Shown: positions 1 through 62,621, counted from the whole stretch's first letter. The stretch: DNA of 62,621 bases, filler included, from Anaerolineae bacterium (GCA_029262755.1; 6 parts of 6 records of this genome joined end to end with filler, not necessarily neighbours in it); one strand, 5' to 3'. The notes: a model not told the origin generated them from the sequence alone. Translations and numbers: made by a program.

Positions 1-1
1 G

Positions 2-2581
<2,580 letters not shown>

Positions 2582-2582
2582 G

Positions 2583-2682
2583 NNNNNNNNNNNNNNNNNN
2601 NNNNNNNNNNNNNNNNNNNNNNNNNNTTAATTAATTAANNNNNNNNNNNNNNNNNNNNNNNNNNNNNNNNNNNNNNNNNNNN
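2583..2682. other. Artificial contig linker (N44-TTAATTAATTAA-N44)
   Basis: 100-nt N run with a six-frame stop spacer; identical linkers occur at four other positions. Confidence 0.99.
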
Positions 2683-2683
2683 G

Positions 2684-4237
2684 CGCGAAGCCGCTGCGAT
2701 GGAAGCAGAGGGCGCCACGATCATCACGGTTTGTTTCGGCGGCGATTGCCCGCCCCACCTGGCCGACACCGCTTCGGCGCCCCGCTTCTACTACGAGGTC
2801 TTGACCGCCGAGGCGCTGGACGAACTGTTCGAAGAGCTGGGGCTGCGCTTCCGCCAACTCACCATTCGCTCGGCGGAGGTCATAGACGAGCTACCGGCTG
2901 ATATGCCGCTCGTACCCAGGTCCATCCTGCCCGTCGCGACCGTCTCGCCGGATCGGTCGACGCTCTCGTGGTCGCTGCCGGAAGGCACGCTGCCCTTCCG
3001 CGCCCGCATGGACTACCGCATCGCGCCGCGCCTCCTCGGCCCGTTGCAGCCGACCAACATTCGGGCGGAGGTGTCGTTTGTCGACGAGCTGGGCAGACCG
3101 GGTTCGGCGCAGTTCCCTGTGCCCCACATCACCGTCTATGAAAAGGTCGACGAAGGCCCCTGTGAAGCCCTGCTCACGCGGGAGCCGGCGCGCGCCGTCG
3201 CCGTGCTCGACAGCCTCGTCACCACGACCCTCGGCGCGCAGCTGGTCTGCCCGCCCCAAGTGCCGCGCCTGGACGTGGTGTTGGCACTGGATCGCAGCGC
3301 GTCCATGGGCGCTGCCGGTCGGCTGGACAACGCGATTGCCGCCGCGCACGGTTTCTTGGATGCCGTGGACCCCACGGAGACCCAGGTCGGCTTGGTGGCA
3401 TTCAACGAAGGCGTGACGCACCGTCTGGCGCTCGATTCGGACTTTTCAACCGTCCACGAGACGCTGGACCGCCTGCGCCCCTTGGGCCAAACGAGCATTA
3501 TCGGCGCGCTGACCGCCGCCGAAGAGCTGCTCGCTGCGCGGCGCCCGGACAGCGCCGCCGTGATCCTCTTGCTCACGGACGGTCGCCAGGCCGGCGGCGC
3601 GACCGGGCGCATGGTCGAGGCCGCGGATCGGATCAAGGCCGGCGATGTGCGGATCGTGACCGTGTGCGCGGGCGATTGCGATCCGGAGCTCGCCAACGTG
3701 GCCAGCGATGCCGTGTCGGCCTTCGACGTCCCGGATGCCGCCGCCCTCACCGCGCTGTTCCGCGATCTGGCCCGTGCGTTCTCCACGCCCAAACCGCGCA
3801 ACGTGCGCATCCTTGACGCCTACCCGCGCGCCATGAAGATGATCGAGATCTCCTACGCCCCCGTGCCCGACGTCTTCGTGCCGGCTCAGGCGGAATGGGA
3901 GATCGGCGCTTTGCCGGAAACGGGGGTGGCCGTGAAGGCCGCGGGGCGGCCGCAGGCTCTTGGCGAGGTGCTGGTCAGCCGCTATGCCCGCTTGGAGTAT
4001 GAGTACGGCTTCCCGGCCCGCACCGGCGCGGCCTACTTCCCCGATGCCGTGCTCGACGTCGTGACCCCACTGCCCAGCGAGACCCCAACGCCCTTGCCGA
4101 CCGCCACACCCACCGTCACCGCGACGCCCCGCGCAACGGCAACGCCCGACCCGCGAACCGGCACGCCGACGGCCAGGCCAAGCTCAACGCCGGTGGTCGG
4201 TCTCGTCTATCTGCCGCTGGTCCGCCTCGACCCGTAG
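2684..4237 (+). CDS. VWA-domain surface protein, 5' partial, with Pro/Thr linker and C-terminal VYLPLVR peptide
   Basis: MIDAS motif DRSASM, then GQT and ILLLTDG. The start (IITVCFGGDC) resembles the end of the intact VWA domain (IVTVCAGDC), so there were probably tandem VWA domains. The frame is open to the gap. Tail is TPTPLPTATPT...GLVYLPLVRLDP. Confidence 0.85.
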   Translation, partial: REAAAMEAEGATIITVCFGGDCPPHLADTASAPRFYYEVLTAEALDELFEELGLRFRQLTIRSAEVIDELPADMPLVPRSILPVATVSPDRSTLSWSLPEGTLPFRARMDYRIAPRLLGPLQPTNIRAEVSFVDELGRPGSAQFPVPHITVYEKVDEGPCEALLTREPARAVAVLDSLVTTTLGAQLVCPPQVPRLDVVLALDRSASMGAAGRLDNAIAAAHGFLDAVDPTETQVGLVAFNEGVTHRLALDSDFSTVHETLDRLRPLGQTSIIGALTAAEELLAARRPDSAAVILLLTDGRQAGGATGRMVEAADRIKAGDVRIVTVCAGDCDPELANVASDAVSAFDVPDAAALTALFRDLARAFSTPKPRNVRILDAYPRAMKMIEISYAPVPDVFVPAQAEWEIGALPETGVAVKAAGRPQALGEVLVSRYARLEYEYGFPARTGAAYFPDAVLDVVTPLPSETPTPLPTATPTVTATPRATATPDPRTGTPTARPSSTPVVGLVYLPLVRLDP

Positions 4238-4678
4238 ATGCTCTTGCGGCACGGGGTGCGACACCGATTCCTCCGCAAGCGCCTCGTACAACTCGACAAG
4301 GACGCCGCCGGAGCTCGCGGGATGGACGAAGATCAAGCGTCGACCCGAAGCATTGATGTACGGCTCGTCGCTGGTCAGCCGCATCCCGAGCTCGCGTAGC
4401 CGGAGAATGGCTGCATCGAGGTCCTCCACCTCCAGGCACAGGTGGTGGATGCCACCGCCGCGCTTCTCCAGGAAGCGCGCAACACCGCCTTCCTCGCCGA
4501 GCGGCCGGACGAGCTCCACCGCCGACTCGCCGACGCGCATGAAGGCAACCTCCACACCCTGTCCCTCCTCGATCGCCCCGTGATCGACGTGCAGGCCGAG
4601 GCCGTCACGCCAGAAGCGCAGCGCTTCGTCCATGTCCGACACGGCGACGGCGAGATGGTTGATACGGGTGATGCGCAT
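4184..4678 (-). CDS. mce: Methylmalonyl-CoA epimerase (VOC family)
   Basis: INHLAVAV, VELVRP, FLEKRGGGIHHLCLEV, FVHPASSGGVLVEL. ATG at 4678 is preceded by GGAG. The 3' end overlaps the convergent VWA gene by 54 nt. Confidence 0.88.
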   Translation of the reverse strand: MRITRINHLAVAVSDMDEALRFWRDGLGLHVDHGAIEEGQGVEVAFMRVGESAVELVRPLGEEGGVARFLEKRGGGIHHLCLEVEDLDAAILRLRELGMRLTSDEPYINASGRRLIFVHPASSGGVLVELYEALAEESVSHPVPQEHLRVEADQRQIDETDHRR

Positions 4679-4906
4679 GGCGATCTCCAGCGGGGTTCGG
4701 GGGCACGCGCGAACGATTCCGATCGAGCGCCGTGTTCCCATCGTAGCATCGGGACGGCATGAGTTTGTGCGCGCAATGGGCGAATCTCATCGACCGAGCT
4801 TTCTCAATTGTAACGTCACCGACACCTCGCGCCTCGAACTTTTACGCCACCGTCCGGGTTGGATAGGGGTGACACACCACTTCGTGTTTGCTTGGGGAGC
4901 CATACC

Positions 4907-6052
4907 ATGACGATGACAAACGATGTAGCAACCAAGATTGTCCTAAACGGCGCGGGCCCCGGTCCGGACGAGATCGCCAAACTCGCCCGGTTTCCGGCGT
5001 CCAATCCGCATCCGGTGCTGCGCGCGAGTCCGGAGGGCGCGATCCGATACGCCAACCCCGCCGGCAACGCGCTGCTGGATGCTTGGAATCTAGCGCTCGG
5101 TGACCGTCTCCCGGAGCCCTGGCCCGGCCTGATCGCGATGGCCATGGAAGGCGACGAGCTCTACCCCCACGAGACTACGATCGGCCAGCAACGGTGGTCG
5201 ATCGACTTGACGGCGGTTCCTCAAGACAGCTGCGTATACCTCTACGGGCAGGACGTGACCCAGCAATGGGAAACCGAGGCGCAGCTACGCCAATCGCAGA
5301 AGCTGGAGGCGGTCGGTCGTCTGGCGGGCGGTATCGCCCATGACTTCAACAACTGGCTGCAGGTCATCAACGGATTCTCCGACCTGCTCGTGCAGCGCCT
5401 TGAGGACGACGAGGAAGGGCGCCGATACGCTGAGCGTATTCGTGATGCCGGCAACCGCGGCGCCACCTTGGTCGCCCAACTGCTGACCTTCGGCCGGCGC
5501 CAAGAACTGCACCCGACCCTGGAACGGGTCGACGAGGTGGTGGACGAACTATCCGAATTGCTCCAACGCTTGCTCGGACCGGAGGTAGCGCTAGACGTAC
5601 GCCACGAACAGCGGGCAGAGCCCGTACTGTTGGACCGCAATTTGTTCGAGCAGGCCCTGATGAATCTGGCGGTCAACGCGCGCGATGCCATGCCGCGCGG
5701 CGGGCGGCTGCGCATCGCTACCGGCAACCGCGTGTGCCTTCTCCACCCAGCGGGCATGGAAGCCTCTACGGTCGTGCGAGTTTCCGACGACGGCGCCGGC
5801 ATGGACGATACAACACGCCTGCGCATCTTCGAGCCCTTCTTCACCACAAAGCGGGCCGGCGAGGGTACGGGCCTCGGACTGTCCATGGTCGACGGTTTCG
5901 TCGCCCAGAGCGGCGGCCACATCGCGGTAGAGAGCGCCATCGGCCAGGGCACCACCTTCGAGATCGCGCTCCCCTGGCCCGAACGACGCCGCGCGGCCGG
6001 TCCAACCCCGGCAGCGCTGGCCGACCGGACCGCGCGGCGTCGCGGAGTTTGA
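4907..6052 (+). CDS. PAS-domain sensor histidine kinase (HisKA + HATPase), no receiver domain
   Basis: PAS-like RFPASNPHPVLR...YANPA; H-box GGIAHDFNN; N-box LMNLAVNARDAM; DDGAGM; FEPFFTTK; GTGLGL. GGGAG precedes ATG 4907. Confidence 0.92.
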   Translation: MTMTNDVATKIVLNGAGPGPDEIAKLARFPASNPHPVLRASPEGAIRYANPAGNALLDAWNLALGDRLPEPWPGLIAMAMEGDELYPHETTIGQQRWSIDLTAVPQDSCVYLYGQDVTQQWETEAQLRQSQKLEAVGRLAGGIAHDFNNWLQVINGFSDLLVQRLEDDEEGRRYAERIRDAGNRGATLVAQLLTFGRRQELHPTLERVDEVVDELSELLQRLLGPEVALDVRHEQRAEPVLLDRNLFEQALMNLAVNARDAMPRGGRLRIATGNRVCLLHPAGMEASTVVRVSDDGAGMDDTTRLRIFEPFFTTKRAGEGTGLGLSMVDGFVAQSGGHIAVESAIGQGTTFEIALPWPERRRAAGPTPAALADRTARRRGV

Positions 6053-6089
6053 CACGGCGGAGGGGTGGGGGGGGACGCGTAGGCTGAGG

Positions 6090-9000
6090 TCAGTTTTCGC
6101 TGCGTAACATGCCGACGACGTGGCTTGCCAGCTCGGTCCAGTCCTCGACCTCGAATGGGGTGGCCGCGATGGGTCGGTGGTTTGGGCCATCGTCCGGGTG
6201 ATCTCGGTGGGCGGGTCTTATCTCCATCCGCGATTCCAGGCGCGCGACCTCGACCGGCCAGCGAGGTGTCCCCATCGTGTCGCGCAGGGACGACGCGCGA
6301 GCGATGACCGATTCGGCGACGTCCGGCTCGCCCATCGCGTCCAGACAGTGTGCCGCCAGCTCAATCGAACGGAGTGCGGGCGGCCCCTCCTCCATCCGCA
6401 CCTGCTCGAGCAACCCCGTGCATAGTCGATCGATGGCTGCATCGAGGTCGCCTTCGGCGAGGGACAGCCCCGCCAGCGCCACGTGCACCTCGGCGCGCTC
6501 GCTTGGCCCATGGTCGCGCTCCAGGGCGTCAAGTAGCTTGGGCTTCGCGTCCCTTCGCGGGGTGGCTTCGTCGTTCTCCGACTGAATCCAGGCTCTGCGA
6601 ATCCAAACGTGAACCAACTCGTGGTTCCAGCCGGCAGCCTCGTACGCGAGGTGGCTTTCGTCCAGCAGCAGGACGGCGATCGGCAACCGGCCCGCGGCGT
6701 ATTCGAGCGCGCCGAAATTGCACAACGTGATTGCAATGTCTGCTTGCGCTTTATTTTCCCGAGCAAGGCGAAGGGCCTTTCTGTGCAACGTCCTGGATCG
6801 ATCGAGTGCTCCCCGCCAAAGGGCCAACTCCGCGAGCCCAATGTACGATGCGCACCGGGCGGGTAGGCTGTTCATGTACTCGGCGACCTGGAGCGACTCT
6901 GCCAGCCATTCCGCGGCTTCCTCGAGCTCTCCCATCCGCTGGGCAGCCCATGACAAAGAAAGGGCGGTGTTGAAGATGCTGCGGGCGGGCGCGTCTTGGT
7001 CACGCTGCATCTCCAGCGCGCGCATCGCCATCGTGCGCGCCGTCCTGTACTCACCCCTTCGCAGCGCAACAACCGAAAGAACGTCCAAGGACTCGATTCC
7101 TTCGGTCGCGTCCGGAACTTCTAGAACCAAGGCCAGCGCATCGCTCGCCGTTGCTTCCGCCGTAGCCAATGCTCCTCGCATCGCCTGCGACAGCGCGAGC
7201 CCGTTGAGCGCCGCCGCGTGATCGACGTTGTGATCCGGCAACGCCTCCCATGCGCGCGCGCTGCGTCGATATGCCTGCTCCGCATCCGCGAGGCGCCCAT
7301 GGCCATAGGCAAGCGTTCCCACGGCGTGCCAGGCTCCTGCTAGCGATGCGGATGGTTCCTCCGGCGCCTTCTCCATGCACTGCACCAACCAATGGCGTTC
7401 CCAGTCGTTCAGGCCGCGCGAGTACCAGTAGTTGCCAAGGGCGGTCGCGAGACGCAGCGCGGTCTCTGCGTCTCCCTGGTCGCTGGTCGTTTTCATCGCC
7501 GCGCGCAGGTTGCCCCGGTCCCGGTCAAGCCGCTGGACCCAAGCCACGCGCTCGTGCCCGATCAGAGCGCGGCCACCGCGCTCAGCGACACGCATGAAGT
7601 GAGCGGCGTGGCGTTTCTCCAACTCGACGCGGGATTGCCGCTCGAGATGGGCGGCGCAGTAGGCACGGATGGGTTCAAGCAGACGATAGCGAGGCAGATC
7701 GTCCGTTGGCATGTCGGCTTCGTCGACGATCATGCTGCGTTGAACCAAAGCGGCGAAGGTCGTCGTCACGTCGCCGGCGCTCGTCGGATCGACTACGGCG
7801 TCGACGGACGCTCTGTCGAAGCCGCCACGAAACACCGATAGACGGCTCAACAACCTGCGCTCCGTCGCATCGAGTAGCTGCCAGCTCCAGGCGATCGTCG
7901 CCCAAAGTGTCCGGTGTCGCTCGGGACGATCTCGGCCCCCACCGCGTAGCGTGCTAAACAGGTTGCGTAGCTGCTCAGCGATCTGCCTAGGCGATAGCAT
8001 GATTCCGCGGGCCGCGGCCAACTCGAGCGCGAGCGGAATCCCCTCAAGCTGCCGACAGATGGACAACACGGCCTCGCGCTCAACCGCCCGTAGCGAAGCC
8101 CACGATTCGATGCTTGGACACCGCGAGCAGAACAAGAAGACCGCGGGCACGCGTTCCGGGATCTCCTCATCGGCGCGGGGCAAACGCAGCGGAGCGATGG
8201 GAACCACCTGTTCCCCGGTGAGCCCTAGGGAATCACGGCTCGTCGCCAAGACCCGCAACGAGTCCCCCTGCAGACGCATTGCATGCAACAAGGTTCGCAC
8301 GCCGGCGACGACATGCTCGCAATTGTCGAGGACGAGCGTTCCCGAAAACGACGCGAGAGCGTGAAGAACCGCGTCGCGGGTGCTCAGCCCGTTCCCTGCG
8401 GAAACGGCGAGCGAATCCGCTACGGCCGACTCGACCATCGCGTCTTCCGTGATTCCGGTGAGGTCGACCCATCGAAGCTCGCGTCCCGTTCGCGCGCTCT
8501 GCGCAGCGAAGGCCGCGGCCAAGCTTGTCTTGCCCACACCACCGGTTCCCAACAATGTCACCAGCCCGCCGCTGCGAAGAGCGCGGCGAATGTCCGCCAA
8601 CTCCGCTTCTCGTCCGACCAACGGATCGGGTGGCGTCGGCGGTGGGACCGGGGCAAACGAGGGAAGGGCTTCCGCATGGAGCGAGTCGGACGGAGCAGGT
8701 TCTTCTGGACGCAACACATCCGCCGGCGCCACGGCCGAGCCCTGGCTCAGCCTCTCGAACAGCGCATGGAGTCCTGCCGAAGGCCGCGCGCCCAGCTCGG
8801 ACCGGTAGGCAACCCGACAAGCCTGCCACTGGTCTTCAAGCGCCTGTGCGCCGCTGCGCGAGGCGACCCAGAGCGTGCACCGGTGTGCCGCATCATCGCA
8901 GGGATCGAAGCGTAGTAGTCGCGCTACCGATGCCTCGATTTCTTCGACAACGCCGCGATCCATCCAGGCTTCCAGGACCCGTTGATTCACCCGCTGGAGG

Positions 9001-9521
9001 ACGGTGTCCCAGCGCAACCGATGGGGTACGATCCAAGCATCGCCCCACGAGGACAGTAGCGGCTGAGACGCGCCGGCAAGGTCCGCGGTAGCCGCCTGAA
9101 CGTGCGGCAGCATCGACAGCCCAGACCCGAACGTCGCCGAATCCCAATCCACGTCGATCGCCTGGATCCGCGCTAGATCAGTCAACCAGCCCGGTGTCGG
9201 CTTCCACCAAATGCGTTGCCGATCGGCGCACACGGCCCCATCATCGCCGCCCACCGCGCGGATTCCCTGCCGCAGCATGTACAGATGGTTGCGCAGGCTG
9301 CGGGCAGCATTCTGGCTCGAAGCCTCGGGCCACAGCTGCGTGGACATCTCTCCGCGGGATACGGGCCGTCCTCCGGCCAAGACGAGCGCCGCCCACAGCC
9401 GCTGCGATCCTCGTCGTCCAGGCATGGAGACGGCACGACCGCCCCGCGACCATTGCGGTTCGCCGAACAGCCGGCACTCGATTGTTGCGGCATCGTGCGA
9501 CCGCGCGACGGAGGAAGGCAC
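6090..9521 (-). CDS. AfsR/SARP-like STAND regulator: wHTH + BTAD + NB-ARC-type ATPase + TPR
   Basis: CRLFGEP start; QLWPE...RSLRNHLYMLR; BTAD-like DPCDDAAHR...ELGARPS; Walker A GTGGVGKT; Walker B LVLDNCEH; LEGIPLALELAAAR; C-terminal TPR-like helices. Confidence 0.9.
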   Translation of the reverse strand: MPSSVARSHDAATIECRLFGEPQWSRGGRAVSMPGRRGSQRLWAALVLAGGRPVSRGEMSTQLWPEASSQNAARSLRNHLYMLRQGIRAVGGDDGAVCADRQRIWWKPTPGWLTDLARIQAIDVDWDSATFGSGLSMLPHVQAATADLAGASQPLLSSWGDAWIVPHRLRWDTVLQRVNQRVLEAWMDRGVVEEIEASVARLLRFDPCDDAAHRCTLWVASRSGAQALEDQWQACRVAYRSELGARPSAGLHALFERLSQGSAVAPADVLRPEEPAPSDSLHAEALPSFAPVPPPTPPDPLVGREAELADIRRALRSGGLVTLLGTGGVGKTSLAAAFAAQSARTGRELRWVDLTGITEDAMVESAVADSLAVSAGNGLSTRDAVLHALASFSGTLVLDNCEHVVAGVRTLLHAMRLQGDSLRVLATSRDSLGLTGEQVVPIAPLRLPRADEEIPERVPAVFLFCSRCPSIESWASLRAVEREAVLSICRQLEGIPLALELAAARGIMLSPRQIAEQLRNLFSTLRGGGRDRPERHRTLWATIAWSWQLLDATERRLLSRLSVFRGGFDRASVDAVVDPTSAGDVTTTFAALVQRSMIVDEADMPTDDLPRYRLLEPIRAYCAAHLERQSRVELEKRHAAHFMRVAERGGRALIGHERVAWVQRLDRDRGNLRAAMKTTSDQGDAETALRLATALGNYWYSRGLNDWERHWLVQCMEKAPEEPSASLAGAWHAVGTLAYGHGRLADAEQAYRRSARAWEALPDHNVDHAAALNGLALSQAMRGALATAEATASDALALVLEVPDATEGIESLDVLSVVALRRGEYRTARTMAMRALEMQRDQDAPARSIFNTALSLSWAAQRMGELEEAAEWLAESLQVAEYMNSLPARCASYIGLAELALWRGALDRSRTLHRKALRLARENKAQADIAITLCNFGALEYAAGRLPIAVLLLDESHLAYEAAGWNHELVHVWIRRAWIQSENDEATPRRDAKPKLLDALERDHGPSERAEVHVALAGLSLAEGDLDAAIDRLCTGLLEQVRMEEGPPALRSIELAAHCLDAMGEPDVAESVIARASSLRDTMGTPRWPVEVARLESRMEIRPAHRDHPDDGPNHRPIAATPFEVEDWTELASHVVGMLRSEN

Positions 9522-9596
9522 CGTGGCATTGTAGCGCCACGGTGCCTTGAATTCTGCTCTTCGCGCGTCGAATAGCGCGAGCCTCGATCGAGCTGT

Positions 9597-10076
9597 CTAC
9601 TCCGAGGCGGAGGAACAGCAGGGGGCGACCTCAACGTCACAGTCGCACCAAGCCGTGGCATACACGGCGTTGTTGACAGGTTCCGTGCATGCACCATCTA
9701 CGACGGTGGTAATGGCGTTGCAGTTGATGTCATACAGGGTGATCCACAGTGTCTGGCTGCCGTCTACACCGGCGTCGTCGCTTCCGTTCGGCCCCGACAT
9801 CATTAGGCCCGCAACTTGGTATTTGACTAACGAGTATGAACAGGGCGGCCACGGATCGCGCGGCTGTATGGGGCGCGGCGGCGGTTCCGTCTGGCAATTG
9901 TCGAGGGTGCCGTTCACTCCGATGTGGCCCTGGACGAGGGACACCGTGTCGCTCGGCCATGGGGCCTCGAGGAGCGGCGGCGTTGAAGCCGAAACGCCGG
10001 CTCCCGTCGCCGACACGAATCCGGCGGCCATCGCCACGGTAGCCGCCGCCATGCTGATCACTTTGAACATCGACAT
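9597..10076 (-). CDS. Small secreted cysteine-rich hypothetical protein
   Basis: AGGAG upstream of ATG 10076; Ala-rich signal-peptide-like N-terminus (MSMFKVISMAAATVAMAAGFVSA); 8 Cys in the mature part, ending WCDCDVEVAPCC. Confidence 0.65.
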   Translation of the reverse strand: MSMFKVISMAAATVAMAAGFVSATGAGVSASTPPLLEAPWPSDTVSLVQGHIGVNGTLDNCQTEPPPRPIQPRDPWPPCSYSLVKYQVAGLMMSGPNGSDDAGVDGSQTLWITLYDINCNAITTVVDGACTEPVNNAVYATAWCDCDVEVAPCCSSASE

Positions 10077-10185
10077 GTTGCAATCTCCTTGCGTCACCTA
10101 TCCCTAGTACGTTCGCGCCGCTCCTTGTCATCGAAAGCGACTCCGGCAGTCTAGGCGTCTACCGTTGCATCTGCGTCTTGGCTGC

Positions 10186-10770
10186 TCATTCGGACGATTG
10201 GGACGCAGCTCGCCAAACGTCATATCGTCTTCGGAGGCCCGGCGCCTCCTCGTCCTGCTCCAACAACATACCAAGCCAGGCCCTCGTCAAGGACAACATT
10301 GCGTAGCGAAAGGGACGCCCCGGGGTCACGACCAGCCACGATTTGCGCGCCAAGCGCGCGACGAAGTCCAGTATATCGGCCGGAGGCACGCGGTCGCTGT
10401 CGGCGTCGTCACGCGCCTCGCGCGGGATCGGCGGGACATCGGCGAGGTCGTGATCGGCGCACACGGCTTCGACTCCGTCCAGGTCGACCGGTTCCTCGAA
10501 GACCGCGAGCCGGCGGAGCAGCGTCTGCTCGGCCGCGCTGAGAAGCGCCCAGCCGCGTTCCAGCGTATCGGCTATCGACGATGCATTGTCGTTGTCGCGA
10601 CCTGGTGACGGCGCGGGCGTCGCATCGAGAAGCGCTTGAAGATCGCCCTGCACAGCCTGGCGCGCGTTCCCGAACCCATCGCGCGCAACGAGCTCGCCGG
10701 ATCGCACGATCGCCAGCGGTATGCCGTCCATCCCGGCCGCCCAGCGTGCGGCTTCCGCACGTTCGACGGG
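10186..10770 (-). CDS. STAND ATPase C-terminal part (GxP helical and winged-helix region), 5' partial, no TPR tail
   Basis: MDGIPLAI, TLERGWALLSAAEQTLLRRLAVF, VEAVC and LARKSWL parallel the same segments of the 6090-9521 and 34208-38278 proteins. The frame is open to the gap. Confidence 0.75.
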   Translation of the reverse strand, partial: PVERAEAARWAAGMDGIPLAIVRSGELVARDGFGNARQAVQGDLQALLDATPAPSPGRDNDNASSIADTLERGWALLSAAEQTLLRRLAVFEEPVDLDGVEAVCADHDLADVPPIPREARDDADSDRVPPADILDFVARLARKSWLVVTPGRPFRYAMLSLTRAWLGMLLEQDEEAPGLRRRYDVWRAASQSSE

Positions 10771-10870
10771 NNNNNNNNNNNNNNNNNNNNNNNNNNNNNN
10801 NNNNNNNNNNNNNNTTAATTAATTAANNNNNNNNNNNNNNNNNNNNNNNNNNNNNNNNNNNNNNNNNNNN
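10771..10870. other. Artificial contig linker
   Basis: N run with TTAATTAATTAA. Confidence 0.99.
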
Positions 10871-10872
10871 CG

Positions 10873-11445
10873 TCGATGGCGACTTCGACGACTTCGGCGG
10901 CGGCGGCGGCCCCGAAGGCCGCGACCGCGACGTCCGATCTCCGCGCGCTCATCACGGCGCGCAAGGCCGATATGGCGCGCTTCGCCCAGCTCGCGCCGCC
11001 GCGCGTGATCACGAGCGACGGCGAGACGCCGCTCGCCCGCGTAGACCGCGGCGACGCGCCGCCGGGCGCGTTGATCGGCAGCCCGGCTTCTGCGGGCTGG
11101 GTCGAGGGTCGGGCCCGCGTCGTGCGCGATCCGAGCACGGACCTGCTTGCGCCCGGCGAGATCCTCGTCGCGCCCTTCACCGACCCCGGCTGGACGCCCT
11201 TGTTCCTAAACGCCGCGGCGCTCGTGATGGAGGTCGGCGGTCTGATGACCCACGGCTCGGTCGTGGCGCGCGAATACGGCATCCCGGCCGTCGTCGGCGT
11301 CGACGACGCGACGACCGCAATCCGCACCGGCCAACGAATCCGCGTCGACGGCGAGCGCGGATGGGTCGAGATCATCAGCGAGGAGGGCGGGGCGGCGGAG
11401 AGCGGCACTGCCGAGAGCGAAGCTGTGGAAGGCGGCGCGATCTAA
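10873..11445 (+). CDS. C-terminal PEP-utilising swivelling His domain (PEP synthase / rifampin phosphotransferase-like), 5' partial
   Basis: GEILVAPFTDPGWTPLF...EVGGLMTHGSVVAREYGIPAVVG. A C-terminal His domain matches the rifampin phosphotransferase-like domain order. Confidence 0.85.
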   Translation, partial: SMATSTTSAAAAAPKAATATSDLRALITARKADMARFAQLAPPRVITSDGETPLARVDRGDAPPGALIGSPASAGWVEGRARVVRDPSTDLLAPGEILVAPFTDPGWTPLFLNAAALVMEVGGLMTHGSVVAREYGIPAVVGVDDATTAIRTGQRIRVDGERGWVEIISEEGGAAESGTAESEAVEGGAI

Positions 11446-11567
11446 GCTCGTCGCCCATGATCTCGCGTCACCGATCTTTGAGATGACGTAGCGCCACGTG
11501 GGCCAATCCGAACGGAAGCCCAGCCGGCGGCGGATGGCACGACCGAGTCCCATCGTCCTCTGCCCCC

Positions 11568-12149
11568 TCAGCGCACCTTGGCGTAGCACACGACGTCGCG
11601 CGGTTCGTCCGAAACGTTCGGGTGCGCCGCCCAGCGCTGGAGGATGCCCTCGCGTTGCATGCCGATGCGCTCCATAACGCGCCACGAGCGCTCGTTGTCG
11701 ACGTCCGCAACGCACCATACGCGGAAAATATCCGGTAGGGACAGCAGGGCATCAGTCAGCGCGCCGGCGGCTTCGGTCATGTAGCCGAGGCCCTGTGCAG
11801 ACGGGGCGAGGAGGTAGCCGAGGCTCGCTCGGTGCGCGGGGAAGCCCTGGAAGCGGGCGTTTACCAAACCGAGCGGTGCATTGGTTGCCCGGTCGTCGAC
11901 GATGTAGAGCCGGTGCTCCGCCGGGTCGATGCTCCAGTCCGCGATCGCCATGCGGAGGAACACCTCGGTCTCCCGGATGTCGCGATGGGGTCGCCATGTG
12001 ACCCAGCGCGCGACATCCGGGTCCTTGGCGAAGGCAGAGTAGGCCCAGCCCGCATCGTCGGCGCGGGGTAGGCGCAGTCGCAGCCGCGGTGTATCAATCG
12101 ACTCCGGCAGCCGCGGCATGGTGCGCGAGCCGGCGAGCTCGGTCTGCAT
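11568..12149 (-). CDS. GNAT N-acetyltransferase, RimJ/RimL family
   Basis: IDTPRLRLR, LGYLLAPSAQGLGYMTEA, DNERSWRVMERIGMQREG. GAGGA precedes ATG 12149. Confidence 0.9.
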   Translation of the reverse strand: MQTELAGSRTMPRLPESIDTPRLRLRLPRADDAGWAYSAFAKDPDVARWVTWRPHRDIRETEVFLRMAIADWSIDPAEHRLYIVDDRATNAPLGLVNARFQGFPAHRASLGYLLAPSAQGLGYMTEAAGALTDALLSLPDIFRVWCVADVDNERSWRVMERIGMQREGILQRWAAHPNVSDEPRDVVCYAKVR

Positions 12150-12264
12150 CACACGTCCTCATTGCACATTCGATGGACCGGTTCATCGGGCTCCGGGCTC
12201 CCATCGTGCCACGGGTGGGGGCGCGCCGCCATGCCTGCCGGGCGGGTGGTCCGAAGCGGAGCGA

Positions 12265-12738
12265 CTACGACGGCGCAGCGGATCCGTTTGATGTCGATCG
12301 AATCATGCCGCCGAGCACGATGCCCGCGCTGATCAGCACCAGGTTCTTGAGGATGAACTGGCCCTCGAGGGTAGGCACGAGCGGTGGCATCTGCCACGTG
12401 CGTTCCGGGAACAGCACCAGCGGCAGGAACGTGCCCGGCAGCTGCAGGTAGAGCAGGGTCAGTGTCGCGCGCATTCCGCGTCCGATGAGCAAACCGATAC
12501 CGATCAGGGATTCCCATACGGCCAGCACGAACAGCGCGGAGGACGCAGAGAGCAGCCCGCCCGTGATCACCACCATGGTATCGGTCGCGGTTTCCTGGGA
12601 CGGGCTGAGCCCCGGCACGAATTTGAGCGCGCCGAACCAAAGGAACACGACTCCCAGGCTAAGACGTAGGAGCGTGGCGCCGTGCTTCTCCATCCATCGT
12701 CCGTAGCGGTGCGCGAAGCGTCGGATCGAGCTCATCAT
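12265..12738 (-). CDS. DoxX/YkgB-like membrane protein
   Basis: LLRLSLGVVFLWFGALKF and TLEGQFILKNLVLI, with several hydrophobic helices. AGGAG lies upstream of ATG 12738. Confidence 0.85.
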   Translation of the reverse strand: MMSSIRRFAHRYGRWMEKHGATLLRLSLGVVFLWFGALKFVPGLSPSQETATDTMVVITGGLLSASSALFVLAVWESLIGIGLLIGRGMRATLTLLYLQLPGTFLPLVLFPERTWQMPPLVPTLEGQFILKNLVLISAGIVLGGMIRSTSNGSAAPS

Positions 12739-12869
12739 CGGTTGCGGGCTCCTTCGCATGGGGCTCGGGATGACGCGCCTCCCGAGCTACAGTCCGTCGT
12801 GCGGCGGAAGCCGCACGATTCGGATCGAGACCGAGGGACGCATTTCTAGCATGGCGGATCGAGGTTGTC

Positions 12870-14432
12870 ATGGCGGAGGCTGACGGGCAGGAACGAGGCT
12901 CGCAAGATCGGGGTGATGTAGCGTCGTTGCCGCGCGGGCGCGCAGGCGCCTCCTCATTCGCAGCCTCGTTCGGACTCGCGGCATTGGCGCTGGTCGCCGC
13001 GCTCTCGTTGGGGCGCGGGATCACGAACGCCGTCTCCGCCGAATGGGGCTCGACGGACCTGCATGCCTACTGGCTGGCCGGCCACGTCCTGCGCGAAGGC
13101 CGCGATCCCTATGCGGCGTTCGTCTTCGCCCGGCGTCCGGCCGTCCCGGTGCGCTATCTGGACGGCGCCGTCGCACCGCGGTCCGTGATCCAACCCGGCC
13201 TTGGCAACCTGCCCGCGAACACGGCGCCGATGACGCTGCTCCTTGCGCCGCTTGCCTGGTGGTCGTGGCCCGTCGCCCGGGGTCTATGGGCTGCGAGCAA
13301 CCTGGCGCTGTTGCTCGCGATCCCGTGGCTGGCCCTCGGCTTGGCATCGCCCCGCCCGCCGCGTTGGGCGCGATGGGCGACGGCGTCGGCATTCTGGTCG
13401 TTGGTGGCGACGCGCGTGGCGATCGGCACCGGCCAGACGACCCTGCTCGCCCTGGCGTCGATGCTCGGCGCGCTCCTATTGGCCGGCGGCGACGCCGCAC
13501 ACGGGGATCAGAAATCGCGCGGGAGCGAGGGGGCTGCCTCGCGTACGTGGTCGCGCACCGTCGCCGCGGGTTTGTTGCTCGGGCTTGCCGTTTCGAAGTA
13601 CTCACTCGCTCCGCCCGCCGTCCTCTGGCTGGCATGGCGTCGGCGTTGGGGCGTGCTCGCCATTGCGGCGGCGGTGCAGGCACTCGCGTTCGCGGTGATG
13701 GCCGCCCTGCCCGGCGGCGGCTGGAAGGAGACGCTCAACGCCTACCTCATCCTGCTGCAGATGCACCTGCCCCAGGACGGCATCCACCTGGCTGCGGCCT
13801 TCGGCGGTAGCGGGTGGACGGCGCTGCTCGTCGGCCTGCTGATCACCGGCGCGACGGTCGTCGGACTCCGCAGGTGGCCGGCGAAGCGGAGGGAAGGGCG
13901 CCAGGAAGGGAATAGGGAAGGGCCGAAGGAGGGTCACGTCGACGGGACCGATCGGCCCGCGTTGGACGACGATGAGGCGTGGAACCGGCGGGACGCGACG
14001 ATGCTCGCGGTGCTCGCGACGTGGACCCTGCTCGTGGCGTATCACCGCGTCTACGACGTGACCCTGCTGATCCTGCTGCTCGCGCCAGCCCTCGCGGCGA
14101 TCGCCGCGCCGTTCGCCTGGGGGCTTACGCGCGCCGAACGGAACGCGGTGGCGGCCGCGTTGTCGCTCGGCGTCGCGCTGCTGGCCGTGGGCGGCGAAGG
14201 CCTGCTCGGCGCCGCGCTGCCGGATCGCCTCGCGGCGCGCGCCGACGCGATCGCGCAGTTCGCAACGACGGGCACCGTGCTCGCCGCGTGGTTGCTCGCG
14301 CTATGGCTCCACGCCAAGGCGGCCGTGCGCGACGGATCCGCGACCGCGACCGACCGCGACTCGACCCTCAGGACACCAAGCTCTAACCCCCCAAGAATCG
14401 ATGAGCCCCCAGAGCCCCCTAGAGCCCCTTGA
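12870..14432 (+). CDS. Glycosyltransferase family 87 (GT-C, DUF2029-like) membrane protein
   Basis: TDLHAYWLAG after the first helix, then GRDPY, TGQTT, AVSKY and YHRVYD, with many TM helices. Confidence 0.75.
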   Translation: MAEADGQERGSQDRGDVASLPRGRAGASSFAASFGLAALALVAALSLGRGITNAVSAEWGSTDLHAYWLAGHVLREGRDPYAAFVFARRPAVPVRYLDGAVAPRSVIQPGLGNLPANTAPMTLLLAPLAWWSWPVARGLWAASNLALLLAIPWLALGLASPRPPRWARWATASAFWSLVATRVAIGTGQTTLLALASMLGALLLAGGDAAHGDQKSRGSEGAASRTWSRTVAAGLLLGLAVSKYSLAPPAVLWLAWRRRWGVLAIAAAVQALAFAVMAALPGGGWKETLNAYLILLQMHLPQDGIHLAAAFGGSGWTALLVGLLITGATVVGLRRWPAKRREGRQEGNREGPKEGHVDGTDRPALDDDEAWNRRDATMLAVLATWTLLVAYHRVYDVTLLILLLAPALAAIAAPFAWGLTRAERNAVAAALSLGVALLAVGGEGLLGAALPDRLAARADAIAQFATTGTVLAAWLLALWLHAKAAVRDGSATATDRDSTLRTPSSNPPRIDEPPEPPRAP

Positions 14433-15840
14433 TCTCGCCGATCAGGCCTTCGACCGTCTCCTTGGCGTCGCCGAAGAGCATCTGGGTCTTGGGGTTGAAG
14501 AAGAGTTCGTTCTGCACGCCGGCGTAGCCGGGGCGCATGGAGCGCTTGAAGACGATGATGTTGCGCGCGTTTTCCACGTTGAGGATCGGCATGCCGTAGA
14601 TCGGGCTCGACGGGTCGTTGTGCGCGGCCGGGTTGACCACGTCGTTGGCGCCGATGACCAGGACCACGTCCGTGTTCTCGAGTTCGGCGTTGATGTCGTC
14701 CATGTCCACCAGCTTGTCGTAGGGCACGTTCGCTTCGGCCAGCAAGACGTTCATGTGGCCCGGCATGCGGCCCGCGACCGGGTGGATCGCGAACTTCACG
14801 TCGACGTCACGCTTGGAGAGCAGGTCGAAGAGCTCGCGCACCACGTGTTGCGCCTGGGCGACGGCCATCCCGTAGCCGGGCACGACCACAACGCGGTCGG
14901 CGTAGCTGGTGAGGATCGCGACGTCGTCGGCGTGCGTCTGGCGCACCGTACGTCCTTCTTGGCTCGCCGCCGGCCCCGCCGCGTCGCCGCTGTCGCCGCC
15001 GAAGCCGCCCAGCAGGACGTTGAGCAGCGAGCGGTTCATCGCGTCGCACATGATCGTGGTCAGGATTAGGCCGGAGGCGCCGACCAAAGCGCCGCTGACG
15101 ATCAACGCGGTGTTGGACAGGACGAAGCCCGTCGCGGCCGCGGCAATACCGGAGTAGGAGTTGAGCAGCGCGACGACGACGGGCATGTCGGCGCCGCCGA
15201 TCGGGATCACGAGCAACACGCCGAGCAACGCGGCCAGCAAGGCGATGCCCAGCGCGGCTGCGAGGGGGCCGCCCATGCCCGCCACGGACGGCAGGCTCGT
15301 GGGCGCGAGCGCCATCGCGCCGCCCGCGCCGAGGGCGCCTGCGACGGCGAGTAGCGTCAGGGCGCGCATGCCGGGGAAGCTCACGGGGTTGCCGTTGATC
15401 CGGCCACTGAGCTTCCCGAGCGCGACGATGCTGCCCGTGAAGGTCACGGTGCCGATCAAGATCGAGATCAGGATCGTGACCGTTTCGGTCGGTTGCATCG
15501 GGATATTTTCGGCGAGCAGGTTGTTGACCTCTGCGCCGGCGACCAACGCGGACGCCGCGCCGCCGAAGCCGTTGAACGCGGCCACCATCTCCGGCATCGC
15601 GGTCATCTTGACGGTGCGTGCCAGGTAGAGCCCGATCGCGGCACCGACGGTTGCGCCGCCGATGACCTCGAGGGGGCTGAGGATGCGGTTGGCGAGCAAG
15701 GTGGTGACGATCGCGACGAGCATGCCGGCGGCGGCGATCTGGTTGCCGCGGCGCGCGGTGGCCGGCGAGTTGAGCCGGCGCAGGCCGATGATGAACAGCG
15801 AGGCGGAGACCAGATAGGCGATATTGGTTAGGTTCGGCAT
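14419..15840 (-). CDS. pntB: NAD(P) transhydrogenase subunit beta
   Basis: MTAMPEMVAAFNGFGG, PIGGADMPVVVALLNSYSG, VPGYGMAVAQAQH, HPVAGRMPGHMNVLLAEA. Confidence 0.98.
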   Translation of the reverse strand: MPNLTNIAYLVSASLFIIGLRRLNSPATARRGNQIAAAGMLVAIVTTLLANRILSPLEVIGGATVGAAIGLYLARTVKMTAMPEMVAAFNGFGGAASALVAGAEVNNLLAENIPMQPTETVTILISILIGTVTFTGSIVALGKLSGRINGNPVSFPGMRALTLLAVAGALGAGGAMALAPTSLPSVAGMGGPLAAALGIALLAALLGVLLVIPIGGADMPVVVALLNSYSGIAAAATGFVLSNTALIVSGALVGASGLILTTIMCDAMNRSLLNVLLGGFGGDSGDAAGPAASQEGRTVRQTHADDVAILTSYADRVVVVPGYGMAVAQAQHVVRELFDLLSKRDVDVKFAIHPVAGRMPGHMNVLLAEANVPYDKLVDMDDINAELENTDVVLVIGANDVVNPAAHNDPSSPIYGMPILNVENARNIIVFKRSMRPGYAGVQNELFFNPKTQMLFGDAKETVEGLIGEIKGL

Positions 15841-15844
15841 CGGA

Positions 15845-16123
15845 TTATTTCTTCCGGAACATTTGGAGCATGCGGTCGGTCACGAGGAACCCGCCGACCA
15901 CGTTGATCGTGGCCAACACGAGCGCGGCGACGCCGATCCAGCGCGCAGCAGCGTTGTCCATGGTGCCGGCGGCGATCAAGGCGCCGACGATCGAGATGCC
16001 GCTGATGGCGTTGGAGCCGGACATCAACGGGGTGTGCAATGTGGCGGGCACCTTGCTGATGACCTCGACGCCGACGAAACACGCCAGCACGAAGATGATC
16101 AGCAGTGCTTCCAGGCCGAGCAT
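15845..16123 (-). CDS. pntAb: NAD(P) transhydrogenase subunit alpha part 2 (membrane part)
   Basis: KVPATLHTPLMSGSNAISG and NVVGGFLVTDRMLQMF. Confidence 0.96.
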   Translation of the reverse strand: MLGLEALLIIFVLACFVGVEVISKVPATLHTPLMSGSNAISGISIVGALIAAGTMDNAAARWIGVAALVLATINVVGGFLVTDRMLQMFRKK

Positions 16124-16153
16124 TGGGCGCTCCTGAGGTTGTGGGAGGTCGGC

Positions 16154-17308
16154 TCAGCCGGCCGCGGCGGGGGAGGAGGAGGGCGAGTCGAGCAGCGGCG
16201 CGATCCGGGGATGGATAACCACGCCGTCGTGTGTGGCGCAGCAGCCCGCGACGATCTCGTTTTCCATATCGAGGTTCACCGCGCCGTCGGCCACGAGCTC
16301 TTCGATGGCTGCGCTGACGGTGCGCGCATACATCTGGCTGGCGTGGACCGGCATATCGGCCGCGATGTTGAGGGGCCCGTGGATCGTGACGCCATGGCGC
16401 ACGACGGTTTCACCGGGCACGGTCAGCGCACAGTTGCCGCCGTTGGGCGCGGCGAGGTCGATCACGACGGAACCTTCCGCCATGCCTTCCACCGCCTTTT
16501 CCGTGATTAACAAGGGAGCGGGCCGGCCCGGAATCAGCGCCGTGGAAATCACGACGTCCGCTTCGGAGACGACCTCGCCGAGCAACTCGATCTGCCGCTT
16601 CTGCCGGTCTTCGTCGAGGGCCTTGGCGTAGCCGCCTTCCGTGGCCGCGTCCTCCGTGTCCAACGCGAGCTCGACGAACTTGGCGCCGAGACTACGTACC
16701 TCCTCGGCGGCAGCCGGACGGATGTCGTAGCCGGAAACCTCGGCGCCGAGCCGGCGCGCGGTCGCGATCGCTTGTAGACCCGCGACGCCCGCGCCGAGCA
16801 CGAGCACCTTGGCCGGGCGCAGAGTGCCGGCGGCCGTGGTGAGCAGGGGGAAGAATTTGGGCAGCATTGCAGCCGCGTCGAGTGCAGCACGGTAGCCGGC
16901 CACGGCGCTCATCGCCGACAGCGCGTCCATCCTCTGCGCGCGTGTGATCCGCGGCACGAGCTCCATCGCGAAGGCGGTGACACCGCGTGCCGCCAAGGCC
17001 GCGCTGATACCGGGATCATCGAGCGGGCGGAGGAAGCCGATGACCGCTGCGCCCGGTTGCATGAGGGCGATCTCCTCAGCGTTGGGCGGCTGCACCCGCG
17101 CGACGAGCTGCGCGCCGTGCGCCTCCGCCGCCGTGCCGATGAGTGCGCCGGCATCGACATAGGCCGCGTCGGCGATATGCGCGCCGGCGCCGGCCCCCGA
17201 CTCGACGACGACCTCGAAGCCCTGCTTGATTAGCCGGGAGACGACGCCGGGCACGAGGGCCACGCGTCGTTCGCCGGGATCGGATTCCCGGGGAATGCCA
17301 ATGATCAT
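16154..17308 (-). CDS. pntAa: NAD(P) transhydrogenase subunit alpha part 1
   Basis: MIIGIPRE...GERRVAL, VPRITRAQRMDALS, GAGVAGLQA, TALIPGRPAP. Start taken at ATG 17308, not at the ORF-track extension. Confidence 0.96.
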   Translation of the reverse strand: MIIGIPRESDPGERRVALVPGVVSRLIKQGFEVVVESGAGAGAHIADAAYVDAGALIGTAAEAHGAQLVARVQPPNAEEIALMQPGAAVIGFLRPLDDPGISAALAARGVTAFAMELVPRITRAQRMDALSAMSAVAGYRAALDAAAMLPKFFPLLTTAAGTLRPAKVLVLGAGVAGLQAIATARRLGAEVSGYDIRPAAAEEVRSLGAKFVELALDTEDAATEGGYAKALDEDRQKRQIELLGEVVSEADVVISTALIPGRPAPLLITEKAVEGMAEGSVVIDLAAPNGGNCALTVPGETVVRHGVTIHGPLNIAADMPVHASQMYARTVSAAIEELVADGAVNLDMENEIVAGCCATHDGVVIHPRIAPLLDSPSSSPAAAG

Positions 17309-17513
17309 GAGCCTGTCCTGCCGCGGCGTGCTCGTGCCAAGCGAGATGCATGGACGATGGATGATCGCGGATCGCGCAATGGTGCAGCAAGGCCGGCCGT
17401 CCTGGCAATTGCCATACACGTCGCGGCGTAGGGCTTGGCCGAGAATTCGGCTTGCGCAGCGCTTGTCATTGGGTCTACCCTCGCGCGGCCCGATCACCTT
17501 CTGATGGATATAG

Positions 17514-18899
<1,386 letters not shown>

Positions 18900-18961
18900 G
18901 CTCTCGGCGACGCGTCCCATCGACATCGGATGCCAAGGCGAAGGGCGAGAGGACGAGACCA

Positions 18962-21900
18962 ATGGTGAGCCTGGCGGGCGACGTGCTCAGCCACGAAACG
19001 CTCGAACAGTTGGTCGAAGCGCGTGACGCGCAGGCGGCCGAGTTGCAGACGCTGCTCGCGCACCGCGTGGGCGACATCCTGCTTGTCGCGAGCCTCTACG
19101 ACTCGTTTACCTTGAGCGAAGGCGCGCACCTCACCGAGCTGATCCTGGGCGCCTACGATCGGCTCTCCCTGACCGCGCAGCCGACGATCACCCGGGTCTC
19201 CACCCGCGCGCAAGCGCTGGAACGCCTGGCGCAGCGACGCTTCGATATGGTGATTACCATCGGCCAAGTCGGCGACGTGCCGGCCTCGGAGTTCGGCGCG
19301 CGCGTCAAGAAGCTCCATCCGGGGCTGCCGGTGGTGCTCATCGCCTTCGAGATGCGCGAGCTGCACGCGATTGAAGGCGGTCCAATCGGCATCCCGAACA
19401 TCGACCGGACCTTTCTATGGCGTGGTGACGTACGACTTTTCTTGGCGATCATCAAGCTCGTGGAGGACCGGCTCAACGTCGAACGCGACACGCGCGTCGG
19501 CGGCGTGCGCACGCTCATCCTGGTCGAGGACAGCGTGCCCTTCTACTCCATCTACCTGCCGATGATCTTCACGGAGATGATGCGGCAGACGGAGCTGCTC
19601 ATCGAGCAGAGCGTCAACCTCGGACAGCGGTTGCTGCGGCGAAGGCTGCGCCCCCGGGTGCTCATGGCCTCCACGTACGAAGAGGCGGTGAGCCTGTTCG
19701 ACGAGTTCCGTGACACGGTGCTTGCCGTCGTCTCCGACGTCGAGTTCCCCCGCGCCGGCACGATCGACCACGAGGCGGGCCTACGGCTGCTACGCCACAT
19801 TCGCGAGCTCGATCAGGACACGCCGCTGTTGTTGCAATCATCGCGTCATGAGTTTGCCGAGCAAGCCGAGGCGTTGGGCGCGGGCTTCGTCCACAAAGAT
19901 TCCCGTACGCTGCTGTCGGACTTTCACGACTTCATGCTCGAGCACCTCGGTTTCGGTGCCTTCGTGTTCCAGGACGCCGAGGGACACGTGCACGCGCGCG
20001 CCTCCGACATGGGCGAAATGGTCGCGGCCGTATCCTCCGTGCCCGAGCATGTCCTCGAGTACCACGCGAGCCGCAACCATTTCTCGAATTGGCTCATGGC
20101 GCGCACTGAGTTTGAGCTGGCCTCCACGATGCGCACCATGCGCGTATCGGACTTTCCGACAACGGAGTCGATGAGGGACTTCCTTGCTCGCAGCCTTCGC
20201 CGCATCCACAGCTCCGCGCGACGCGGCCAGATCGTGGACTTCGATGCGGCGCGGTTCCGGGGACTGGACGAAGAGAGCGGGCTGGTTCGAATCGGCGGCG
20301 GCTCGTTGGGCGGCAAGGGGCGCGGCCTCGCGTTCGCGCACGAGCTGCTCGGCCGCGGCGACCTATCGGCCGGCTTCGACGACCTGCGCATCTACGTGCC
20401 GCCCACGGCCGTGCTCGGCACGGATACCTTCGACCGCTTCCTCAACAACAGCGACCTGCTGCCCTTCGCGCTGCAGCTCGAAGACGACGTCGAGATCCTT
20501 TCCCAATTTCAGCGCACCAGCTTGCCCGAAGACATCGTCGAGGACCTACGGGTGTTCATCCGGTACGTCGACTTCCCCGTTGCCGTGCGCAGCTCCAGCC
20601 TGCTCGAGGACTCGCACCACCAACCGGCCGCGGGCATCTACCCGACCCACATGCTGCCCAACGCCGACCCGGATCCCGAGGTGCGCCTCGGCCAGCTGAT
20701 CGCCGCCGTGAAGCATATCTATGCCGCCACATTCTTCGCCGGCGCCAAGTCCTACTTCGAGGCCTCGCCCAACCGGGTCGAAGACGAGAAGATGGCGGTC
20801 ATCGTCCAGCGGATCTTCGGCACGCGCCACGGCGATCACCTCTACCCGACGCTCAGCGGGGTCGCCGAATCGCATAACTTCTACCCCGTGCGCGATATGA
20901 AGGCCGACGAAGGTGTGGCCGTCGTCGCACTCGGCCTCGGCAAGACCGTGGTCGACGGGGGGCGGGCCGTGCGCTTTTCACCCGCGCACCCGCAGTGGCT
21001 GCCGCAGTTCTCGTCGGCCGAGGACACGCTGGAGAATGCCCAGCGCTCGTTTTGGGCCTTGGATCTGAGCGTCAAACCGGACTTCAGCGACCCCGATCCG
21101 CGCAGTGGGCTCGTCGAGCTCGGGCTGGACGTGGCCGAAAAGGAAGGGACGCTCTGGCCTGTCGCATCCGTGTACGTGCCGGACAACGATGCCGTTTATG
21201 ATGGCCTTTCGCGTCCGGGCGTGCGGCTGGTGACGATGGCGCCGATCCTCAAGCACAACGCGTTCCCGTTGTGCGCCGCGGTCCGGCGCCTGCTGGAGCT
21301 CGGCCGACTCGGACTCGCGTCGCCGGTCGAGATCGAATACGCCGCGGACGTTCGGCCTGCGCGTGAAGGACCCAGCGCGCTGGCCTTCTTACAGATCCGC
21401 CCCATGGTGCTCACCGATACCGTGCGTCCCTTCGACATCACGAGCATCCCGGTCGAGGATACGTTCATCCGTGCGTCGAACGCCCTCGGCATGGGCCGCC
21501 GCTCCGATATTCTCGACCTCGTCGTGGTCTGCCAGGTCAACTTCCATCACGACAATACGCCGGCTATCGCGCTGGAGGTCGAGCGCATGAACCGCGCATT
21601 GCGGGCGGAGGGCAGACCCTACCTGCTCGTGGGTCCCGGCCGTTGGGGCACAGCCGACCGCTTTCTCGGCATCCCGGTCCAGTGGGGCCAGATCGCCGGC
21701 GCCGCCGTGATCGTGGAATGCGCGCTCGGGGGGCGCATCGTCGAGCCCTCCCAGGGCACGCACTTCTTCCACAACATGACCAGCCTCGGCATCGGCTACT
21801 TCACCGCATGCCGCGGTCAGGAGGACATCGTGGACTGGGCATGGCTCGATACGTTGGAGGAGACGACCGGCCCCGAAGCCCTCGTCCGACACTATCGGCT

Positions 21901-22024
21901 GGATCACCCGGTGGAGGTCTTGATCGACGGCGAGCAGAATCGGGGCGTGGTCAAGAAACGTGGGCAGGCTCAGGGGGCGGGGTCGGACGAGGATCCGGCG
22001 TGGGCGGCCGGCTCGGGCGTCTGA
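18962..22024 (+). CDS. Receiver-like domains fused to a PEP/pyruvate-binding (PPDK N-terminal ATP-grasp) domain
   Basis: REC-like ILVEDS and VVSDVEFP; GGSLGGKGRGL; AVRSSSLLEDS; EKMAVIVQ; LGLGKTVVDG; VEIEYA...FLQIRP. No TxHxA phosphocarrier motif seen. Confidence 0.85.
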   Translation: MVSLAGDVLSHETLEQLVEARDAQAAELQTLLAHRVGDILLVASLYDSFTLSEGAHLTELILGAYDRLSLTAQPTITRVSTRAQALERLAQRRFDMVITIGQVGDVPASEFGARVKKLHPGLPVVLIAFEMRELHAIEGGPIGIPNIDRTFLWRGDVRLFLAIIKLVEDRLNVERDTRVGGVRTLILVEDSVPFYSIYLPMIFTEMMRQTELLIEQSVNLGQRLLRRRLRPRVLMASTYEEAVSLFDEFRDTVLAVVSDVEFPRAGTIDHEAGLRLLRHIRELDQDTPLLLQSSRHEFAEQAEALGAGFVHKDSRTLLSDFHDFMLEHLGFGAFVFQDAEGHVHARASDMGEMVAAVSSVPEHVLEYHASRNHFSNWLMARTEFELASTMRTMRVSDFPTTESMRDFLARSLRRIHSSARRGQIVDFDAARFRGLDEESGLVRIGGGSLGGKGRGLAFAHELLGRGDLSAGFDDLRIYVPPTAVLGTDTFDRFLNNSDLLPFALQLEDDVEILSQFQRTSLPEDIVEDLRVFIRYVDFPVAVRSSSLLEDSHHQPAAGIYPTHMLPNADPDPEVRLGQLIAAVKHIYAATFFAGAKSYFEASPNRVEDEKMAVIVQRIFGTRHGDHLYPTLSGVAESHNFYPVRDMKADEGVAVVALGLGKTVVDGGRAVRFSPAHPQWLPQFSSAEDTLENAQRSFWALDLSVKPDFSDPDPRSGLVELGLDVAEKEGTLWPVASVYVPDNDAVYDGLSRPGVRLVTMAPILKHNAFPLCAAVRRLLELGRLGLASPVEIEYAADVRPAREGPSALAFLQIRPMVLTDTVRPFDITSIPVEDTFIRASNALGMGRRSDILDLVVVCQVNFHHDNTPAIALEVERMNRALRAEGRPYLLVGPGRWGTADRFLGIPVQWGQIAGAAVIVECALGGRIVEPSQGTHFFHNMTSLGIGYFTACRGQEDIVDWAWLDTLEETTGPEALVRHYRLDHPVEVLIDGEQNRGVVKKRGQAQGAGSDEDPAWAAGSGV

Positions 22025-22099
22025 GGGGGAGCCGGGGTCCTCAAGCCGTCCGCGCACCCCATGGTAGATCGTCCGCACCCTGTACGTTTGCGCCGGTCT

Positions 22100-22699
22100 T
22101 CACTCGGCTTCACCTTGCCCGGCCCACGGGACATCCGTCACCCCCGCCATCCCGTTCGCGTGGCGGGCCGCGACGAACAACCAGTCACTGAGGCGGTTGA
22201 GATAACGAAGGACGTCCTCGTTGATCTCTTGCCCCGCCTCGGCCGCCGCGATGACCTTGCGTTCGGCGCGTCGGCATACGGTGCGGGCCAGGTGTAGCTC
22301 GGCCGCAAGGCGCACTCCACCGGGCAGGATGAAGGACGTCAGCGGCGGAAGCGTTGCCGTCATGACGTCCATCTCGGACTCGAGCTCCTCGACCCAGGCG
22401 TCGTGCATGCGGGTCACGTGCGCGTCGGTCGCCTCATCCGGCGGCGTGGCGAGGTCCGCGCCGACGTCGAACAGGCGAGCCTGGATCGCGCGCAGCCGGG
22501 AGACGAGCGCCTTAGTTGCGTCGTCGTCGGGCGCCTCGATTCCACCGTCCGCGCCAACGGAAGCGGTCGCGAGCCCTAGCACGGCGTTCAGCTCGTCGAC
22601 CGCGCCGTAGGCGGCTACGCGCGGATGGGTCTTGGAGACCCGGCGGCCGCCGAAGAGCGACGTGCTGCCTGCGTCACCGGTGCGGGTGTAGATCTTCAT
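22100..22699 (-). CDS. pduO: PduO-type ATP:cob(I)alamin adenosyltransferase
   Basis: MKIYTRTGDAGST, AYGAVDELNA, FILPGG, ARTVCRRAER, YLNRLSDWLF. Confidence 0.93.
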   Translation of the reverse strand: MKIYTRTGDAGSTSLFGGRRVSKTHPRVAAYGAVDELNAVLGLATASVGADGGIEAPDDDATKALVSRLRAIQARLFDVGADLATPPDEATDAHVTRMHDAWVEELESEMDVMTATLPPLTSFILPGGVRLAAELHLARTVCRRAERKVIAAAEAGQEINEDVLRYLNRLSDWLFVAARHANGMAGVTDVPWAGQGEAE

Positions 22700-24060
22700 C
22701 CGTTTTCGTCGATGACGTCTTGTATCACGCCGAGCAGCATCGAGGCCGGGTCGACCTTCTCCGGCGGCGTCGGCGGCGGACCGCTGCGCGTGCGCGTCTT
22801 GGCCGGCGACGCCTGCGCGGCCGAACGGGAGGGGGACGGAGCAACGGGCGCCGCTGGCGTCTGCTCGTCCGGCCAGGTCAGACCCACCGCACCCATGCGC
22901 GCCCGAATCAGGGATACCGCCACGGGCCCCACGCCGGGCAACGCGACCAGCGTGGCCTCGCCGCCCTCGTCGATTCGCGCCTGCAGCGCGCCCCCGGGGT
23001 CGAGCCCCGCTCTCTCGAGAGCCCCGGCCACCCGGCCGCGAAGGCCGCGCGCCGCGCTCGGCGCGTCGGCGGCCGGCGGGCTTGCGACGACCTCGTTCTT
23101 CGCGACGGGTTCCGGTGCGGACGCTTTCGTCTCCGCCACGGACGGCGCGCCGACAGTCGCTGGATCGTCCACGCCGACGATCGGCTCCGCGTGCCGCACG
23201 TCGGGTTGGACGCGGCCGGTTGCTTCGAATGTCCCGTCCATGTCAGCCTGCAATGTGCGTTGCGCGGCGTCGTTGCCGAGCGGAACGTTGGCGCCGGGAG
23301 CCGGTACGGCTTCTTGGCCGCCCGCACCCCGTCGCCACGGTGGTGCGAACAATGGTTCGCCTTCCGTGGGCGCCGATTCCGGCGTGTCAAGTACGGGCGG
23401 CGCGAACGACGGCGGGGCGCCGCCGGCAGCCGCGGCGGCCTCCGTCAACCCGGAACCGGCCGTGGAACCCGCGGCCAAGGTCGCCGGCGGCTGGCCGGGG
23501 ATGGTCATGCCGGCTGCCTCGGGAGGCGCGAACAGCGAACCGTCTACGGGTTCGGGAAGAGGATCGTCGACGCGCATCCCTGGCAAGGGGCTCAGCTCCC
23601 GTGATCCGCCCAGACGGAACAGGTCGCCGATGGCGCGTGCGGTGGGTAGGTTGTCCGTCCGAACGATGATGGCCGTGGCGCCCTCCGAGACCGCGAGCTC
23701 GAGTTCGTCCCTGTGCATGGGAGGTACGCGGTTGGTCTCCGAAATGGCCGCCAACGCGACACCGACCACCATACCCAACAAGGTGCCGCCTGCGGTCGCG
23801 AGCAGCGGGCCGAGGGCTACGAGCGCCGTCGTGCCGGCGAGATAGCCGGCGATCGCCCCGACGAACGCGCCCGCGACGAGGCCGGAGCTCAGACCGCGAC
23901 GCAGCGGGAGACCGGCCTCGGCCGCCAGGTTGTGCTGAATATCAATGTCACTGTTCACGAGCTCGACCAGGTCGAGGTCGAGCGGGGAACGTGATAGCTC
24001 GGCCAACACCTCGCGGGCATGGTCGAGCTGGTCGAAGAGTCCCAAGACGATCGTCTTCAT
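22696..24060 (-). CDS. Hypothetical membrane protein: general-stress-protein-like N-terminus, Pro/Ala linker, C-terminal helix-hairpin-helix motif
   Basis: KTIVLGLFDQLDHA followed by a Gly-rich hydrophobic hairpin (GLVAGAFVGAIAG, LGPLLATAGG); late LVALPGVGP. ATGA overlap with the downstream adenosyltransferase gene. Confidence 0.7.
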   Translation of the reverse strand: MKTIVLGLFDQLDHAREVLAELSRSPLDLDLVELVNSDIDIQHNLAAEAGLPLRRGLSSGLVAGAFVGAIAGYLAGTTALVALGPLLATAGGTLLGMVVGVALAAISETNRVPPMHRDELELAVSEGATAIIVRTDNLPTARAIGDLFRLGGSRELSPLPGMRVDDPLPEPVDGSLFAPPEAAGMTIPGQPPATLAAGSTAGSGLTEAAAAAGGAPPSFAPPVLDTPESAPTEGEPLFAPPWRRGAGGQEAVPAPGANVPLGNDAAQRTLQADMDGTFEATGRVQPDVRHAEPIVGVDDPATVGAPSVAETKASAPEPVAKNEVVASPPAADAPSAARGLRGRVAGALERAGLDPGGALQARIDEGGEATLVALPGVGPVAVSLIRARMGAVGLTWPDEQTPAAPVAPSPSRSAAQASPAKTRTRSGPPPTPPEKVDPASMLLGVIQDVIDENG

Positions 24061-24129
24061 GCGGCCAAGCTCCTTGTCTTTCGCGCGCCGCTCGCAGGGC
24101 GCCGGCGAAAGGGGCGGATCAACAGTGGT

Positions 24130-24861
24130 TCAGATCCCGCGGTGCGTCGCATCGCCGGCCATGTCCGGGCCGCGGTTGGCGCGCCCACCGAGCAGGAACA
24201 CCAGCACGAGGCCGGCCAGGAAGCCACCCACGTGGGCCCAATAGGCGACCCCGCCCTCCCCGGTCTCGTTGCCGCTTGCGAGCAACTCACTGCCCCCGCT
24301 GATCAACTGCATCACGAACCACAGTCCGATCATCCAGACGGCTCGCACGCGTGTGATCGAGACGCGGAAGAAGATCACGAGCAGGTTCACCCAGGCCTTG
24401 GGGAACAAGATCATATACGCGGCGAGCACGCCGGCGATGGCGCCGGACGCGCCCAGATTCCAGATGGTGGACGAGGGCAGAAACGCCACCTGAATCGCCG
24501 AGGCCGCGACACCGCAGGCCAGGTAGAACAACAGGAAACGAAGGTGCCCGAAGGCGTGCTCGACGTTATCGCCGAAGATCCAGAGGTAGAGCATGTTGCT
24601 GCCGAGATGCAACCAGCCGCCGTGCAGGAACATGGCCGACAACAAGCTGATCAGGTTGTCGCCCTCGCTGATCCGCGCCGGCACGACGCTCCAGGCGTCG
24701 TAGAAGTCTTTGATCTCCGGCGGGATCTGGGTGATCGACTGCACCGCTGGAATCGTGGGTTGGAGCAGCACGAAGACCAGGATGTTCGCGGCGAGCAACG
24801 CGAACGTCACGAAGGGGGTGTCCAGCACCTCGTCTTCGACATCGCCGATGGGCAGGAACAT
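24130..24861 (-). CDS. Rhomboid family intramembrane serine protease
   Basis: MFLHGGWLHLGSNMLYLWIFGDNVE, catalytic GASG, and AHVGGF. Confidence 0.95.
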   Translation of the reverse strand: MFLPIGDVEDEVLDTPFVTFALLAANILVFVLLQPTIPAVQSITQIPPEIKDFYDAWSVVPARISEGDNLISLLSAMFLHGGWLHLGSNMLYLWIFGDNVEHAFGHLRFLLFYLACGVAASAIQVAFLPSSTIWNLGASGAIAGVLAAYMILFPKAWVNLLVIFFRVSITRVRAVWMIGLWFVMQLISGGSELLASGNETGEGGVAYWAHVGGFLAGLVLVFLLGGRANRGPDMAGDATHRGI

Positions 24862-24870
24862 GGTGTTCTC

Positions 24871-27270
24871 CTATCCGCCCGGGGCGATGAGGAATGGTAC
24901 GCTAAACGGCGGTTCGAGCACGTTGCCGTCGCGTTGCACCAACACGAGCCGGAGCACGTAGTCGCCGGGAGGTAGGGCGGCGGCATCGAGTCGTTCCAGA
25001 GGCCCGTCCAAGACGGGATCGGCGTGAATATCGCCGATGGTCACCCACTCCCCAGGATAGCGCCCCTGCCCCAGCTCGACTTTGAAGAACTGGATTTCGT
25101 CGCGGTTGAACAACGCCGTGCCCGTGATGGTCACCGCGCTGTTCAGCACGGTGCCCGGCACCATGGCGATGCGGTACTCCGCGTTGTTGGGCACGGGCAG
25201 CCCTTCGGCCGCCAGATACTGGCCCGGTCCCGGCAGGCTGCCTGGCTCCATCGCGGCGCCCGCCATCTCCGGCGTGCACGCTTCCGCGTTGTCGACGGCC
25301 GACCAGCCATGGGCCGCGGCCCACTCGAAGATGAAAGGATGATCATCGGTTACGGCCGGCAGCTCGACTACCGCAACAGGCTGTACGCGATCCGCGCCGA
25401 ATTGGTCGGGCCGGCACAGCCGCGCGGTGGCCCATTGGAGCTCCTCGTCCTTCTCTGCCGCCTGGGCGACGAGTTCCGGAGGAGGCGGCGGCATCGGGAT
25501 GACCACCGCTCCGACCACCGACCAGCCATCGCCCGCGGCACGTGGCGGCAGACCGTCCAGCGCAGGATCACCGGAGCCGACTTGCTCGAGACCATCGGGA
25601 ACGTTGTCGCGGATGAACAGCTCGCTTTGCCATTCGTGACACGCGGACGAAAGCTCACGCAAGGACTCGATCCGGCACACACGTACGTCCACGACGTCGC
25701 TGGGTCGTTCGAAAGCGCGCGGGAAATCCAGATCAAAGTCCGCTCGCACCTTGCGCACGATGTCCAACAGTGTCTCGTCGAAGATCACATTGCGCATGAA
25801 GCCGTTCCAGATCGGGCCGGCCCCAGTCAGGCCGCTCGAGTTGCTCATCGGCGCGTTGTCGCTGTTGCCGGCCCAGACGCCCGTGACCAAGTACGGTGTG
25901 TAGCCGACCGTCCAGTTGTCGCGGAAGTCATTGGTCGTGCCGGTCTTGGCGGCCGCCGGCACGCCCAGATTCAGCGCGCTGCTCGTGCCGAAGGCGGGCG
26001 AGCGCGCGTTGTTGTCGCTCATCATATCGGTGACGATATAGGCTGCCGCCTCGGATACGGCGGGCTCCGGCGTGAGCGCTTCTTCATCCTCAAGCAGGTC
26101 GTAGAGCACCTCGCCGTCCGAGCTGGTGACGCGCAGGATGGGATGGGGCCGGATCATCTCGCCGCCGTTGGCCAGCGTCCCGTATGCGGTCGTCATATCC
26201 ATCAACGTTACCTCGCCGCCGCCCAGCGTCAGCGATAGACCGTAGTCCCAAGGCGGGCGGTTGAGGCCGGTGATGCCCATGCGATGCGCGGTATCAACGG
26301 TGAGCTCGACGCCGTACTTCCAGCCCTCCTCGGTCTCCAGGGGCGGGATGTCGCGTAGCAGCTTGAGCGCTGGAATGTTGTACGAGTTGGCGAGGGCGGC
26401 ACGCAGCCGAACCGGGCCGCGAAACTCCTCGTCGTAGTTGACCGGCTCGTAGAGCTCGCCACCGGCCAGCTCGACCTCCATCGGTACGTCCCACAACACG
26501 GAGGCCGGCGACATGCCCTGTTCGATCGCCGTGACATAGGTCAACGGCTTGATGCTGGAGCCGGGCTGGCGCTCGCGTAGCGCCACGTTGACCTTGCCGT
26601 CGATCTCCGTGTCGAAGTAATCGGCAGAGCCGACGAGCGCGAGGACCTGCCCCGTACGGGGCTCCAACGCAACCAGGGAACCGTTGGTCAGATCGTGTCG
26701 ATCCCGCAGGCGTTCGACCTGCTCACGCACGACCCGCTCGCCCACTTGCTGCAATTGCAGGTCGAGCGAGGTCGTGATCTCCAGGCCGCCGAGCGCCAGC
26801 CGTTCCGCGCCGAGCATCTCCTCGAGTACCTCCTCCACCCATACGACGAAGTGCGGGGCAAGCAGCAGGTCGTCGTCCGGCTCGTTGTAGGTCAGCCGCT
26901 TTCGCGCAGCCCGATCGGCCTCGGCTTCCGTGATCAGCCCGGATTCGACCATGAGATCGAGCACCACACGCTGCCTGCCCCGCGCCGATGCCGTGGTCTC
27001 GGGGTCGGGACTCAGCGGGTCGTAGCAGCGTGGACATTGCGGGAGTCCAGCCAGCAACGCGCTCTCGGCCAAGTCCAGCTCGGAGGCCGGTTTGGCGAAC
27101 ACCGTCTGAGCGGCCGCCTCGATGCCATACGCCAGATTCCCGTAGTAGATCTCGTTGAGGTACCACTCCAGGATCTCACCCTTGTCCTGCTCCCGGGTAA
27201 GGATTACGGCAAGCACGATTTCCTTGGCCTTGCGCCGGTAGCTGCGCGCCATGCGCTCCTCGTGCGAGAA
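24871..27270 (-). CDS. Class A penicillin-binding protein (transglycosylase/transpeptidase), 5' partial
   Basis: ILEWYLNEIYYG, YGIEAAA, SxxK (GSSIK), SxN (SYN), KTGT. The frame is open to the gap. Confidence 0.95.
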   Translation of the reverse strand, partial: FSHEERMARSYRRKAKEIVLAVILTREQDKGEILEWYLNEIYYGNLAYGIEAAAQTVFAKPASELDLAESALLAGLPQCPRCYDPLSPDPETTASARGRQRVVLDLMVESGLITEAEADRAARKRLTYNEPDDDLLLAPHFVVWVEEVLEEMLGAERLALGGLEITTSLDLQLQQVGERVVREQVERLRDRHDLTNGSLVALEPRTGQVLALVGSADYFDTEIDGKVNVALRERQPGSSIKPLTYVTAIEQGMSPASVLWDVPMEVELAGGELYEPVNYDEEFRGPVRLRAALANSYNIPALKLLRDIPPLETEEGWKYGVELTVDTAHRMGITGLNRPPWDYGLSLTLGGGEVTLMDMTTAYGTLANGGEMIRPHPILRVTSSDGEVLYDLLEDEEALTPEPAVSEAAAYIVTDMMSDNNARSPAFGTSSALNLGVPAAAKTGTTNDFRDNWTVGYTPYLVTGVWAGNSDNAPMSNSSGLTGAGPIWNGFMRNVIFDETLLDIVRKVRADFDLDFPRAFERPSDVVDVRVCRIESLRELSSACHEWQSELFIRDNVPDGLEQVGSGDPALDGLPPRAAGDGWSVVGAVVIPMPPPPPELVAQAAEKDEELQWATARLCRPDQFGADRVQPVAVVELPAVTDDHPFIFEWAAAHGWSAVDNAEACTPEMAGAAMEPGSLPGPGQYLAAEGLPVPNNAEYRIAMVPGTVLNSAVTITGTALFNRDEIQFFKVELGQGRYPGEWVTIGDIHADPVLDGPLERLDAAALPPGDYVLRLVLVQRDGNVLEPPFSVPFLIAPGG

Positions 27271-27272
27271 GG

Positions 27273-27372
27273 NNNNNNNNNNNNNNNNNNNNNNNNNNNN
27301 NNNNNNNNNNNNNNNNTTAATTAATTAANNNNNNNNNNNNNNNNNNNNNNNNNNNNNNNNNNNNNNNNNNNN
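27273..27372. other. Artificial contig linker
   Basis: N run with TTAATTAATTAA. Confidence 0.99.
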
Positions 27373-27507
27373 CAACGTCTCCACCGCGTCGCCAGGGCTG
27401 GGATCGCCCACCCCGTGCACGATGACGACGGCTACATTGGCTGAATTCGGGGAGGCCGCGCGTCGGTCGCGACCGGTGCTCGATTCATCGGCGGCAATGT
27501 CGTTCAT
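27373..27507 (-). CDS. N-terminal fragment of a hypothetical protein (VVIVHGVG start), 3' truncated by the gap
   Basis: AAGGGG before ATG 27507. VAVVIVHGVG resembles an alpha/beta-hydrolase-like first strand. Confidence 0.5.
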
Positions 27508-27643
27508 GGCGCGGTTCCCCTTGCGGCGTCGGAGGGAGGACAGCGCCATCATCGCACAATATTCCGCAAGGACCTGTGACGTTTGTCACATAGGAACGCG
27601 CTAGGTGCGAGCCAGGAACGCACGCCGACGCCTACCTCAGCCC

Positions 27644-28813
27644 TTAGCCCAGCCACCCCCGGCGCCGGAACCACACCACCAACGCCGTGAGCACGACGAG
27701 GCAGGCCACCCAGAAGCCCGCGTAGCCGTAGCGCATGCTGAGCTCGGGGATGTGCTCGAAGTTCATGCCGTACACGCCGGCCAGGAAGGTGATCGGGATG
27801 AACATCGTGGCGATGATCGTCAGCACCTTCATGGTCTCGTTCATGCGGTTGGAGAGGGCCGACATGTAGAGATCGGTCAGGCCCGATGCGAGCTCGCGGT
27901 ACGTCTCCACGATGTCGATGATCTGGACCGTGTGCTCGTAGACGTCGCGCAGGAAGGTGCGGGTCGTGTCGGACAGGCGTCCCTGCTCGTCGCGGCGCAG
28001 GTCGTCGATGAGTTGGCGGGTCGGCCACATCACGCGTCGTACTGCCAATAGCTCGCGCTTGACGGCGTGCGCCGCGGCGAGGAGCTCGGGGCTCGGGTCC
28101 TCGAGCAGCGCGACCTCCAACGTCTCGAGGCGATCGCCGAGCGACTCCAGGACCGGGAACGCGTGGTCCACGGCGGCGTCCAGCATCGCGTACAGCAGGA
28201 AGTCCGGGCCATTGCGACGCATACGCGACGCCGGTCGCGCCAGACGCTTACGGATGGGCTTCCATACATCGGGCGGCCACTCCTGGAACGAGACCAGCAT
28301 CGTGGGCAGGAGGAAGAGGCTCACCTGCTCGGTCACCAAGGCGCCATCCTCGAGGGTGAGGACATCCGTGACCGCGAAGATTTGATCGTCGTATAGGTTG
28401 GCCTTGGGCCGCTGCGGCACGTGCAGCACGTCCTCGGCGGCCAGCGTGTGCAGGCCGTAGGCCGCACGCAGCTGCTCGACCATGTAGGGGTGCACGCCCT
28501 CCACGTCGACCCAGCGCACCGTGCAGCCCTCCGGCGGCTGCGAGGCGAGGAAGGCGGCGAGGTCCTCGACCTCGAAGGAGTGCAGGAGCTCCGGCCCGTA
28601 ATCCGTGCACCGCACCCGCACGGCGCCGAGCGGCGGCGGCTCGTGCCGCCCGTCCTGGCTCTCGATGCCCGCGGGGGTGCCGGGCCGGCGCGCCGCGCCG
28701 CGGTGCCGGCTCGCCCGCCGCCGCGGCAGGTGGAACGTTGCGGCCAGGCGCGACGAGAGGGCGGACGCGTCGAATAGGGTGTGCGCGGGCGGATCGTGGG
28801 CTCGTCTCTTCAT
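27644..28813 (-). CDS. corA: Magnesium/cobalt transporter CorA
   Basis: LHTLAAEDVL, QRPK, EQVSL, NETMKVLT and the YGMNF signature. Confidence 0.95.
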   Translation of the reverse strand: MKRRAHDPPAHTLFDASALSSRLAATFHLPRRRASRHRGAARRPGTPAGIESQDGRHEPPPLGAVRVRCTDYGPELLHSFEVEDLAAFLASQPPEGCTVRWVDVEGVHPYMVEQLRAAYGLHTLAAEDVLHVPQRPKANLYDDQIFAVTDVLTLEDGALVTEQVSLFLLPTMLVSFQEWPPDVWKPIRKRLARPASRMRRNGPDFLLYAMLDAAVDHAFPVLESLGDRLETLEVALLEDPSPELLAAAHAVKRELLAVRRVMWPTRQLIDDLRRDEQGRLSDTTRTFLRDVYEHTVQIIDIVETYRELASGLTDLYMSALSNRMNETMKVLTIIATMFIPITFLAGVYGMNFEHIPELSMRYGYAGFWVACLVVLTALVVWFRRRGWLG

Positions 28814-29046
28814 GGTTGGCAATCATGCGGGTCGCGGCGCGGTTTCGCCATAGGTGGCGGTGTTGGTACAGAGTCGGCGCTAGATGCAGCGTGTAGGCGC
28901 ACGGCAGCAAGGCGCCCCCGATTCAAGAGAGTTCCGAGGTTTGTCGCCACTTCGGTTTGACCGTGCCTCGCAAGCACGCACGCCAAGGCCGATGAGAGCG
29001 GCGGCAGAGGGCGGGCCGGAGTCTCCGACCCGCCCCCCTCGCGAGG

Positions 29047-32000
29047 CTACTCGCTCCCGTGGAGCGCGCCGTCCTTGTCGTCCACGGCGACGTTACCCGC
29101 ACCGTCCGCCGCCTGCACGAGGCAGGCCGCGTCCGCCGCCACGGTCCCGCGCCACACACCGGTCTCCGGCTCCTCGACGAGCGGCTCGCTCGTCCAATAG
29201 CCGCGGCCGTCGTCGCAGGTCGCGCTCACGGCTGGGATGCCGGAGACGTCCGCGACACGCGCCTGGAGCTCGCGGCCCGCCGGTCCATCGATCACGGTCA
29301 CCTCTTCGATGGTCGGTGGTCTCCGGTCCTCGTGGTCGGAGTAGAAGACCTGCACCTCGATCTGGTCATAGAGGCGTTGGATCCGTGTGCCGCCGTGGTA
29401 CTGGCCGAGGTAGAGCAGTAGTGTCGGGTCTCCGGCGTCCTGGTGCTCCATCCGACGCAGGCTCAACAGGCGTTCGGGCAACCAGGCCTCCGGCGCCGCG
29501 TGCGGCTCGTTCTGCACCGTGCGGCGGGCCGTGGGATCCAGGATGCCGGCCCGAGCGACCACCGGCGTGTCCAGCGTCTCCGTAGCGTAGGCGGCTGCTT
29601 TCAACATCACGCCGCGGGCCGGCCAATGCTCACGGCCTGCACTCACCCCCAGGTTCTGGCGCAGCATCGGTTGCACGGCCCGGCCGTTCTCGGCCATCGG
29701 CCGCTGGCCGCGGAAGGCGTAGTGGCTCCCCTCCTGCGAGTCATGCCGCTCGAGCAGGGCGCGCAATTGTTCGCTGACCAGTGTTTGGCGCAGCACGTCG
29801 CCCTTCGGAAATTGCAACATCTGGATGTCGGTCGATGCAGGGAGCAGGTACTCTGGACGTGCATTCCGAGCGGCGACGGGATGCTCGACCGCCCGGTGCG
29901 TGGCCGCCTCCGCGCCGATGCTCCTCGGCGCCGCCCCGCCGTCGCGCCCCAGCGGAATCGCGGCCGCGCTCGTGCCGACCCGCGGCACGGAGGCGATCGG
30001 CAGGTACACCGAATGCTCCCCGCGTTCCAGGCGGTAGCTGGCCATCGGCAGGCCGTAGAGGACCGTGCCGACCAGGGTCTTCACGTGGTACGCGTTCATC
30101 TCGTGGGCCGTGAAGTACTCCTGCTTGGTGCGCATCAGAGCGTCGCCGATGGCAGTGCTCTGGCCCTCCACGAGGGCCGCGGTGAAGTCGACCATGAGCG
30201 CCTCCTGGTAGCCTAGGGCGCCTTGCATGCCGTAGGCCCAGCCGGTGCTGCTGATGTAGTGGGCGCCCGCGCTCTGCCATGCCTCCGGCAGATCCACCGG
30301 TTCGCCCTCCGGCCGCATGTCCGTGCCCGGAACGTTGAGGCCGCCGTGGCACGAGAGGCTGTAGGCGATGGCGCCCGCCATGTCCGGCGGGGCGTCGGCC
30401 AGGGTCTGGGCCCGCAGTGCGCCGGAAGGACCCTCGTAGGCGAAGTGGTTGGCGTGCACGCCCAAGAAGGCCAGGTCGATAGGCTGCCCGCCGAGTTCTT
30501 CTCGTAGGTTGTCGGCGGACCAGGCGTCGCCGAGCAGGCGCCGCACACGGCCAAGGTGGCCGGCCTCCTCCAGCAGCCGCGCGCCTTCCGTTGGACCGTC
30601 CTGCATGAAGTCCCAACCGGCGGCGAGGGATTGGCGGATTGGCTTCGGGCCCTCGCTAGCGAGGAAGGTCTCGATGAGCCGCGCGATGTCATCCGGCCGC
30701 TCGACCAGGCGCCCGATTGCGAGCTGAGGAATGAAGATCTCTTGCTCGTTGCCCCAGTGGTCGGCGACCTCCGCGGCGTAGAAATCGTCGCTGAGCGTGA
30801 GGTTGACTGCCAGTGCCTGGTGGAGCGCGGAGTTGGGGCGGATGGCGCCCGCGGTGCCACCCTTCAAGTAATCCGCTTCCTTCGCCCACTCTGTGTCGCC
30901 CGGCGCAGGCACATGCTGACGAAAGTGCGGGATGACCCGATCGTCGCCGACCAAGACAATGTAGTGTAGTTCGGGCAACGCGGCTCGCTGCGCCGCGATC
31001 CAGTTGCGCAACGCGAGGGCCGCGGCGTTGGCGAGCGCAGGATCGCCCGGCCCCTGGACCCACAGCTGGTAGTCGCCGCCGACCGCATCCTGCAGGTCGG
31101 TGACAAGCCGGCCGCGGACGCGCGGGTCCGCCGCCAGGCTCGACAGGGCCGAAGCCAACCGGTCCGGCGGGTCGAGTGGGCCGGCATAGGATTGGAGCTG
31201 GCTCAGGTTGGTCAGGATGAGGCTGCGCACGCTGTTCGCGTCCACGGCGGTGACGTCCAGGTTTAGGCTGTACTGCCGGTCGCCCGCGACGGCCCGTACC
31301 TTCTGGCGCACCTCGATGTAGAAGGTGCCGGTGTCGGATCCTGTATCGTGCTCGATTCGCTGCTCGCTGAATTCGGGGTCCCAGACTCCGGACGCGATCT
31401 TGCGCCCCGAATCGGAGTCGATGGTCGAGCACGAACGGAAGAGCCGTACCTGCAACGCATTCTCGTCGTCGCTCACGCTGACCAAGATGTGGCTATGCGG
31501 CTCGGCCACCTCGAAGCGGTAGTAGTGGACGTCCTCGACGTGGCGTAGATGTGCCGACAGATTGGTTTCGCTTGGTAGGGCGAGCGCGCGATCACAGCGA
31601 CCGTTGAATTCTCGTACCCGCATGTAGGCACCGCCATGGGTGCCCACGAGCACCTGCCCGTCCGTGCCCGTTGCGATTGCCAACACGTTGTCGTCCGGCA
31701 GGCCGTCCTCGCTGCGCAGGTGACTCCACGCGCCGGCGGCGTCAATCTGGTTCAGGCCGCCACGCAGCCATAGCTCCGTGTCGGGGTCCGGGTCCTCGCG
31801 CCCGCTGACGCCGATCCACGTGGTGTCGTCCTCGTCGAAGGCCAGAGCGCTGATCCGGTCGCCCAGCAATGCCCAATCGGTGGAGGCCTGCGTGATCGGA
31901 TCCAGCCACAGACCGGCCGGCGTACGGCGGCTGATGCCGCCGCCGTCGGTGCCGAACCACATCGTGCCGTCCGGCGCTTCGGCGATGCTGAGCACCCGGT

Positions 32001-34140
32001 CGTTGCTCAGGCCGCCGCCGGTCGAGGCCGAGGTGTAGGCGATCACCTGGTTGTCCTGGTCCACGAAGGCCGCGCCGCCGCCGTAGGTCCCCAGCCACGC
32101 ACCGTCGGCCACGGGGACGATGGCGCGAACGTCGTCGCTGACCAGGCCCTCGGAAGGATCGGCGGCCGCCAGGCGCACGTTGACGGTCTCGCTCATCGCG
32201 CGCCGGGCGCGCAGGGCTTCGCCCGTGGCGCGGTCGACCATGACCGCGGGGATCGTGATGCCGCGGTCGTTGCCCTCCATGCGGATCGGCTCGTGGCCCG
32301 CACCGGCGTAGACGACCACGCCGATAGCGCCGTTGCGCTCCGCGGTCTCCAGGTTGTCCGAGGACCAGCAGTGGCCTTGCTCGACGAGCGCGATCTTGCC
32401 CCGCACGTCTTCTTCGGGTACCTCGACGGTGTGGAAGCAGGCGAAGCCGTGCACCGCGAGCTCGCCCGAGAGCCCCTCCGTGCCGAAGGAAGCCAGCGGC
32501 TTGCCGATCATGCCCTCCAGGCCTGCGTGATCGGTCGCATCGTCGACGCGGACCGTCGCTGCGGGCGCGCGGAGCGAGGGTAGCCAGTTGCCGTCGGCCA
32601 GGATACGGCTGAGGCCCTTCCAGGTGCCGAACCACTTGGTGCCCTCCGCGTCGATGGCAAGGGAGAGCACGAGATTGTCTGCTAGACCGTCCTCGTCGGG
32701 ACGTGCCTGCGTGTAGTGGATCTGGGTGCCGTCGGGCTGAAGCCCGATCACGCCGCCGCCGCGGTAGAACTGAGAAGCAGCGAAGGTCGGATCGTAGAGG
32801 CCGGTCGCCAGCCAGGCGGTGCCCGCGTCGTCGATGGCCATGTCATTGACCCAGTTGGAGAAGCGGCCGGACGTGGCGAAGATTCGGTCCACGTCGCCGG
32901 CGGCCGCCTCGAAGCGCGCGACGCCCTCGCGCGTGCCGAACCAGGCGTGTCGCCGCAGGCCGTCCAGGGCCAGCGCGCTGACGCTATTGCTCGGCAGCTC
33001 CGCGTCCCGGGCCAGTTGGCTCCACCGCCCGTCCGTCCGGCGGTGGCTGATGCCCGCGGCGGTTCCGAAGTAGAGATCGCCTTCCGGTCCGATCTCGATG
33101 GCCGCCACGCGATCGTCCGCCAGGCCCTGGTCGGCGGTTAGGTGCGAAACGGCGCGGCCGACGGCGATGTCGATCCAGCTCGCGCCGCCTTCGCTTGCGA
33201 TCCACAGGAGGCCGTCGTCCGTGACTTGCAGGTCGTGGATGAACTCGGAGAGCAGATCTCCCTTGGGATCCCAGACGTTCCACTGCCCTGCCGGCGTCAT
33301 ACGGCTGAGGCTCCCGTCCAAGTAGGTCTGGATTTCAGAGTCCCAACGCCCGGCCGAGGCTACCCATAGATCGCCGCTGTTCGGATCGACCGCGATCGCG
33401 GGGATGTTGTCCGAGACGAGCGTGTGCCCGTCTGCTTCGAGGGTGTCGGTCTCGTAGGTGCGCCACGCGTCGCCCAGCTCCGTGCTGCGCCAATGTGCCA
33501 GGCCGCCGTTCCACGTACCGATCCATCGTTCCCCGTCGCCCACATGCAGGCTCTGCACGTGGTTGCTCGGCAGCCGGCGTTCGGTGGATTCCTGCGTGTA
33601 GCGCTGCCACACGCCATCGGGCGTGCGCACGTTCAGGCCGCCCCACGTGCCGATCCAGAGAGCGCCGTCGGGGGCCACCTCGAGCACGCGCACGTCTTCG
33701 TGGACCAACTCGGCGCCACGTCGGATGGTCGTCCAATTGCCGCCCGCGTCGAGCCGGGTGAGGCCGGCGGCGGTGCCGAACCACACGTCGTCGCCGGCGA
33801 TGGCGATGGCCCGTACGTCGTTGGAGGCCAGACCGTCGAGCGTGGTGTAGTGCGATGCGGTGTGGCGTACGAGATCCCACAGCACGACCCCGCCGGCGGA
33901 GGCCGTCCACATCTGGTCGGCCTCCGCATCGAGGGCCATGGCGGTGATGCGGTTGGTGTTGGCCAGATAGGTCCACGTCGCTTCCGCTTCGTTGACGGGG
34001 ACTTCTTGCGCTGCGAGCGATGTCGGACGGGGTGCATCCGTCGTGAGCGTGGGGCTAAGTGGTGGCCACACGAGCCCCCAAACGGTCAGCCATAGGGCGG
34101 AGAGGAGGATGCGGAGTGTGCGATGGGATCGGCGTTGCAT
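29047..34140 (-). CDS. Giant secreted protein: two-component-regulator-type beta-propeller repeats, inserted PA domain, peptidase C25 (gingipain, clan CD)-like domain, C-terminal beta domain
   Basis: GGAGG 8 nt before ATG 34140; signal peptide; repeated GLxxNxVxxIxxxxDGxxWxGTxxG; PA-like GKIALVEQGHC...GAIGVVVY...ITIPAVMV; C25-like YIVLVGDDRVIP, LSDDFYA, LAIGRL, VHANH, SLSCHGG, LYGLP. Confidence 0.8.
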   Translation of the reverse strand: MQRRSHRTLRILLSALWLTVWGLVWPPLSPTLTTDAPRPTSLAAQEVPVNEAEATWTYLANTNRITAMALDAEADQMWTASAGGVVLWDLVRHTASHYTTLDGLASNDVRAIAIAGDDVWFGTAAGLTRLDAGGNWTTIRRGAELVHEDVRVLEVAPDGALWIGTWGGLNVRTPDGVWQRYTQESTERRLPSNHVQSLHVGDGERWIGTWNGGLAHWRSTELGDAWRTYETDTLEADGHTLVSDNIPAIAVDPNSGDLWVASAGRWDSEIQTYLDGSLSRMTPAGQWNVWDPKGDLLSEFIHDLQVTDDGLLWIASEGGASWIDIAVGRAVSHLTADQGLADDRVAAIEIGPEGDLYFGTAAGISHRRTDGRWSQLARDAELPSNSVSALALDGLRRHAWFGTREGVARFEAAAGDVDRIFATSGRFSNWVNDMAIDDAGTAWLATGLYDPTFAASQFYRGGGVIGLQPDGTQIHYTQARPDEDGLADNLVLSLAIDAEGTKWFGTWKGLSRILADGNWLPSLRAPAATVRVDDATDHAGLEGMIGKPLASFGTEGLSGELAVHGFACFHTVEVPEEDVRGKIALVEQGHCWSSDNLETAERNGAIGVVVYAGAGHEPIRMEGNDRGITIPAVMVDRATGEALRARRAMSETVNVRLAAADPSEGLVSDDVRAIVPVADGAWLGTYGGGAAFVDQDNQVIAYTSASTGGGLSNDRVLSIAEAPDGTMWFGTDGGGISRRTPAGLWLDPITQASTDWALLGDRISALAFDEDDTTWIGVSGREDPDPDTELWLRGGLNQIDAAGAWSHLRSEDGLPDDNVLAIATGTDGQVLVGTHGGAYMRVREFNGRCDRALALPSETNLSAHLRHVEDVHYYRFEVAEPHSHILVSVSDDENALQVRLFRSCSTIDSDSGRKIASGVWDPEFSEQRIEHDTGSDTGTFYIEVRQKVRAVAGDRQYSLNLDVTAVDANSVRSLILTNLSQLQSYAGPLDPPDRLASALSSLAADPRVRGRLVTDLQDAVGGDYQLWVQGPGDPALANAAALALRNWIAAQRAALPELHYIVLVGDDRVIPHFRQHVPAPGDTEWAKEADYLKGGTAGAIRPNSALHQALAVNLTLSDDFYAAEVADHWGNEQEIFIPQLAIGRLVERPDDIARLIETFLASEGPKPIRQSLAAGWDFMQDGPTEGARLLEEAGHLGRVRRLLGDAWSADNLREELGGQPIDLAFLGVHANHFAYEGPSGALRAQTLADAPPDMAGAIAYSLSCHGGLNVPGTDMRPEGEPVDLPEAWQSAGAHYISSTGWAYGMQGALGYQEALMVDFTAALVEGQSTAIGDALMRTKQEYFTAHEMNAYHVKTLVGTVLYGLPMASYRLERGEHSVYLPIASVPRVGTSAAAIPLGRDGGAAPRSIGAEAATHRAVEHPVAARNARPEYLLPASTDIQMLQFPKGDVLRQTLVSEQLRALLERHDSQEGSHYAFRGQRPMAENGRAVQPMLRQNLGVSAGREHWPARGVMLKAAAYATETLDTPVVARAGILDPTARRTVQNEPHAAPEAWLPERLLSLRRMEHQDAGDPTLLLYLGQYHGGTRIQRLYDQIEVQVFYSDHEDRRPPTIEEVTVIDGPAGRELQARVADVSGIPAVSATCDDGRGYWTSEPLVEEPETGVWRGTVAADAACLVQAADGAGNVAVDDKDGALHGSE

Positions 34141-34207
34141 GGTCATGTCCTCCAAATGATGCAGGTGGGGCGGCGTGCCGGAGCCGCCCGCGTTGAGTGG
34201 GCGGGAA

Positions 34208-37200
34208 TCAGTCCATGGCATCGGCTACGGCGTCGCGCCACGGCCAGGCTGCGCCGCGACGTTGGGCATGCGCATGTGCGGTCTCGCCGAGCGCGTCGCG
34301 GTGCGCGGCGTCGAGCGCGGCGTGTTCGTCCGCGGCTTTGGCCAGCAAGGGCGCGCCGATCTCCTCGCGTAGTCGTTCGGCCGCCGCCAGAAGGCGGCAG
34401 GAGCGACGCGTACGGTCCGTCGCGTGGTCGAGAACGGCGCGCGCCTCGAGCCACTCTGCGATCTTCTGCAGGTCCTCCAGCTCCAGCAGTTCGCGAATAG
34501 CGCGCCGGAAGAAGTCCCGCGCCTGATCGAAGGCGCCCTCGCGTACGGCGAGCTTGGCCAGCGCGCTCTGCGCCGCCGCGATGCCGGCTCGGTCGCCGAG
34601 CGCCTCCACGATCTCCAGGCTCTCCAGGTAGTGGCCGCGCGCGATGTCCAGCTCGCCGGCGTCGAAGGCGGCGTTGCCCTGGTTGAGCAGCACGATGCCG
34701 ACCGCCCAGTGCTCGTCCAGGCGGCGGAAGCGCAGCAGGCTTTCCTCGAGCAGGGTCGTGGCCTCGGCGACGTGACCTTGGTTGAGCTCGAGCAGCCCGA
34801 GGTTGTTCAGCAACGCCGCTTCGCCCCATGCGTCGTCGCGTTCGCGGCAGATCGAAAGGGCGCGGCGGTAGAGCTGCTCGGCTTCGAACGTGCGCCCTTC
34901 TTCGTCCGCCAGGTGGCCCAAGAGGCGCAGCAGGCGCGCTTCGGCCGCCCGGTCATCCTCGCCGCGTGCGAGCGCGAGGCCGGCCTCCAGGCGGCGGCGT
35001 GCGCTCGCGTAGTCGCTCTGCCGGCGCGCCAGGTGGCCGGCGCCCTCCAGCGCGGCGAGCCGTAGCGCAACGTCCTGGTCCTGGCCGGAGTCCGAGGCGC
35101 GATCGGCCTCGTCCAGCAGTCCCTCCAGTAACCGTCGTCCCTCCGTCAGCGCGCCCTTGATCGACCAGTAGTGGCGCAGCGCCGCCGCCAGCGAGAGGGC
35201 CTCCGGCACGCGGTCGTGGCGGCGGAATGCGTCGATGGCGGCAAGCAGGTTCTCGCGTTCGCGGTCCAGGCGCCGCACCCAATCGGATTGCCGCGCATCG
35301 GACAGCGCGTCCCCCGCGCGCCGTGCCAGGTCGCGGTAGTGGCGCGCGTGCCGCAGCTCCAGCTCCGCCTGCGGGCCTTCGCCGTGGGCGCGCGACCGTC
35401 GGCGGCCGTCGCTGCGCAGGGCGTGCAGCATCCGGTAGCGCAGGTCCGGGCCGTCCGGCTCGGGGGGCAGCAAGAGCGATTGTTCAACGAGGCCGGAGAG
35501 CAGATCGAGCATCTCCAAGCGATCGACCACCGGCCGGCCCGGGCCATGGCGTCCCGCGCAGACAGCCTCCGCGGCCTCCAGGGTGAAGCCGCCGGCGAAG
35601 ACCGAGAGGCTCTCGAAGACCGCTTGCTCGCGTTGCGAGAGCAGGCGGTAGCTCCAGTCGATCGACGCGCCGATCGAGCGATGGCGCTCGGGCAGGCCCC
35701 TTGCGCCGCCGCGCACCACCGCCGGCCGGGCGTCGATCAGCTCGGCCAGCGTGGGCAGCGGTATGCTGCCGGCACGCGCCGCGGCGAGCTCGAGGGCGAG
35801 CGGCAGCCCGTCGAGGCGCTCGCAGATGCGCCGCACGGCCTCGCTATCGGCCATGCCGGGACGGAAGCCGGGGCGCCGGGCTTGGAGGCGGTCGATCAGG
35901 AGCTGCTCGGAGTCCGAGACCGGGGCGCCGTGCGTCGCGGAGCGGGGATCCGCCGGCCGACCGAGGGGCTCGACGCGCCAACGCGACTCGCCTGCCACCT
36001 CCAGCGCCACGCGGCTCGTGGCCAGGATCGTCAGGTCGGGGCAGGCGTCCAGCAGGCGGTCCGCTAGATCGGCGGCCGCGTCGAGCAGGTGCTCGCAGTT
36101 GTCGAAGATCAGCAGCGTACGGCGCGGCCGGAGACGGCGCGCGATGCGCTCGGCGAGCGCTTCGCCGGCGCCTTCCGTGATCTCAAGCAGAGCGGCCAGC
36201 GCGGGCGGAACGGACTCCTCGTCCTGGAGTCCCGCGAGCTCCAAGAGCCATACGCCGTCCGGCCAGGTCGCGTGGAGGCGGCGCGCTGCTTCCACCGCCA
36301 GCCGGGTCTTGCCCACGCCGCCCGGGCCCACGAGCGTCACCAGACGCGAGCGCTCCAACATCCGGCCGATCCGCGCCAGGTCGTCGCCGCGACCCACGAA
36401 CAGGTCGCGGCGCGCCGGCAGGTTGCCCTGTGGCTGCGCCGCCGCCTCGGCCGCCGCGTCCGCCGCTGCCTTCGCTTGTCCGTGTGCTTGTACCGGTTCC
36501 CTGCTCGGAGCGGGCTGCGCGGCGTGCTCGGCCTCGCGGCGGCGCAGCTCCATGGCCAGCGCATGCAGCCCGCTCTTCAGGCGACGGCCCAAGGTGCTGC
36601 GCCCGACGGACAGCAGCTCCGGCATCTCCTGCATGCGCACATCGGCTGCGCCGACGAAGCGTGCGTACAGCACGGCCCAGGCCTCGCGCTCACGGTGTCC
36701 GGCCGCGAAATCCGCCCGAAGGAGGCGCAGGGCCTCCTCGCGGCCGGCGCCGCCCGGCGCGGATTTCGCCGACCGCGCGGATGGCGCCGTCGCACCGCGC
36801 AGCGCGAACAAGCGCTCGCGGATCAGATCGTGGAGGAGTTCGGCCAGCGCCTCGCTCCGGTGTTCCGGCGTGGGACCAAGGCCGCGGGCCGTTTGCCGGG
36901 CGCGTACGAGGCCGAGATCGAGAAGGTCCTCGTCCTCCACCGGTGCGCCGCGGCGGATGGAGGCAAGCGCCTGGCGCAAGCGCTGCGGCGTGAGCGCCCC
37001 GATGTGGGCCAGAACGGACACCGTCTGCGCCAGGGTCTCGCCGACCTCGGTGCTGCGCAGGGGGTGGGGCGCGTCCCGTAGATCCGGGCCGGGCGTGGCC
37101 TGCCCGGGCGCCACAAGCTGGTAGATGTGCTCGCTGAAGCGCAGATCACGCAGGCGGTGCTCCCCCAGATCGCGTAGCTGGGCGCCTTCCGGCAACTGCT

Positions 37201-38278
37201 CGCGTACGAGACGCTCGGTGGCGGCAGAGAGCAGGATATGCCCGCCCGCGGCCACGGACTCGATGCGCGCGACCCGGTTGACCGGCGCACCGAAGTAGTC
37301 GCCTTCGCGCACGCGGCACTCGCCTGTATGGACGGCCATGCGGACTTGGACTTGCGGGAAGCCGGCGCCATAGGTGGACCAGTCCTCGTCGGCGAGCGCG
37401 CGCTGCGCGTCGGCGGCGGCCGCGAGAGCGCCGGTGGCCGTACGGAAGGACGCGCGCACCGCGTCGCCCACGGTCTTGAACACGTAGCCGGCGTTTGATC
37501 CGATCGCGGCTTGCAGAAGGGCGTTGAGACGGGCCAAGGCATCGCGCATCCCGGTGGGGTGCGTCTCCCAGAGGGCCGTGCTGCCTTCGATATCGGTGAA
37601 GAGGAAGGTGACGGTGCCCGACGGCGGGCCGATGACCCGAACGGCGTGGGCGGCGCGGGCCCGGGCGGCGTCGTCGAGCATGTCGTCTTCGATCGACTCG
37701 GCCAGCACCACGAGCGCGCGGCCGATGCCATCGGCCAGCTGCGGCAGGGCCACCTCAAAGGGTTGGCCCCGGAAGTCGACGTATTGCAGCCGGCCGAGCT
37801 GGAAGTGCACGTCGGTCGGCTCGTGCAGCACCGGCAGCACGGGCTTGCCGCGATCCAGCGCGTACTGCCACTCGTCCGCCACGTTGGTGGAGGCCATCGA
37901 GGTCGGGGACAGGATGAGCACGAGCACGTCCACGCTATCGAGCGCGTCTTGGATCGCCCGGCTCCAGCGCACGCCGGCGGCGATGCCCTCGCGATCGATC
38001 CACGGCTCGATGCCGAGGCCGGGTAGCGCATCGGCCAACCGGGCCGCGAACGCCGCGTCCGCGTGGCTGTAGCTGATAAACGCGCGGGGCGGCAGCGGCG
38101 ATGTGGTAGCCGCGGAACGCGTGATCGGCGTCGCGCCACGATCCGTGCGGCCACGAGCATCGCGCGCGGAGGCGGCCGAATCCTGGTGCCGGCTCTCAGC
38201 AACGGATCGGTCGTGCGGTCGCGGTCGTTCGGCACTCGTCATACAAATCGCCCCAGTGGGCCATGCGCAGGAACGCAC
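34208..38278 (-). CDS. Multidomain STAND protein: TIR + class III nucleotide cyclase + uncharacterised HTH-containing domain + NB-ARC-type ATPase + TPR
   Basis: TIR AFISYSHAD...WIDREGI...ADEW; cyclase FLFTDIEGST, KTVGDA, RMAVHTG, VNRVAR; Walker A GPGGVGKT; Walker B LIFDNCEH; LDGLPLALELAAAR; TPR with LNNLG. The start may instead be ATG 38242. Confidence 0.92.
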   Translation of the reverse strand: MRSCAWPTGAICMTSAERPRPHDRSVAESRHQDSAASARDARGRTDRGATPITRSAATTSPLPPRAFISYSHADAAFAARLADALPGLGIEPWIDREGIAAGVRWSRAIQDALDSVDVLVLILSPTSMASTNVADEWQYALDRGKPVLPVLHEPTDVHFQLGRLQYVDFRGQPFEVALPQLADGIGRALVVLAESIEDDMLDDAARARAAHAVRVIGPPSGTVTFLFTDIEGSTALWETHPTGMRDALARLNALLQAAIGSNAGYVFKTVGDAVRASFRTATGALAAAADAQRALADEDWSTYGAGFPQVQVRMAVHTGECRVREGDYFGAPVNRVARIESVAAGGHILLSAATERLVREQLPEGAQLRDLGEHRLRDLRFSEHIYQLVAPGQATPGPDLRDAPHPLRSTEVGETLAQTVSVLAHIGALTPQRLRQALASIRRGAPVEDEDLLDLGLVRARQTARGLGPTPEHRSEALAELLHDLIRERLFALRGATAPSARSAKSAPGGAGREEALRLLRADFAAGHREREAWAVLYARFVGAADVRMQEMPELLSVGRSTLGRRLKSGLHALAMELRRREAEHAAQPAPSREPVQAHGQAKAAADAAAEAAAQPQGNLPARRDLFVGRGDDLARIGRMLERSRLVTLVGPGGVGKTRLAVEAARRLHATWPDGVWLLELAGLQDEESVPPALAALLEITEGAGEALAERIARRLRPRRTLLIFDNCEHLLDAAADLADRLLDACPDLTILATSRVALEVAGESRWRVEPLGRPADPRSATHGAPVSDSEQLLIDRLQARRPGFRPGMADSEAVRRICERLDGLPLALELAAARAGSIPLPTLAELIDARPAVVRGGARGLPERHRSIGASIDWSYRLLSQREQAVFESLSVFAGGFTLEAAEAVCAGRHGPGRPVVDRLEMLDLLSGLVEQSLLLPPEPDGPDLRYRMLHALRSDGRRRSRAHGEGPQAELELRHARHYRDLARRAGDALSDARQSDWVRRLDRERENLLAAIDAFRRHDRVPEALSLAAALRHYWSIKGALTEGRRLLEGLLDEADRASDSGQDQDVALRLAALEGAGHLARRQSDYASARRRLEAGLALARGEDDRAAEARLLRLLGHLADEEGRTFEAEQLYRRALSICRERDDAWGEAALLNNLGLLELNQGHVAEATTLLEESLLRFRRLDEHWAVGIVLLNQGNAAFDAGELDIARGHYLESLEIVEALGDRAGIAAAQSALAKLAVREGAFDQARDFFRRAIRELLELEDLQKIAEWLEARAVLDHATDRTRRSCRLLAAAERLREEIGAPLLAKAADEHAALDAAHRDALGETAHAHAQRRGAAWPWRDAVADAMD

Positions 38279-38393
38279 GGCGCCCTCGGCTCCAGCCTAC
38301 TCGGCCGGAAGCGAGGGCGCTGTGTCGTCGGTCACAGTGGGGGTGGGCAGTTCGCCGGGGTGCGGGCTCCCTTTGCCGTCGTTTGGACGGCCC

Positions 38394-39170
38394 CTACTCG
38401 CCACGCACCGTGCGCGGTAGGAAGATCGTGTCCTGCACGCGGAAGACGGGCCTGGTCGCGGTCGGGCTCGGCTCGGGCGGTGCGGCGGTCGGGGTGGGCT
38501 CGCCGGGGACCGGCGTGGTCGTCGCGATCGGGCCGGCCGGCTCGGCGAGCGGGCCCAAGAAGCCGGCGTGGAGGGTGAGGGGTCCGCTACTCATACGTCC
38601 GGTCGCCGGTTGTCCGATCGCCGCGGAGAGCTGGTAGCCCCCGCTCGCCGAACGCTGGCCTGCATGGAAGGTGGCGCGGAGGATTCGCATTCCGGCGCCC
38701 TGTCCGTGGGCCGAGTCCGGCCCGTGCAGAGCCGCCGGTGCCAGCGCGGCCGCAAGCGCGATCGCGATGGCGATCGCAATGACCGCCGTGGCTCGTAGCG
38801 CGGTGCGTGGGGTGCGCGCGGTGCGTGCAGAGCGGGGTGCGACGGGTGGGACGGGTGCGATGGGTGCGACGGGCGGGAAAGGTGCGACGGGTGGGTTGGT
38901 CACAACTGCTGCGGCCGGCGGGAGAGGCACGTTCAACGCGACGGGTGGGATCGACGTGACGGGTGGGATCGACGCGCTTGTTGAACCCGGCGCGACTGGT
39001 GGGATCGGCGCGACCGGCGGGATCGGCGCGACGGGCGAGTTTCGCGCGACTCGCGAGTTCGGCGCGACCGGCTGCTCCGCGTTATCGCGCCGCACGGTCG
39101 GCGTCCTTGGGGGTCCGTGCGGTGTCGCCTGTCGCGCTGTTGTGCGAGGTCGTGTCGTGCGATGCGGCAT
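38394..39170 (-). CDS. Small secreted or anchored protein with PPVAPI repeats, [13 protein letters not shown]...LHAGF domain, PT linker and C-terminal IFLP peptide
   Basis: Hydrophobic segment [16 protein letters not shown]; tail [10 protein letters not shown]...[12 protein letters not shown]. Start codon uncertain (ATG 39170 overlaps the upstream gene; later GTGs are possible). Confidence 0.65.
38836..39072. repeat. Degenerate 18-bp tandem repeats (approx. GCGACGGGTGGGATCGRC) encoding PPVAPI-like hexapeptides
   Basis: Visible units such as gcgacgggtgggatcgac-gtgacgggtgggatcgac and gcgactggtgggatcggc-gcgaccggcgggatcggc. Confidence 0.8.
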
Positions 39171-41022
39171 CGGTTGTCGAATCGTCGGCGGTCGACCCAG
39201 TATGGTACGTCGTACCACCGGTCGCATACGGACCGTAACCGTTGCCGCTGCCGTTGCCGTCGCCGTGCGCGGGCTCCGCGACAGCGTCCGTCTCGAGCCA
39301 GCCCGCCGTCATCGCCTCCGCGTCGCGTTCCGCGTCGCTCGGTGCGAGGCCGATGGCCTCCGCGCCGTAGAGCGCGACGTCGACGTCCTTGAGCGGGGAT
39401 TGTCCGTAGACCTCGGGGTGGAGGTAGAAGCCCTGCTCGATGGTCGACTTCTTTTCTTCGACCGGGATGCGGTAGGTCTGCGCGTAGGGGTCTTGGCGGA
39501 TGCCGGTCACCTGCCAGCTCACACGCTGGCCGGGCACGCCGCCGGCGATACCGAAGCGGCCTCCTTCGACCTCTTGGTCGATGAACAGGCCCGGGGCGGC
39601 GGCGCCCATCGGTGTCAGCTGGTAGCGGTAGTCGCTGTTGAGCGTCTCGAACCAGTTTGCGAGTTCCACCTCGGCGGCGCCCTCATCGTCCAGCGTGACC
39701 ACGCCGTCGTAGATGTTCTTCATGTCCGGGCTCTCGACGAAGCTGTGGTAGAGGTATTGGTTGGCGGGATCGAGCGGATGGTCGATCTTGAAGCTGCCGC
39801 CGCCTTTGGAGATGTTGCCGTCGACACGCAGGTTGTTCTCGACCTTGACCCCGCCTTGGAAGAAGCCGGCGTAGCCCTTCGATTCGCCGTACACCCCGAA
39901 GCCGTTGCCGGCATGGATGCCGGAGACGCCGTGTCCGGAGATGCCCGTCGCGCTGTTCCTGCCATAGACTGCCGCTGAGCCGGACTTGCTGCTGTTGACG
40001 TTGGCGTAGACCGCGTAGTCGCCCGTGCCGCTGGCGTTGACGCCGATCGAGCCGCTTGCGAGCACGCCCGCGCCGGTCGCCGAATCGGCGTAGATCGCGA
40101 TGCCCCGCCCGTTGTGCGAGCCTCGGATCGCGGCGTTGGGCGTGCCGCTCGTGCCGGCGGAGAGGTTGGTCACGCGCAGCAACGTGCCGTTGTATGCGCC
40201 GCCGCCGTCGTGCGGGTATTGGAAAGCGCCTGCGGGACCTGGTTCGCCGGCGGGACCGCGGTCTCCTGGAGGACCTTGTTGGCCGGGCTGGCCGGGGGAG
40301 CCTGCCGATCCGGGAGGGCCGGGCACGCCAGATGGTCCCGGGTCACCCTGGGGTCCGGGTGCACCGTCCGCACCATCGGCACCGTCTGCGCCCGGCTCGC
40401 CCTGCTCACCGGGTTGGCCCGCGGGTCCGGCAGGCCCTTCCGGACCCTCCGGTCCCTGCGGTCCTTCGAGGCCGGCCGTGTCGCCGACCCAGTTGCCGTC
40501 GGCGTCGATCACCAACTCATCGCCGATGCTCAGGCTGCGGGGGGTGATGTCGCCCGTGGCGTTGTCGCTTTCGAGGGCGCGGTGCGCGAGGCGCGCGAAG
40601 GGCGCCGGCGTGATGGATTGGCGTGGAGCCAGGGTTTCGAAGCGGCCTACTCCGGCGGGGCAGCGGGCTTCGATCTCGAGGAAGCGGCCTCCCGCACCGT
40701 CGGTGTCGACGGCCAACGCCTCCGCACCGAAGTCGAGCTCCACCGCGAACACGCCGGCGTCGACGGGCGTGCGCTCGGCGTCGATCGTCGCGCCGATCAT
40801 GGCGCCGTCCTCGGCCGCGTCGAAGAGCGAGAGGCGGAGGTCGCAGGCGCCCTCTGCCGGCTGGTTGCCGACCATGAGCTGGCCTTGGTAGCTGAAGCTG
40901 GATCCGAGGATGCCCTGACCGGCCGGAGCCGCGCGGGCAACGTTGGGCGCCAGCGTGACTAGCAGCAATAGCGCCCATGCGAGGCGGTGAAAACTTCGAT
41001 TCCGAGCACGATTCTGGCGCAT
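39082..41022 (-). CDS. Secreted collagen-like fibre protein with tail-fibre-type C-terminal domain
   Basis: AGGAG before ATG 41022; signal peptide; FSYQGQL N-terminal domain; 28 Gly-X-Y triplets; Gly-rich beta-helix-like region (AVYG, GVSG, GVYG); [13 protein letters not shown]...YQLT C-terminal domain. Confidence 0.85.
40222..40473 (-). repeat. Collagen triple-helix repeat, 28 uninterrupted Gly-X-Y triplets
   Basis: [15 protein letters not shown]...GEP-GPA-GAF counted from the translation. Confidence 0.95.
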
Positions 41023-41385
41023 TGTTTCTCTCCTGGACATCATGGGCGGACGGGTCTTGCCGCACGGACGACGTCGGGTTCGACGGATGCGGCCCTTCGA
41101 TTCCAGGGTACGACAGGGGCATATGTCGGCGCTCGGCGTTCTGGCCTGGTTTTGGCCACATCGCGAACACGACGCGCCACGTCCACGTAGGCGGGCGGCA
41201 CATCGGTGCGTGTCGAAGGCGGTCCAGCCAGCGGGAAGGGCGGGGCAGGGCGATGTCATGGCCGGGGTCGTGCGATCGAACGCGAACCCCACCTTGACCA
41301 TTTCGTCCCGCGTGCTCGACCTCGAATGTTCTCGAATTCGCGCCCGGCCATCCGCGATCTTCGCACTCCACGCTCAGGGCAACGG

Positions 41386-43093
41386 ATGACGCAGCAGACA
41401 GCGCTCACCAGCGTCGCGATCTCTCCGCAGGCCGTACGCGGCGTGCTCTCTGCCATGCGGCATGTGCAGTCCACGACGGGCGCGGCGGGGCGACCGCTCT
41501 TCGACCTGCGGCTGGTCGAGGCGCGCTTGCTGCGGGAAGGCATCGTCGACACACCGGCCAATCGGCGCTGGACGCTGGAGCAGCTACTCACCGAGATCGT
41601 CATGGACCGGCTCGCGGCGCTGCGGGGCGATGACGATCCGCAGCGCCCCGACGTCGGCGACGGTACGCCCGAGGACGAAGCCGAGGGGCTGGCGGAGGAT
41701 CTGCGCTCTGGCTCGAGCGAACGCGAAGCGTGGGGGCTGCTCTACATGCGTTTCCTCGCGCTCACCGAAGTCCCGATGGGCGAGCTTCCCGCCCGCTTCG
41801 GGGTCGGACGCCGTACGATCACGCGCCGCTTGCAGGCCGGTTTGCGTGCGTTGGCCGGCGAGCTGCGAAGCCGTGAGGCCGCCGAACCGAGCGCGAGCGA
41901 GGTGGCCGCCACGTTGTCGCCGATCGAGCGCATTCGGGTCGATCGCGGGTCGGCCGCGGAACGGGGTGCGGTTGCCGGTGACGACGAGGCCGATCGGGGG
42001 ACCGAGGGCGGCGGCCGGAGGAAGCGCGGGACGGTCGGAAGAGGCGGTGGCGAGCGGCCGGCGCTGCGAGAGATGATCGTCTTGGAAACCGACGACCATC
42101 CGGACGTGCCGGATGAGCACGCCGGGGGCATTGACCCCGCGCGTGCGGTCTTGGACGCGCTGCGTGACGGCGGACCGATCGCCCATATTGCCGCGGATAC
42201 CATGCGCGCCCTGGCCCGGCGACCGGTCCAGTCGATCCGCGACTACCGGTTGTCGCGCGTGGCCACATGGTGCGCGCCGGACCACCGGCTGGACCACCGC
42301 TTCGTGCGGCTCGGCCTGATGTTCGACCGGGGTGTCGATCACCCGCAGCGTTGGGCGCCGAGCGAGGAATGCTACGACGGGTTGACCGCACTGCTCGAAA
42401 GCACCGACGAGCCGGCGATCGTACTGCTTGGCCCGCCGGGCTCCGGCAAGAGCAGCCTGCTGCGGCATCACGAGCTGGAGTTGGCGGCCAAGGGACTACG
42501 CGGCGAGAGCGAGCGGCTCAGCCTGCTGCTGCCGCTCAATGCCTATGGGGGCGATCGCGCGGGTGTATCGCGGGAGCAGGTGCCTTCGCCGCTGGCTTGG
42601 ATCGCAAGCTCGTGGCGGCGACGCTACCCGGCGCTGCCCTCCTTCGAGCACATGCTGGCCGATGGACGACTGACGCTTTTGCTCGACGGGCTCAACGAGA
42701 TCCCCCATGCGGGGCCGTCCGACTACGCGCGCTGCGTCGACCTCTGGCGGACGGCTATTGCGGAGATCGCGGCCCTTCCGGGCAATCGCATGGTCTTCAC
42801 GTGTCGCAACCTCGACTACAGCAGCCCGCTCTCCAGCGAGACGCTGCCCGTGCCGCAAGCGCGACTTGAGGCGCTCGGCGACGAGCTGGTTCGCCGCTTC
42901 TTGCACGTCCATCTCCCAGCTCAGGCCGATGCGATCTGGCAGGCGCTCGAGCAGCGCGATTCCGCAATGCGCGAGCTGGTGCGCACGCCCTTTCTGCTAC
43001 GGCTGCTGATCGAGCAGGCCGCCGCGGAAGGCGGTCTACCGGCGGGCGAGGCCGCGCTCTTCGGCGGCTTCGTGCGCCGGGCGCTCCTGCGCG
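41386..43093 (+). CDS. NACHT NTPase with N-terminal HTH-containing domain, 3' truncated by the gap
   Basis: Walker A GPPGSGKS, Walker B LLLDGLNE, VFTCR, LVRTPFLL. The N-terminal ~160 aa align by eye with 36527-36997. Confidence 0.88.
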
Positions 43094-43193
43094 NNNNNNN
43101 NNNNNNNNNNNNNNNNNNNNNNNNNNNNNNNNNNNNNTTAATTAATTAANNNNNNNNNNNNNNNNNNNNNNNNNNNNNNNNNNNNNNNNNNNN
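43094..43193. other. Artificial contig linker
   Basis: N run with TTAATTAATTAA. Confidence 0.99.
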
Positions 43194-43472
43194 TCGGGAC
43201 CGGGGCTGCCCGTAGCACTTCGTTGCCGCACGAAGCGCGACGTTGCTGGTCAACCCAAACGTCGCGAACGCCTCGAACCCGAACGGATGTTCGCTCGCCA
43301 GCGAGTCTAGCACGCATGTTCCATATGCGTCAAGGGAGCGCCGCACGAGTGCCATTCGCGTGACTTCGTTATGACAGCTGCGCGACCTGCGCGCGACAGG
43401 CCGACCGGATACCGGAAACCGGACGGCTGGGTGACTACTGTGTGGCCGGCGACACGCATCTTGAGAGCGCCA

Positions 43473-44423
43473 TCACGAACCGCCCTTCACCGTCCCCCCG
43501 CCCCATTCAACGTCGATGTCCTGCCGGCTCGCGGCGTAAGCCGGCCGCACCCGCCACCAGATGACGGCGGTGCTCACGGCGTAGAGCGCGAGCAGGATCT
43601 GGCCGTCCTCCGTCACCGATTGACCCCGCGGCCTCTTGAGCGCGATGTCGAGGAACGCGCCCGCGAAGGCGGCAACCAGAATGCCGGCCAGCAGCACGCC
43701 GAGCAGCCGCACGGTGCCGATGACGAAGGCCGTAGTCGCCTCAATCCGCGCCTGGCGATGCAGCGCGAGCGAGGGAGCAGGCGGCAGCGCCTTGAGCGGA
43801 CCCCCACGCGCCATCGCCCACCAGGCGACCCCCCAGCCGAGGACCGATAGCGGCAAGAGCCATGGTCCATCGGCCGCGAGCTCCGGCCGTGGACCGCCGA
43901 GCACGCCCTCCGCCAGCGCAGCGGCCAGCCCGGCGAGCACGGGGCCGAGCGGCACCGTCAGCCCCAACCGGACGCCCGCGACGTATGCCCGCCACGGATC
44001 CGGCACCAGCGCATCCGCCTCGCGCTTGCCGATCTCGCGTCCGGGCGCGAGCCTCGCGGCGGCCGCGGGATTCGCGGCGGGCGCTGCCTTCCCGGCCGCC
44101 GCGACGTCCGGACGCTCGTCCGCCGCGGCACGCTCGCCCTGCGGCGTGGGCAGCACGGCGCCGGTCGTGAATCCGATCGCGCTCGCGGCGAGCTCCGTGA
44201 CGTCCTCGCTCGGTCCTGCGTCGCCGGGCCGCGCGATCCCGTGCGCATCATCCGCGGCGGCGGCGTCCGCTTCGAGGTCGGCAAGCGCTAGATCGTGCGC
44301 TTCATTCGCACGCCCGTCGCGCCGCGCCAGACGGGTGGCGCGGCGCGCACGGAGGCGGTCCACCGCCTCGAGCGCGAACACACCCACGAGGGCTCCGACG
44401 AAGGCGAAGATGGCTTGGGACAT
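43473..44423 (-). CDS. Hypothetical membrane protein (N-terminal helix, Ala-rich linker, about four C-terminal helices)
   Basis: AAGGAG upstream of ATG 44423; hydrophobic segments AIFAFVGALVGVFAL, LTVPLGPVLAGLAAAL, LLGVLLAGILVAAFAG. Confidence 0.7.
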   Translation of the reverse strand: MSQAIFAFVGALVGVFALEAVDRLRARRATRLARRDGRANEAHDLALADLEADAAAADDAHGIARPGDAGPSEDVTELAASAIGFTTGAVLPTPQGERAAADERPDVAAAGKAAPAANPAAAARLAPGREIGKREADALVPDPWRAYVAGVRLGLTVPLGPVLAGLAAALAEGVLGGPRPELAADGPWLLPLSVLGWGVAWWAMARGGPLKALPPAPSLALHRQARIEATTAFVIGTVRLLGVLLAGILVAAFAGAFLDIALKRPRGQSVTEDGQILLALYAVSTAVIWWRVRPAYAASRQDIDVEWGGGTVKGGS

Positions 44424-44551
44424 GGCGCGCGGTCTCCTTTGCGCGCGCATCGTAGCACCCGGGGCTGTTCTGCGGCGAGAGCGTGTGGGGCAAGGGGCGA
44501 GCCCGGGATATCCTGGGCCATGGCAAACGCCCCCCGAACGCTGATTCCTAC

Positions 44552-44580
44552 TTGACACAAGCGTCGGAGAAGCCTACGGT
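44552..44580 (+). promoter_or_regulatory. Candidate sigma70-type promoter
   Basis: TTGACA (44552-44557), a 17-nt spacer, then TACGGT (44575-44580), in a divergent intergenic region. Confidence 0.5.
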
Positions 44581-45031
44581 GCGGCGGATCGCAACCCGCC
44601 GTCGACCGATCTACCCCGCATGTGCCGAGCCGCGCCGTGTTCAACGCCGATTCACGACCGCCTGCACGGCGCGCACCGTGCCCCGCCTCCCAACGTTGCC
44701 TGGTTCGGTCGGCGCGGGTCGCGATCAATCTACGTCGACACCAGTGACCTTGCGGCGTCTGTCGCCCATAAAGCGCTGTGATCGCGTTCGGTGCGCTGCG
44801 TGAGTTCTTAGCGCGGCGGCAGTGTCGGCGGCGGCGTTTGCAGCGTCGGCGTTCGTCGGGATGAATTTGCCGAGTTGCGCTCACCATCCTTTTCTTCGCT
44901 GTCACGAGTTCACCATCACGAGTTGGTGCGCGATTCGTTATTCATGCATGAACGAGCCGCGCCGCGCGACGAGCACGCTCCCCCCGCATCACCCACCCTG
45001 CTCTCCGAATCCCCCCATCGGAGTGTTCCTG

Positions 45032-46915
45032 ATGTCTCGATTTCTCCCGTCGCACACCGAAGCCGATGCGATTTCGCGTTGCGCCCGACGTGCTAGGCCG
45101 CCTAGGGACGAGCATTCGCCCGAGGAAGAGCTATCGCCGCGGGAAGGGCGGTTTCCTCGGTCACTGTGGTCGCCGCGGACGTCGACAGCCCTGGGCGTGG
45201 CGACCTTGCTCACGGCCGTCGCGCTGTGCATCGCCGCATCGGGCGCCGTTCGCCGAACCGTCGCATCGGCCGCCGTCGCTGCGGCCGCCGCCGCGGCCCA
45301 AGGTCCCCCCCGCACGATCTCGTTGCGCGACGGCATGACGCTCGTCCGCGTACCCGGCGGCCCGTTCCTGCGCGGCGACGCGGTCGACGGCCCCGGCGAC
45401 GCCGACGAGCGACCGGCGCGCAGCGTGCACGTCGACCCCTTCTGGCTCGACCTCGCCGAGGTCACGCACGGCATGTTTGCCCGCTTCGTGGCGGACACCG
45501 GCCACGTGACGGTCGCCGAACGCGAGGGCCACGTGTACGGCTTCGTCGACGGCGCCTTCCGCCGCATCGCGGGCCGGACCTGGCGGGACGCGCCCGGCGA
45601 CGCCCCGGCCGCCGAGCGCGACCGGCACCCCGTGACCGCCGTCGGCTGGGCGGACGCCGCCGCGTACTGCGCTTGGGCCGGGCGGCGGCTGCCGACGGAA
45701 GCGGAGTGGGAGCGAGCGGCACGCGGCGCGGATGCGCGCACCTGGCCGTGGGGTAACAGCGCGCCGAACCCCGCGAGCGCCAACATCGCGGACCGCGCGA
45801 GCGGCCTGCCCTGGGCCGATCCCGTCCTGGACGACGGCTACGCGGCTACCGCACCGGTCGGGCGCTATCCGGACGGCGCGGGCCCGTACGGTCACCTGGA
45901 TCTGGCGGGCAACGTGTGGGAATGGGTGGCCGACCGCTACTCGCCCGACTACTACGGCTGGGCGCCGCCGCGCAACCCGCGCGGCCCCGAGAGCGGCACG
46001 CTACGCGCGCAACGCGGCGGCGGCTATAGCGACGACGCCACCCATGTCCGCGGCGCCCGACGCAGCGCGGACGACCTGCGCTACAGCTCGCTCGACGGCG
46101 GCTTCCGCTGCGCAGCCAGCCACGTGGCATCGGCCCTGTGGCTGCCCTTCGTCCAGAAGATTCCGTACTTCGGCCCGACGCCAACCCCGGTCCCTCCTTC
46201 GCCCACCCCACGCCCCACCGCAAGCCCCGCCCCCATCGTCTGCGGCGAGGTGCCGGAATCCGGCTTCGGCAGCCTGTCCATCGAGGGCGATGTCAGCGAC
46301 CCGCCGGCGTCCACCAACCCCGACGTCAACCTGGCCCTACGCGGCTGGGTGACGGTGGACGAGCCCCTGTCGCTGATCGACCTCGGCGGCGAATGGGACG
46401 ACAAGGCGCCCCGCCTGGCCGAGCTGCTCGACCCGCGCGTGCCCGAACCCGTGCGCTTCTCTTCGACCCACCGCGTCTTCGACTACAACGCCGACACCGG
46501 CCGCCGCGGCCCACTGCTCACCCGCTGGCCGGTCACGCTCGCCGGCCTGCCGACCACCCCCGGCCAGCTGCTGCGCGTACCCTCCTCCGGCTACTCGATC
46601 GACGATGCCGGCGGCATGGAGGTGCTCGTCCTCCTCGCCACGGAAGAGCGCATCACGCTCAAGTACACCCGCGAGGACGACGTCGTCTTCGGCTACACGA
46701 TCCACGTCGAGGGCGCCTGCGTCGACCCCCGCCTGGTGGCCGGTTGGCAGCGCCTCGTGGCGAGCGGCCGCCGGGAGCGCCCCGCCCTGCGCGCCGGCCA
46801 AGCCTTCGCCCGCGCCCGCACCGACGAGGTGCTCGTCGCGATCCGCGACACGGGCATGTTCATGGACCCGCGCGTACGGAAGGACTGGTGGCCGGGGATG
46901 AGGTGGGGGGAGTAG
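45032..46915 (+). CDS. FGE-sulfatase (SUMF1/EgtB/PvdO-like) domain protein with internal LWLP peptide, Pro/Thr linker and unknown C-terminal domain
   Basis: RLPTEAEWERAARG, DLAGNVWEW, RGGGY, GFRC; hydrophobic N-terminal segment. Start taken at ATG 45032 (GGAG upstream), uncertain. Confidence 0.85.
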   Translation: MSRFLPSHTEADAISRCARRARPPRDEHSPEEELSPREGRFPRSLWSPRTSTALGVATLLTAVALCIAASGAVRRTVASAAVAAAAAAAQGPPRTISLRDGMTLVRVPGGPFLRGDAVDGPGDADERPARSVHVDPFWLDLAEVTHGMFARFVADTGHVTVAEREGHVYGFVDGAFRRIAGRTWRDAPGDAPAAERDRHPVTAVGWADAAAYCAWAGRRLPTEAEWERAARGADARTWPWGNSAPNPASANIADRASGLPWADPVLDDGYAATAPVGRYPDGAGPYGHLDLAGNVWEWVADRYSPDYYGWAPPRNPRGPESGTLRAQRGGGYSDDATHVRGARRSADDLRYSSLDGGFRCAASHVASALWLPFVQKIPYFGPTPTPVPPSPTPRPTASPAPIVCGEVPESGFGSLSIEGDVSDPPASTNPDVNLALRGWVTVDEPLSLIDLGGEWDDKAPRLAELLDPRVPEPVRFSSTHRVFDYNADTGRRGPLLTRWPVTLAGLPTTPGQLLRVPSSGYSIDDAGGMEVLVLLATEERITLKYTREDDVVFGYTIHVEGACVDPRLVAGWQRLVASGRRERPALRAGQAFARARTDEVLVAIRDTGMFMDPRVRKDWWPGMRWGE

Positions 46916-47304
46916 GAGGGGGTAGTGCGCAAGGGGGAAGAGCGAGTGAGCGAGTAGGCGAGCGTGTGAAACACGATGCGGACCGAGCTCGCTCTGCGTC
47001 CCAGCAGGACGCGTAGGCGCCTTCCGCAAGAATCCTGCTTCCGTGTGGTTCGGAGTGGCACTTTGTTGTTGGGCCTCAAGGCTGGCACCGTTGGTTAGGT
47101 TGCTGCTGGCTAGGTTGCTGATTGGGTGGTTCGTTGGTTGCGCGGTTGGACGGAAGTCGGTTTGGCTTGACGTACTACTGCTCGCCGACGCGTACCTAGT
47201 CCAACGTGGCGGGGACCAATCGGCCCGTCAGCACATGTTCGCCCGGTTCCATGCGAACGCCCGCACGGTCTTGGCGATACGGCGGAGTTCGTAAAGGTGG
47301 CTCG

Positions 47305-47649
47305 ATGAGCGAGTTGAACGGTCTACCAACAAGCACGGCACCGCCTTCGTATCCGGCGGTGCTCGGCGACCTCGTCGACGGACTCGCCGCGTTGCCGGGC
47401 GTGGAACGCGTCGTGTTGTTCGGCTCGCGGGCGCGCGGCGATGCGGCGCCCCGATCCGACATCGACCTGGCGATTGCCGCGCCCGGCATGGACCCGGTCG
47501 CGTGGTCGCGCCTCGAAGAGTTGGTCGAGCGCGCGCAAACGCTGCTCGTCATCGATCTCGTTCGGCTGGAAACCGCGGGCGAGACATTGCACCAAGCGAT
47601 TCACCGGGACGGCCGGATTCTCTTCCAACGTGAGGTCGACGCGGCATGA
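47305..47649 (+). CDS. mntA: Minimal nucleotidyltransferase (MNT) antitoxin
   Basis: GSX10DXD motif in LFGSRARGDAAPRSDIDL. ATGA overlap with the downstream HEPN gene. Confidence 0.88.
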   Translation: MSELNGLPTSTAPPSYPAVLGDLVDGLAALPGVERVVLFGSRARGDAAPRSDIDLAIAAPGMDPVAWSRLEELVERAQTLLVIDLVRLETAGETLHQAIHRDGRILFQREVDAA

Positions 47650-48041
47650 GCACCGACCCTGTGGCCATCGTGCTGGACCAGCTCGATCAGGCCGTCACCC
47701 AACTCGAACAAGCGTTGACCCTGCGCGAACCCAATGCGCTGGAGGTCGATGGCACGATCCAGCGATTCGAGTTCTGCTTTGAATTGTCGTGGAAGGGCCT
47801 GCGTCGCGTGTTGGCATGGGAGGGGATCGAGGTGCGTAGCCCACGCTCCGCCATCAAGGCCGGGTATGCGCAGGAGCTGTTGCTCGACGAAGGCGCATGG
47901 CTGTCCATGCTCGCGGACCGCAACCTCACCACCCACGTCTACGATGAGGCCACGGCCCGCGCCATTCACGCACGGATTCGGTCCCACGCCGACGCGATGC
48001 GCGACGCGTGGCGGCGCATGAGCGAGCGCGCGCCCGGCTGA
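47646..48041 (+). CDS. hepT: HEPN-domain toxin (HI0074-like family)
   Basis: DGTIQRFEFCFELSWK and the RX4HXY motif RNLTTHVY. Confidence 0.88.
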   Translation: MSTDPVAIVLDQLDQAVTQLEQALTLREPNALEVDGTIQRFEFCFELSWKGLRRVLAWEGIEVRSPRSAIKAGYAQELLLDEGAWLSMLADRNLTTHVYDEATARAIHARIRSHADAMRDAWRRMSERAPG

Positions 48042-48068
48042 TGCCCGCGCTGCTCGTCGATGCGCTTG

Positions 48069-49679
48069 CTACGGAGCCGGCGCAACCGACGCTTCCGCGT
48101 CCGTCACCGGCCCCAAGAGCAGCTCGAGGTGTAGGCCGACCATGACGCGGTTCGGTGCCGTGCCCACCAGCAGGTCGCCGATGCCGTCGCCGTCGAAATC
48201 GCCGACGGCCCACAGCGCGGTTCCGGGCCGCGTGAGGCTGCGGTCGGCGCGCTCGGGCGCGATCACGGCGCCGCGCGGCGTGCCGCGGAAAAGCACGACC
48301 GTGGGCTTGACTGGGGGCATCTCCTCCGGATCCCCGGTTTGCAACGGTAGCCCCACCCTGGCATCGCCGGACACGGTTGCCGGCGGCGGGCTCTGCCCGA
48401 GCACGACGTCGGTCGTACCATCGCCGTCAAAGTCCATCGGCTTCCACGCATGGCTCATGCTCATGCCCGCGAAGTCCGCGCCCGTGATCGCGCGGTCGGA
48501 CGCTCCGGCACGCAGGCGCGCTCCGAGCTGTTCCGCGTCGGCCGAACCACGCCAGACGAAGGCCCGGGTGCCGAACTCGAAGACCACGTCTCCAACGCCG
48601 TCCCCGTCCAGGTCCCGCGCCACGAGCAGCGGTTGTGGCGCAAAGGGCTGCGGGCTCGAGCCCACAACCCCGACCACGTAGCCGCCCGCCCGCGGCGGTG
48701 GCGGCGGCGAGTCCGGCGGCGTCTCCGGCACCGGCATGCGCGTGACGAGCTCCGCGGGCCACGTGTCGCGCCCCGCGACCAGGTCCGGCATCTCCGGCAC
48801 GCCGTCGGTCGCGCAGCGGCGCACGAGCAAGTCCGGCCGTCCGTCGCCGGTGACGTCGCCCACGTCGCCCAAGCCTTGCTGGCAGCGGCCCAGCCCGTCG
48901 ACAACTACATCGGGAACCAGCTCCTGCGCCGCGTTCCAAGCGCCGGTGTTGAAGACGATCTCCACGGTGCTCGATCGCGATTGCGGCGTATCGACGCCCA
49001 GGACAAAATCATTGCGGCCGTCGCCGTTCATGTCGGCGATCGCAAGCCCGATGTGCTCGGTGCCGGCAGCCCGCCCGGCCCGCGCTCGCTCCACGTCGCG
49101 CGTGAAGCGCAGACCGTCGTGCGAGCTCATCTCGGCCGGCCAGTCCGGCTGCCCCAACACTACGTGCACGTGGTGTCGGTCCGTCGTACGTGTGACGGCC
49201 GCGTTGACCAGAGCCATGACGATGTCGTCCACGCCGTCGCCGTCCACATCGCCGATCGCAACGGCGGAGAGTCCGGCCGTGCTCGGCAAGTGAATGAGCG
49301 TGGTGCGCGCGTCTTCGTTGACGGAGCCCTCCACCGGCGCACGCACGATCCGCAACGTCGCGTCGCGGCTTGCGAACGCGCCCTCGAGCACGAGGTCGTC
49401 GCGCCCATCCCCGTCGACATCACCGACGCCGAGCACGCCAAGGCTCCTGCCAAGCGGCAGCGAGACGATGGAGGCGCTCGAGATCCCGCGCGGCGCCGCG
49501 TCCGCCGGTGTCGCGGTGGCGGCGGCGATCGCGACGGCGATCGCGAAGCCGGTGGCGCTCGCGAGGGCGGCGGTGATGCCGGCCGCGGCGCGGCGGCGGT
49601 GGCCGGGGTGGCGCGCCGCGCGGACGGGCGAAGACGCGTGGGATAGATGGGATCGAAGCTTGGCTGGAAAAGCGGTCAT
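48069..49679 (-). CDS. Secreted FG-GAP/VCBS repeat beta-propeller protein
   Basis: About seven GDxDGDGxxD repeats (GDVDGDGRDD, GDVDGDGVDD, ADMNGDGRND, GDVTGDGRPD, DLDGDGVGD, DFDGDGTTD, GDFDGDGIGD). AGGAGG before ATG 49679; signal-like N-terminus. Confidence 0.85.
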   Translation of the reverse strand: MTAFPAKLRSHLSHASSPVRAARHPGHRRRAAAGITAALASATGFAIAVAIAAATATPADAAPRGISSASIVSLPLGRSLGVLGVGDVDGDGRDDLVLEGAFASRDATLRIVRAPVEGSVNEDARTTLIHLPSTAGLSAVAIGDVDGDGVDDIVMALVNAAVTRTTDRHHVHVVLGQPDWPAEMSSHDGLRFTRDVERARAGRAAGTEHIGLAIADMNGDGRNDFVLGVDTPQSRSSTVEIVFNTGAWNAAQELVPDVVVDGLGRCQQGLGDVGDVTGDGRPDLLVRRCATDGVPEMPDLVAGRDTWPAELVTRMPVPETPPDSPPPPPRAGGYVVGVVGSSPQPFAPQPLLVARDLDGDGVGDVVFEFGTRAFVWRGSADAEQLGARLRAGASDRAITGADFAGMSMSHAWKPMDFDGDGTTDVVLGQSPPPATVSGDARVGLPLQTGDPEEMPPVKPTVVLFRGTPRGAVIAPERADRSLTRPGTALWAVGDFDGDGIGDLLVGTAPNRVMVGLHLELLLGPVTDAEASVAPAP

Positions 49680-49897
49680 GGTCCACCTCCTGAAGCCGGT
49701 TGGCTCTCCTTGCAACACGCGGGGGTCGGATATGGGGACAGCGGTGGGTTCGATTGGGTTCCACGGATGTGGAGCGGAGAGATCCGGCGCTGGGGTGGGT
49801 CAACTTCTGTACGTTGTCGGCCGGTGCGTGGGGGTACGTGGGGGGGACGGTTCGCGGGTGAGCGGGGGACCTCGCGTAGCTGGAGCCGACGTGCTTG

Positions 49898-52048
49898 CTA
49901 CCGTATCACCGCCGGTAGGTAGAGGGTACCGGGCGAGGACGTCTCCGTAGGTCGTGGAGTCGGCGCCTGCTCATCGACGATCTCGACGACCAAGACTCCG
50001 GCCCGGCCGGCGGCGAGCCACACCATGCCGTCCGACACGGCTGTGTCGAACACCGGCGCGCCCAGGTCCAATTCCGCACGTTGGTAGATCTCGCTCGCTG
50101 TGCTTGCCATCAACCGCACGCCGCCCGAGCCGAGCGATCCGCCGCCCGCGGTGTACCATCCAAGGATCGTCGCGTCCGGTCCAGCGATGTCCAAGCCCGT
50201 GATGTTGCCAGGCACGTCGAAGGGGCCGATCGGCTGGTCGGCCAGCGCGCCATCCGGTGTCAACGGCCACGCGACAACTCCAAGGCTGCGCAGCGCAGCC
50301 CAAAGCCGCCGCTCCCCGGCGGCCAATTGGTCGACGGTGGTAAACGTGCTGGGTGCCGGCACCGTCAGCGGCTCCATCAGGACCGGATCGCCGCTCAGCG
50401 GCGCCCACCATAGTCCGAGAGCGGGGAACGCCGCGTTTGCATGTCCCCATGCTCGTCCCCCGGACACGGCATAGACGCGCGCATTTCGCACCCCTGTCAG
50501 GGTGGTGAGCGTGCCATCCTCGCGCAGCCAGAGCGGCTGTGCGCCGCCGCTGAGGAAGAGGTTCCCTTCGTCGCCAACCAGGTGCCGGGGGTAAACGGTG
50601 GAGCGCTCGGGCACCGGCAGGTCGAGCGGCGGCAGCTCCGCCGCGTCGCCGTCCGCGTTCGCAGCGAAGCGTTGTATCCGGCTGCGAGTCAGCACCACGA
50701 CTTCGTCATGCCCGCGCGCAGCGACGTCGAAGCCCTCTTCGCGCGGCGGTAGCGCGCGAGTCCGCATGGCGGTGCCGCCCTCCAGCGTTGCGAGCCGCGT
50801 GCCTGCGCGTTCCAAGGCCCAGCCACGATGACCGCGGGCGGCGACCCGCTCCGCATCGAAGGTCGGCTGTTCCCACCATCCAAGCGGCTCGGGCTGCAAG
50901 CCGTCGCGGACGTCGTAGGCCTGCTGTGCGACGCTGTCCTGACGCACGAGCATGCCACCGCCGGCTACCAGACCCATGCAATCGGGCGCGGCGCCGGCTA
51001 TGCGATCGGAATGGATCACCCGCGGACGTTCCGGCTCGCTGAGATCGAATCCGATGAGCCCCGGCCGTGCGTCACCCACCCAGACCCGTGTCCCTTCCGC
51101 CGCCGCGCAGAGTCCGACCAGCCCCTCCGGCCACCACGGTGCGCCGCCGGCCGAGGGGTCGCCCGCCACGATCCGCGGTTCATCCGGTCGAGACAGATCG
51201 ACAACCAGCCCGCGGCCGACGCCCGGCAGAAAGGCAACGTCACCAACGCGCAGGATATCGACCGCCGACGTGACCAAGCTCATGCGCGCAAGCTCCGTCG
51301 GCGCACGCGGATTGCTGACGTCAAGCACAACGAGCTCCTGGCCCCGCTCGCTGCCCGGAGCGCCGAGCAGCGCAAGGCCTATGTCCTCGTCCAAGCGCAG
51401 CGCGTGCACGTCGCGCCCAAGGCGAAAGCCGCCCGCGAGCACCGGCCCCGGCGCGCCCGCCCCGTCCGTTTCGAGCGCCACCACGGCCGTCGTGCCCCCC
51501 GCCAAGGACAACCAGGCCACGTCGTCTCTCGCCGCGATCGCGATCGGGCGCCCACGCAGCGCGAACGCCCCCAAGCTTTCCGGCCGCGACCCTGCCAGCT
51601 CCAACCACCGCAGCTCCGCGCCGGCCTCCCCCACGCTGCCGGCGACAACCACCCCGTTGCGCACGGGAGCGACCAGCGACGCAAGGGCGCGCCCTGCCGC
51701 TCCTTCCGCAAGCAGATCGAAGTCAGGCGAGGCCATGTCGATCATCCGCACTCGCGTCCCTAGGCCCACGACCAACCGCTCGCCTGAGAGCGCCATACCC
51801 CCCGGCGCACCACCGAAGCCGTCCACGACCCGCAGACTCGCCGACCCCTGCTGGGCCGCCGGTCGCGCCGCGGTCGTGGCCGGCACGACGGCCGGCGCGA
51901 TCATGGCAGCGGCAAGGAGCAGTGTGGGCAGCATGATGGCTGCCGTCCGGACGCGATGGATACACGATGGCGACCGCTCGGTCCTCGTACGCTCATGACT
52001 CGCCAAACGTCGTCGCATTGTGGAGGAGTGGACCCAGAATCGGTACAT
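49898..52048 (-). CDS. Secreted LVIVD-like repeat beta-propeller protein with C-terminal LYLP peptide
   Basis: LVVLDVSNPRAP, LVVDLSRPDEP, FDLSEPERP, AAGRAGVLVV; hydrophobic signal region; tail PTPRPT...GTLYLPAVIR. Start uncertain. Confidence 0.78.
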   Translation of the reverse strand: MYRFWVHSSTMRRRLASHERTRTERSPSCIHRVRTAAIMLPTLLLAAAMIAPAVVPATTAARPAAQQGSASLRVVDGFGGAPGGMALSGERLVVGLGTRVRMIDMASPDFDLLAEGAAGRALASLVAPVRNGVVVAGSVGEAGAELRWLELAGSRPESLGAFALRGRPIAIAARDDVAWLSLAGGTTAVVALETDGAGAPGPVLAGGFRLGRDVHALRLDEDIGLALLGAPGSERGQELVVLDVSNPRAPTELARMSLVTSAVDILRVGDVAFLPGVGRGLVVDLSRPDEPRIVAGDPSAGGAPWWPEGLVGLCAAAEGTRVWVGDARPGLIGFDLSEPERPRVIHSDRIAGAAPDCMGLVAGGGMLVRQDSVAQQAYDVRDGLQPEPLGWWEQPTFDAERVAARGHRGWALERAGTRLATLEGGTAMRTRALPPREEGFDVAARGHDEVVVLTRSRIQRFAANADGDAAELPPLDLPVPERSTVYPRHLVGDEGNLFLSGGAQPLWLREDGTLTTLTGVRNARVYAVSGGRAWGHANAAFPALGLWWAPLSGDPVLMEPLTVPAPSTFTTVDQLAAGERRLWAALRSLGVVAWPLTPDGALADQPIGPFDVPGNITGLDIAGPDATILGWYTAGGGSLGSGGVRLMASTASEIYQRAELDLGAPVFDTAVSDGMVWLAAGRAGVLVVEIVDEQAPTPRPTETSSPGTLYLPAVIR

Positions 52049-52093
52049 GGATCTGCCTTTTGGTACGTAGAACGGGGGCCGAGGCCGTGGACG

Positions 52094-52183
52094 TGTGGGT
52101 CGCACAGTGTTGGCCGCACATGTTGGCCGCACGTGTTGGCCGCACGTGCTGGCCGCGCAGTGCTCGCCGCACAGTGTGCGACC
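52094..52183. repeat. Six tandem 13-14-bp direct repeats (TGYTGGCCGCAC-R) bounded by a 9-bp inverted repeat
   Basis: tgtgggtcgcacag/tgttggccgcaca/tgttggccgcacg/tgttggccgcacg/tgctggccgcgcag/tgctcgccgcacag. GGTCGCACA (52098-52106) is the reverse complement of TGTGCGACC (52175-52183). Confidence 0.9.
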
Positions 52184-52572
52184 GCGAGAGCCGCAGGAAC
52201 CTGAGCTGGACGATGGCGATGCATGAGAGCGTGGAGCGAGCCTTGGGGCCGCGACCGGATCGAGGGGGAGTGTCGCTCCGCCCTACCTACCTGGCCACGT
52301 CTGCTCGCGTTGCTCTACACGACACGCACGCGTTGCCTCACGGGACGGGCTCCTACTCTCGATGTGTCCGGGCCATTCGCAGGGGACACGCACGAACAGC
52401 CGCGACCTGGCCGGACACGCAGCAGCCTGGATCACGTCATGTAGCCCCGCGCCGCCAAGGTTCGCGGCCGCTCATATGGTTCTCGCCAGCCCTCTACCCG
52501 CCCCGGGCGAGCTTCGATCGCGCTGTTCGTAATTGAGTTCGCGGAGCGTCGGGTGCCCTTGCACGAGGGCCG

Positions 52573-53271
52573 CTAGCAGTCCCGATCGTCCACCAGGTTC
52601 CCCTGCGGATCGTAGAGCTCCGCTTCGTCGTCGTCGTTGTTCCAGATATAGCTCGTCGTCCAGCGCAGCCTCCCGCTTCCGGACGACGGCGCATCGGGAC
52701 CGCTGTGGACGGTGACGCTCTCGCCGGGCCCCAAGAGGTAGCTGCCAAAGCTGTAGCGTTGTGGCCCCACGACGGAGAGGATCTCCCAGTTGCGCAGGTT
52801 CCCGGTCGTTCCGCCGACGTTCGTGATGCGGACGTACTCGTCCCTCGTGTCACACCGCAGGTAGCCGATGATCAGATCCGCCGGTGGCGGAAGCGTGGCC
52901 GTCGGCACGAGGGTCGCGGTGGGAGTGATCGTGGGCGTCGGGGTGAGCGTGGCTGTCGATGTATTCGTGGGCGAAGGGGTGATGGACGGCGTCAATGTGA
53001 GCGTCGGCGAGGGTGTGATCGAAGGGGTCAGTGTGGGGGTGGAAGTAGCGGTTCGCGTTGGCGTGAAGGTGGGAATGACCGGAGTTGGGAGGTCATCGAC
53101 ATCCACGCCCTGAAGCGTAATCGGGAGGTACACGCGACCCCTGTCCGGTGACTGGGCGCGCACAACCGGCTGCGCCGCTGCGCCCGTCCCAAGCAGGACG
53201 GCAGCGACGAGCGCCGTGCTTCGCAGGCCGGTGGGGCAGACTGTCCACCACCTCCTCCGGCCGCTCATCAT
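52573..53271 (-). CDS. Secreted lamin-tail-domain (LTD) protein with N-terminal VYLP peptide and long Pro/Thr linker
   Basis: EYVRITN...NLRNWEI...LGPGESVTVHSG...IWNNDDDEAELYDPQGNLVD is LTD-like. ATG 53271 overlaps the upstream stop (ATGA). Confidence 0.85.
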   Translation of the reverse strand: MMSGRRRWWTVCPTGLRSTALVAAVLLGTGAAAQPVVRAQSPDRGRVYLPITLQGVDVDDLPTPVIPTFTPTRTATSTPTLTPSITPSPTLTLTPSITPSPTNTSTATLTPTPTITPTATLVPTATLPPPADLIIGYLRCDTRDEYVRITNVGGTTGNLRNWEILSVVGPQRYSFGSYLLGPGESVTVHSGPDAPSSGSGRLRWTTSYIWNNDDDEAELYDPQGNLVDDRDC

Positions 53272-53927
53272 CGAACGCATGCGAGTCCCTGCGCTTGAAT
53301 GTCGGCAAGACGCTTCGCGCCGATGCCCTTGATTCGGGAAAGGTCGGCAACGGATCGATATGGACGAAGTTGAATGGCCGCAGGCCCGCGCACTTCGTCG
53401 AGATGCATGATGCGGCGCATCTCCTCGAGCGAGGCCGTGTTGATGTCGACGCAATCGGACTGGACCTCAGGCGCGGGCGGCGGAGGCACGTTCGTAGGTG
53501 ACTGCGGTACTTCCGTTGCTGGGATCGCGGTCGCCGGCACCGCCGTCGGCGGCAGCGGCGTGCTCGTTGCCGGCTCGGCCGTGGACGTCGGCAGCGCGGC
53601 CGTGCGGGTCGGTGCCGGGGTGCGGGACGGACGGGCCGTGCGGGTGGGCGGGCGCTCAGTGGCGGTCGCCTCGGCCATAGTAGTAGAAGTGGACTGCGCG
53701 GGCTCCGCCTCCTCTGCGGGTGTGCTCGTTGCGCCGATCGTGTCGGTTTGGACGGTCGAGGGCCGATCCGTTGGCGGTTCGTCGCCGATGTTCACGGCGG
53801 CGACGCCGAGGCCGAGGCCGCCGGCCACGACGGCGGCTTTGCCCCAGGCGCCGCGCTTCCAAAGGGACTGGACGCCGCCGGCAGTGGTGCGTGCGATGTC
53901 GCGTCCGACGTTGTTGGACTTAGCCAC
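53268..53927 (-). CDS. ComEA-like helix-hairpin-helix DNA-binding membrane protein
   Basis: VDINTASLEEM...RPYRSVADLSRIKGIGAKRL; N-terminal hydrophobic anchor and Pro/Thr linker; AGGAG before GTG 53927. Confidence 0.85.
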   Translation of the reverse strand: MAKSNNVGRDIARTTAGGVQSLWKRGAWGKAAVVAGGLGLGVAAVNIGDEPPTDRPSTVQTDTIGATSTPAEEAEPAQSTSTTMAEATATERPPTRTARPSRTPAPTRTAALPTSTAEPATSTPLPPTAVPATAIPATEVPQSPTNVPPPPAPEVQSDCVDINTASLEEMRRIMHLDEVRGPAAIQLRPYRSVADLSRIKGIGAKRLADIQAQGLACVR

Positions 53928-54127
53928 GGTTGGTTCTCCTGCAGGAATGGCGGGATCGAGCGTCGAGTAATGACGCGCGCGGCGATGTTTAGCACAAGAT
54001 ACGCGATGGGTGCCAATAGCGATTATGGGTATCCATGGCCGCGGCCACTCGACTCGACTCTGCTATTCTGACGTTCTGAAGATCGGATCAACCGAACAGG
54101 AACCGGACCTATCAGGGGGATTAGGGG

Positions 54128-54439
54128 ATGACTTTAGATACGGAGCTCGTTCCTGGTACGGAGGTGCGCGTTGCACAGCGCGGGCAGATCACGCTTCCCA
54201 AGGCGTTTCGTGATGCGTATGCAATCCGAGAGGGCGATGTGCTTACCGTCGTCGATATCGGGGACGCGCTCGTTCTCGCCGTTGGACGGACGGGCATAGA
54301 TCGGATCGCAGACGAGCTTGCGGCGGAGCTCGCGGCGCGAGGCGAGACGCTTGAGAGCATGCTCGACGCCGTTCGTGAGGCTCGGGAGCGCTATGACACC
54401 GACCCTGACCCAAAACCTGACCCAGAACCAGAACGTTGA
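54128..54439 (+). CDS. AbrB/MazE/SpoVT-family antitoxin
   Basis: VAQRGQITLPKAFRDAYAIREGDVL; overlaps the downstream PIN gene. Confidence 0.9.
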   Translation: MTLDTELVPGTEVRVAQRGQITLPKAFRDAYAIREGDVLTVVDIGDALVLAVGRTGIDRIADELAAELAARGETLESMLDAVREARERYDTDPDPKPDPEPER

Positions 54440-54933
54440 GTCGAAACGCAGACCCCGAGTCGGCGCCTCATGAGGCACATCGGTTCCGGGTCTTCCTCGA
54501 TACAAGCGTGTTGGTAGCCGCGGTCTTTTCGCCCACAGGCGGCTCCCGCGCGCTTCTGAACCTTGGGGCCCTTGGGTTGCTGCACCCGGTCGTCGGCCCG
54601 CGGGTCCTGTCTGAACTGGACGAGGCCCTGCTTCGGAAAGCCGCTCAACTGCGGCCGCGCGCGGCGAGCCTGCTTGCGGTGGGACGCGTCGAGACGGCGC
54701 CTCCGGCGAGGTCCGACCTCCTCGAGAGAGTGCACGCGGCGGTACGCTATGCGCCTGACGCCCACGTCGCGGCCGAAGCGCTGGGCGCCGAGGTCGAGCT
54801 CATGGCGTCCCTGGACCGTCGTCACTTGGTGGGCAACCCCGCCTTTGCCTCGATCGGTCTCCGTGTGGAGACGCCCGGCGATGTGCTCTCGTGGTTCCGC
54901 GAGCAGGCGACGGGCCGAGGCGTGTCCGCATAG
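54436..54933 (+). CDS. PIN-domain toxin (VapC-like)
   Basis: RVFLDTSVLVAA, conserved acidic residues in LSEL, PDAHV and SLDRRHL. Confidence 0.88.
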   Translation: MSRNADPESAPHEAHRFRVFLDTSVLVAAVFSPTGGSRALLNLGALGLLHPVVGPRVLSELDEALLRKAAQLRPRAASLLAVGRVETAPPARSDLLERVHAAVRYAPDAHVAAEALGAEVELMASLDRRHLVGNPAFASIGLRVETPGDVLSWFREQATGRGVSA

Positions 54934-55040
54934 CCCTGCGCCACACCATTCGCGCTGCTTGACGCAGTCTATCGGAAGAAATAGCCTGTTGCCGAGTCCT
55001 TGGACGCGCCTCTCGGTCATCTCCCTTCGAGTACACCACC

Positions 55041-56012
55041 ATGAAGATTGCCGTCGCCAATACCGATTACAATTGGTACTCGTTTCTACGCGACCGATCG
55101 ATCGCGCGTGAAGTTGAAGGCGCCGATTCTCGCGAGCCGGAAGAGATCAATTTCTGGCGGCCGTCTTCGGGTCAGGCATTCCGAATGCTGAAGCCAGGCG
55201 AGCCCTTCCTCTTCAAGCTGAAGGCGCCGCGCAACATGATCGCCGGAGGCGGCTTCTATCTGGACCATCATAAGCAACTGCCTCTCAAGCTGGCATGGGA
55301 CGCCTTCGGGCAAGCCAACGGGGCGAAGTCTCTCGATACGCTGCGCAGCTTGATCGCGAAGTACCGGGGCGGGGACGTCACCGACTACGGCACGCAGATT
55401 GGTTGCATTCTGTTGTCGCAGCCGGTGTTCTTCGCGCCGGAAGACTGGGTGCCCGTGCCGCCGGACTGGAAGCCCAACATCGTGAGCTACAAGGGATACG
55501 ACACCGATACAACCCTCGGGCGATCGCTGTGGGATCGCGTGAAGCTGTTGTTGTCCGCGCCGTTCAGCCGCCCAGACCGCCTCAGTGAGAAGACTTCGAT
55601 CCCGATCGAGGAGATGTTCGGCGATCCTCGGCCGGTCCGTCCGCGTCGCGGACAAGGATCGTTCCGCACACTGGTAACAGAGACCTATGAGTACCGGTGT
55701 GCGGTCACGGCAGGCAAGATCCTGCCCGTGCTCGAGGCGGCGCATATCCGGCCCGTCACCTCAGAAGGCCTTCACGATATCGCTAACGGCATCTTGCTTC
55801 GGTCAGACATCCACACCCTCTTCGATCGCGGCTTCGTCACCATCACGCCCGATCTCAAGTTCCGCACCAGCTCACGGCTGCTCGATGAGTTCAACAACGG
55901 CGAAGAGTATCGCAGGCTAGAGGGCCAGAAAGTGTGGACGCCGTCGAACCAGATCGAGAGGCCGGACCGAGAGCTCTTGGCGTGGCACGGAGATTCGGTG
56001 TTCATTCGCTAA
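55041..56012 (+). CDS. HNH endonuclease (putative restriction endonuclease)
   Basis: RRGQGSFR, YRCAVT, LEAAHIRP, NGILLRSDIHTLFDRG; ~190-aa N-terminal domain containing EINFWRP. Confidence 0.9.
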   Translation: MKIAVANTDYNWYSFLRDRSIAREVEGADSREPEEINFWRPSSGQAFRMLKPGEPFLFKLKAPRNMIAGGGFYLDHHKQLPLKLAWDAFGQANGAKSLDTLRSLIAKYRGGDVTDYGTQIGCILLSQPVFFAPEDWVPVPPDWKPNIVSYKGYDTDTTLGRSLWDRVKLLLSAPFSRPDRLSEKTSIPIEEMFGDPRPVRPRRGQGSFRTLVTETYEYRCAVTAGKILPVLEAAHIRPVTSEGLHDIANGILLRSDIHTLFDRGFVTITPDLKFRTSSRLLDEFNNGEEYRRLEGQKVWTPSNQIERPDRELLAWHGDSVFIR

Positions 56013-56405
56013 TCTAGCTTCAGCACTACCCCGCAGTGGCGCGCCACAGCGGAAGGGCCGGTTGCCGGGGCACGCTACCCGTGCGGCTCCGATTGCTCAC
56101 TCGTCCAAACCGCCAACAACCTCCTTCGCATCGTGTGGCACATCGCAGTACCGAGTGTTGCGGCGTGCCGCAGAACGCACGGTGTGACCCGACGGACTTG
56201 GAGGGTGATACCGGAGCCCGAGGGCACCGCGCCCCCCGCCGAAGCCCAGCGTGCCAACGTCGCCCCCCCGCGTGCACGACCTAGCGCGTCCACCTGCCCT
56301 GCCGTCGAACGGGCGATAGGACGGCAGGCCGCATGGCGTATCATTGCCGCTACCTGTTGCTGCGCTACATCTCTGGTTGGAGCCGTGCGTGATCGAGAGT
56401 GGGAT

Positions 56406-57407
56406 ATGACGTGGAGCGGGACCGACTCCCATCTGGCGAGCTTTCCGGAGCAGAACCCCAATCCGGTCTTCGAGCTCGACGGTCGGGGCCGGGTGATCTA
56501 CCTGAACCCGGTCGCGGAGGAGCGCTTCCCCGACTTGTCGGCGCGGGGGGCGGAGCATCCGCTGGTCGGAGGCTTCCAGCCCCTTCAGGACGCGCTCGCC
56601 CAAGCGGGTGAGGGATTTCTCGCCCGGGAGGTCGATCTGGGTACGGCGGTCTTCGAGCAGAAGATCTGTCGGCGCGGCGACTCCGCCGACTCGGGGCTGC
56701 GCGTCTTCGTGCACGACGTGACCGATCTTCGCCGGGCGCATGGCGCGATCCGCGCGCTTGCGCGGCGGGTGCTCGACGCCCAAGAGGAGGAGCGGCGGCG
56801 CATTTCGCGAGAGCTGCACGACGATGCCGGACAAGCCCTCACCGCTCTGCGCATCGCCCTCGGCTTGCTGGCCGACGAGCCGCCGGAAACCACCAAGGCC
56901 CTGCGGCACGAGCTGTTGGGCGTGCGCGAGCTCGTCGACGAGACCCGCGAACGCATCCGGCGCCTCGCGCTTGGCTTGCGACCCTCGCTGCTGGACGTGA
57001 TGGGGCTCGAGGAAGCGATCGCCGCCGAATGCGAGAGCTTCGCGCGGCGCACCGGGATCGATGTCGACTGCTCCGGAGAATTGCCCGCCCAACTGGGCGA
57101 TGCAAGCGCCACGGCGGTCTTTCGTTTCGTGCAAGAGGGCTTGAGCAACGTCGTGCGCCACGCAGGCACCGCGCGCGTGGCGGTGGGTTTGCGGGAGCGG
57201 GCCCGCCACGCGGAGGTCGAATTGTCTGACGACGGGCGCGGCTTCGAGCCCACGGACGCACGGCTCTCGGCCGGGGTCGGCCTGCGTGGCCTCGAAGAGC
57301 GCTTCGCCTTGCTCGGCGGCGGCTTCGAGATCGACAGCCGTCCCGGCCACGGCACGCGTTTGCGGGCGTGGCTGCCCCATGGTGTGGCAGAGGCGGAAGG
57401 CGCATGA
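56406..57407 (+). CDS. PAS-domain sensor histidine kinase, NarX/HisKA_3 type
   Basis: SFPEQNPNPVFE (PAS-like), QEEERRRISRELHDDAGQ, QEGLSNVVRHA, DDGRGF, GVGLRG. Confidence 0.93.
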   Translation: MTWSGTDSHLASFPEQNPNPVFELDGRGRVIYLNPVAEERFPDLSARGAEHPLVGGFQPLQDALAQAGEGFLAREVDLGTAVFEQKICRRGDSADSGLRVFVHDVTDLRRAHGAIRALARRVLDAQEEERRRISRELHDDAGQALTALRIALGLLADEPPETTKALRHELLGVRELVDETRERIRRLALGLRPSLLDVMGLEEAIAAECESFARRTGIDVDCSGELPAQLGDASATAVFRFVQEGLSNVVRHAGTARVAVGLRERARHAEVELSDDGRGFEPTDARLSAGVGLRGLEERFALLGGGFEIDSRPGHGTRLRAWLPHGVAEAEGA

Positions 57408-58045
57408 TCCGCGTGCTCGTGGCGGATGATCACCACCTGGTGCGCGAAGGGATCGTGGCGTTGCTCGAACGCGCGCCGGGCATCGAGGTCGTCGGGCAGG
57501 CGGCGGACGGCGAGGCGGCCGTGGCGGCGGCCATGGAGCTGCGGCCGGACGTGCTCGTGATGGACGTGACGATGCCGCGGCTCAACGGGCTTCGCGCCAC
57601 CGAGCAACTCCGCGAGGCGCATTGCCCAGCGGCCGTCGTGCTGCTAACGATCCACCACGATGAGGCGATCGTACGGCGCGCGCTGGCTGCCGGCGCGATG
57701 GCATTCGTGCCGAAGCAGGAGGTCACCGAGGAGTTGCTCCTGGCCATCCGCGCCGCCGCGCATGGCGCTACCTATCTCAGTCCCGGCGTCTCGAGCGCCG
57801 TGCGCGGACTGGAAGCGGCGCTGCCCGCGGGCGCGGAGACCGGGGTTACCGAGCGCGAGCGTGAGGTCTTGCGCTTGGTCGCGGACGGGCTGACGAGCCG
57901 CGAAGTAGCCCACCGCCTTTCGCTGAGCGTGCGCACTGTCGAACGCCACCGCACCAACCTCATGGCCAAGCTCGGGGCCACCAACGTCGTCGAGCTACTG
58001 CGCGAAGCCGTGCGCAAGGACCTTCTCGAACTCGACGAGCGCTGA
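57404..58045 (+). CDS. NarL/LuxR-family response regulator
   Basis: IRVLVADDH, DVLVMDVTMP, TEREREVLRLVADG...SVRTVERHR. ATGA overlap with the kinase. Confidence 0.95.
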   Translation: MIRVLVADDHHLVREGIVALLERAPGIEVVGQAADGEAAVAAAMELRPDVLVMDVTMPRLNGLRATEQLREAHCPAAVVLLTIHHDEAIVRRALAAGAMAFVPKQEVTEELLLAIRAAAHGATYLSPGVSSAVRGLEAALPAGAETGVTEREREVLRLVADGLTSREVAHRLSLSVRTVERHRTNLMAKLGATNVVELLREAVRKDLLELDER

Positions 58046-58062
58046 GCATGCGCTCACCGCAC

Positions 58063-58103
58063 TGGCGGGATCCCGACAGCGGGCCTGTCGGGTTCCCTCG
58101 CCA
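58063..58103. promoter_or_regulatory. Imperfect inverted repeat (hairpin or operator) between the response regulator and the next operon
   Basis: gggatcccgacag-cgggc-ctgtcgggttccc; no U-tract follows. Confidence 0.4.
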
Positions 58104-58188
58104 CGCCGCGGCTGCAATCCCCGATGTGCTCGGATCCTTCCTCGCGTAGCATCGCCTGTGGACTTGATCCGAACTTCGAGGAGGCCTC

Positions 58189-59175
58189 ATGATCGCACGC
58201 ACATCCAGCCCCACGGTATCCGAGGGGCCCGCAGCGCACGGTGCTTCGCCGGTCGACCTGGCTCTCGTCGTCGGATCGCGGGCGCGCATGGCTTGGCTGA
58301 TGGGAGCCCTCCTCGTCGGCATCGTGGCGGCCGGCTTCTGGAACTACCACGTGGTCGACGGCATCGGCCGCGACGTGATCGCCGGCGGCACGATCGGCGA
58401 CACGAGCGCGCTGGCGGGAGCCTTCGCGACGCGCGGCGCCGCCTTCGGCTTCCTCTTCGCCGCCGTGGCCGGACTGGCGGCGACCTTCACGGCCTGCAAC
58501 TGCGTCGTCTTCTCCATGCTGCCCGGCTTGGCTTGCTCCACCGATGCCGCGCAGGGTCGGCGGGCGGCGGTCCGCGCGCTGCTGGCCTTCGTGCTCGGCG
58601 TCTGCGCGATCTGCCTACCCTATGGGGCGTTCATCGGCTTCCTTGGCGGTGAGGGGATCGCCGCCTTCAACGAACGGGCCGTGCGCCTGGCCCGCGCGCA
58701 GGCGATCTTCTCGACGCTCGGCCTCGTGATGTTGGCCTGGGGCCTCGTCGAGTTGGGCTTCTTCGGTGGACTGCGCCGGCGTTTGCCGGTGGAGACGCGG
58801 CGCGTGCTCGGCGCGCCGTCGAGCCGTGGGCTCGCCATGGGCCTCCTGGTCGGGCTCTTCGCCATCGGGCGCCCGTTCCCGGTGATGGCCGATTTCATGC
58901 AGTACGCGGCCGAATCGGGCAACCCGCTCTACGGCGCGGCGGTGATGGGCGTCCAGGGTCTGGGACAGGTTGCCGTGATGGTAGTATTGTTCGCGCTGCT
59001 GGTCGGCATCTTCGGTCGGCGTCTGGCCCAATGGACGGTACGGGCGCCGCATCAGGCGCAGATCTTGGGCGCCGTTGCGCTCCTTGCCGGCGGCGCGTTC
59101 TTCTTCTATTACTGGGGCCTCGCCTTCGCCTTCGACATCGGTCGTTGGGGCTTCCGCCTGGGCTGGTACGGATGA
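58189..59175 (+). CDS. Multi-pass membrane protein, distantly CcdA/DsbD-like
   Basis: Seven to eight hydrophobic helices; GLAATFTACNCVVFSMLP resembles the CcdA first-Cys motif; GAGGAGG RBS. Confidence 0.65.
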   Translation: MIARTSSPTVSEGPAAHGASPVDLALVVGSRARMAWLMGALLVGIVAAGFWNYHVVDGIGRDVIAGGTIGDTSALAGAFATRGAAFGFLFAAVAGLAATFTACNCVVFSMLPGLACSTDAAQGRRAAVRALLAFVLGVCAICLPYGAFIGFLGGEGIAAFNERAVRLARAQAIFSTLGLVMLAWGLVELGFFGGLRRRLPVETRRVLGAPSSRGLAMGLLVGLFAIGRPFPVMADFMQYAAESGNPLYGAAVMGVQGLGQVAVMVVLFALLVGIFGRRLAQWTVRAPHQAQILGAVALLAGGAFFFYYWGLAFAFDIGRWGFRLGWYG

Positions 59176-59725
59176 GCAAAACGACACCTCCTCCGCCTCC
59201 GACGCGCGACGCCGTCTCGCGCGGTTCGGCCATTCTCCTCTTGGTGGCTCTGCTCGGCGGGGTCGTCTACCTCAATCGAACCAGCAGCGCGATGGGCGCC
59301 GTGGCGCCGGGGCGCGATGCCGACAGCGAGGGCCTCGGGACGGCTGCCACGTCGCCCCACGGACTACGCTTCCGCGATGTTACGGCCCTGGCCGGCGTGG
59401 ACTTCCAGCATCAGGGTCCGCGTCTGGATCCCGTCCTCGACCCGATCATGCCGCTGGTGGCCTCGATGGGCGCCGCGGTGTCCATGGTGGATTACGATGG
59501 GGACGGGTGGCAGGATCTCTACGTCGTCCAGAGTGCCCACGGTCGAGCCAACGCCCTCGACCGCAACCTGGGGGACGGGCGCTTCGAGGACGTGGCGGCC
59601 GAGCTGGGCGTGGCGGATCTGAACGCCACCGGCACGGGCGTGTCGATGGGCTCGGTATGGGCGGACGCAGACGGCGACGGCTTCGAGGACCTGCTGCTCT
59701 ACAAGTGGGGCCGGCCCGAGCTCTG
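59172..59725 (+). CDS. CRTAC1/ASPIC-UnbV-like VCBS repeat protein, 3' truncated by the gap
   Basis: N-terminal anchor, FRDVTALAGVDF, DYDGDGWQDLYV, RNLGDGRFEDVA, DADGDGFEDL. ATGA overlap with the upstream gene. Confidence 0.82.
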
Positions 59726-59825
59726 NNNNNNNNNNNNNNNNNNNNNNNNNNNNNNNNNNNNNNNNNNNNTTAATTAATTAANNNNNNNNNNNNNNNNNNN
59801 NNNNNNNNNNNNNNNNNNNNNNNNN
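59726..59825. other. Artificial contig linker
   Basis: N run with TTAATTAATTAA. Confidence 0.99.
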
Positions 59826-62162
59826 GATCGCCCCAGCCCCGATCATGCCAACTCCGATTTCATACTGCTGATTTCGGCGCATCTCGAGTCGGGGCATTAC
59901 TTCAACCCGCATGCCCAGCGCATCATCGAAGGCATGCACGACGGCGCGCGCCTGATCGTGCTCGACAGCCGGCTGTCCAACACGGCCTCGCGTGCCCACT
60001 ACTGGCTCTCGCCCTGGCCGGGCTCCGAGGCGGCCATGCTGCTGGCCATCGCCCGGCACCTGATCGTGACGGAGCGCTACGACAAGGAGTTTGTGCGCCG
60101 CTGGGTGAACTGGGAGGCGTGGTTGGGACATGCGCATCCGGACCAGCCGGCAACCTTCGAGAACTTCGAACGGCTAATGGCCGAGACCTACGAGGAGTAC
60201 ACCTTCGAGTTCGCGGCCGCGGAAAGCGGTGTCGACGCGGCGGACATCGAGCGCATCGCCGAAGAGGTCGCGCGCTGCGAGGGCAAGCTCGCGACGCACA
60301 CCTGGCGTAGCGCCACCGCGGGCAACCTCGGCGGCTGGCAGGTGGCGCGCTGCCTGTTCTTCCTGAACGTCCTGACCGGATCGGTCGGCACGCCGGGCGG
60401 CACGTCGATGAACACCTGGGACAAGTGGGTGCCGCGGCCGCATCACCTCGGCGGCCATCCGGAGCAGTGGAACGAGCTTTCGTGGCCGCGCGAGTATCCG
60501 CTGGCCATGTACGAGATGAGCTTCCTCCTGCCGCACCTGATCGACGAGGGGCGCGGGACGCTCGATACCTACTTCAGCCGCGTCTACAACCCGGTGTGGA
60601 CCAACCCCGACGGCGCGATGTGGATGGAGATGCTGCGCGACGAGGCGCGCGTCGGCATGCACGCCTGCATGACGCCCACCTGGAGCGAGACAGCCTGGTT
60701 CGCCGACTTCGTGCTACCCATGGGGCTTGGACCGGAGCGCCACGACATCGTGAGCATGGAGACACACGCCGGCTGCTGGCTCGCCTATCGCCAGCCCGTG
60801 CGCCGGGTGGCGATGGAGCGCATGGGGCAGCAGGTCGACTGGACCTGGCAAGCCAACCCGGGCGAGGTCTGGGAGGAGACGGAGTTCTGGATCGAGCTCT
60901 CCTGGCGCATTGATCCGGACGGGTCGATGGGTATCCGCAAGTCCTTCGAGTCGCCCTATCGTCCCGGCGAGAAGATCAACGTCCGCGAGTACTTCCGCTG
61001 GATGTTCGAAAACACCGTGCCCGGGCTGCCCGAAGCCGCGGCCGCGGAGGGGATCAGCCCCTACGAGTACATGAGCCGCTACGGCGCCTTCGAGCTGCGC
61101 AGCGGCGCCAAGACGACCTACAACGAAGAGGTGGAGCCCGCGCAGCTCTCGGGCGCCTCGATCGATCCCACGTCGCGGGTGGCCTACACGCGCCAGCCCG
61201 CGCCGGCCAACCCGAACATCACGCCGCACCCGTCCATTCCGGGCGACGAGCGCGGCCGGCCGGTGGGGGTCGAGATCGAGGGCAGGGTGCGACGCGGTTT
61301 CGACACGCCGTCGCGCAAGTTGGAGTTCTGGTCGCAGACCTTGGAGCAATGGGGCTGGCCGGAGCTCAGCCTACCCGGCTACATCCGCAGCCACGTCCAT
61401 CCCGATCACGTCGATCGCGACGCAGGCGAGCGCGTGCTGATCAGCACCTTCCGCCTTCCCACCCTCATCCACACCCGCTCCGGCAACGCGAAGTGGCTCT
61501 ACGAGATCAGCCACCGCAACCCGCTGTGGCTGCACCCGGAGGACGCGCGCGGGCTGAACGTCGACACGGACGATCTGGTGCGGGTCACGACCGATATCGG
61601 GCATTTCGTCACGCGCTGCTGGGTGACCGAGGGCATCCGGCCCGGCGTCATCGCTTGTTCCCACCATATGGGCCGCTGGCGGCTCCAGGACGATGGCGGC
61701 TCGAAGATGAGCAGCTCGCTTGTCGATCTGGATCAGGACGGCAGCGAATGGACGATGCGCGTACAGCGCGGCGCCGGCGCCTTCGAGAGCTCGGATCCCG
61801 ACACCTCGCGCATCTGGTGGACGGATGTCGGCGTGCACCAGAACATGACCTTTGCCGTGCATCCGGACCCCGTGAGCGGCATGCATTGCTGGCACCAGAA
61901 GGTGGTGGTCACGCGCGCCGAGGCCGGCGATCGCCATGGTGACGTCTTTGCCGACACGGCCAAGAGCCGTGCCCACTACCAGTCCTGGCTTGCCATGACG
62001 CGCGGCGCGGACGAAGTTTCACCCGACGGATTGCGCCGACCCCACTGGTTGCTGCGGCCCTTCCGGCCGACGAAGGAAGCGTACCGGTTGCCGGACCCGA
62101 AGTTCCAGCCGGGCGACGCGACCGATTCGACGTCTGCCACGGCGTCCGCGGCAGACGACTGA
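59826..62162 (+). CDS. Molybdopterin-dependent oxidoreductase catalytic subunit (DMSO reductase superfamily), 5' partial
   Basis: Frame open from the gap (DRPSPDHAN...GHYFNPHAQRI); LDSRLSNTAS, SETAWFADFVLP, FDTPSRKLEF, LWLHPEDA...VTEGIRPGV. Confidence 0.92.
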   Translation, partial: DRPSPDHANSDFILLISAHLESGHYFNPHAQRIIEGMHDGARLIVLDSRLSNTASRAHYWLSPWPGSEAAMLLAIARHLIVTERYDKEFVRRWVNWEAWLGHAHPDQPATFENFERLMAETYEEYTFEFAAAESGVDAADIERIAEEVARCEGKLATHTWRSATAGNLGGWQVARCLFFLNVLTGSVGTPGGTSMNTWDKWVPRPHHLGGHPEQWNELSWPREYPLAMYEMSFLLPHLIDEGRGTLDTYFSRVYNPVWTNPDGAMWMEMLRDEARVGMHACMTPTWSETAWFADFVLPMGLGPERHDIVSMETHAGCWLAYRQPVRRVAMERMGQQVDWTWQANPGEVWEETEFWIELSWRIDPDGSMGIRKSFESPYRPGEKINVREYFRWMFENTVPGLPEAAAAEGISPYEYMSRYGAFELRSGAKTTYNEEVEPAQLSGASIDPTSRVAYTRQPAPANPNITPHPSIPGDERGRPVGVEIEGRVRRGFDTPSRKLEFWSQTLEQWGWPELSLPGYIRSHVHPDHVDRDAGERVLISTFRLPTLIHTRSGNAKWLYEISHRNPLWLHPEDARGLNVDTDDLVRVTTDIGHFVTRCWVTEGIRPGVIACSHHMGRWRLQDDGGSKMSSSLVDLDQDGSEWTMRVQRGAGAFESSDPDTSRIWWTDVGVHQNMTFAVHPDPVSGMHCWHQKVVVTRAEAGDRHGDVFADTAKSRAHYQSWLAMTRGADEVSPDGLRRPHWLLRPFRPTKEAYRLPDPKFQPGDATDSTSATASAADD

Positions 62163-62241
62163 ACACGCACGTGGACGTTGACACGGATAAGGCTGGACCG
62201 GTGGAAGCCGTCGCCGACGTCACCGAGAAGGCGCGAGGGGC

Positions 62242-62621
62242 ATGAGCACCGGCTGGACGAGCGCATTGCGCGTCGCGGCGGGGCTCTGGCTGCACGAGGT
62301 GCGCCCGGACGACCTGACCCGGCTGCGCCAAGCACCGCGCCTCGGCGACGCCCTCGCGCTCTCGCTGGACGCGTTCGGGGGCGACGTCGATCGCCTCGCC
62401 GCGGAACATCAGCGGCTGCTCGGCTTCGCGGTGCCGCCCTTCGAGAGCGTCTTCGTAGACCCGTCCGCGATGATGATGGCGCCCGCCACCGCACGGGTGG
62501 CCGCGCTCTATCGGGAAGCAGGATGGACCGAACCCACCGACACGCGCGCCGCCGCGCCCGATCATCTCGGCGTCGAACTGCTGGCCCTCGCGGAATTCGT
62601 TGAGGCGGGCAAGGACGAACT
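62242..62621 (+). CDS. TorD/DmsD-family molybdoenzyme chaperone, 3' partial
   Basis: Not in the ORF track. Manual translation MSTGWTSALRVAAGLWLHE... contains VPPFESVF and APDHLGVEL. Confidence 0.88.
   Translation, partial: MSTGWTSALRVAAGLWLHEVRPDDLTRLRQAPRLGDALALSLDAFGGDVDRLAAEHQRLLGFAVPPFESVFVDPSAMMMAPATARVAALYREAGWTEPTDTRAAAPDHLGVELLALAEFVEAGKDE

Follow-up and report, generated by a model that had tools for sequence, protein, structure and literature searches.

P0001, a gene of an Anaerolineae bacterium, encodes a TIR_2 domain, a class III cyclase, a domain with a sigma4-like helix-turn-helix (HTH) that we call X, an NB-ARC ATPase and TPR repeats, in that order. We tentatively read it, with slightly less than an even chance of being right, as one genuine gene encoding an NLR-like STAND switch with a mosaic of three N-terminal output modules, whose mechanism we infer. 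The five-domain stack was seen in P0001 only, as a variant on cyclase-NB-ARC-TPR and TIR-STAND layouts that were already known.

Architecture of P0001

The window, the whole 62,621-nucleotide stretch of DNA that was analysed, consists of contigs of a 428-contig MAG whose joins are marked by pairs of 44-N runs; the genome is 84%-complete, and the contig carrying P0001 occupies positions 27373-43093. P0001 is a single stop-free ORF of 1,356 amino acids with a GC3 of 0.86 (Table 1). Candidate starts are a GTG at 38278 and an ATG at 38242, and whichever is used, a low-complexity leader of 50-62 amino acids precedes the TIR domain. Pfam matches, motifs and the comparison of X all agree with the TIR-cyclase-HTH-NB-ARC-TPR architecture of the original prediction, and the ORF runs from the cyclase into the NB-ARC part without a stop.

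Table 1. Features of P0001 and neighbouring genes, in window coordinates
Feature	Residues	Position	Strand	Remarks
P0001, whole gene	1,356 aa	34208..38278	(-)	Stop codon 34208-34210
TIR_2	67-180	37739..38080	(-)	Pfam E 7.6e-27, 94.7 bits vs cut-off 28
Class III nucleotidyl cyclase	215-395	37094..37636	(-)	Guanylate_cyc Pfam, PDB match, model
Domain X, all-helical	~425-590 (165 aa)	36509..37006	(-)	Alignment A2
Sigma-70 region-4-like HTH, C-terminal part of X	~535-584	36527-36676	(-)	
NB-ARC-type STAND ATPase module	626-1000	35279..36403	(-)	Motifs, AAA_22, NCBIfam
TPR repeat region, presumed sensor	1001-1356	34211..35278	(-)	TPR_12
P0002, downstream gene	1,724 aa	29047..34221	(-)	Signal peptide, Reg_prop propeller repeats, PA domain
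Second STAND gene, X-NACHT		41206..43093	(+)	Opposite strand to P0001; truncated by contig end

TIR and cyclase domains

A TIR domain with a Glu at the expected catalytic position had been proposed at about 37760-38090, and the TIR_2 match coincides with it. This residue is Glu136 (codon 37871-37873), within NVADEW at residues 132-137; it is invariant in our TIR alignment (A3), and all 13 TIR-bearing rows retain it. The TIR profile matches the solved TIR domains of TIR-STING, PdTIR, SPARTA TIR-APAZ, AbTIR and SARM1, several of whose records are named NAD(+) hydrolases, and the profile-to-PDB alignment places Glu136 opposite the Glu of the TIR-STING 'KFEM' and SPARTA TIR-APAZ 'LKEL' motifs, which we take to be the catalytic residue. 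Judged by fold and family match and by its catalytic-position Glu, this is a TIR domain, predicted to be of the NAD-cleaving type. Over most of its length the model has a pLDDT of 81-96, falling to about 60 in two short stretches. The linker to the cyclase has a pLDDT below 50, and at a pTM of 0.56 the relative orientation of the two domains is undefined in the model.

The cyclase, originally placed at about 37115-37620 from its metal-binding Asp residues and an NxxxR motif, is recovered by the Guanylate_cyc Pfam model at residues 220-377 (37148-37621; E 8.2e-16; 58.6 bits against a cut-off of 21.9). All six catalytic or specificity residues are present, presumably serving as metal-binding Asp (D229 and D272), transition-state Asn and Arg (N334 and R338) and the Lys/Asp pair for ATP (K268 and D327). 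They lie in the motifs FTDIEGST (227-234), FKTVGDA (267-273) and GDYFGAPVNRVARIES (326-341), which align with those of the PDB sequence match 1fx2 (E 3.4e-22). The cyclase model also resembles the Ma1120, Rv1900c and CyaC cyclases in Foldseek comparisons, with TM up to 0.94 and E about 1e-15. As far as residues can tell, the domain has the Lys/Asp pair typical of adenylate cyclases, and the retention of every catalytic residue of both enzymes gives no indication that either is inactive.

The residue set of the cyclase is intact in 11 of 13 TIR-cyclase homologues. The other two, a paralogue from the same genome (P0130) and a protein from an Armatimonadota MAG (P0132), have lost cyclase catalytic residues and kept the TIR Glu. 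Such proteins would fit a stack that is real without every module being an output, the cyclase or TIR mainly helping the other to dimerise or assemble; in another version of this reading, X is an adaptor. We consider this reading improbable for P0001, given the full complement of catalytic residues in its own TIR and cyclase.

Domain X

X has no Pfam match. The HTH of the original prediction nevertheless holds, as a sigma region-4-like fold found by profile and structure comparison. Aligned by hhalign with region 4 of the genome's own ECF sigma, X gives a probability of 90% and an E of 1.5e-6 (controls, 0.3%), and a further alignment of X with region 4 gives 77%. Its model has a pLDDT of 90.5, and VIA-align ranks sigma region 4 structures first, with modest Z scores of 5.8-4.5. 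Alignment A2 reveals a near-invariant Arg-Arg pair in the second (recognition) helix. No alignment was found between X and sigma region 2, a known counterpart exists for the sigma4-like half only, and a whole-genome scan with the PF08281 profile gave no match to the P0001 gene. We class X as a sigma4-like HTH rather than P0001 as an ECF sigma factor.

X is present in all 16 genomes of one bacterial family, in up to 14 copies; a search of 44 other relatives found it in 2. STAND proteins normally carry it N-terminally, and in most carriers no other domain stands there: at 30 of the 31 other loci the match begins 94 residues or fewer from the upstream stop. X appears to be a family-restricted N-terminal STAND module ending in a sigma region-4-like HTH, and a putative DNA binder. 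Short open frames of 175-275 amino acids and proteins of ~520-580 amino acids contain it too, a distribution that is adaptor-like, as might be the lack of a region 2 match; the Arg-Arg pair of the recognition helix argues against an adaptor.

A DNA-binding-type HTH that usually stands alone before the ATPase, in proteins whose abundance across the family looks like that of a transcription-regulator family, raises another possibility. P0001 might be a physiological signalling regulator, a STAND transcription factor like AfsR, MalT and the Rv0386-type proteins, in which the HTH controls nearby genes such as P0002, cAMP feeds cNMP receptors, and the TIR is an accessory enzyme or assembly domain. 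We regard this as somewhat unlikely. The unbroken conservation of the TIR Glu, and the reach of the TIR profile to solved domains of known NADases, weigh against this reading.

ATPase switch and TPR region

P0001 has the hallmarks of a STAND AP-ATPase of the NB-ARC type, namely a GxxGxGK[ST] Walker A (GPGGVGKT, 651-658), an hhhhD[DN] Walker B (LLIFDNCEH, 722-730) and C-terminal repeats. It also carries GLPLALE (824-830), containing the GLPLAL motif that we take to mark the NB-ARC family. AAA_22 matches residues 644-738 (28.6 bits, cut-off 27), the Pfam NB-ARC model reaches 20.6 bits at residues 644-727, below its cut-off of 23.5, and NCBIfam FxSxx_TPR gives an N-terminal match at residues 620-892. 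The TPR region matches TPR_12 in three stretches (64.4 bits, cut-off 30.1), and its PDB sequence matches are to TPR proteins only.

Relatives of P0001

Proteins with the cyclase-NB-ARC-TPR layout are very common among the sequences compared, comprising 4,886 of 8,000 scored candidates (E <= 0.001), and a family this large and generic is what a regulator might be expected to belong to. The pairing of TIR with cyclase is rare. An N-terminal TIR occurs in 1 of the 120 best-listed cyclase-NB-ARC-TPR relatives, which is P0001 itself, and the full TIR-cyclase-X-NB-ARC-TPR stack, seen in P0001 only, is not a common and characterised architecture.

The closest full-length relative, P0004, is a protein from a Logan assembly (1,106 amino acids; 60% identity over 1,134 aligned positions). 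It shares the cyclase-X-NB-ARC-TPR body of P0001, but its protein sequence begins at the first cyclase strand and has no TIR. Its TPR region is 62-70% conserved, level with the other domains, so this one pair carries no sign of sensor diversification; even conservation of every domain is also compatible with the regulator. The cyclase tree keeps P0001 apart from the main cyclase-NB-ARC clade of 37 rows (SH-aLRT 98) and gives it P0004 as a weakly supported sister (SH-aLRT 81).

Including its linker, the TIR-cyclase cassette of P0001 is 57-66% identical to that of eight TIR-cyclase-NACHT(-FGE) proteins. The genome of P0001 has four paralogues of the NACHT-FGE-sulfatase kind headed by this cassette, three of them among the eight. 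TIR and cyclase were seen together on four chassis: NACHT-FGE, X-NB-ARC-TPR, plain NB-ARC-TPR (in an Armatimonadota MAG) and an nSTAND1-like protein. The order of modules in the architectures seen is always TIR, cyclase, X, NOD. A related NACHT or NB-ARC module is encoded by 28 ORFs of the genome, which form clusters on four contigs. P0001 is one of about 28 STAND genes in a lineage-specific repertoire that has been heavily shuffled.

All five domains were found together only once, and a TIR-cyclase-NACHT-type gene might have been misjoined to a P0004-like gene within the conserved cyclase core. Among the Logan contigs listed, which left out 84 pieces, exact matches from run X1 end at 37225 and restart at 37306, inside the cyclase, with none bridging, and continuity across nucleotides 37226-37305 is provided by the MAG contig alone. 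X1 may be the source sample, and is therefore not independent support. The two halves of the cyclase differ in identity to P0004, the N half at 56% and the C half at 73%, in small samples. However, the frame and cyclase fold are unbroken, contig depths are similar on both sides (5.5-8.9), and the longest exact match between the P0001 gene and other contigs of the genome is 27 nucleotides, with 67-75% DNA identity to paralogues. Moreover, 12 other sequences have the TIR-cyclase junction, P0004 has the cyclase-X junction, and run X3, from a second study, contains pieces 92-95% identical to the TIR part and the NB-ARC part. Misassembly of the gene is thus unlikely, and we hold such a chimera to be very improbable.

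Genomic context

P0002 lies on the same strand as P0001, its longest ORF overlaps the P0001 stop by 14 nucleotides and no terminator-like site was found between them, suggesting that the two genes are possibly co-transcribed. This arrangement fits a regulator acting on P0002, but we found no P0002 homologues recurrently linked to STAND paralogues. The X of the second STAND gene on the contig is 37-38% identical to that of P0001.

Some observations weigh against an immune role. The neighbours of P0001 (CorA, a large secreted protein and a collagen-like protein) include no recognised defence gene, and its PADLOC matches (E <= 0.1) are TIR and TPR domain-level matches only; neither Avs nor any other system model is among them. 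The NADase domain of ThsA type, SIR2_2, was not found across the 84%-complete genome. In favour of a regulator, 13 cNMP_binding matches in that genome could read cAMP.

Comparison with known systems

Proteins annotated 'predicted ATPase/class 3 adenylate cyclase', with cyclase, NB-ARC/AAA and TPR parts, share with P0001 an N-terminal cyclase, an ATPase, TPR repeats and an HTH in one chain. Among them is the Mycobacterium tuberculosis trio of cyclase-ATPase-TPR proteins Rv0386, Rv1358 and Rv2488c; the HTH of the Rv0386 type is C-terminal and LuxR-type. The likeness to Rv0386 that had been pointed out is apt except in its HTH: P0001 adds an N-terminal TIR, its HTH is sigma4-like and lies between cyclase and ATPase, and it has no GerE/LuxR match at E <= 0.1. 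AfsR and MalT are DNA-binding STAND regulators, and resemble P0001 in having a DNA-binding domain as STAND output.

The proposed likeness to TIR-STAND proteins is also apt. Plant TNLs and bacterial TIR-bearing Avs/NLR-like proteins share with P0001 an N-terminal TIR with the catalytic Glu, a STAND ATPase and a repeat sensor, as do the TIR-NB-ARC-TPR paralogues C8 and C315 of its own genome. P0001 differs in having two further modules between TIR and ATPase. Activation of this class by induced oligomerisation is the established model. The likeness to Avs is one of layout, and we do not assign P0001 to that family.

The uncharacterised TIR-cyclase-NACHT-FGE-sulfatase proteins (P0123-P0130) have the TIR-cyclase cassette in common with P0001, but contain NACHT instead of NB-ARC and an FGE-sulfatase/C-lectin-type sensor instead of TPR, and lack X.

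In the defence systems Pycsar and Pucsar, nucleotide cyclases work together with TIR NADases (bioRxiv 10.64898/2026.08.12.744502). The two are different proteins in those systems, a CNBD-TIR protein being activated by what the cyclase makes, whereas P0001 has cyclase and TIR in one chain. We rejected a Pycsar or Pucsar assignment, as PycC models match at E 0.023 and 0.048 only and no cNMP_binding domain turned up in P0001 or, at E <= 1e-5, among the ORFs of its contig. Thoeris was likewise rejected, with ThsB_TIR at 18.7 bits against 21.2, ThcB4 at 33 bits against 220, and no SIR2_2 in the 84%-complete genome.

Another study describes an ECF-like HTH as a non-enzymatic effector domain in bacterial TRADD-N/STAND conflict proteins (PMC8195603). 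Those proteins and P0001 seem to share a sigma-type HTH as the output of a STAND or conflict protein; X, which has no Pfam match, is provisionally filed as a distinct domain.

Proposed function

An immune-type, conflict-surveillance role is our leading, tentative reading of P0001. It draws on published work that ties NACHT-FGE and cyclase-STAND members of such repertoires to conflict or immune-type surveillance. In multicellular bacteria, the signal generator at the N-terminus of a conflict system can be either a cNMP cyclase or a TIR (PMC7159879), FGE-type sensors are found in defence-associated STANDs (PMC13581612, PMC10907252), and one cyclase clade fused to NACHT and AP-ATPase goes by the name 'immune clade 1', its role being putative (bioRxiv 10.64898/2026.08.12.744502). 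The cassette of P0001 also heads NACHT-FGE proteins of a kind that these papers place in conflict systems (PMC7159879, PMC10907252, PMC13581612), which argues against a purely physiological regulator.

In the mechanism that we think most likely, a ligand bound by the TPR region would relieve autoinhibition, and the NB-ARC module would then swap nucleotide and oligomerise. Clustering of the N-terminal domains would switch on TIR and cyclase and give the HTH domains avidity for DNA. Both enzyme types require self-association: class III cyclases are obligate dimers whose active sites form where the two subunits meet, and TIR NADases need TIR-TIR assembly. Once active, P0001 would consume NAD+ or release a signal derived from ADPR, make cAMP and affect transcription. 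A bolder proposal, which we think doubtful, is that TIR and cyclase form a functional two-enzyme cassette grafted onto varied NLR-like chassis, with P0001 a multi-output protein whose cyclase dimer possibly nucleates TIR assembly.

If these ideas are correct, one ligand-sensing event in P0001 would fire two nucleotide outputs of different chemistry, cAMP and either NAD+ cleavage or an ADPR-derived signal, and engage a sigma-like DNA-binding domain. P0001 would then be a multi-output resistosome, joining metabolic shutdown, second-messenger signalling and transcription.

Gene and domain architecture

The STAND protein P0001 is encoded by one uninterrupted ORF along which Pfam domains occur in order, so the stacked architecture of the original prediction is real and was aptly described. 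Its GC3 of 0.86 is typical for coding sequence in the local 65-72% GC DNA. The presence of Walker A, Walker B and GLPLALE motifs strengthens the NB-ARC reading of the P-loop module. A PDB sequence search with the NB-ARC-TPR half of the protein matched TPR proteins alone. The start codon is GTG 38278 or ATG 38242, and either way a low-complexity leader of 50-62 residues precedes the TIR domain. An inverted repeat overlaps the GTG candidate, a short way 5' of the ATG candidate, and may represent a leader hairpin, an operator or a chance product of GC-rich sequence. No promoters or terminators were detected in a scan of window positions 33900-38700.

The source genome (G000) is a metagenome assembly of 5.06 Mb in 428 contigs and is 84% complete, and the window chains several of its contigs. 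Pairs of 44-N runs mark contig ends, and genes on either side of them are therefore not shown to be genomic neighbours; the true context of the P0001 gene is contig C255 only (15,721 bp). Directly downstream lies a gene for a secreted protein with a signal peptide, Reg_prop beta-propeller repeats, a PA domain and an unannotated C-terminus of ~800 aa, and no recurrent linkage between this protein and STAND paralogues was found. Genes for a proline-rich protein and a collagen-triple-helix-repeat protein are located upstream on the same strand.

Features of P0001 and of the window (window positions in nucleotides; protein positions marked aa)
Feature	Position	Strand	Remarks
P0001 gene	34208-38278	-	1,356 residues
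TIR_2	aa 67-180		Pfam, E 7.6e-27
Guanylate_cyc	aa 220-377		Pfam, E 8.2e-16
P-loop module	aa 627-745		Pfam: AAA_22 above cut-off; NB-ARC 20.6 bits, just under 23.5
Walker A	aa 651-658		GPGGVGKT
Walker B	aa 722-730		LLIFDNCEH
GLPLALE	aa 824-830
TPR_12 repeats	~aa 1080-1290		Pfam
Inverted repeat	38276-38324		22 nt, 82% complementary, 5-nt loop
Secreted protein gene	29047-34221	-	1,724 aa; longest ORF overlaps P0001 stop by 14 nt
Proline-rich protein gene	38394-39227	-	One membrane-spanning stretch
Collagen-repeat protein gene	39082-41301	-	Signal peptide
Second STAND gene	41206-43093	+	Cut by contig end
AAA_16 + TPR_MalT/TPR_12 gene	6090-9521	-	1,143 aa; different contig
FGE-sulfatase gene	44822-46915		Contig C256
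Polbeta/NTP_transf_2 and NTase_sub_bind genes	47206-48041	+	Contig C256; adjoining
HNH_2 gene	55041-56012		Contig C256
Contig C255	27373-43093
Contig C256	43194-59725
Five pairs of 44-N runs	2583-2682, 10771-10870, 27273-27372, 43094-43193, 59726-59825		12 bases between runs of a pair

TIR and cyclase domains

A residue check located all of the TIR and cyclase motifs that had been quoted for P0001 at the places assigned to them. When the TIR domain was aligned with those of seven relatives, Glu136 was invariant, and the resulting profile matches the solved TIR domains of TIR-STING, PdTIR, SPARTA TIR-APAZ, AbTIR, Cat1 and SARM1. In the profile-to-PDB alignments Glu136 pairs with the Glu of the 'KFEM' motif of TIR-STING and of the 'LKEL' motif of TIR-APAZ, which we take to be catalytic residues. 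This Glu is retained in all 13 TIR-bearing relatives compared.

Among solved sequences, the P0001 cyclase comes closest to the GRESAG4 adenylate cyclases of trypanosomes (1fx2, E 3.4e-22), with FTDIEGST, KTVGDA and DYFGAPVNRVAR of P0001 aligning with FTDIESST, KTVGDS and DYYGRTPNMAAR of 1fx2. On the standard class III reading, D229 and D272 presumably serve metal binding, N334 and R338 the transition state, and K268 and D327 the selection of ATP. An AlphaFold2 model of residues 55-400 has both domains confidently folded (mean pLDDT 83), with a disordered linker that leaves their mutual orientation free (pTM 0.56). Ma1120, Rv1900c and CyaC can be superposed on the modelled cyclase with a TM of up to 0.94 (E about 1e-15). 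Judged from sequence, the predicted catalytic residues of both enzyme domains are all intact.

The cyclase residue set is complete in 11 of 13 TIR-cyclase sequences, and both exceptions keep the TIR Glu. One is P0130, a G000 paralogue on contig C223 with a degenerate cyclase (FTEIDGAS, FRSIGD, GAYVG). The other, P0132, lacks the Lys, the specificity Asp and the Arg, which hints that the cyclase is perhaps a scaffold in some TIR-cyclase fusions.

A domain resembling sigma factor region 4

The ~165-residue helical domain between the cyclase and the NB-ARC module (aa ~425-590) is here called X. Residues ~395-625 of P0001 have no Pfam match (best TFIIA_gamma_N, E 0.66), single members of an X alignment give scattered weak Pfam matches to many HTH families, and the best match of an X profile among PDB sequences is a sigma factor fragment (3hug, E 0.088). 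In the 31-sequence alignment a C-terminal block is conserved, and its W, RR and L positions hardly vary. Compared by hhalign with the genome's own ECF sigma region 4 alignment, it scores a probability of 90% (E 1.5e-6, 49 columns), versus 0.3% each for two controls, a column-reversed X alignment and the TIR alignment.

An AlphaFold2 model of X (pLDDT 90.5, pTM 0.82) contains ten helices. With this model, Foldseek found nothing in the PDB at E <= 0.001, its weak top rows being ECF sigma factors. Index-free comparison with VIA-align placed sigma region 4 structures first (3mzy, Z 5.8; 6dv9, 5.7; 4xln, 5.6; 5fgm, 5.0) and also matched the -35 DNA complexes 2h27 (Z 4.5) and 6jhe (3.9); these Z values lie under the tool's stand-alone trust level, and their weight is in their agreement with the profile result. 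The matches to sigma region 4 all cover model residues ~65-186. Profile and structure comparison thus support the HTH domain that had been proposed for this protein, and the C-terminal part of X is predicted to be a sigma region 4-like HTH. In the ESM Atlas, X leads to unnamed Chloroflexota clusters and to one lead (0.86) with Sigma70_r4 in 13% of members. We also considered X as a sigma factor. This is less likely, since hhalign against full-length ECF sigmas gave no sigma region 2 alignment and PF08281 has no match to the P0001 gene; we therefore class X as a sigma4-like HTH domain.

A profile built from five copies detected X in 19 of 61 related genomes, including 16 of 16 from the organism's own family, 1 of 10 from a sister family and 1 other, with up to 14 copies per genome in the own family. 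The match begins no more than 94 residues after an upstream stop in 30 of the 31 other loci, so X is normally the N-terminal domain of its proteins (mostly 950-1,270 residues long). The sole exception, locus L083 (2,032 aa), has X, NACHT and FGE after an uncharacterised N-terminal region. A word-indexed search among longer proteins was swamped, with three matches (P0001; its closest full-length relative P0004; and P0382, an X-NACHT-FGE protein), and is therefore little informative on the distribution of X.

X recurs in the second STAND gene on C255 and in two further G000 genes. This second gene lies ~3 kb from that of P0001. Its X domain shares 37-38% identity with the one in P0001, and the NACHT module after it shares 47% with those of the TIR-cyclase-NACHT-FGE paralogues. 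Complete X-NACHT-FGE forms are found elsewhere in P0382 (1,097 aa) and at L083.

Distribution of the architecture

Architecture counts in this section are lower bounds, among the matches listed. Proteins that combine a cyclase, an ATPase and TPR repeats are common (E <= 0.001 for 4,886 of 8,000 scored candidates), and among the best 120 of these relatives P0001 alone has TIR_2. With residues 60-400 as query, 10 of the best 120 matches carry both TIR_2 and Guanylate_cyc: P0001 itself, eight TIR-cyclase-NACHT(-FGE-sulfatase) proteins (57-64% identity) and P0132 (43% identity), a TIR-cyclase-NB-ARC-TPR protein of 1,169 aa without X on Armatimonadota contig JAUWAU010000001.1. An exhaustive search of 50%-identity representatives matched 77,512 proteins. 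A Pfam scan covered 30 of 150 listed representatives, namely those with at least two matched stretches, a stretch across both domains or a TIR-only match, and found TIR plus cyclase in two: P0237 (a 340-aa fragment) and P0271 (864 aa, TIR-cyclase-nSTAND1-like). In a third, P0238, the TIR is partial and detectable only by our custom profile.

In the genomes of 60 relatives, matches across both TIR and cyclase occur only in G000, which has five (among the 150 of 217 matches listed). Likewise, the P0001-type TIR subfamily (E <= 1e-25) is present in G000 only, in eight copies, among 401 genomes sampled phylum-wide. TIR relatives at 50-59% identity are shorter proteins (~240-510 aa open frames) in six Anaerolineae genomes. 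The complete TIR-cyclase-X-NB-ARC-TPR stack occurs at least once among the matches listed, in P0001.

The best named ESM Atlas cluster for the TIR-cyclase part has 317 members from Bacteroidota (score 0.91, only 144 shared features), with Guanylate_cyc in 93% of members and DUF4062 in 29%. DUF4062 is a TIR-like domain, and TIR-like/cyclase fusions may therefore exist in another phylum. No paper naming a TIR-cyclase fusion was found in the literature searched; Table S1 and Figure 1 of the Pucsar preprint may already include a TIR-cyclase-STAND form. Every part of P0001 is already known or has a known counterpart. What is rare is a TIR-cyclase cassette on two chassis, and two enzymatic effectors with a sigma-like HTH on one switch.

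STAND repertoire and origin of the parts

Custom profiles identified 28 G000 ORFs with a related NACHT or NB-ARC module. These comprise TIR-cyclase-NACHT-FGE (4), cyclase-NACHT-FGE (3, plus one partial), X-NACHT (2, both cut by contig ends), X-NB-ARC (1), TIR-NB-ARC(-TPR) (2), NACHT-FGE fragments (3), NB-ARC(-TPR) with other N-termini (11) and P0001. At least two of these genes occur on each of four contigs. The four TIR-cyclase-NACHT-FGE-sulfatase paralogues (1,144-1,331 aa) reside on contigs C218, C277, C30 and C223. G000 has no RVT_1 match, and hence nothing points to a diversity-generating retroelement that would act on the FGE sensors.

Elsewhere in the window, the AAA_16 protein, whose N-terminal 300 aa are unannotated, shares 32% identity with the NB-ARC-TPR half of P0001. 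Contig C256 carries an FGE-sulfatase gene, an HNH_2 gene and adjoining nucleotidyltransferase-related genes arranged like a nucleotidyltransferase/HEPN-type toxin-antitoxin pair.

The order TIR, cyclase, X, NOD is constant across all architectures seen. P0004 (1,106 aa; cyclase-X-NB-ARC-TPR), from a Logan assembly, is 60% identical to P0001; it lacks a TIR domain, its sequence starting with the first strand of the cyclase. A quick maximum-likelihood tree built from 74 cyclase domains pairs the P0001 cyclase with that of P0004 (SH-aLRT 81). It is placed there among cyclases linked to NACHT-FGE, and falls outside a clade of 37 rows (SH-aLRT 98) that contains the ordinary cyclase-NB-ARC proteins and P0132. 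The tree suggests that the TIR, cyclase and NB-ARC layout may have arisen more than once. However, an AU test does not reject one clade uniting the 17 TIR-bearing rows (p-AU 0.177), and we therefore do not claim independent origins.

Integrity of the assembly

A false join could also produce an unusual stack of domains, and we consider it very improbable that P0001 is an assembly chimera. The reading frame and cyclase fold run through unbroken, and both junctions are known elsewhere (TIR-cyclase in 12 sequences, cyclase-X in P0004). The genome's own paralogues cannot explain a false join, because their DNA identity to the P0001 gene is 67-75% and its longest exact match to other G000 contigs is 27 nt. 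We checked Logan contigs of three runs, X1, X2 and X3. Exact-match X1 contigs cover 34000-37225 and 37306-38500 at similar depths (5.5-8.9), although X1 is maybe the source sample and its coverage is thus not independent support. No listed X1 piece spans 37226-37305, with 84 further pieces outside the listing. The small-share runs X2 and X3 yielded fragments only; those of X3, which is from another study, include pieces 92-95% identical to the TIR part and the NB-ARC part. Identity to P0004 rises from 56% in the N-terminal half of the cyclase to 73% in the C-terminal half, a step that could favour a chimera but is within sampling noise, and that an old natural recombination point would explain equally well.

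Proposed mechanism and possible roles

From what is established about class III cyclases, TIR NADases and STAND/NLR proteins, we infer that P0001 works in the manner of an NLR whose effector region is made of several modules. A ligand would bind the TPR region, whereupon the NB-ARC module would exchange nucleotide and oligomerise. The clustered N-termini could then form cyclase dimers and TIR assemblies, switching on cAMP synthesis and NAD+ cleavage, and the HTH domains, multivalent once clustered, would bind DNA. G000 has 13 cNMP-binding-domain matches, and these proteins could be readers of cAMP.

The role of P0001 may be of immune type, as suggested by the conserved TIR Glu and by the sharing of the TIR-cyclase cassette with NACHT-FGE proteins. 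Support also comes from PMC7159879, PMC8195603, PMC10907252, PMC13581612 and a preprint (10.64898/2026.08.12.744502); the preprint labels cyclases fused to NACHT or AP-ATPase 'immune clade 1', a putative assignment. The role may instead be regulatory: X-STAND proteins resemble an expanded transcription-factor family, the TPR region diverges between P0001 and P0004 no more than other parts do, PADLOC gave no system-level match, and the neighbours of the gene are not defence genes. P0001 is not a member of Thoeris, and no SIR2_2 domain, as in a ThsA-like NADase partner, was found in the 84%-complete G000. It also differs from Pycsar/Pucsar, from the defined Avs families and from the Rv0386-type LuxR group, belonging to none of them.

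Implications

Bacterial NLR-like proteins are usually pictured as one sensor with one effector. P0001 puts two enzymatic effectors of distinct chemistry, plus a predicted DNA-binding domain, on one switch, and X adds to the N-terminal domains of STAND proteins a new one that is sigma4-like and family-restricted. Cyclase-STAND proteins form a family thousands strong, of which, to our knowledge, none has a tested function. G000 supplies natural controls: the cassette also sits on a different chassis, the chassis also occurs with no cassette, and in one paralogue the cyclase is degenerate. With this compact set one could ask how induced oligomerisation switches on the various N-terminal effectors, whether a cyclase dimer aids TIR assembly, and whether cyclase-STAND proteins act in immunity or in ordinary signalling.
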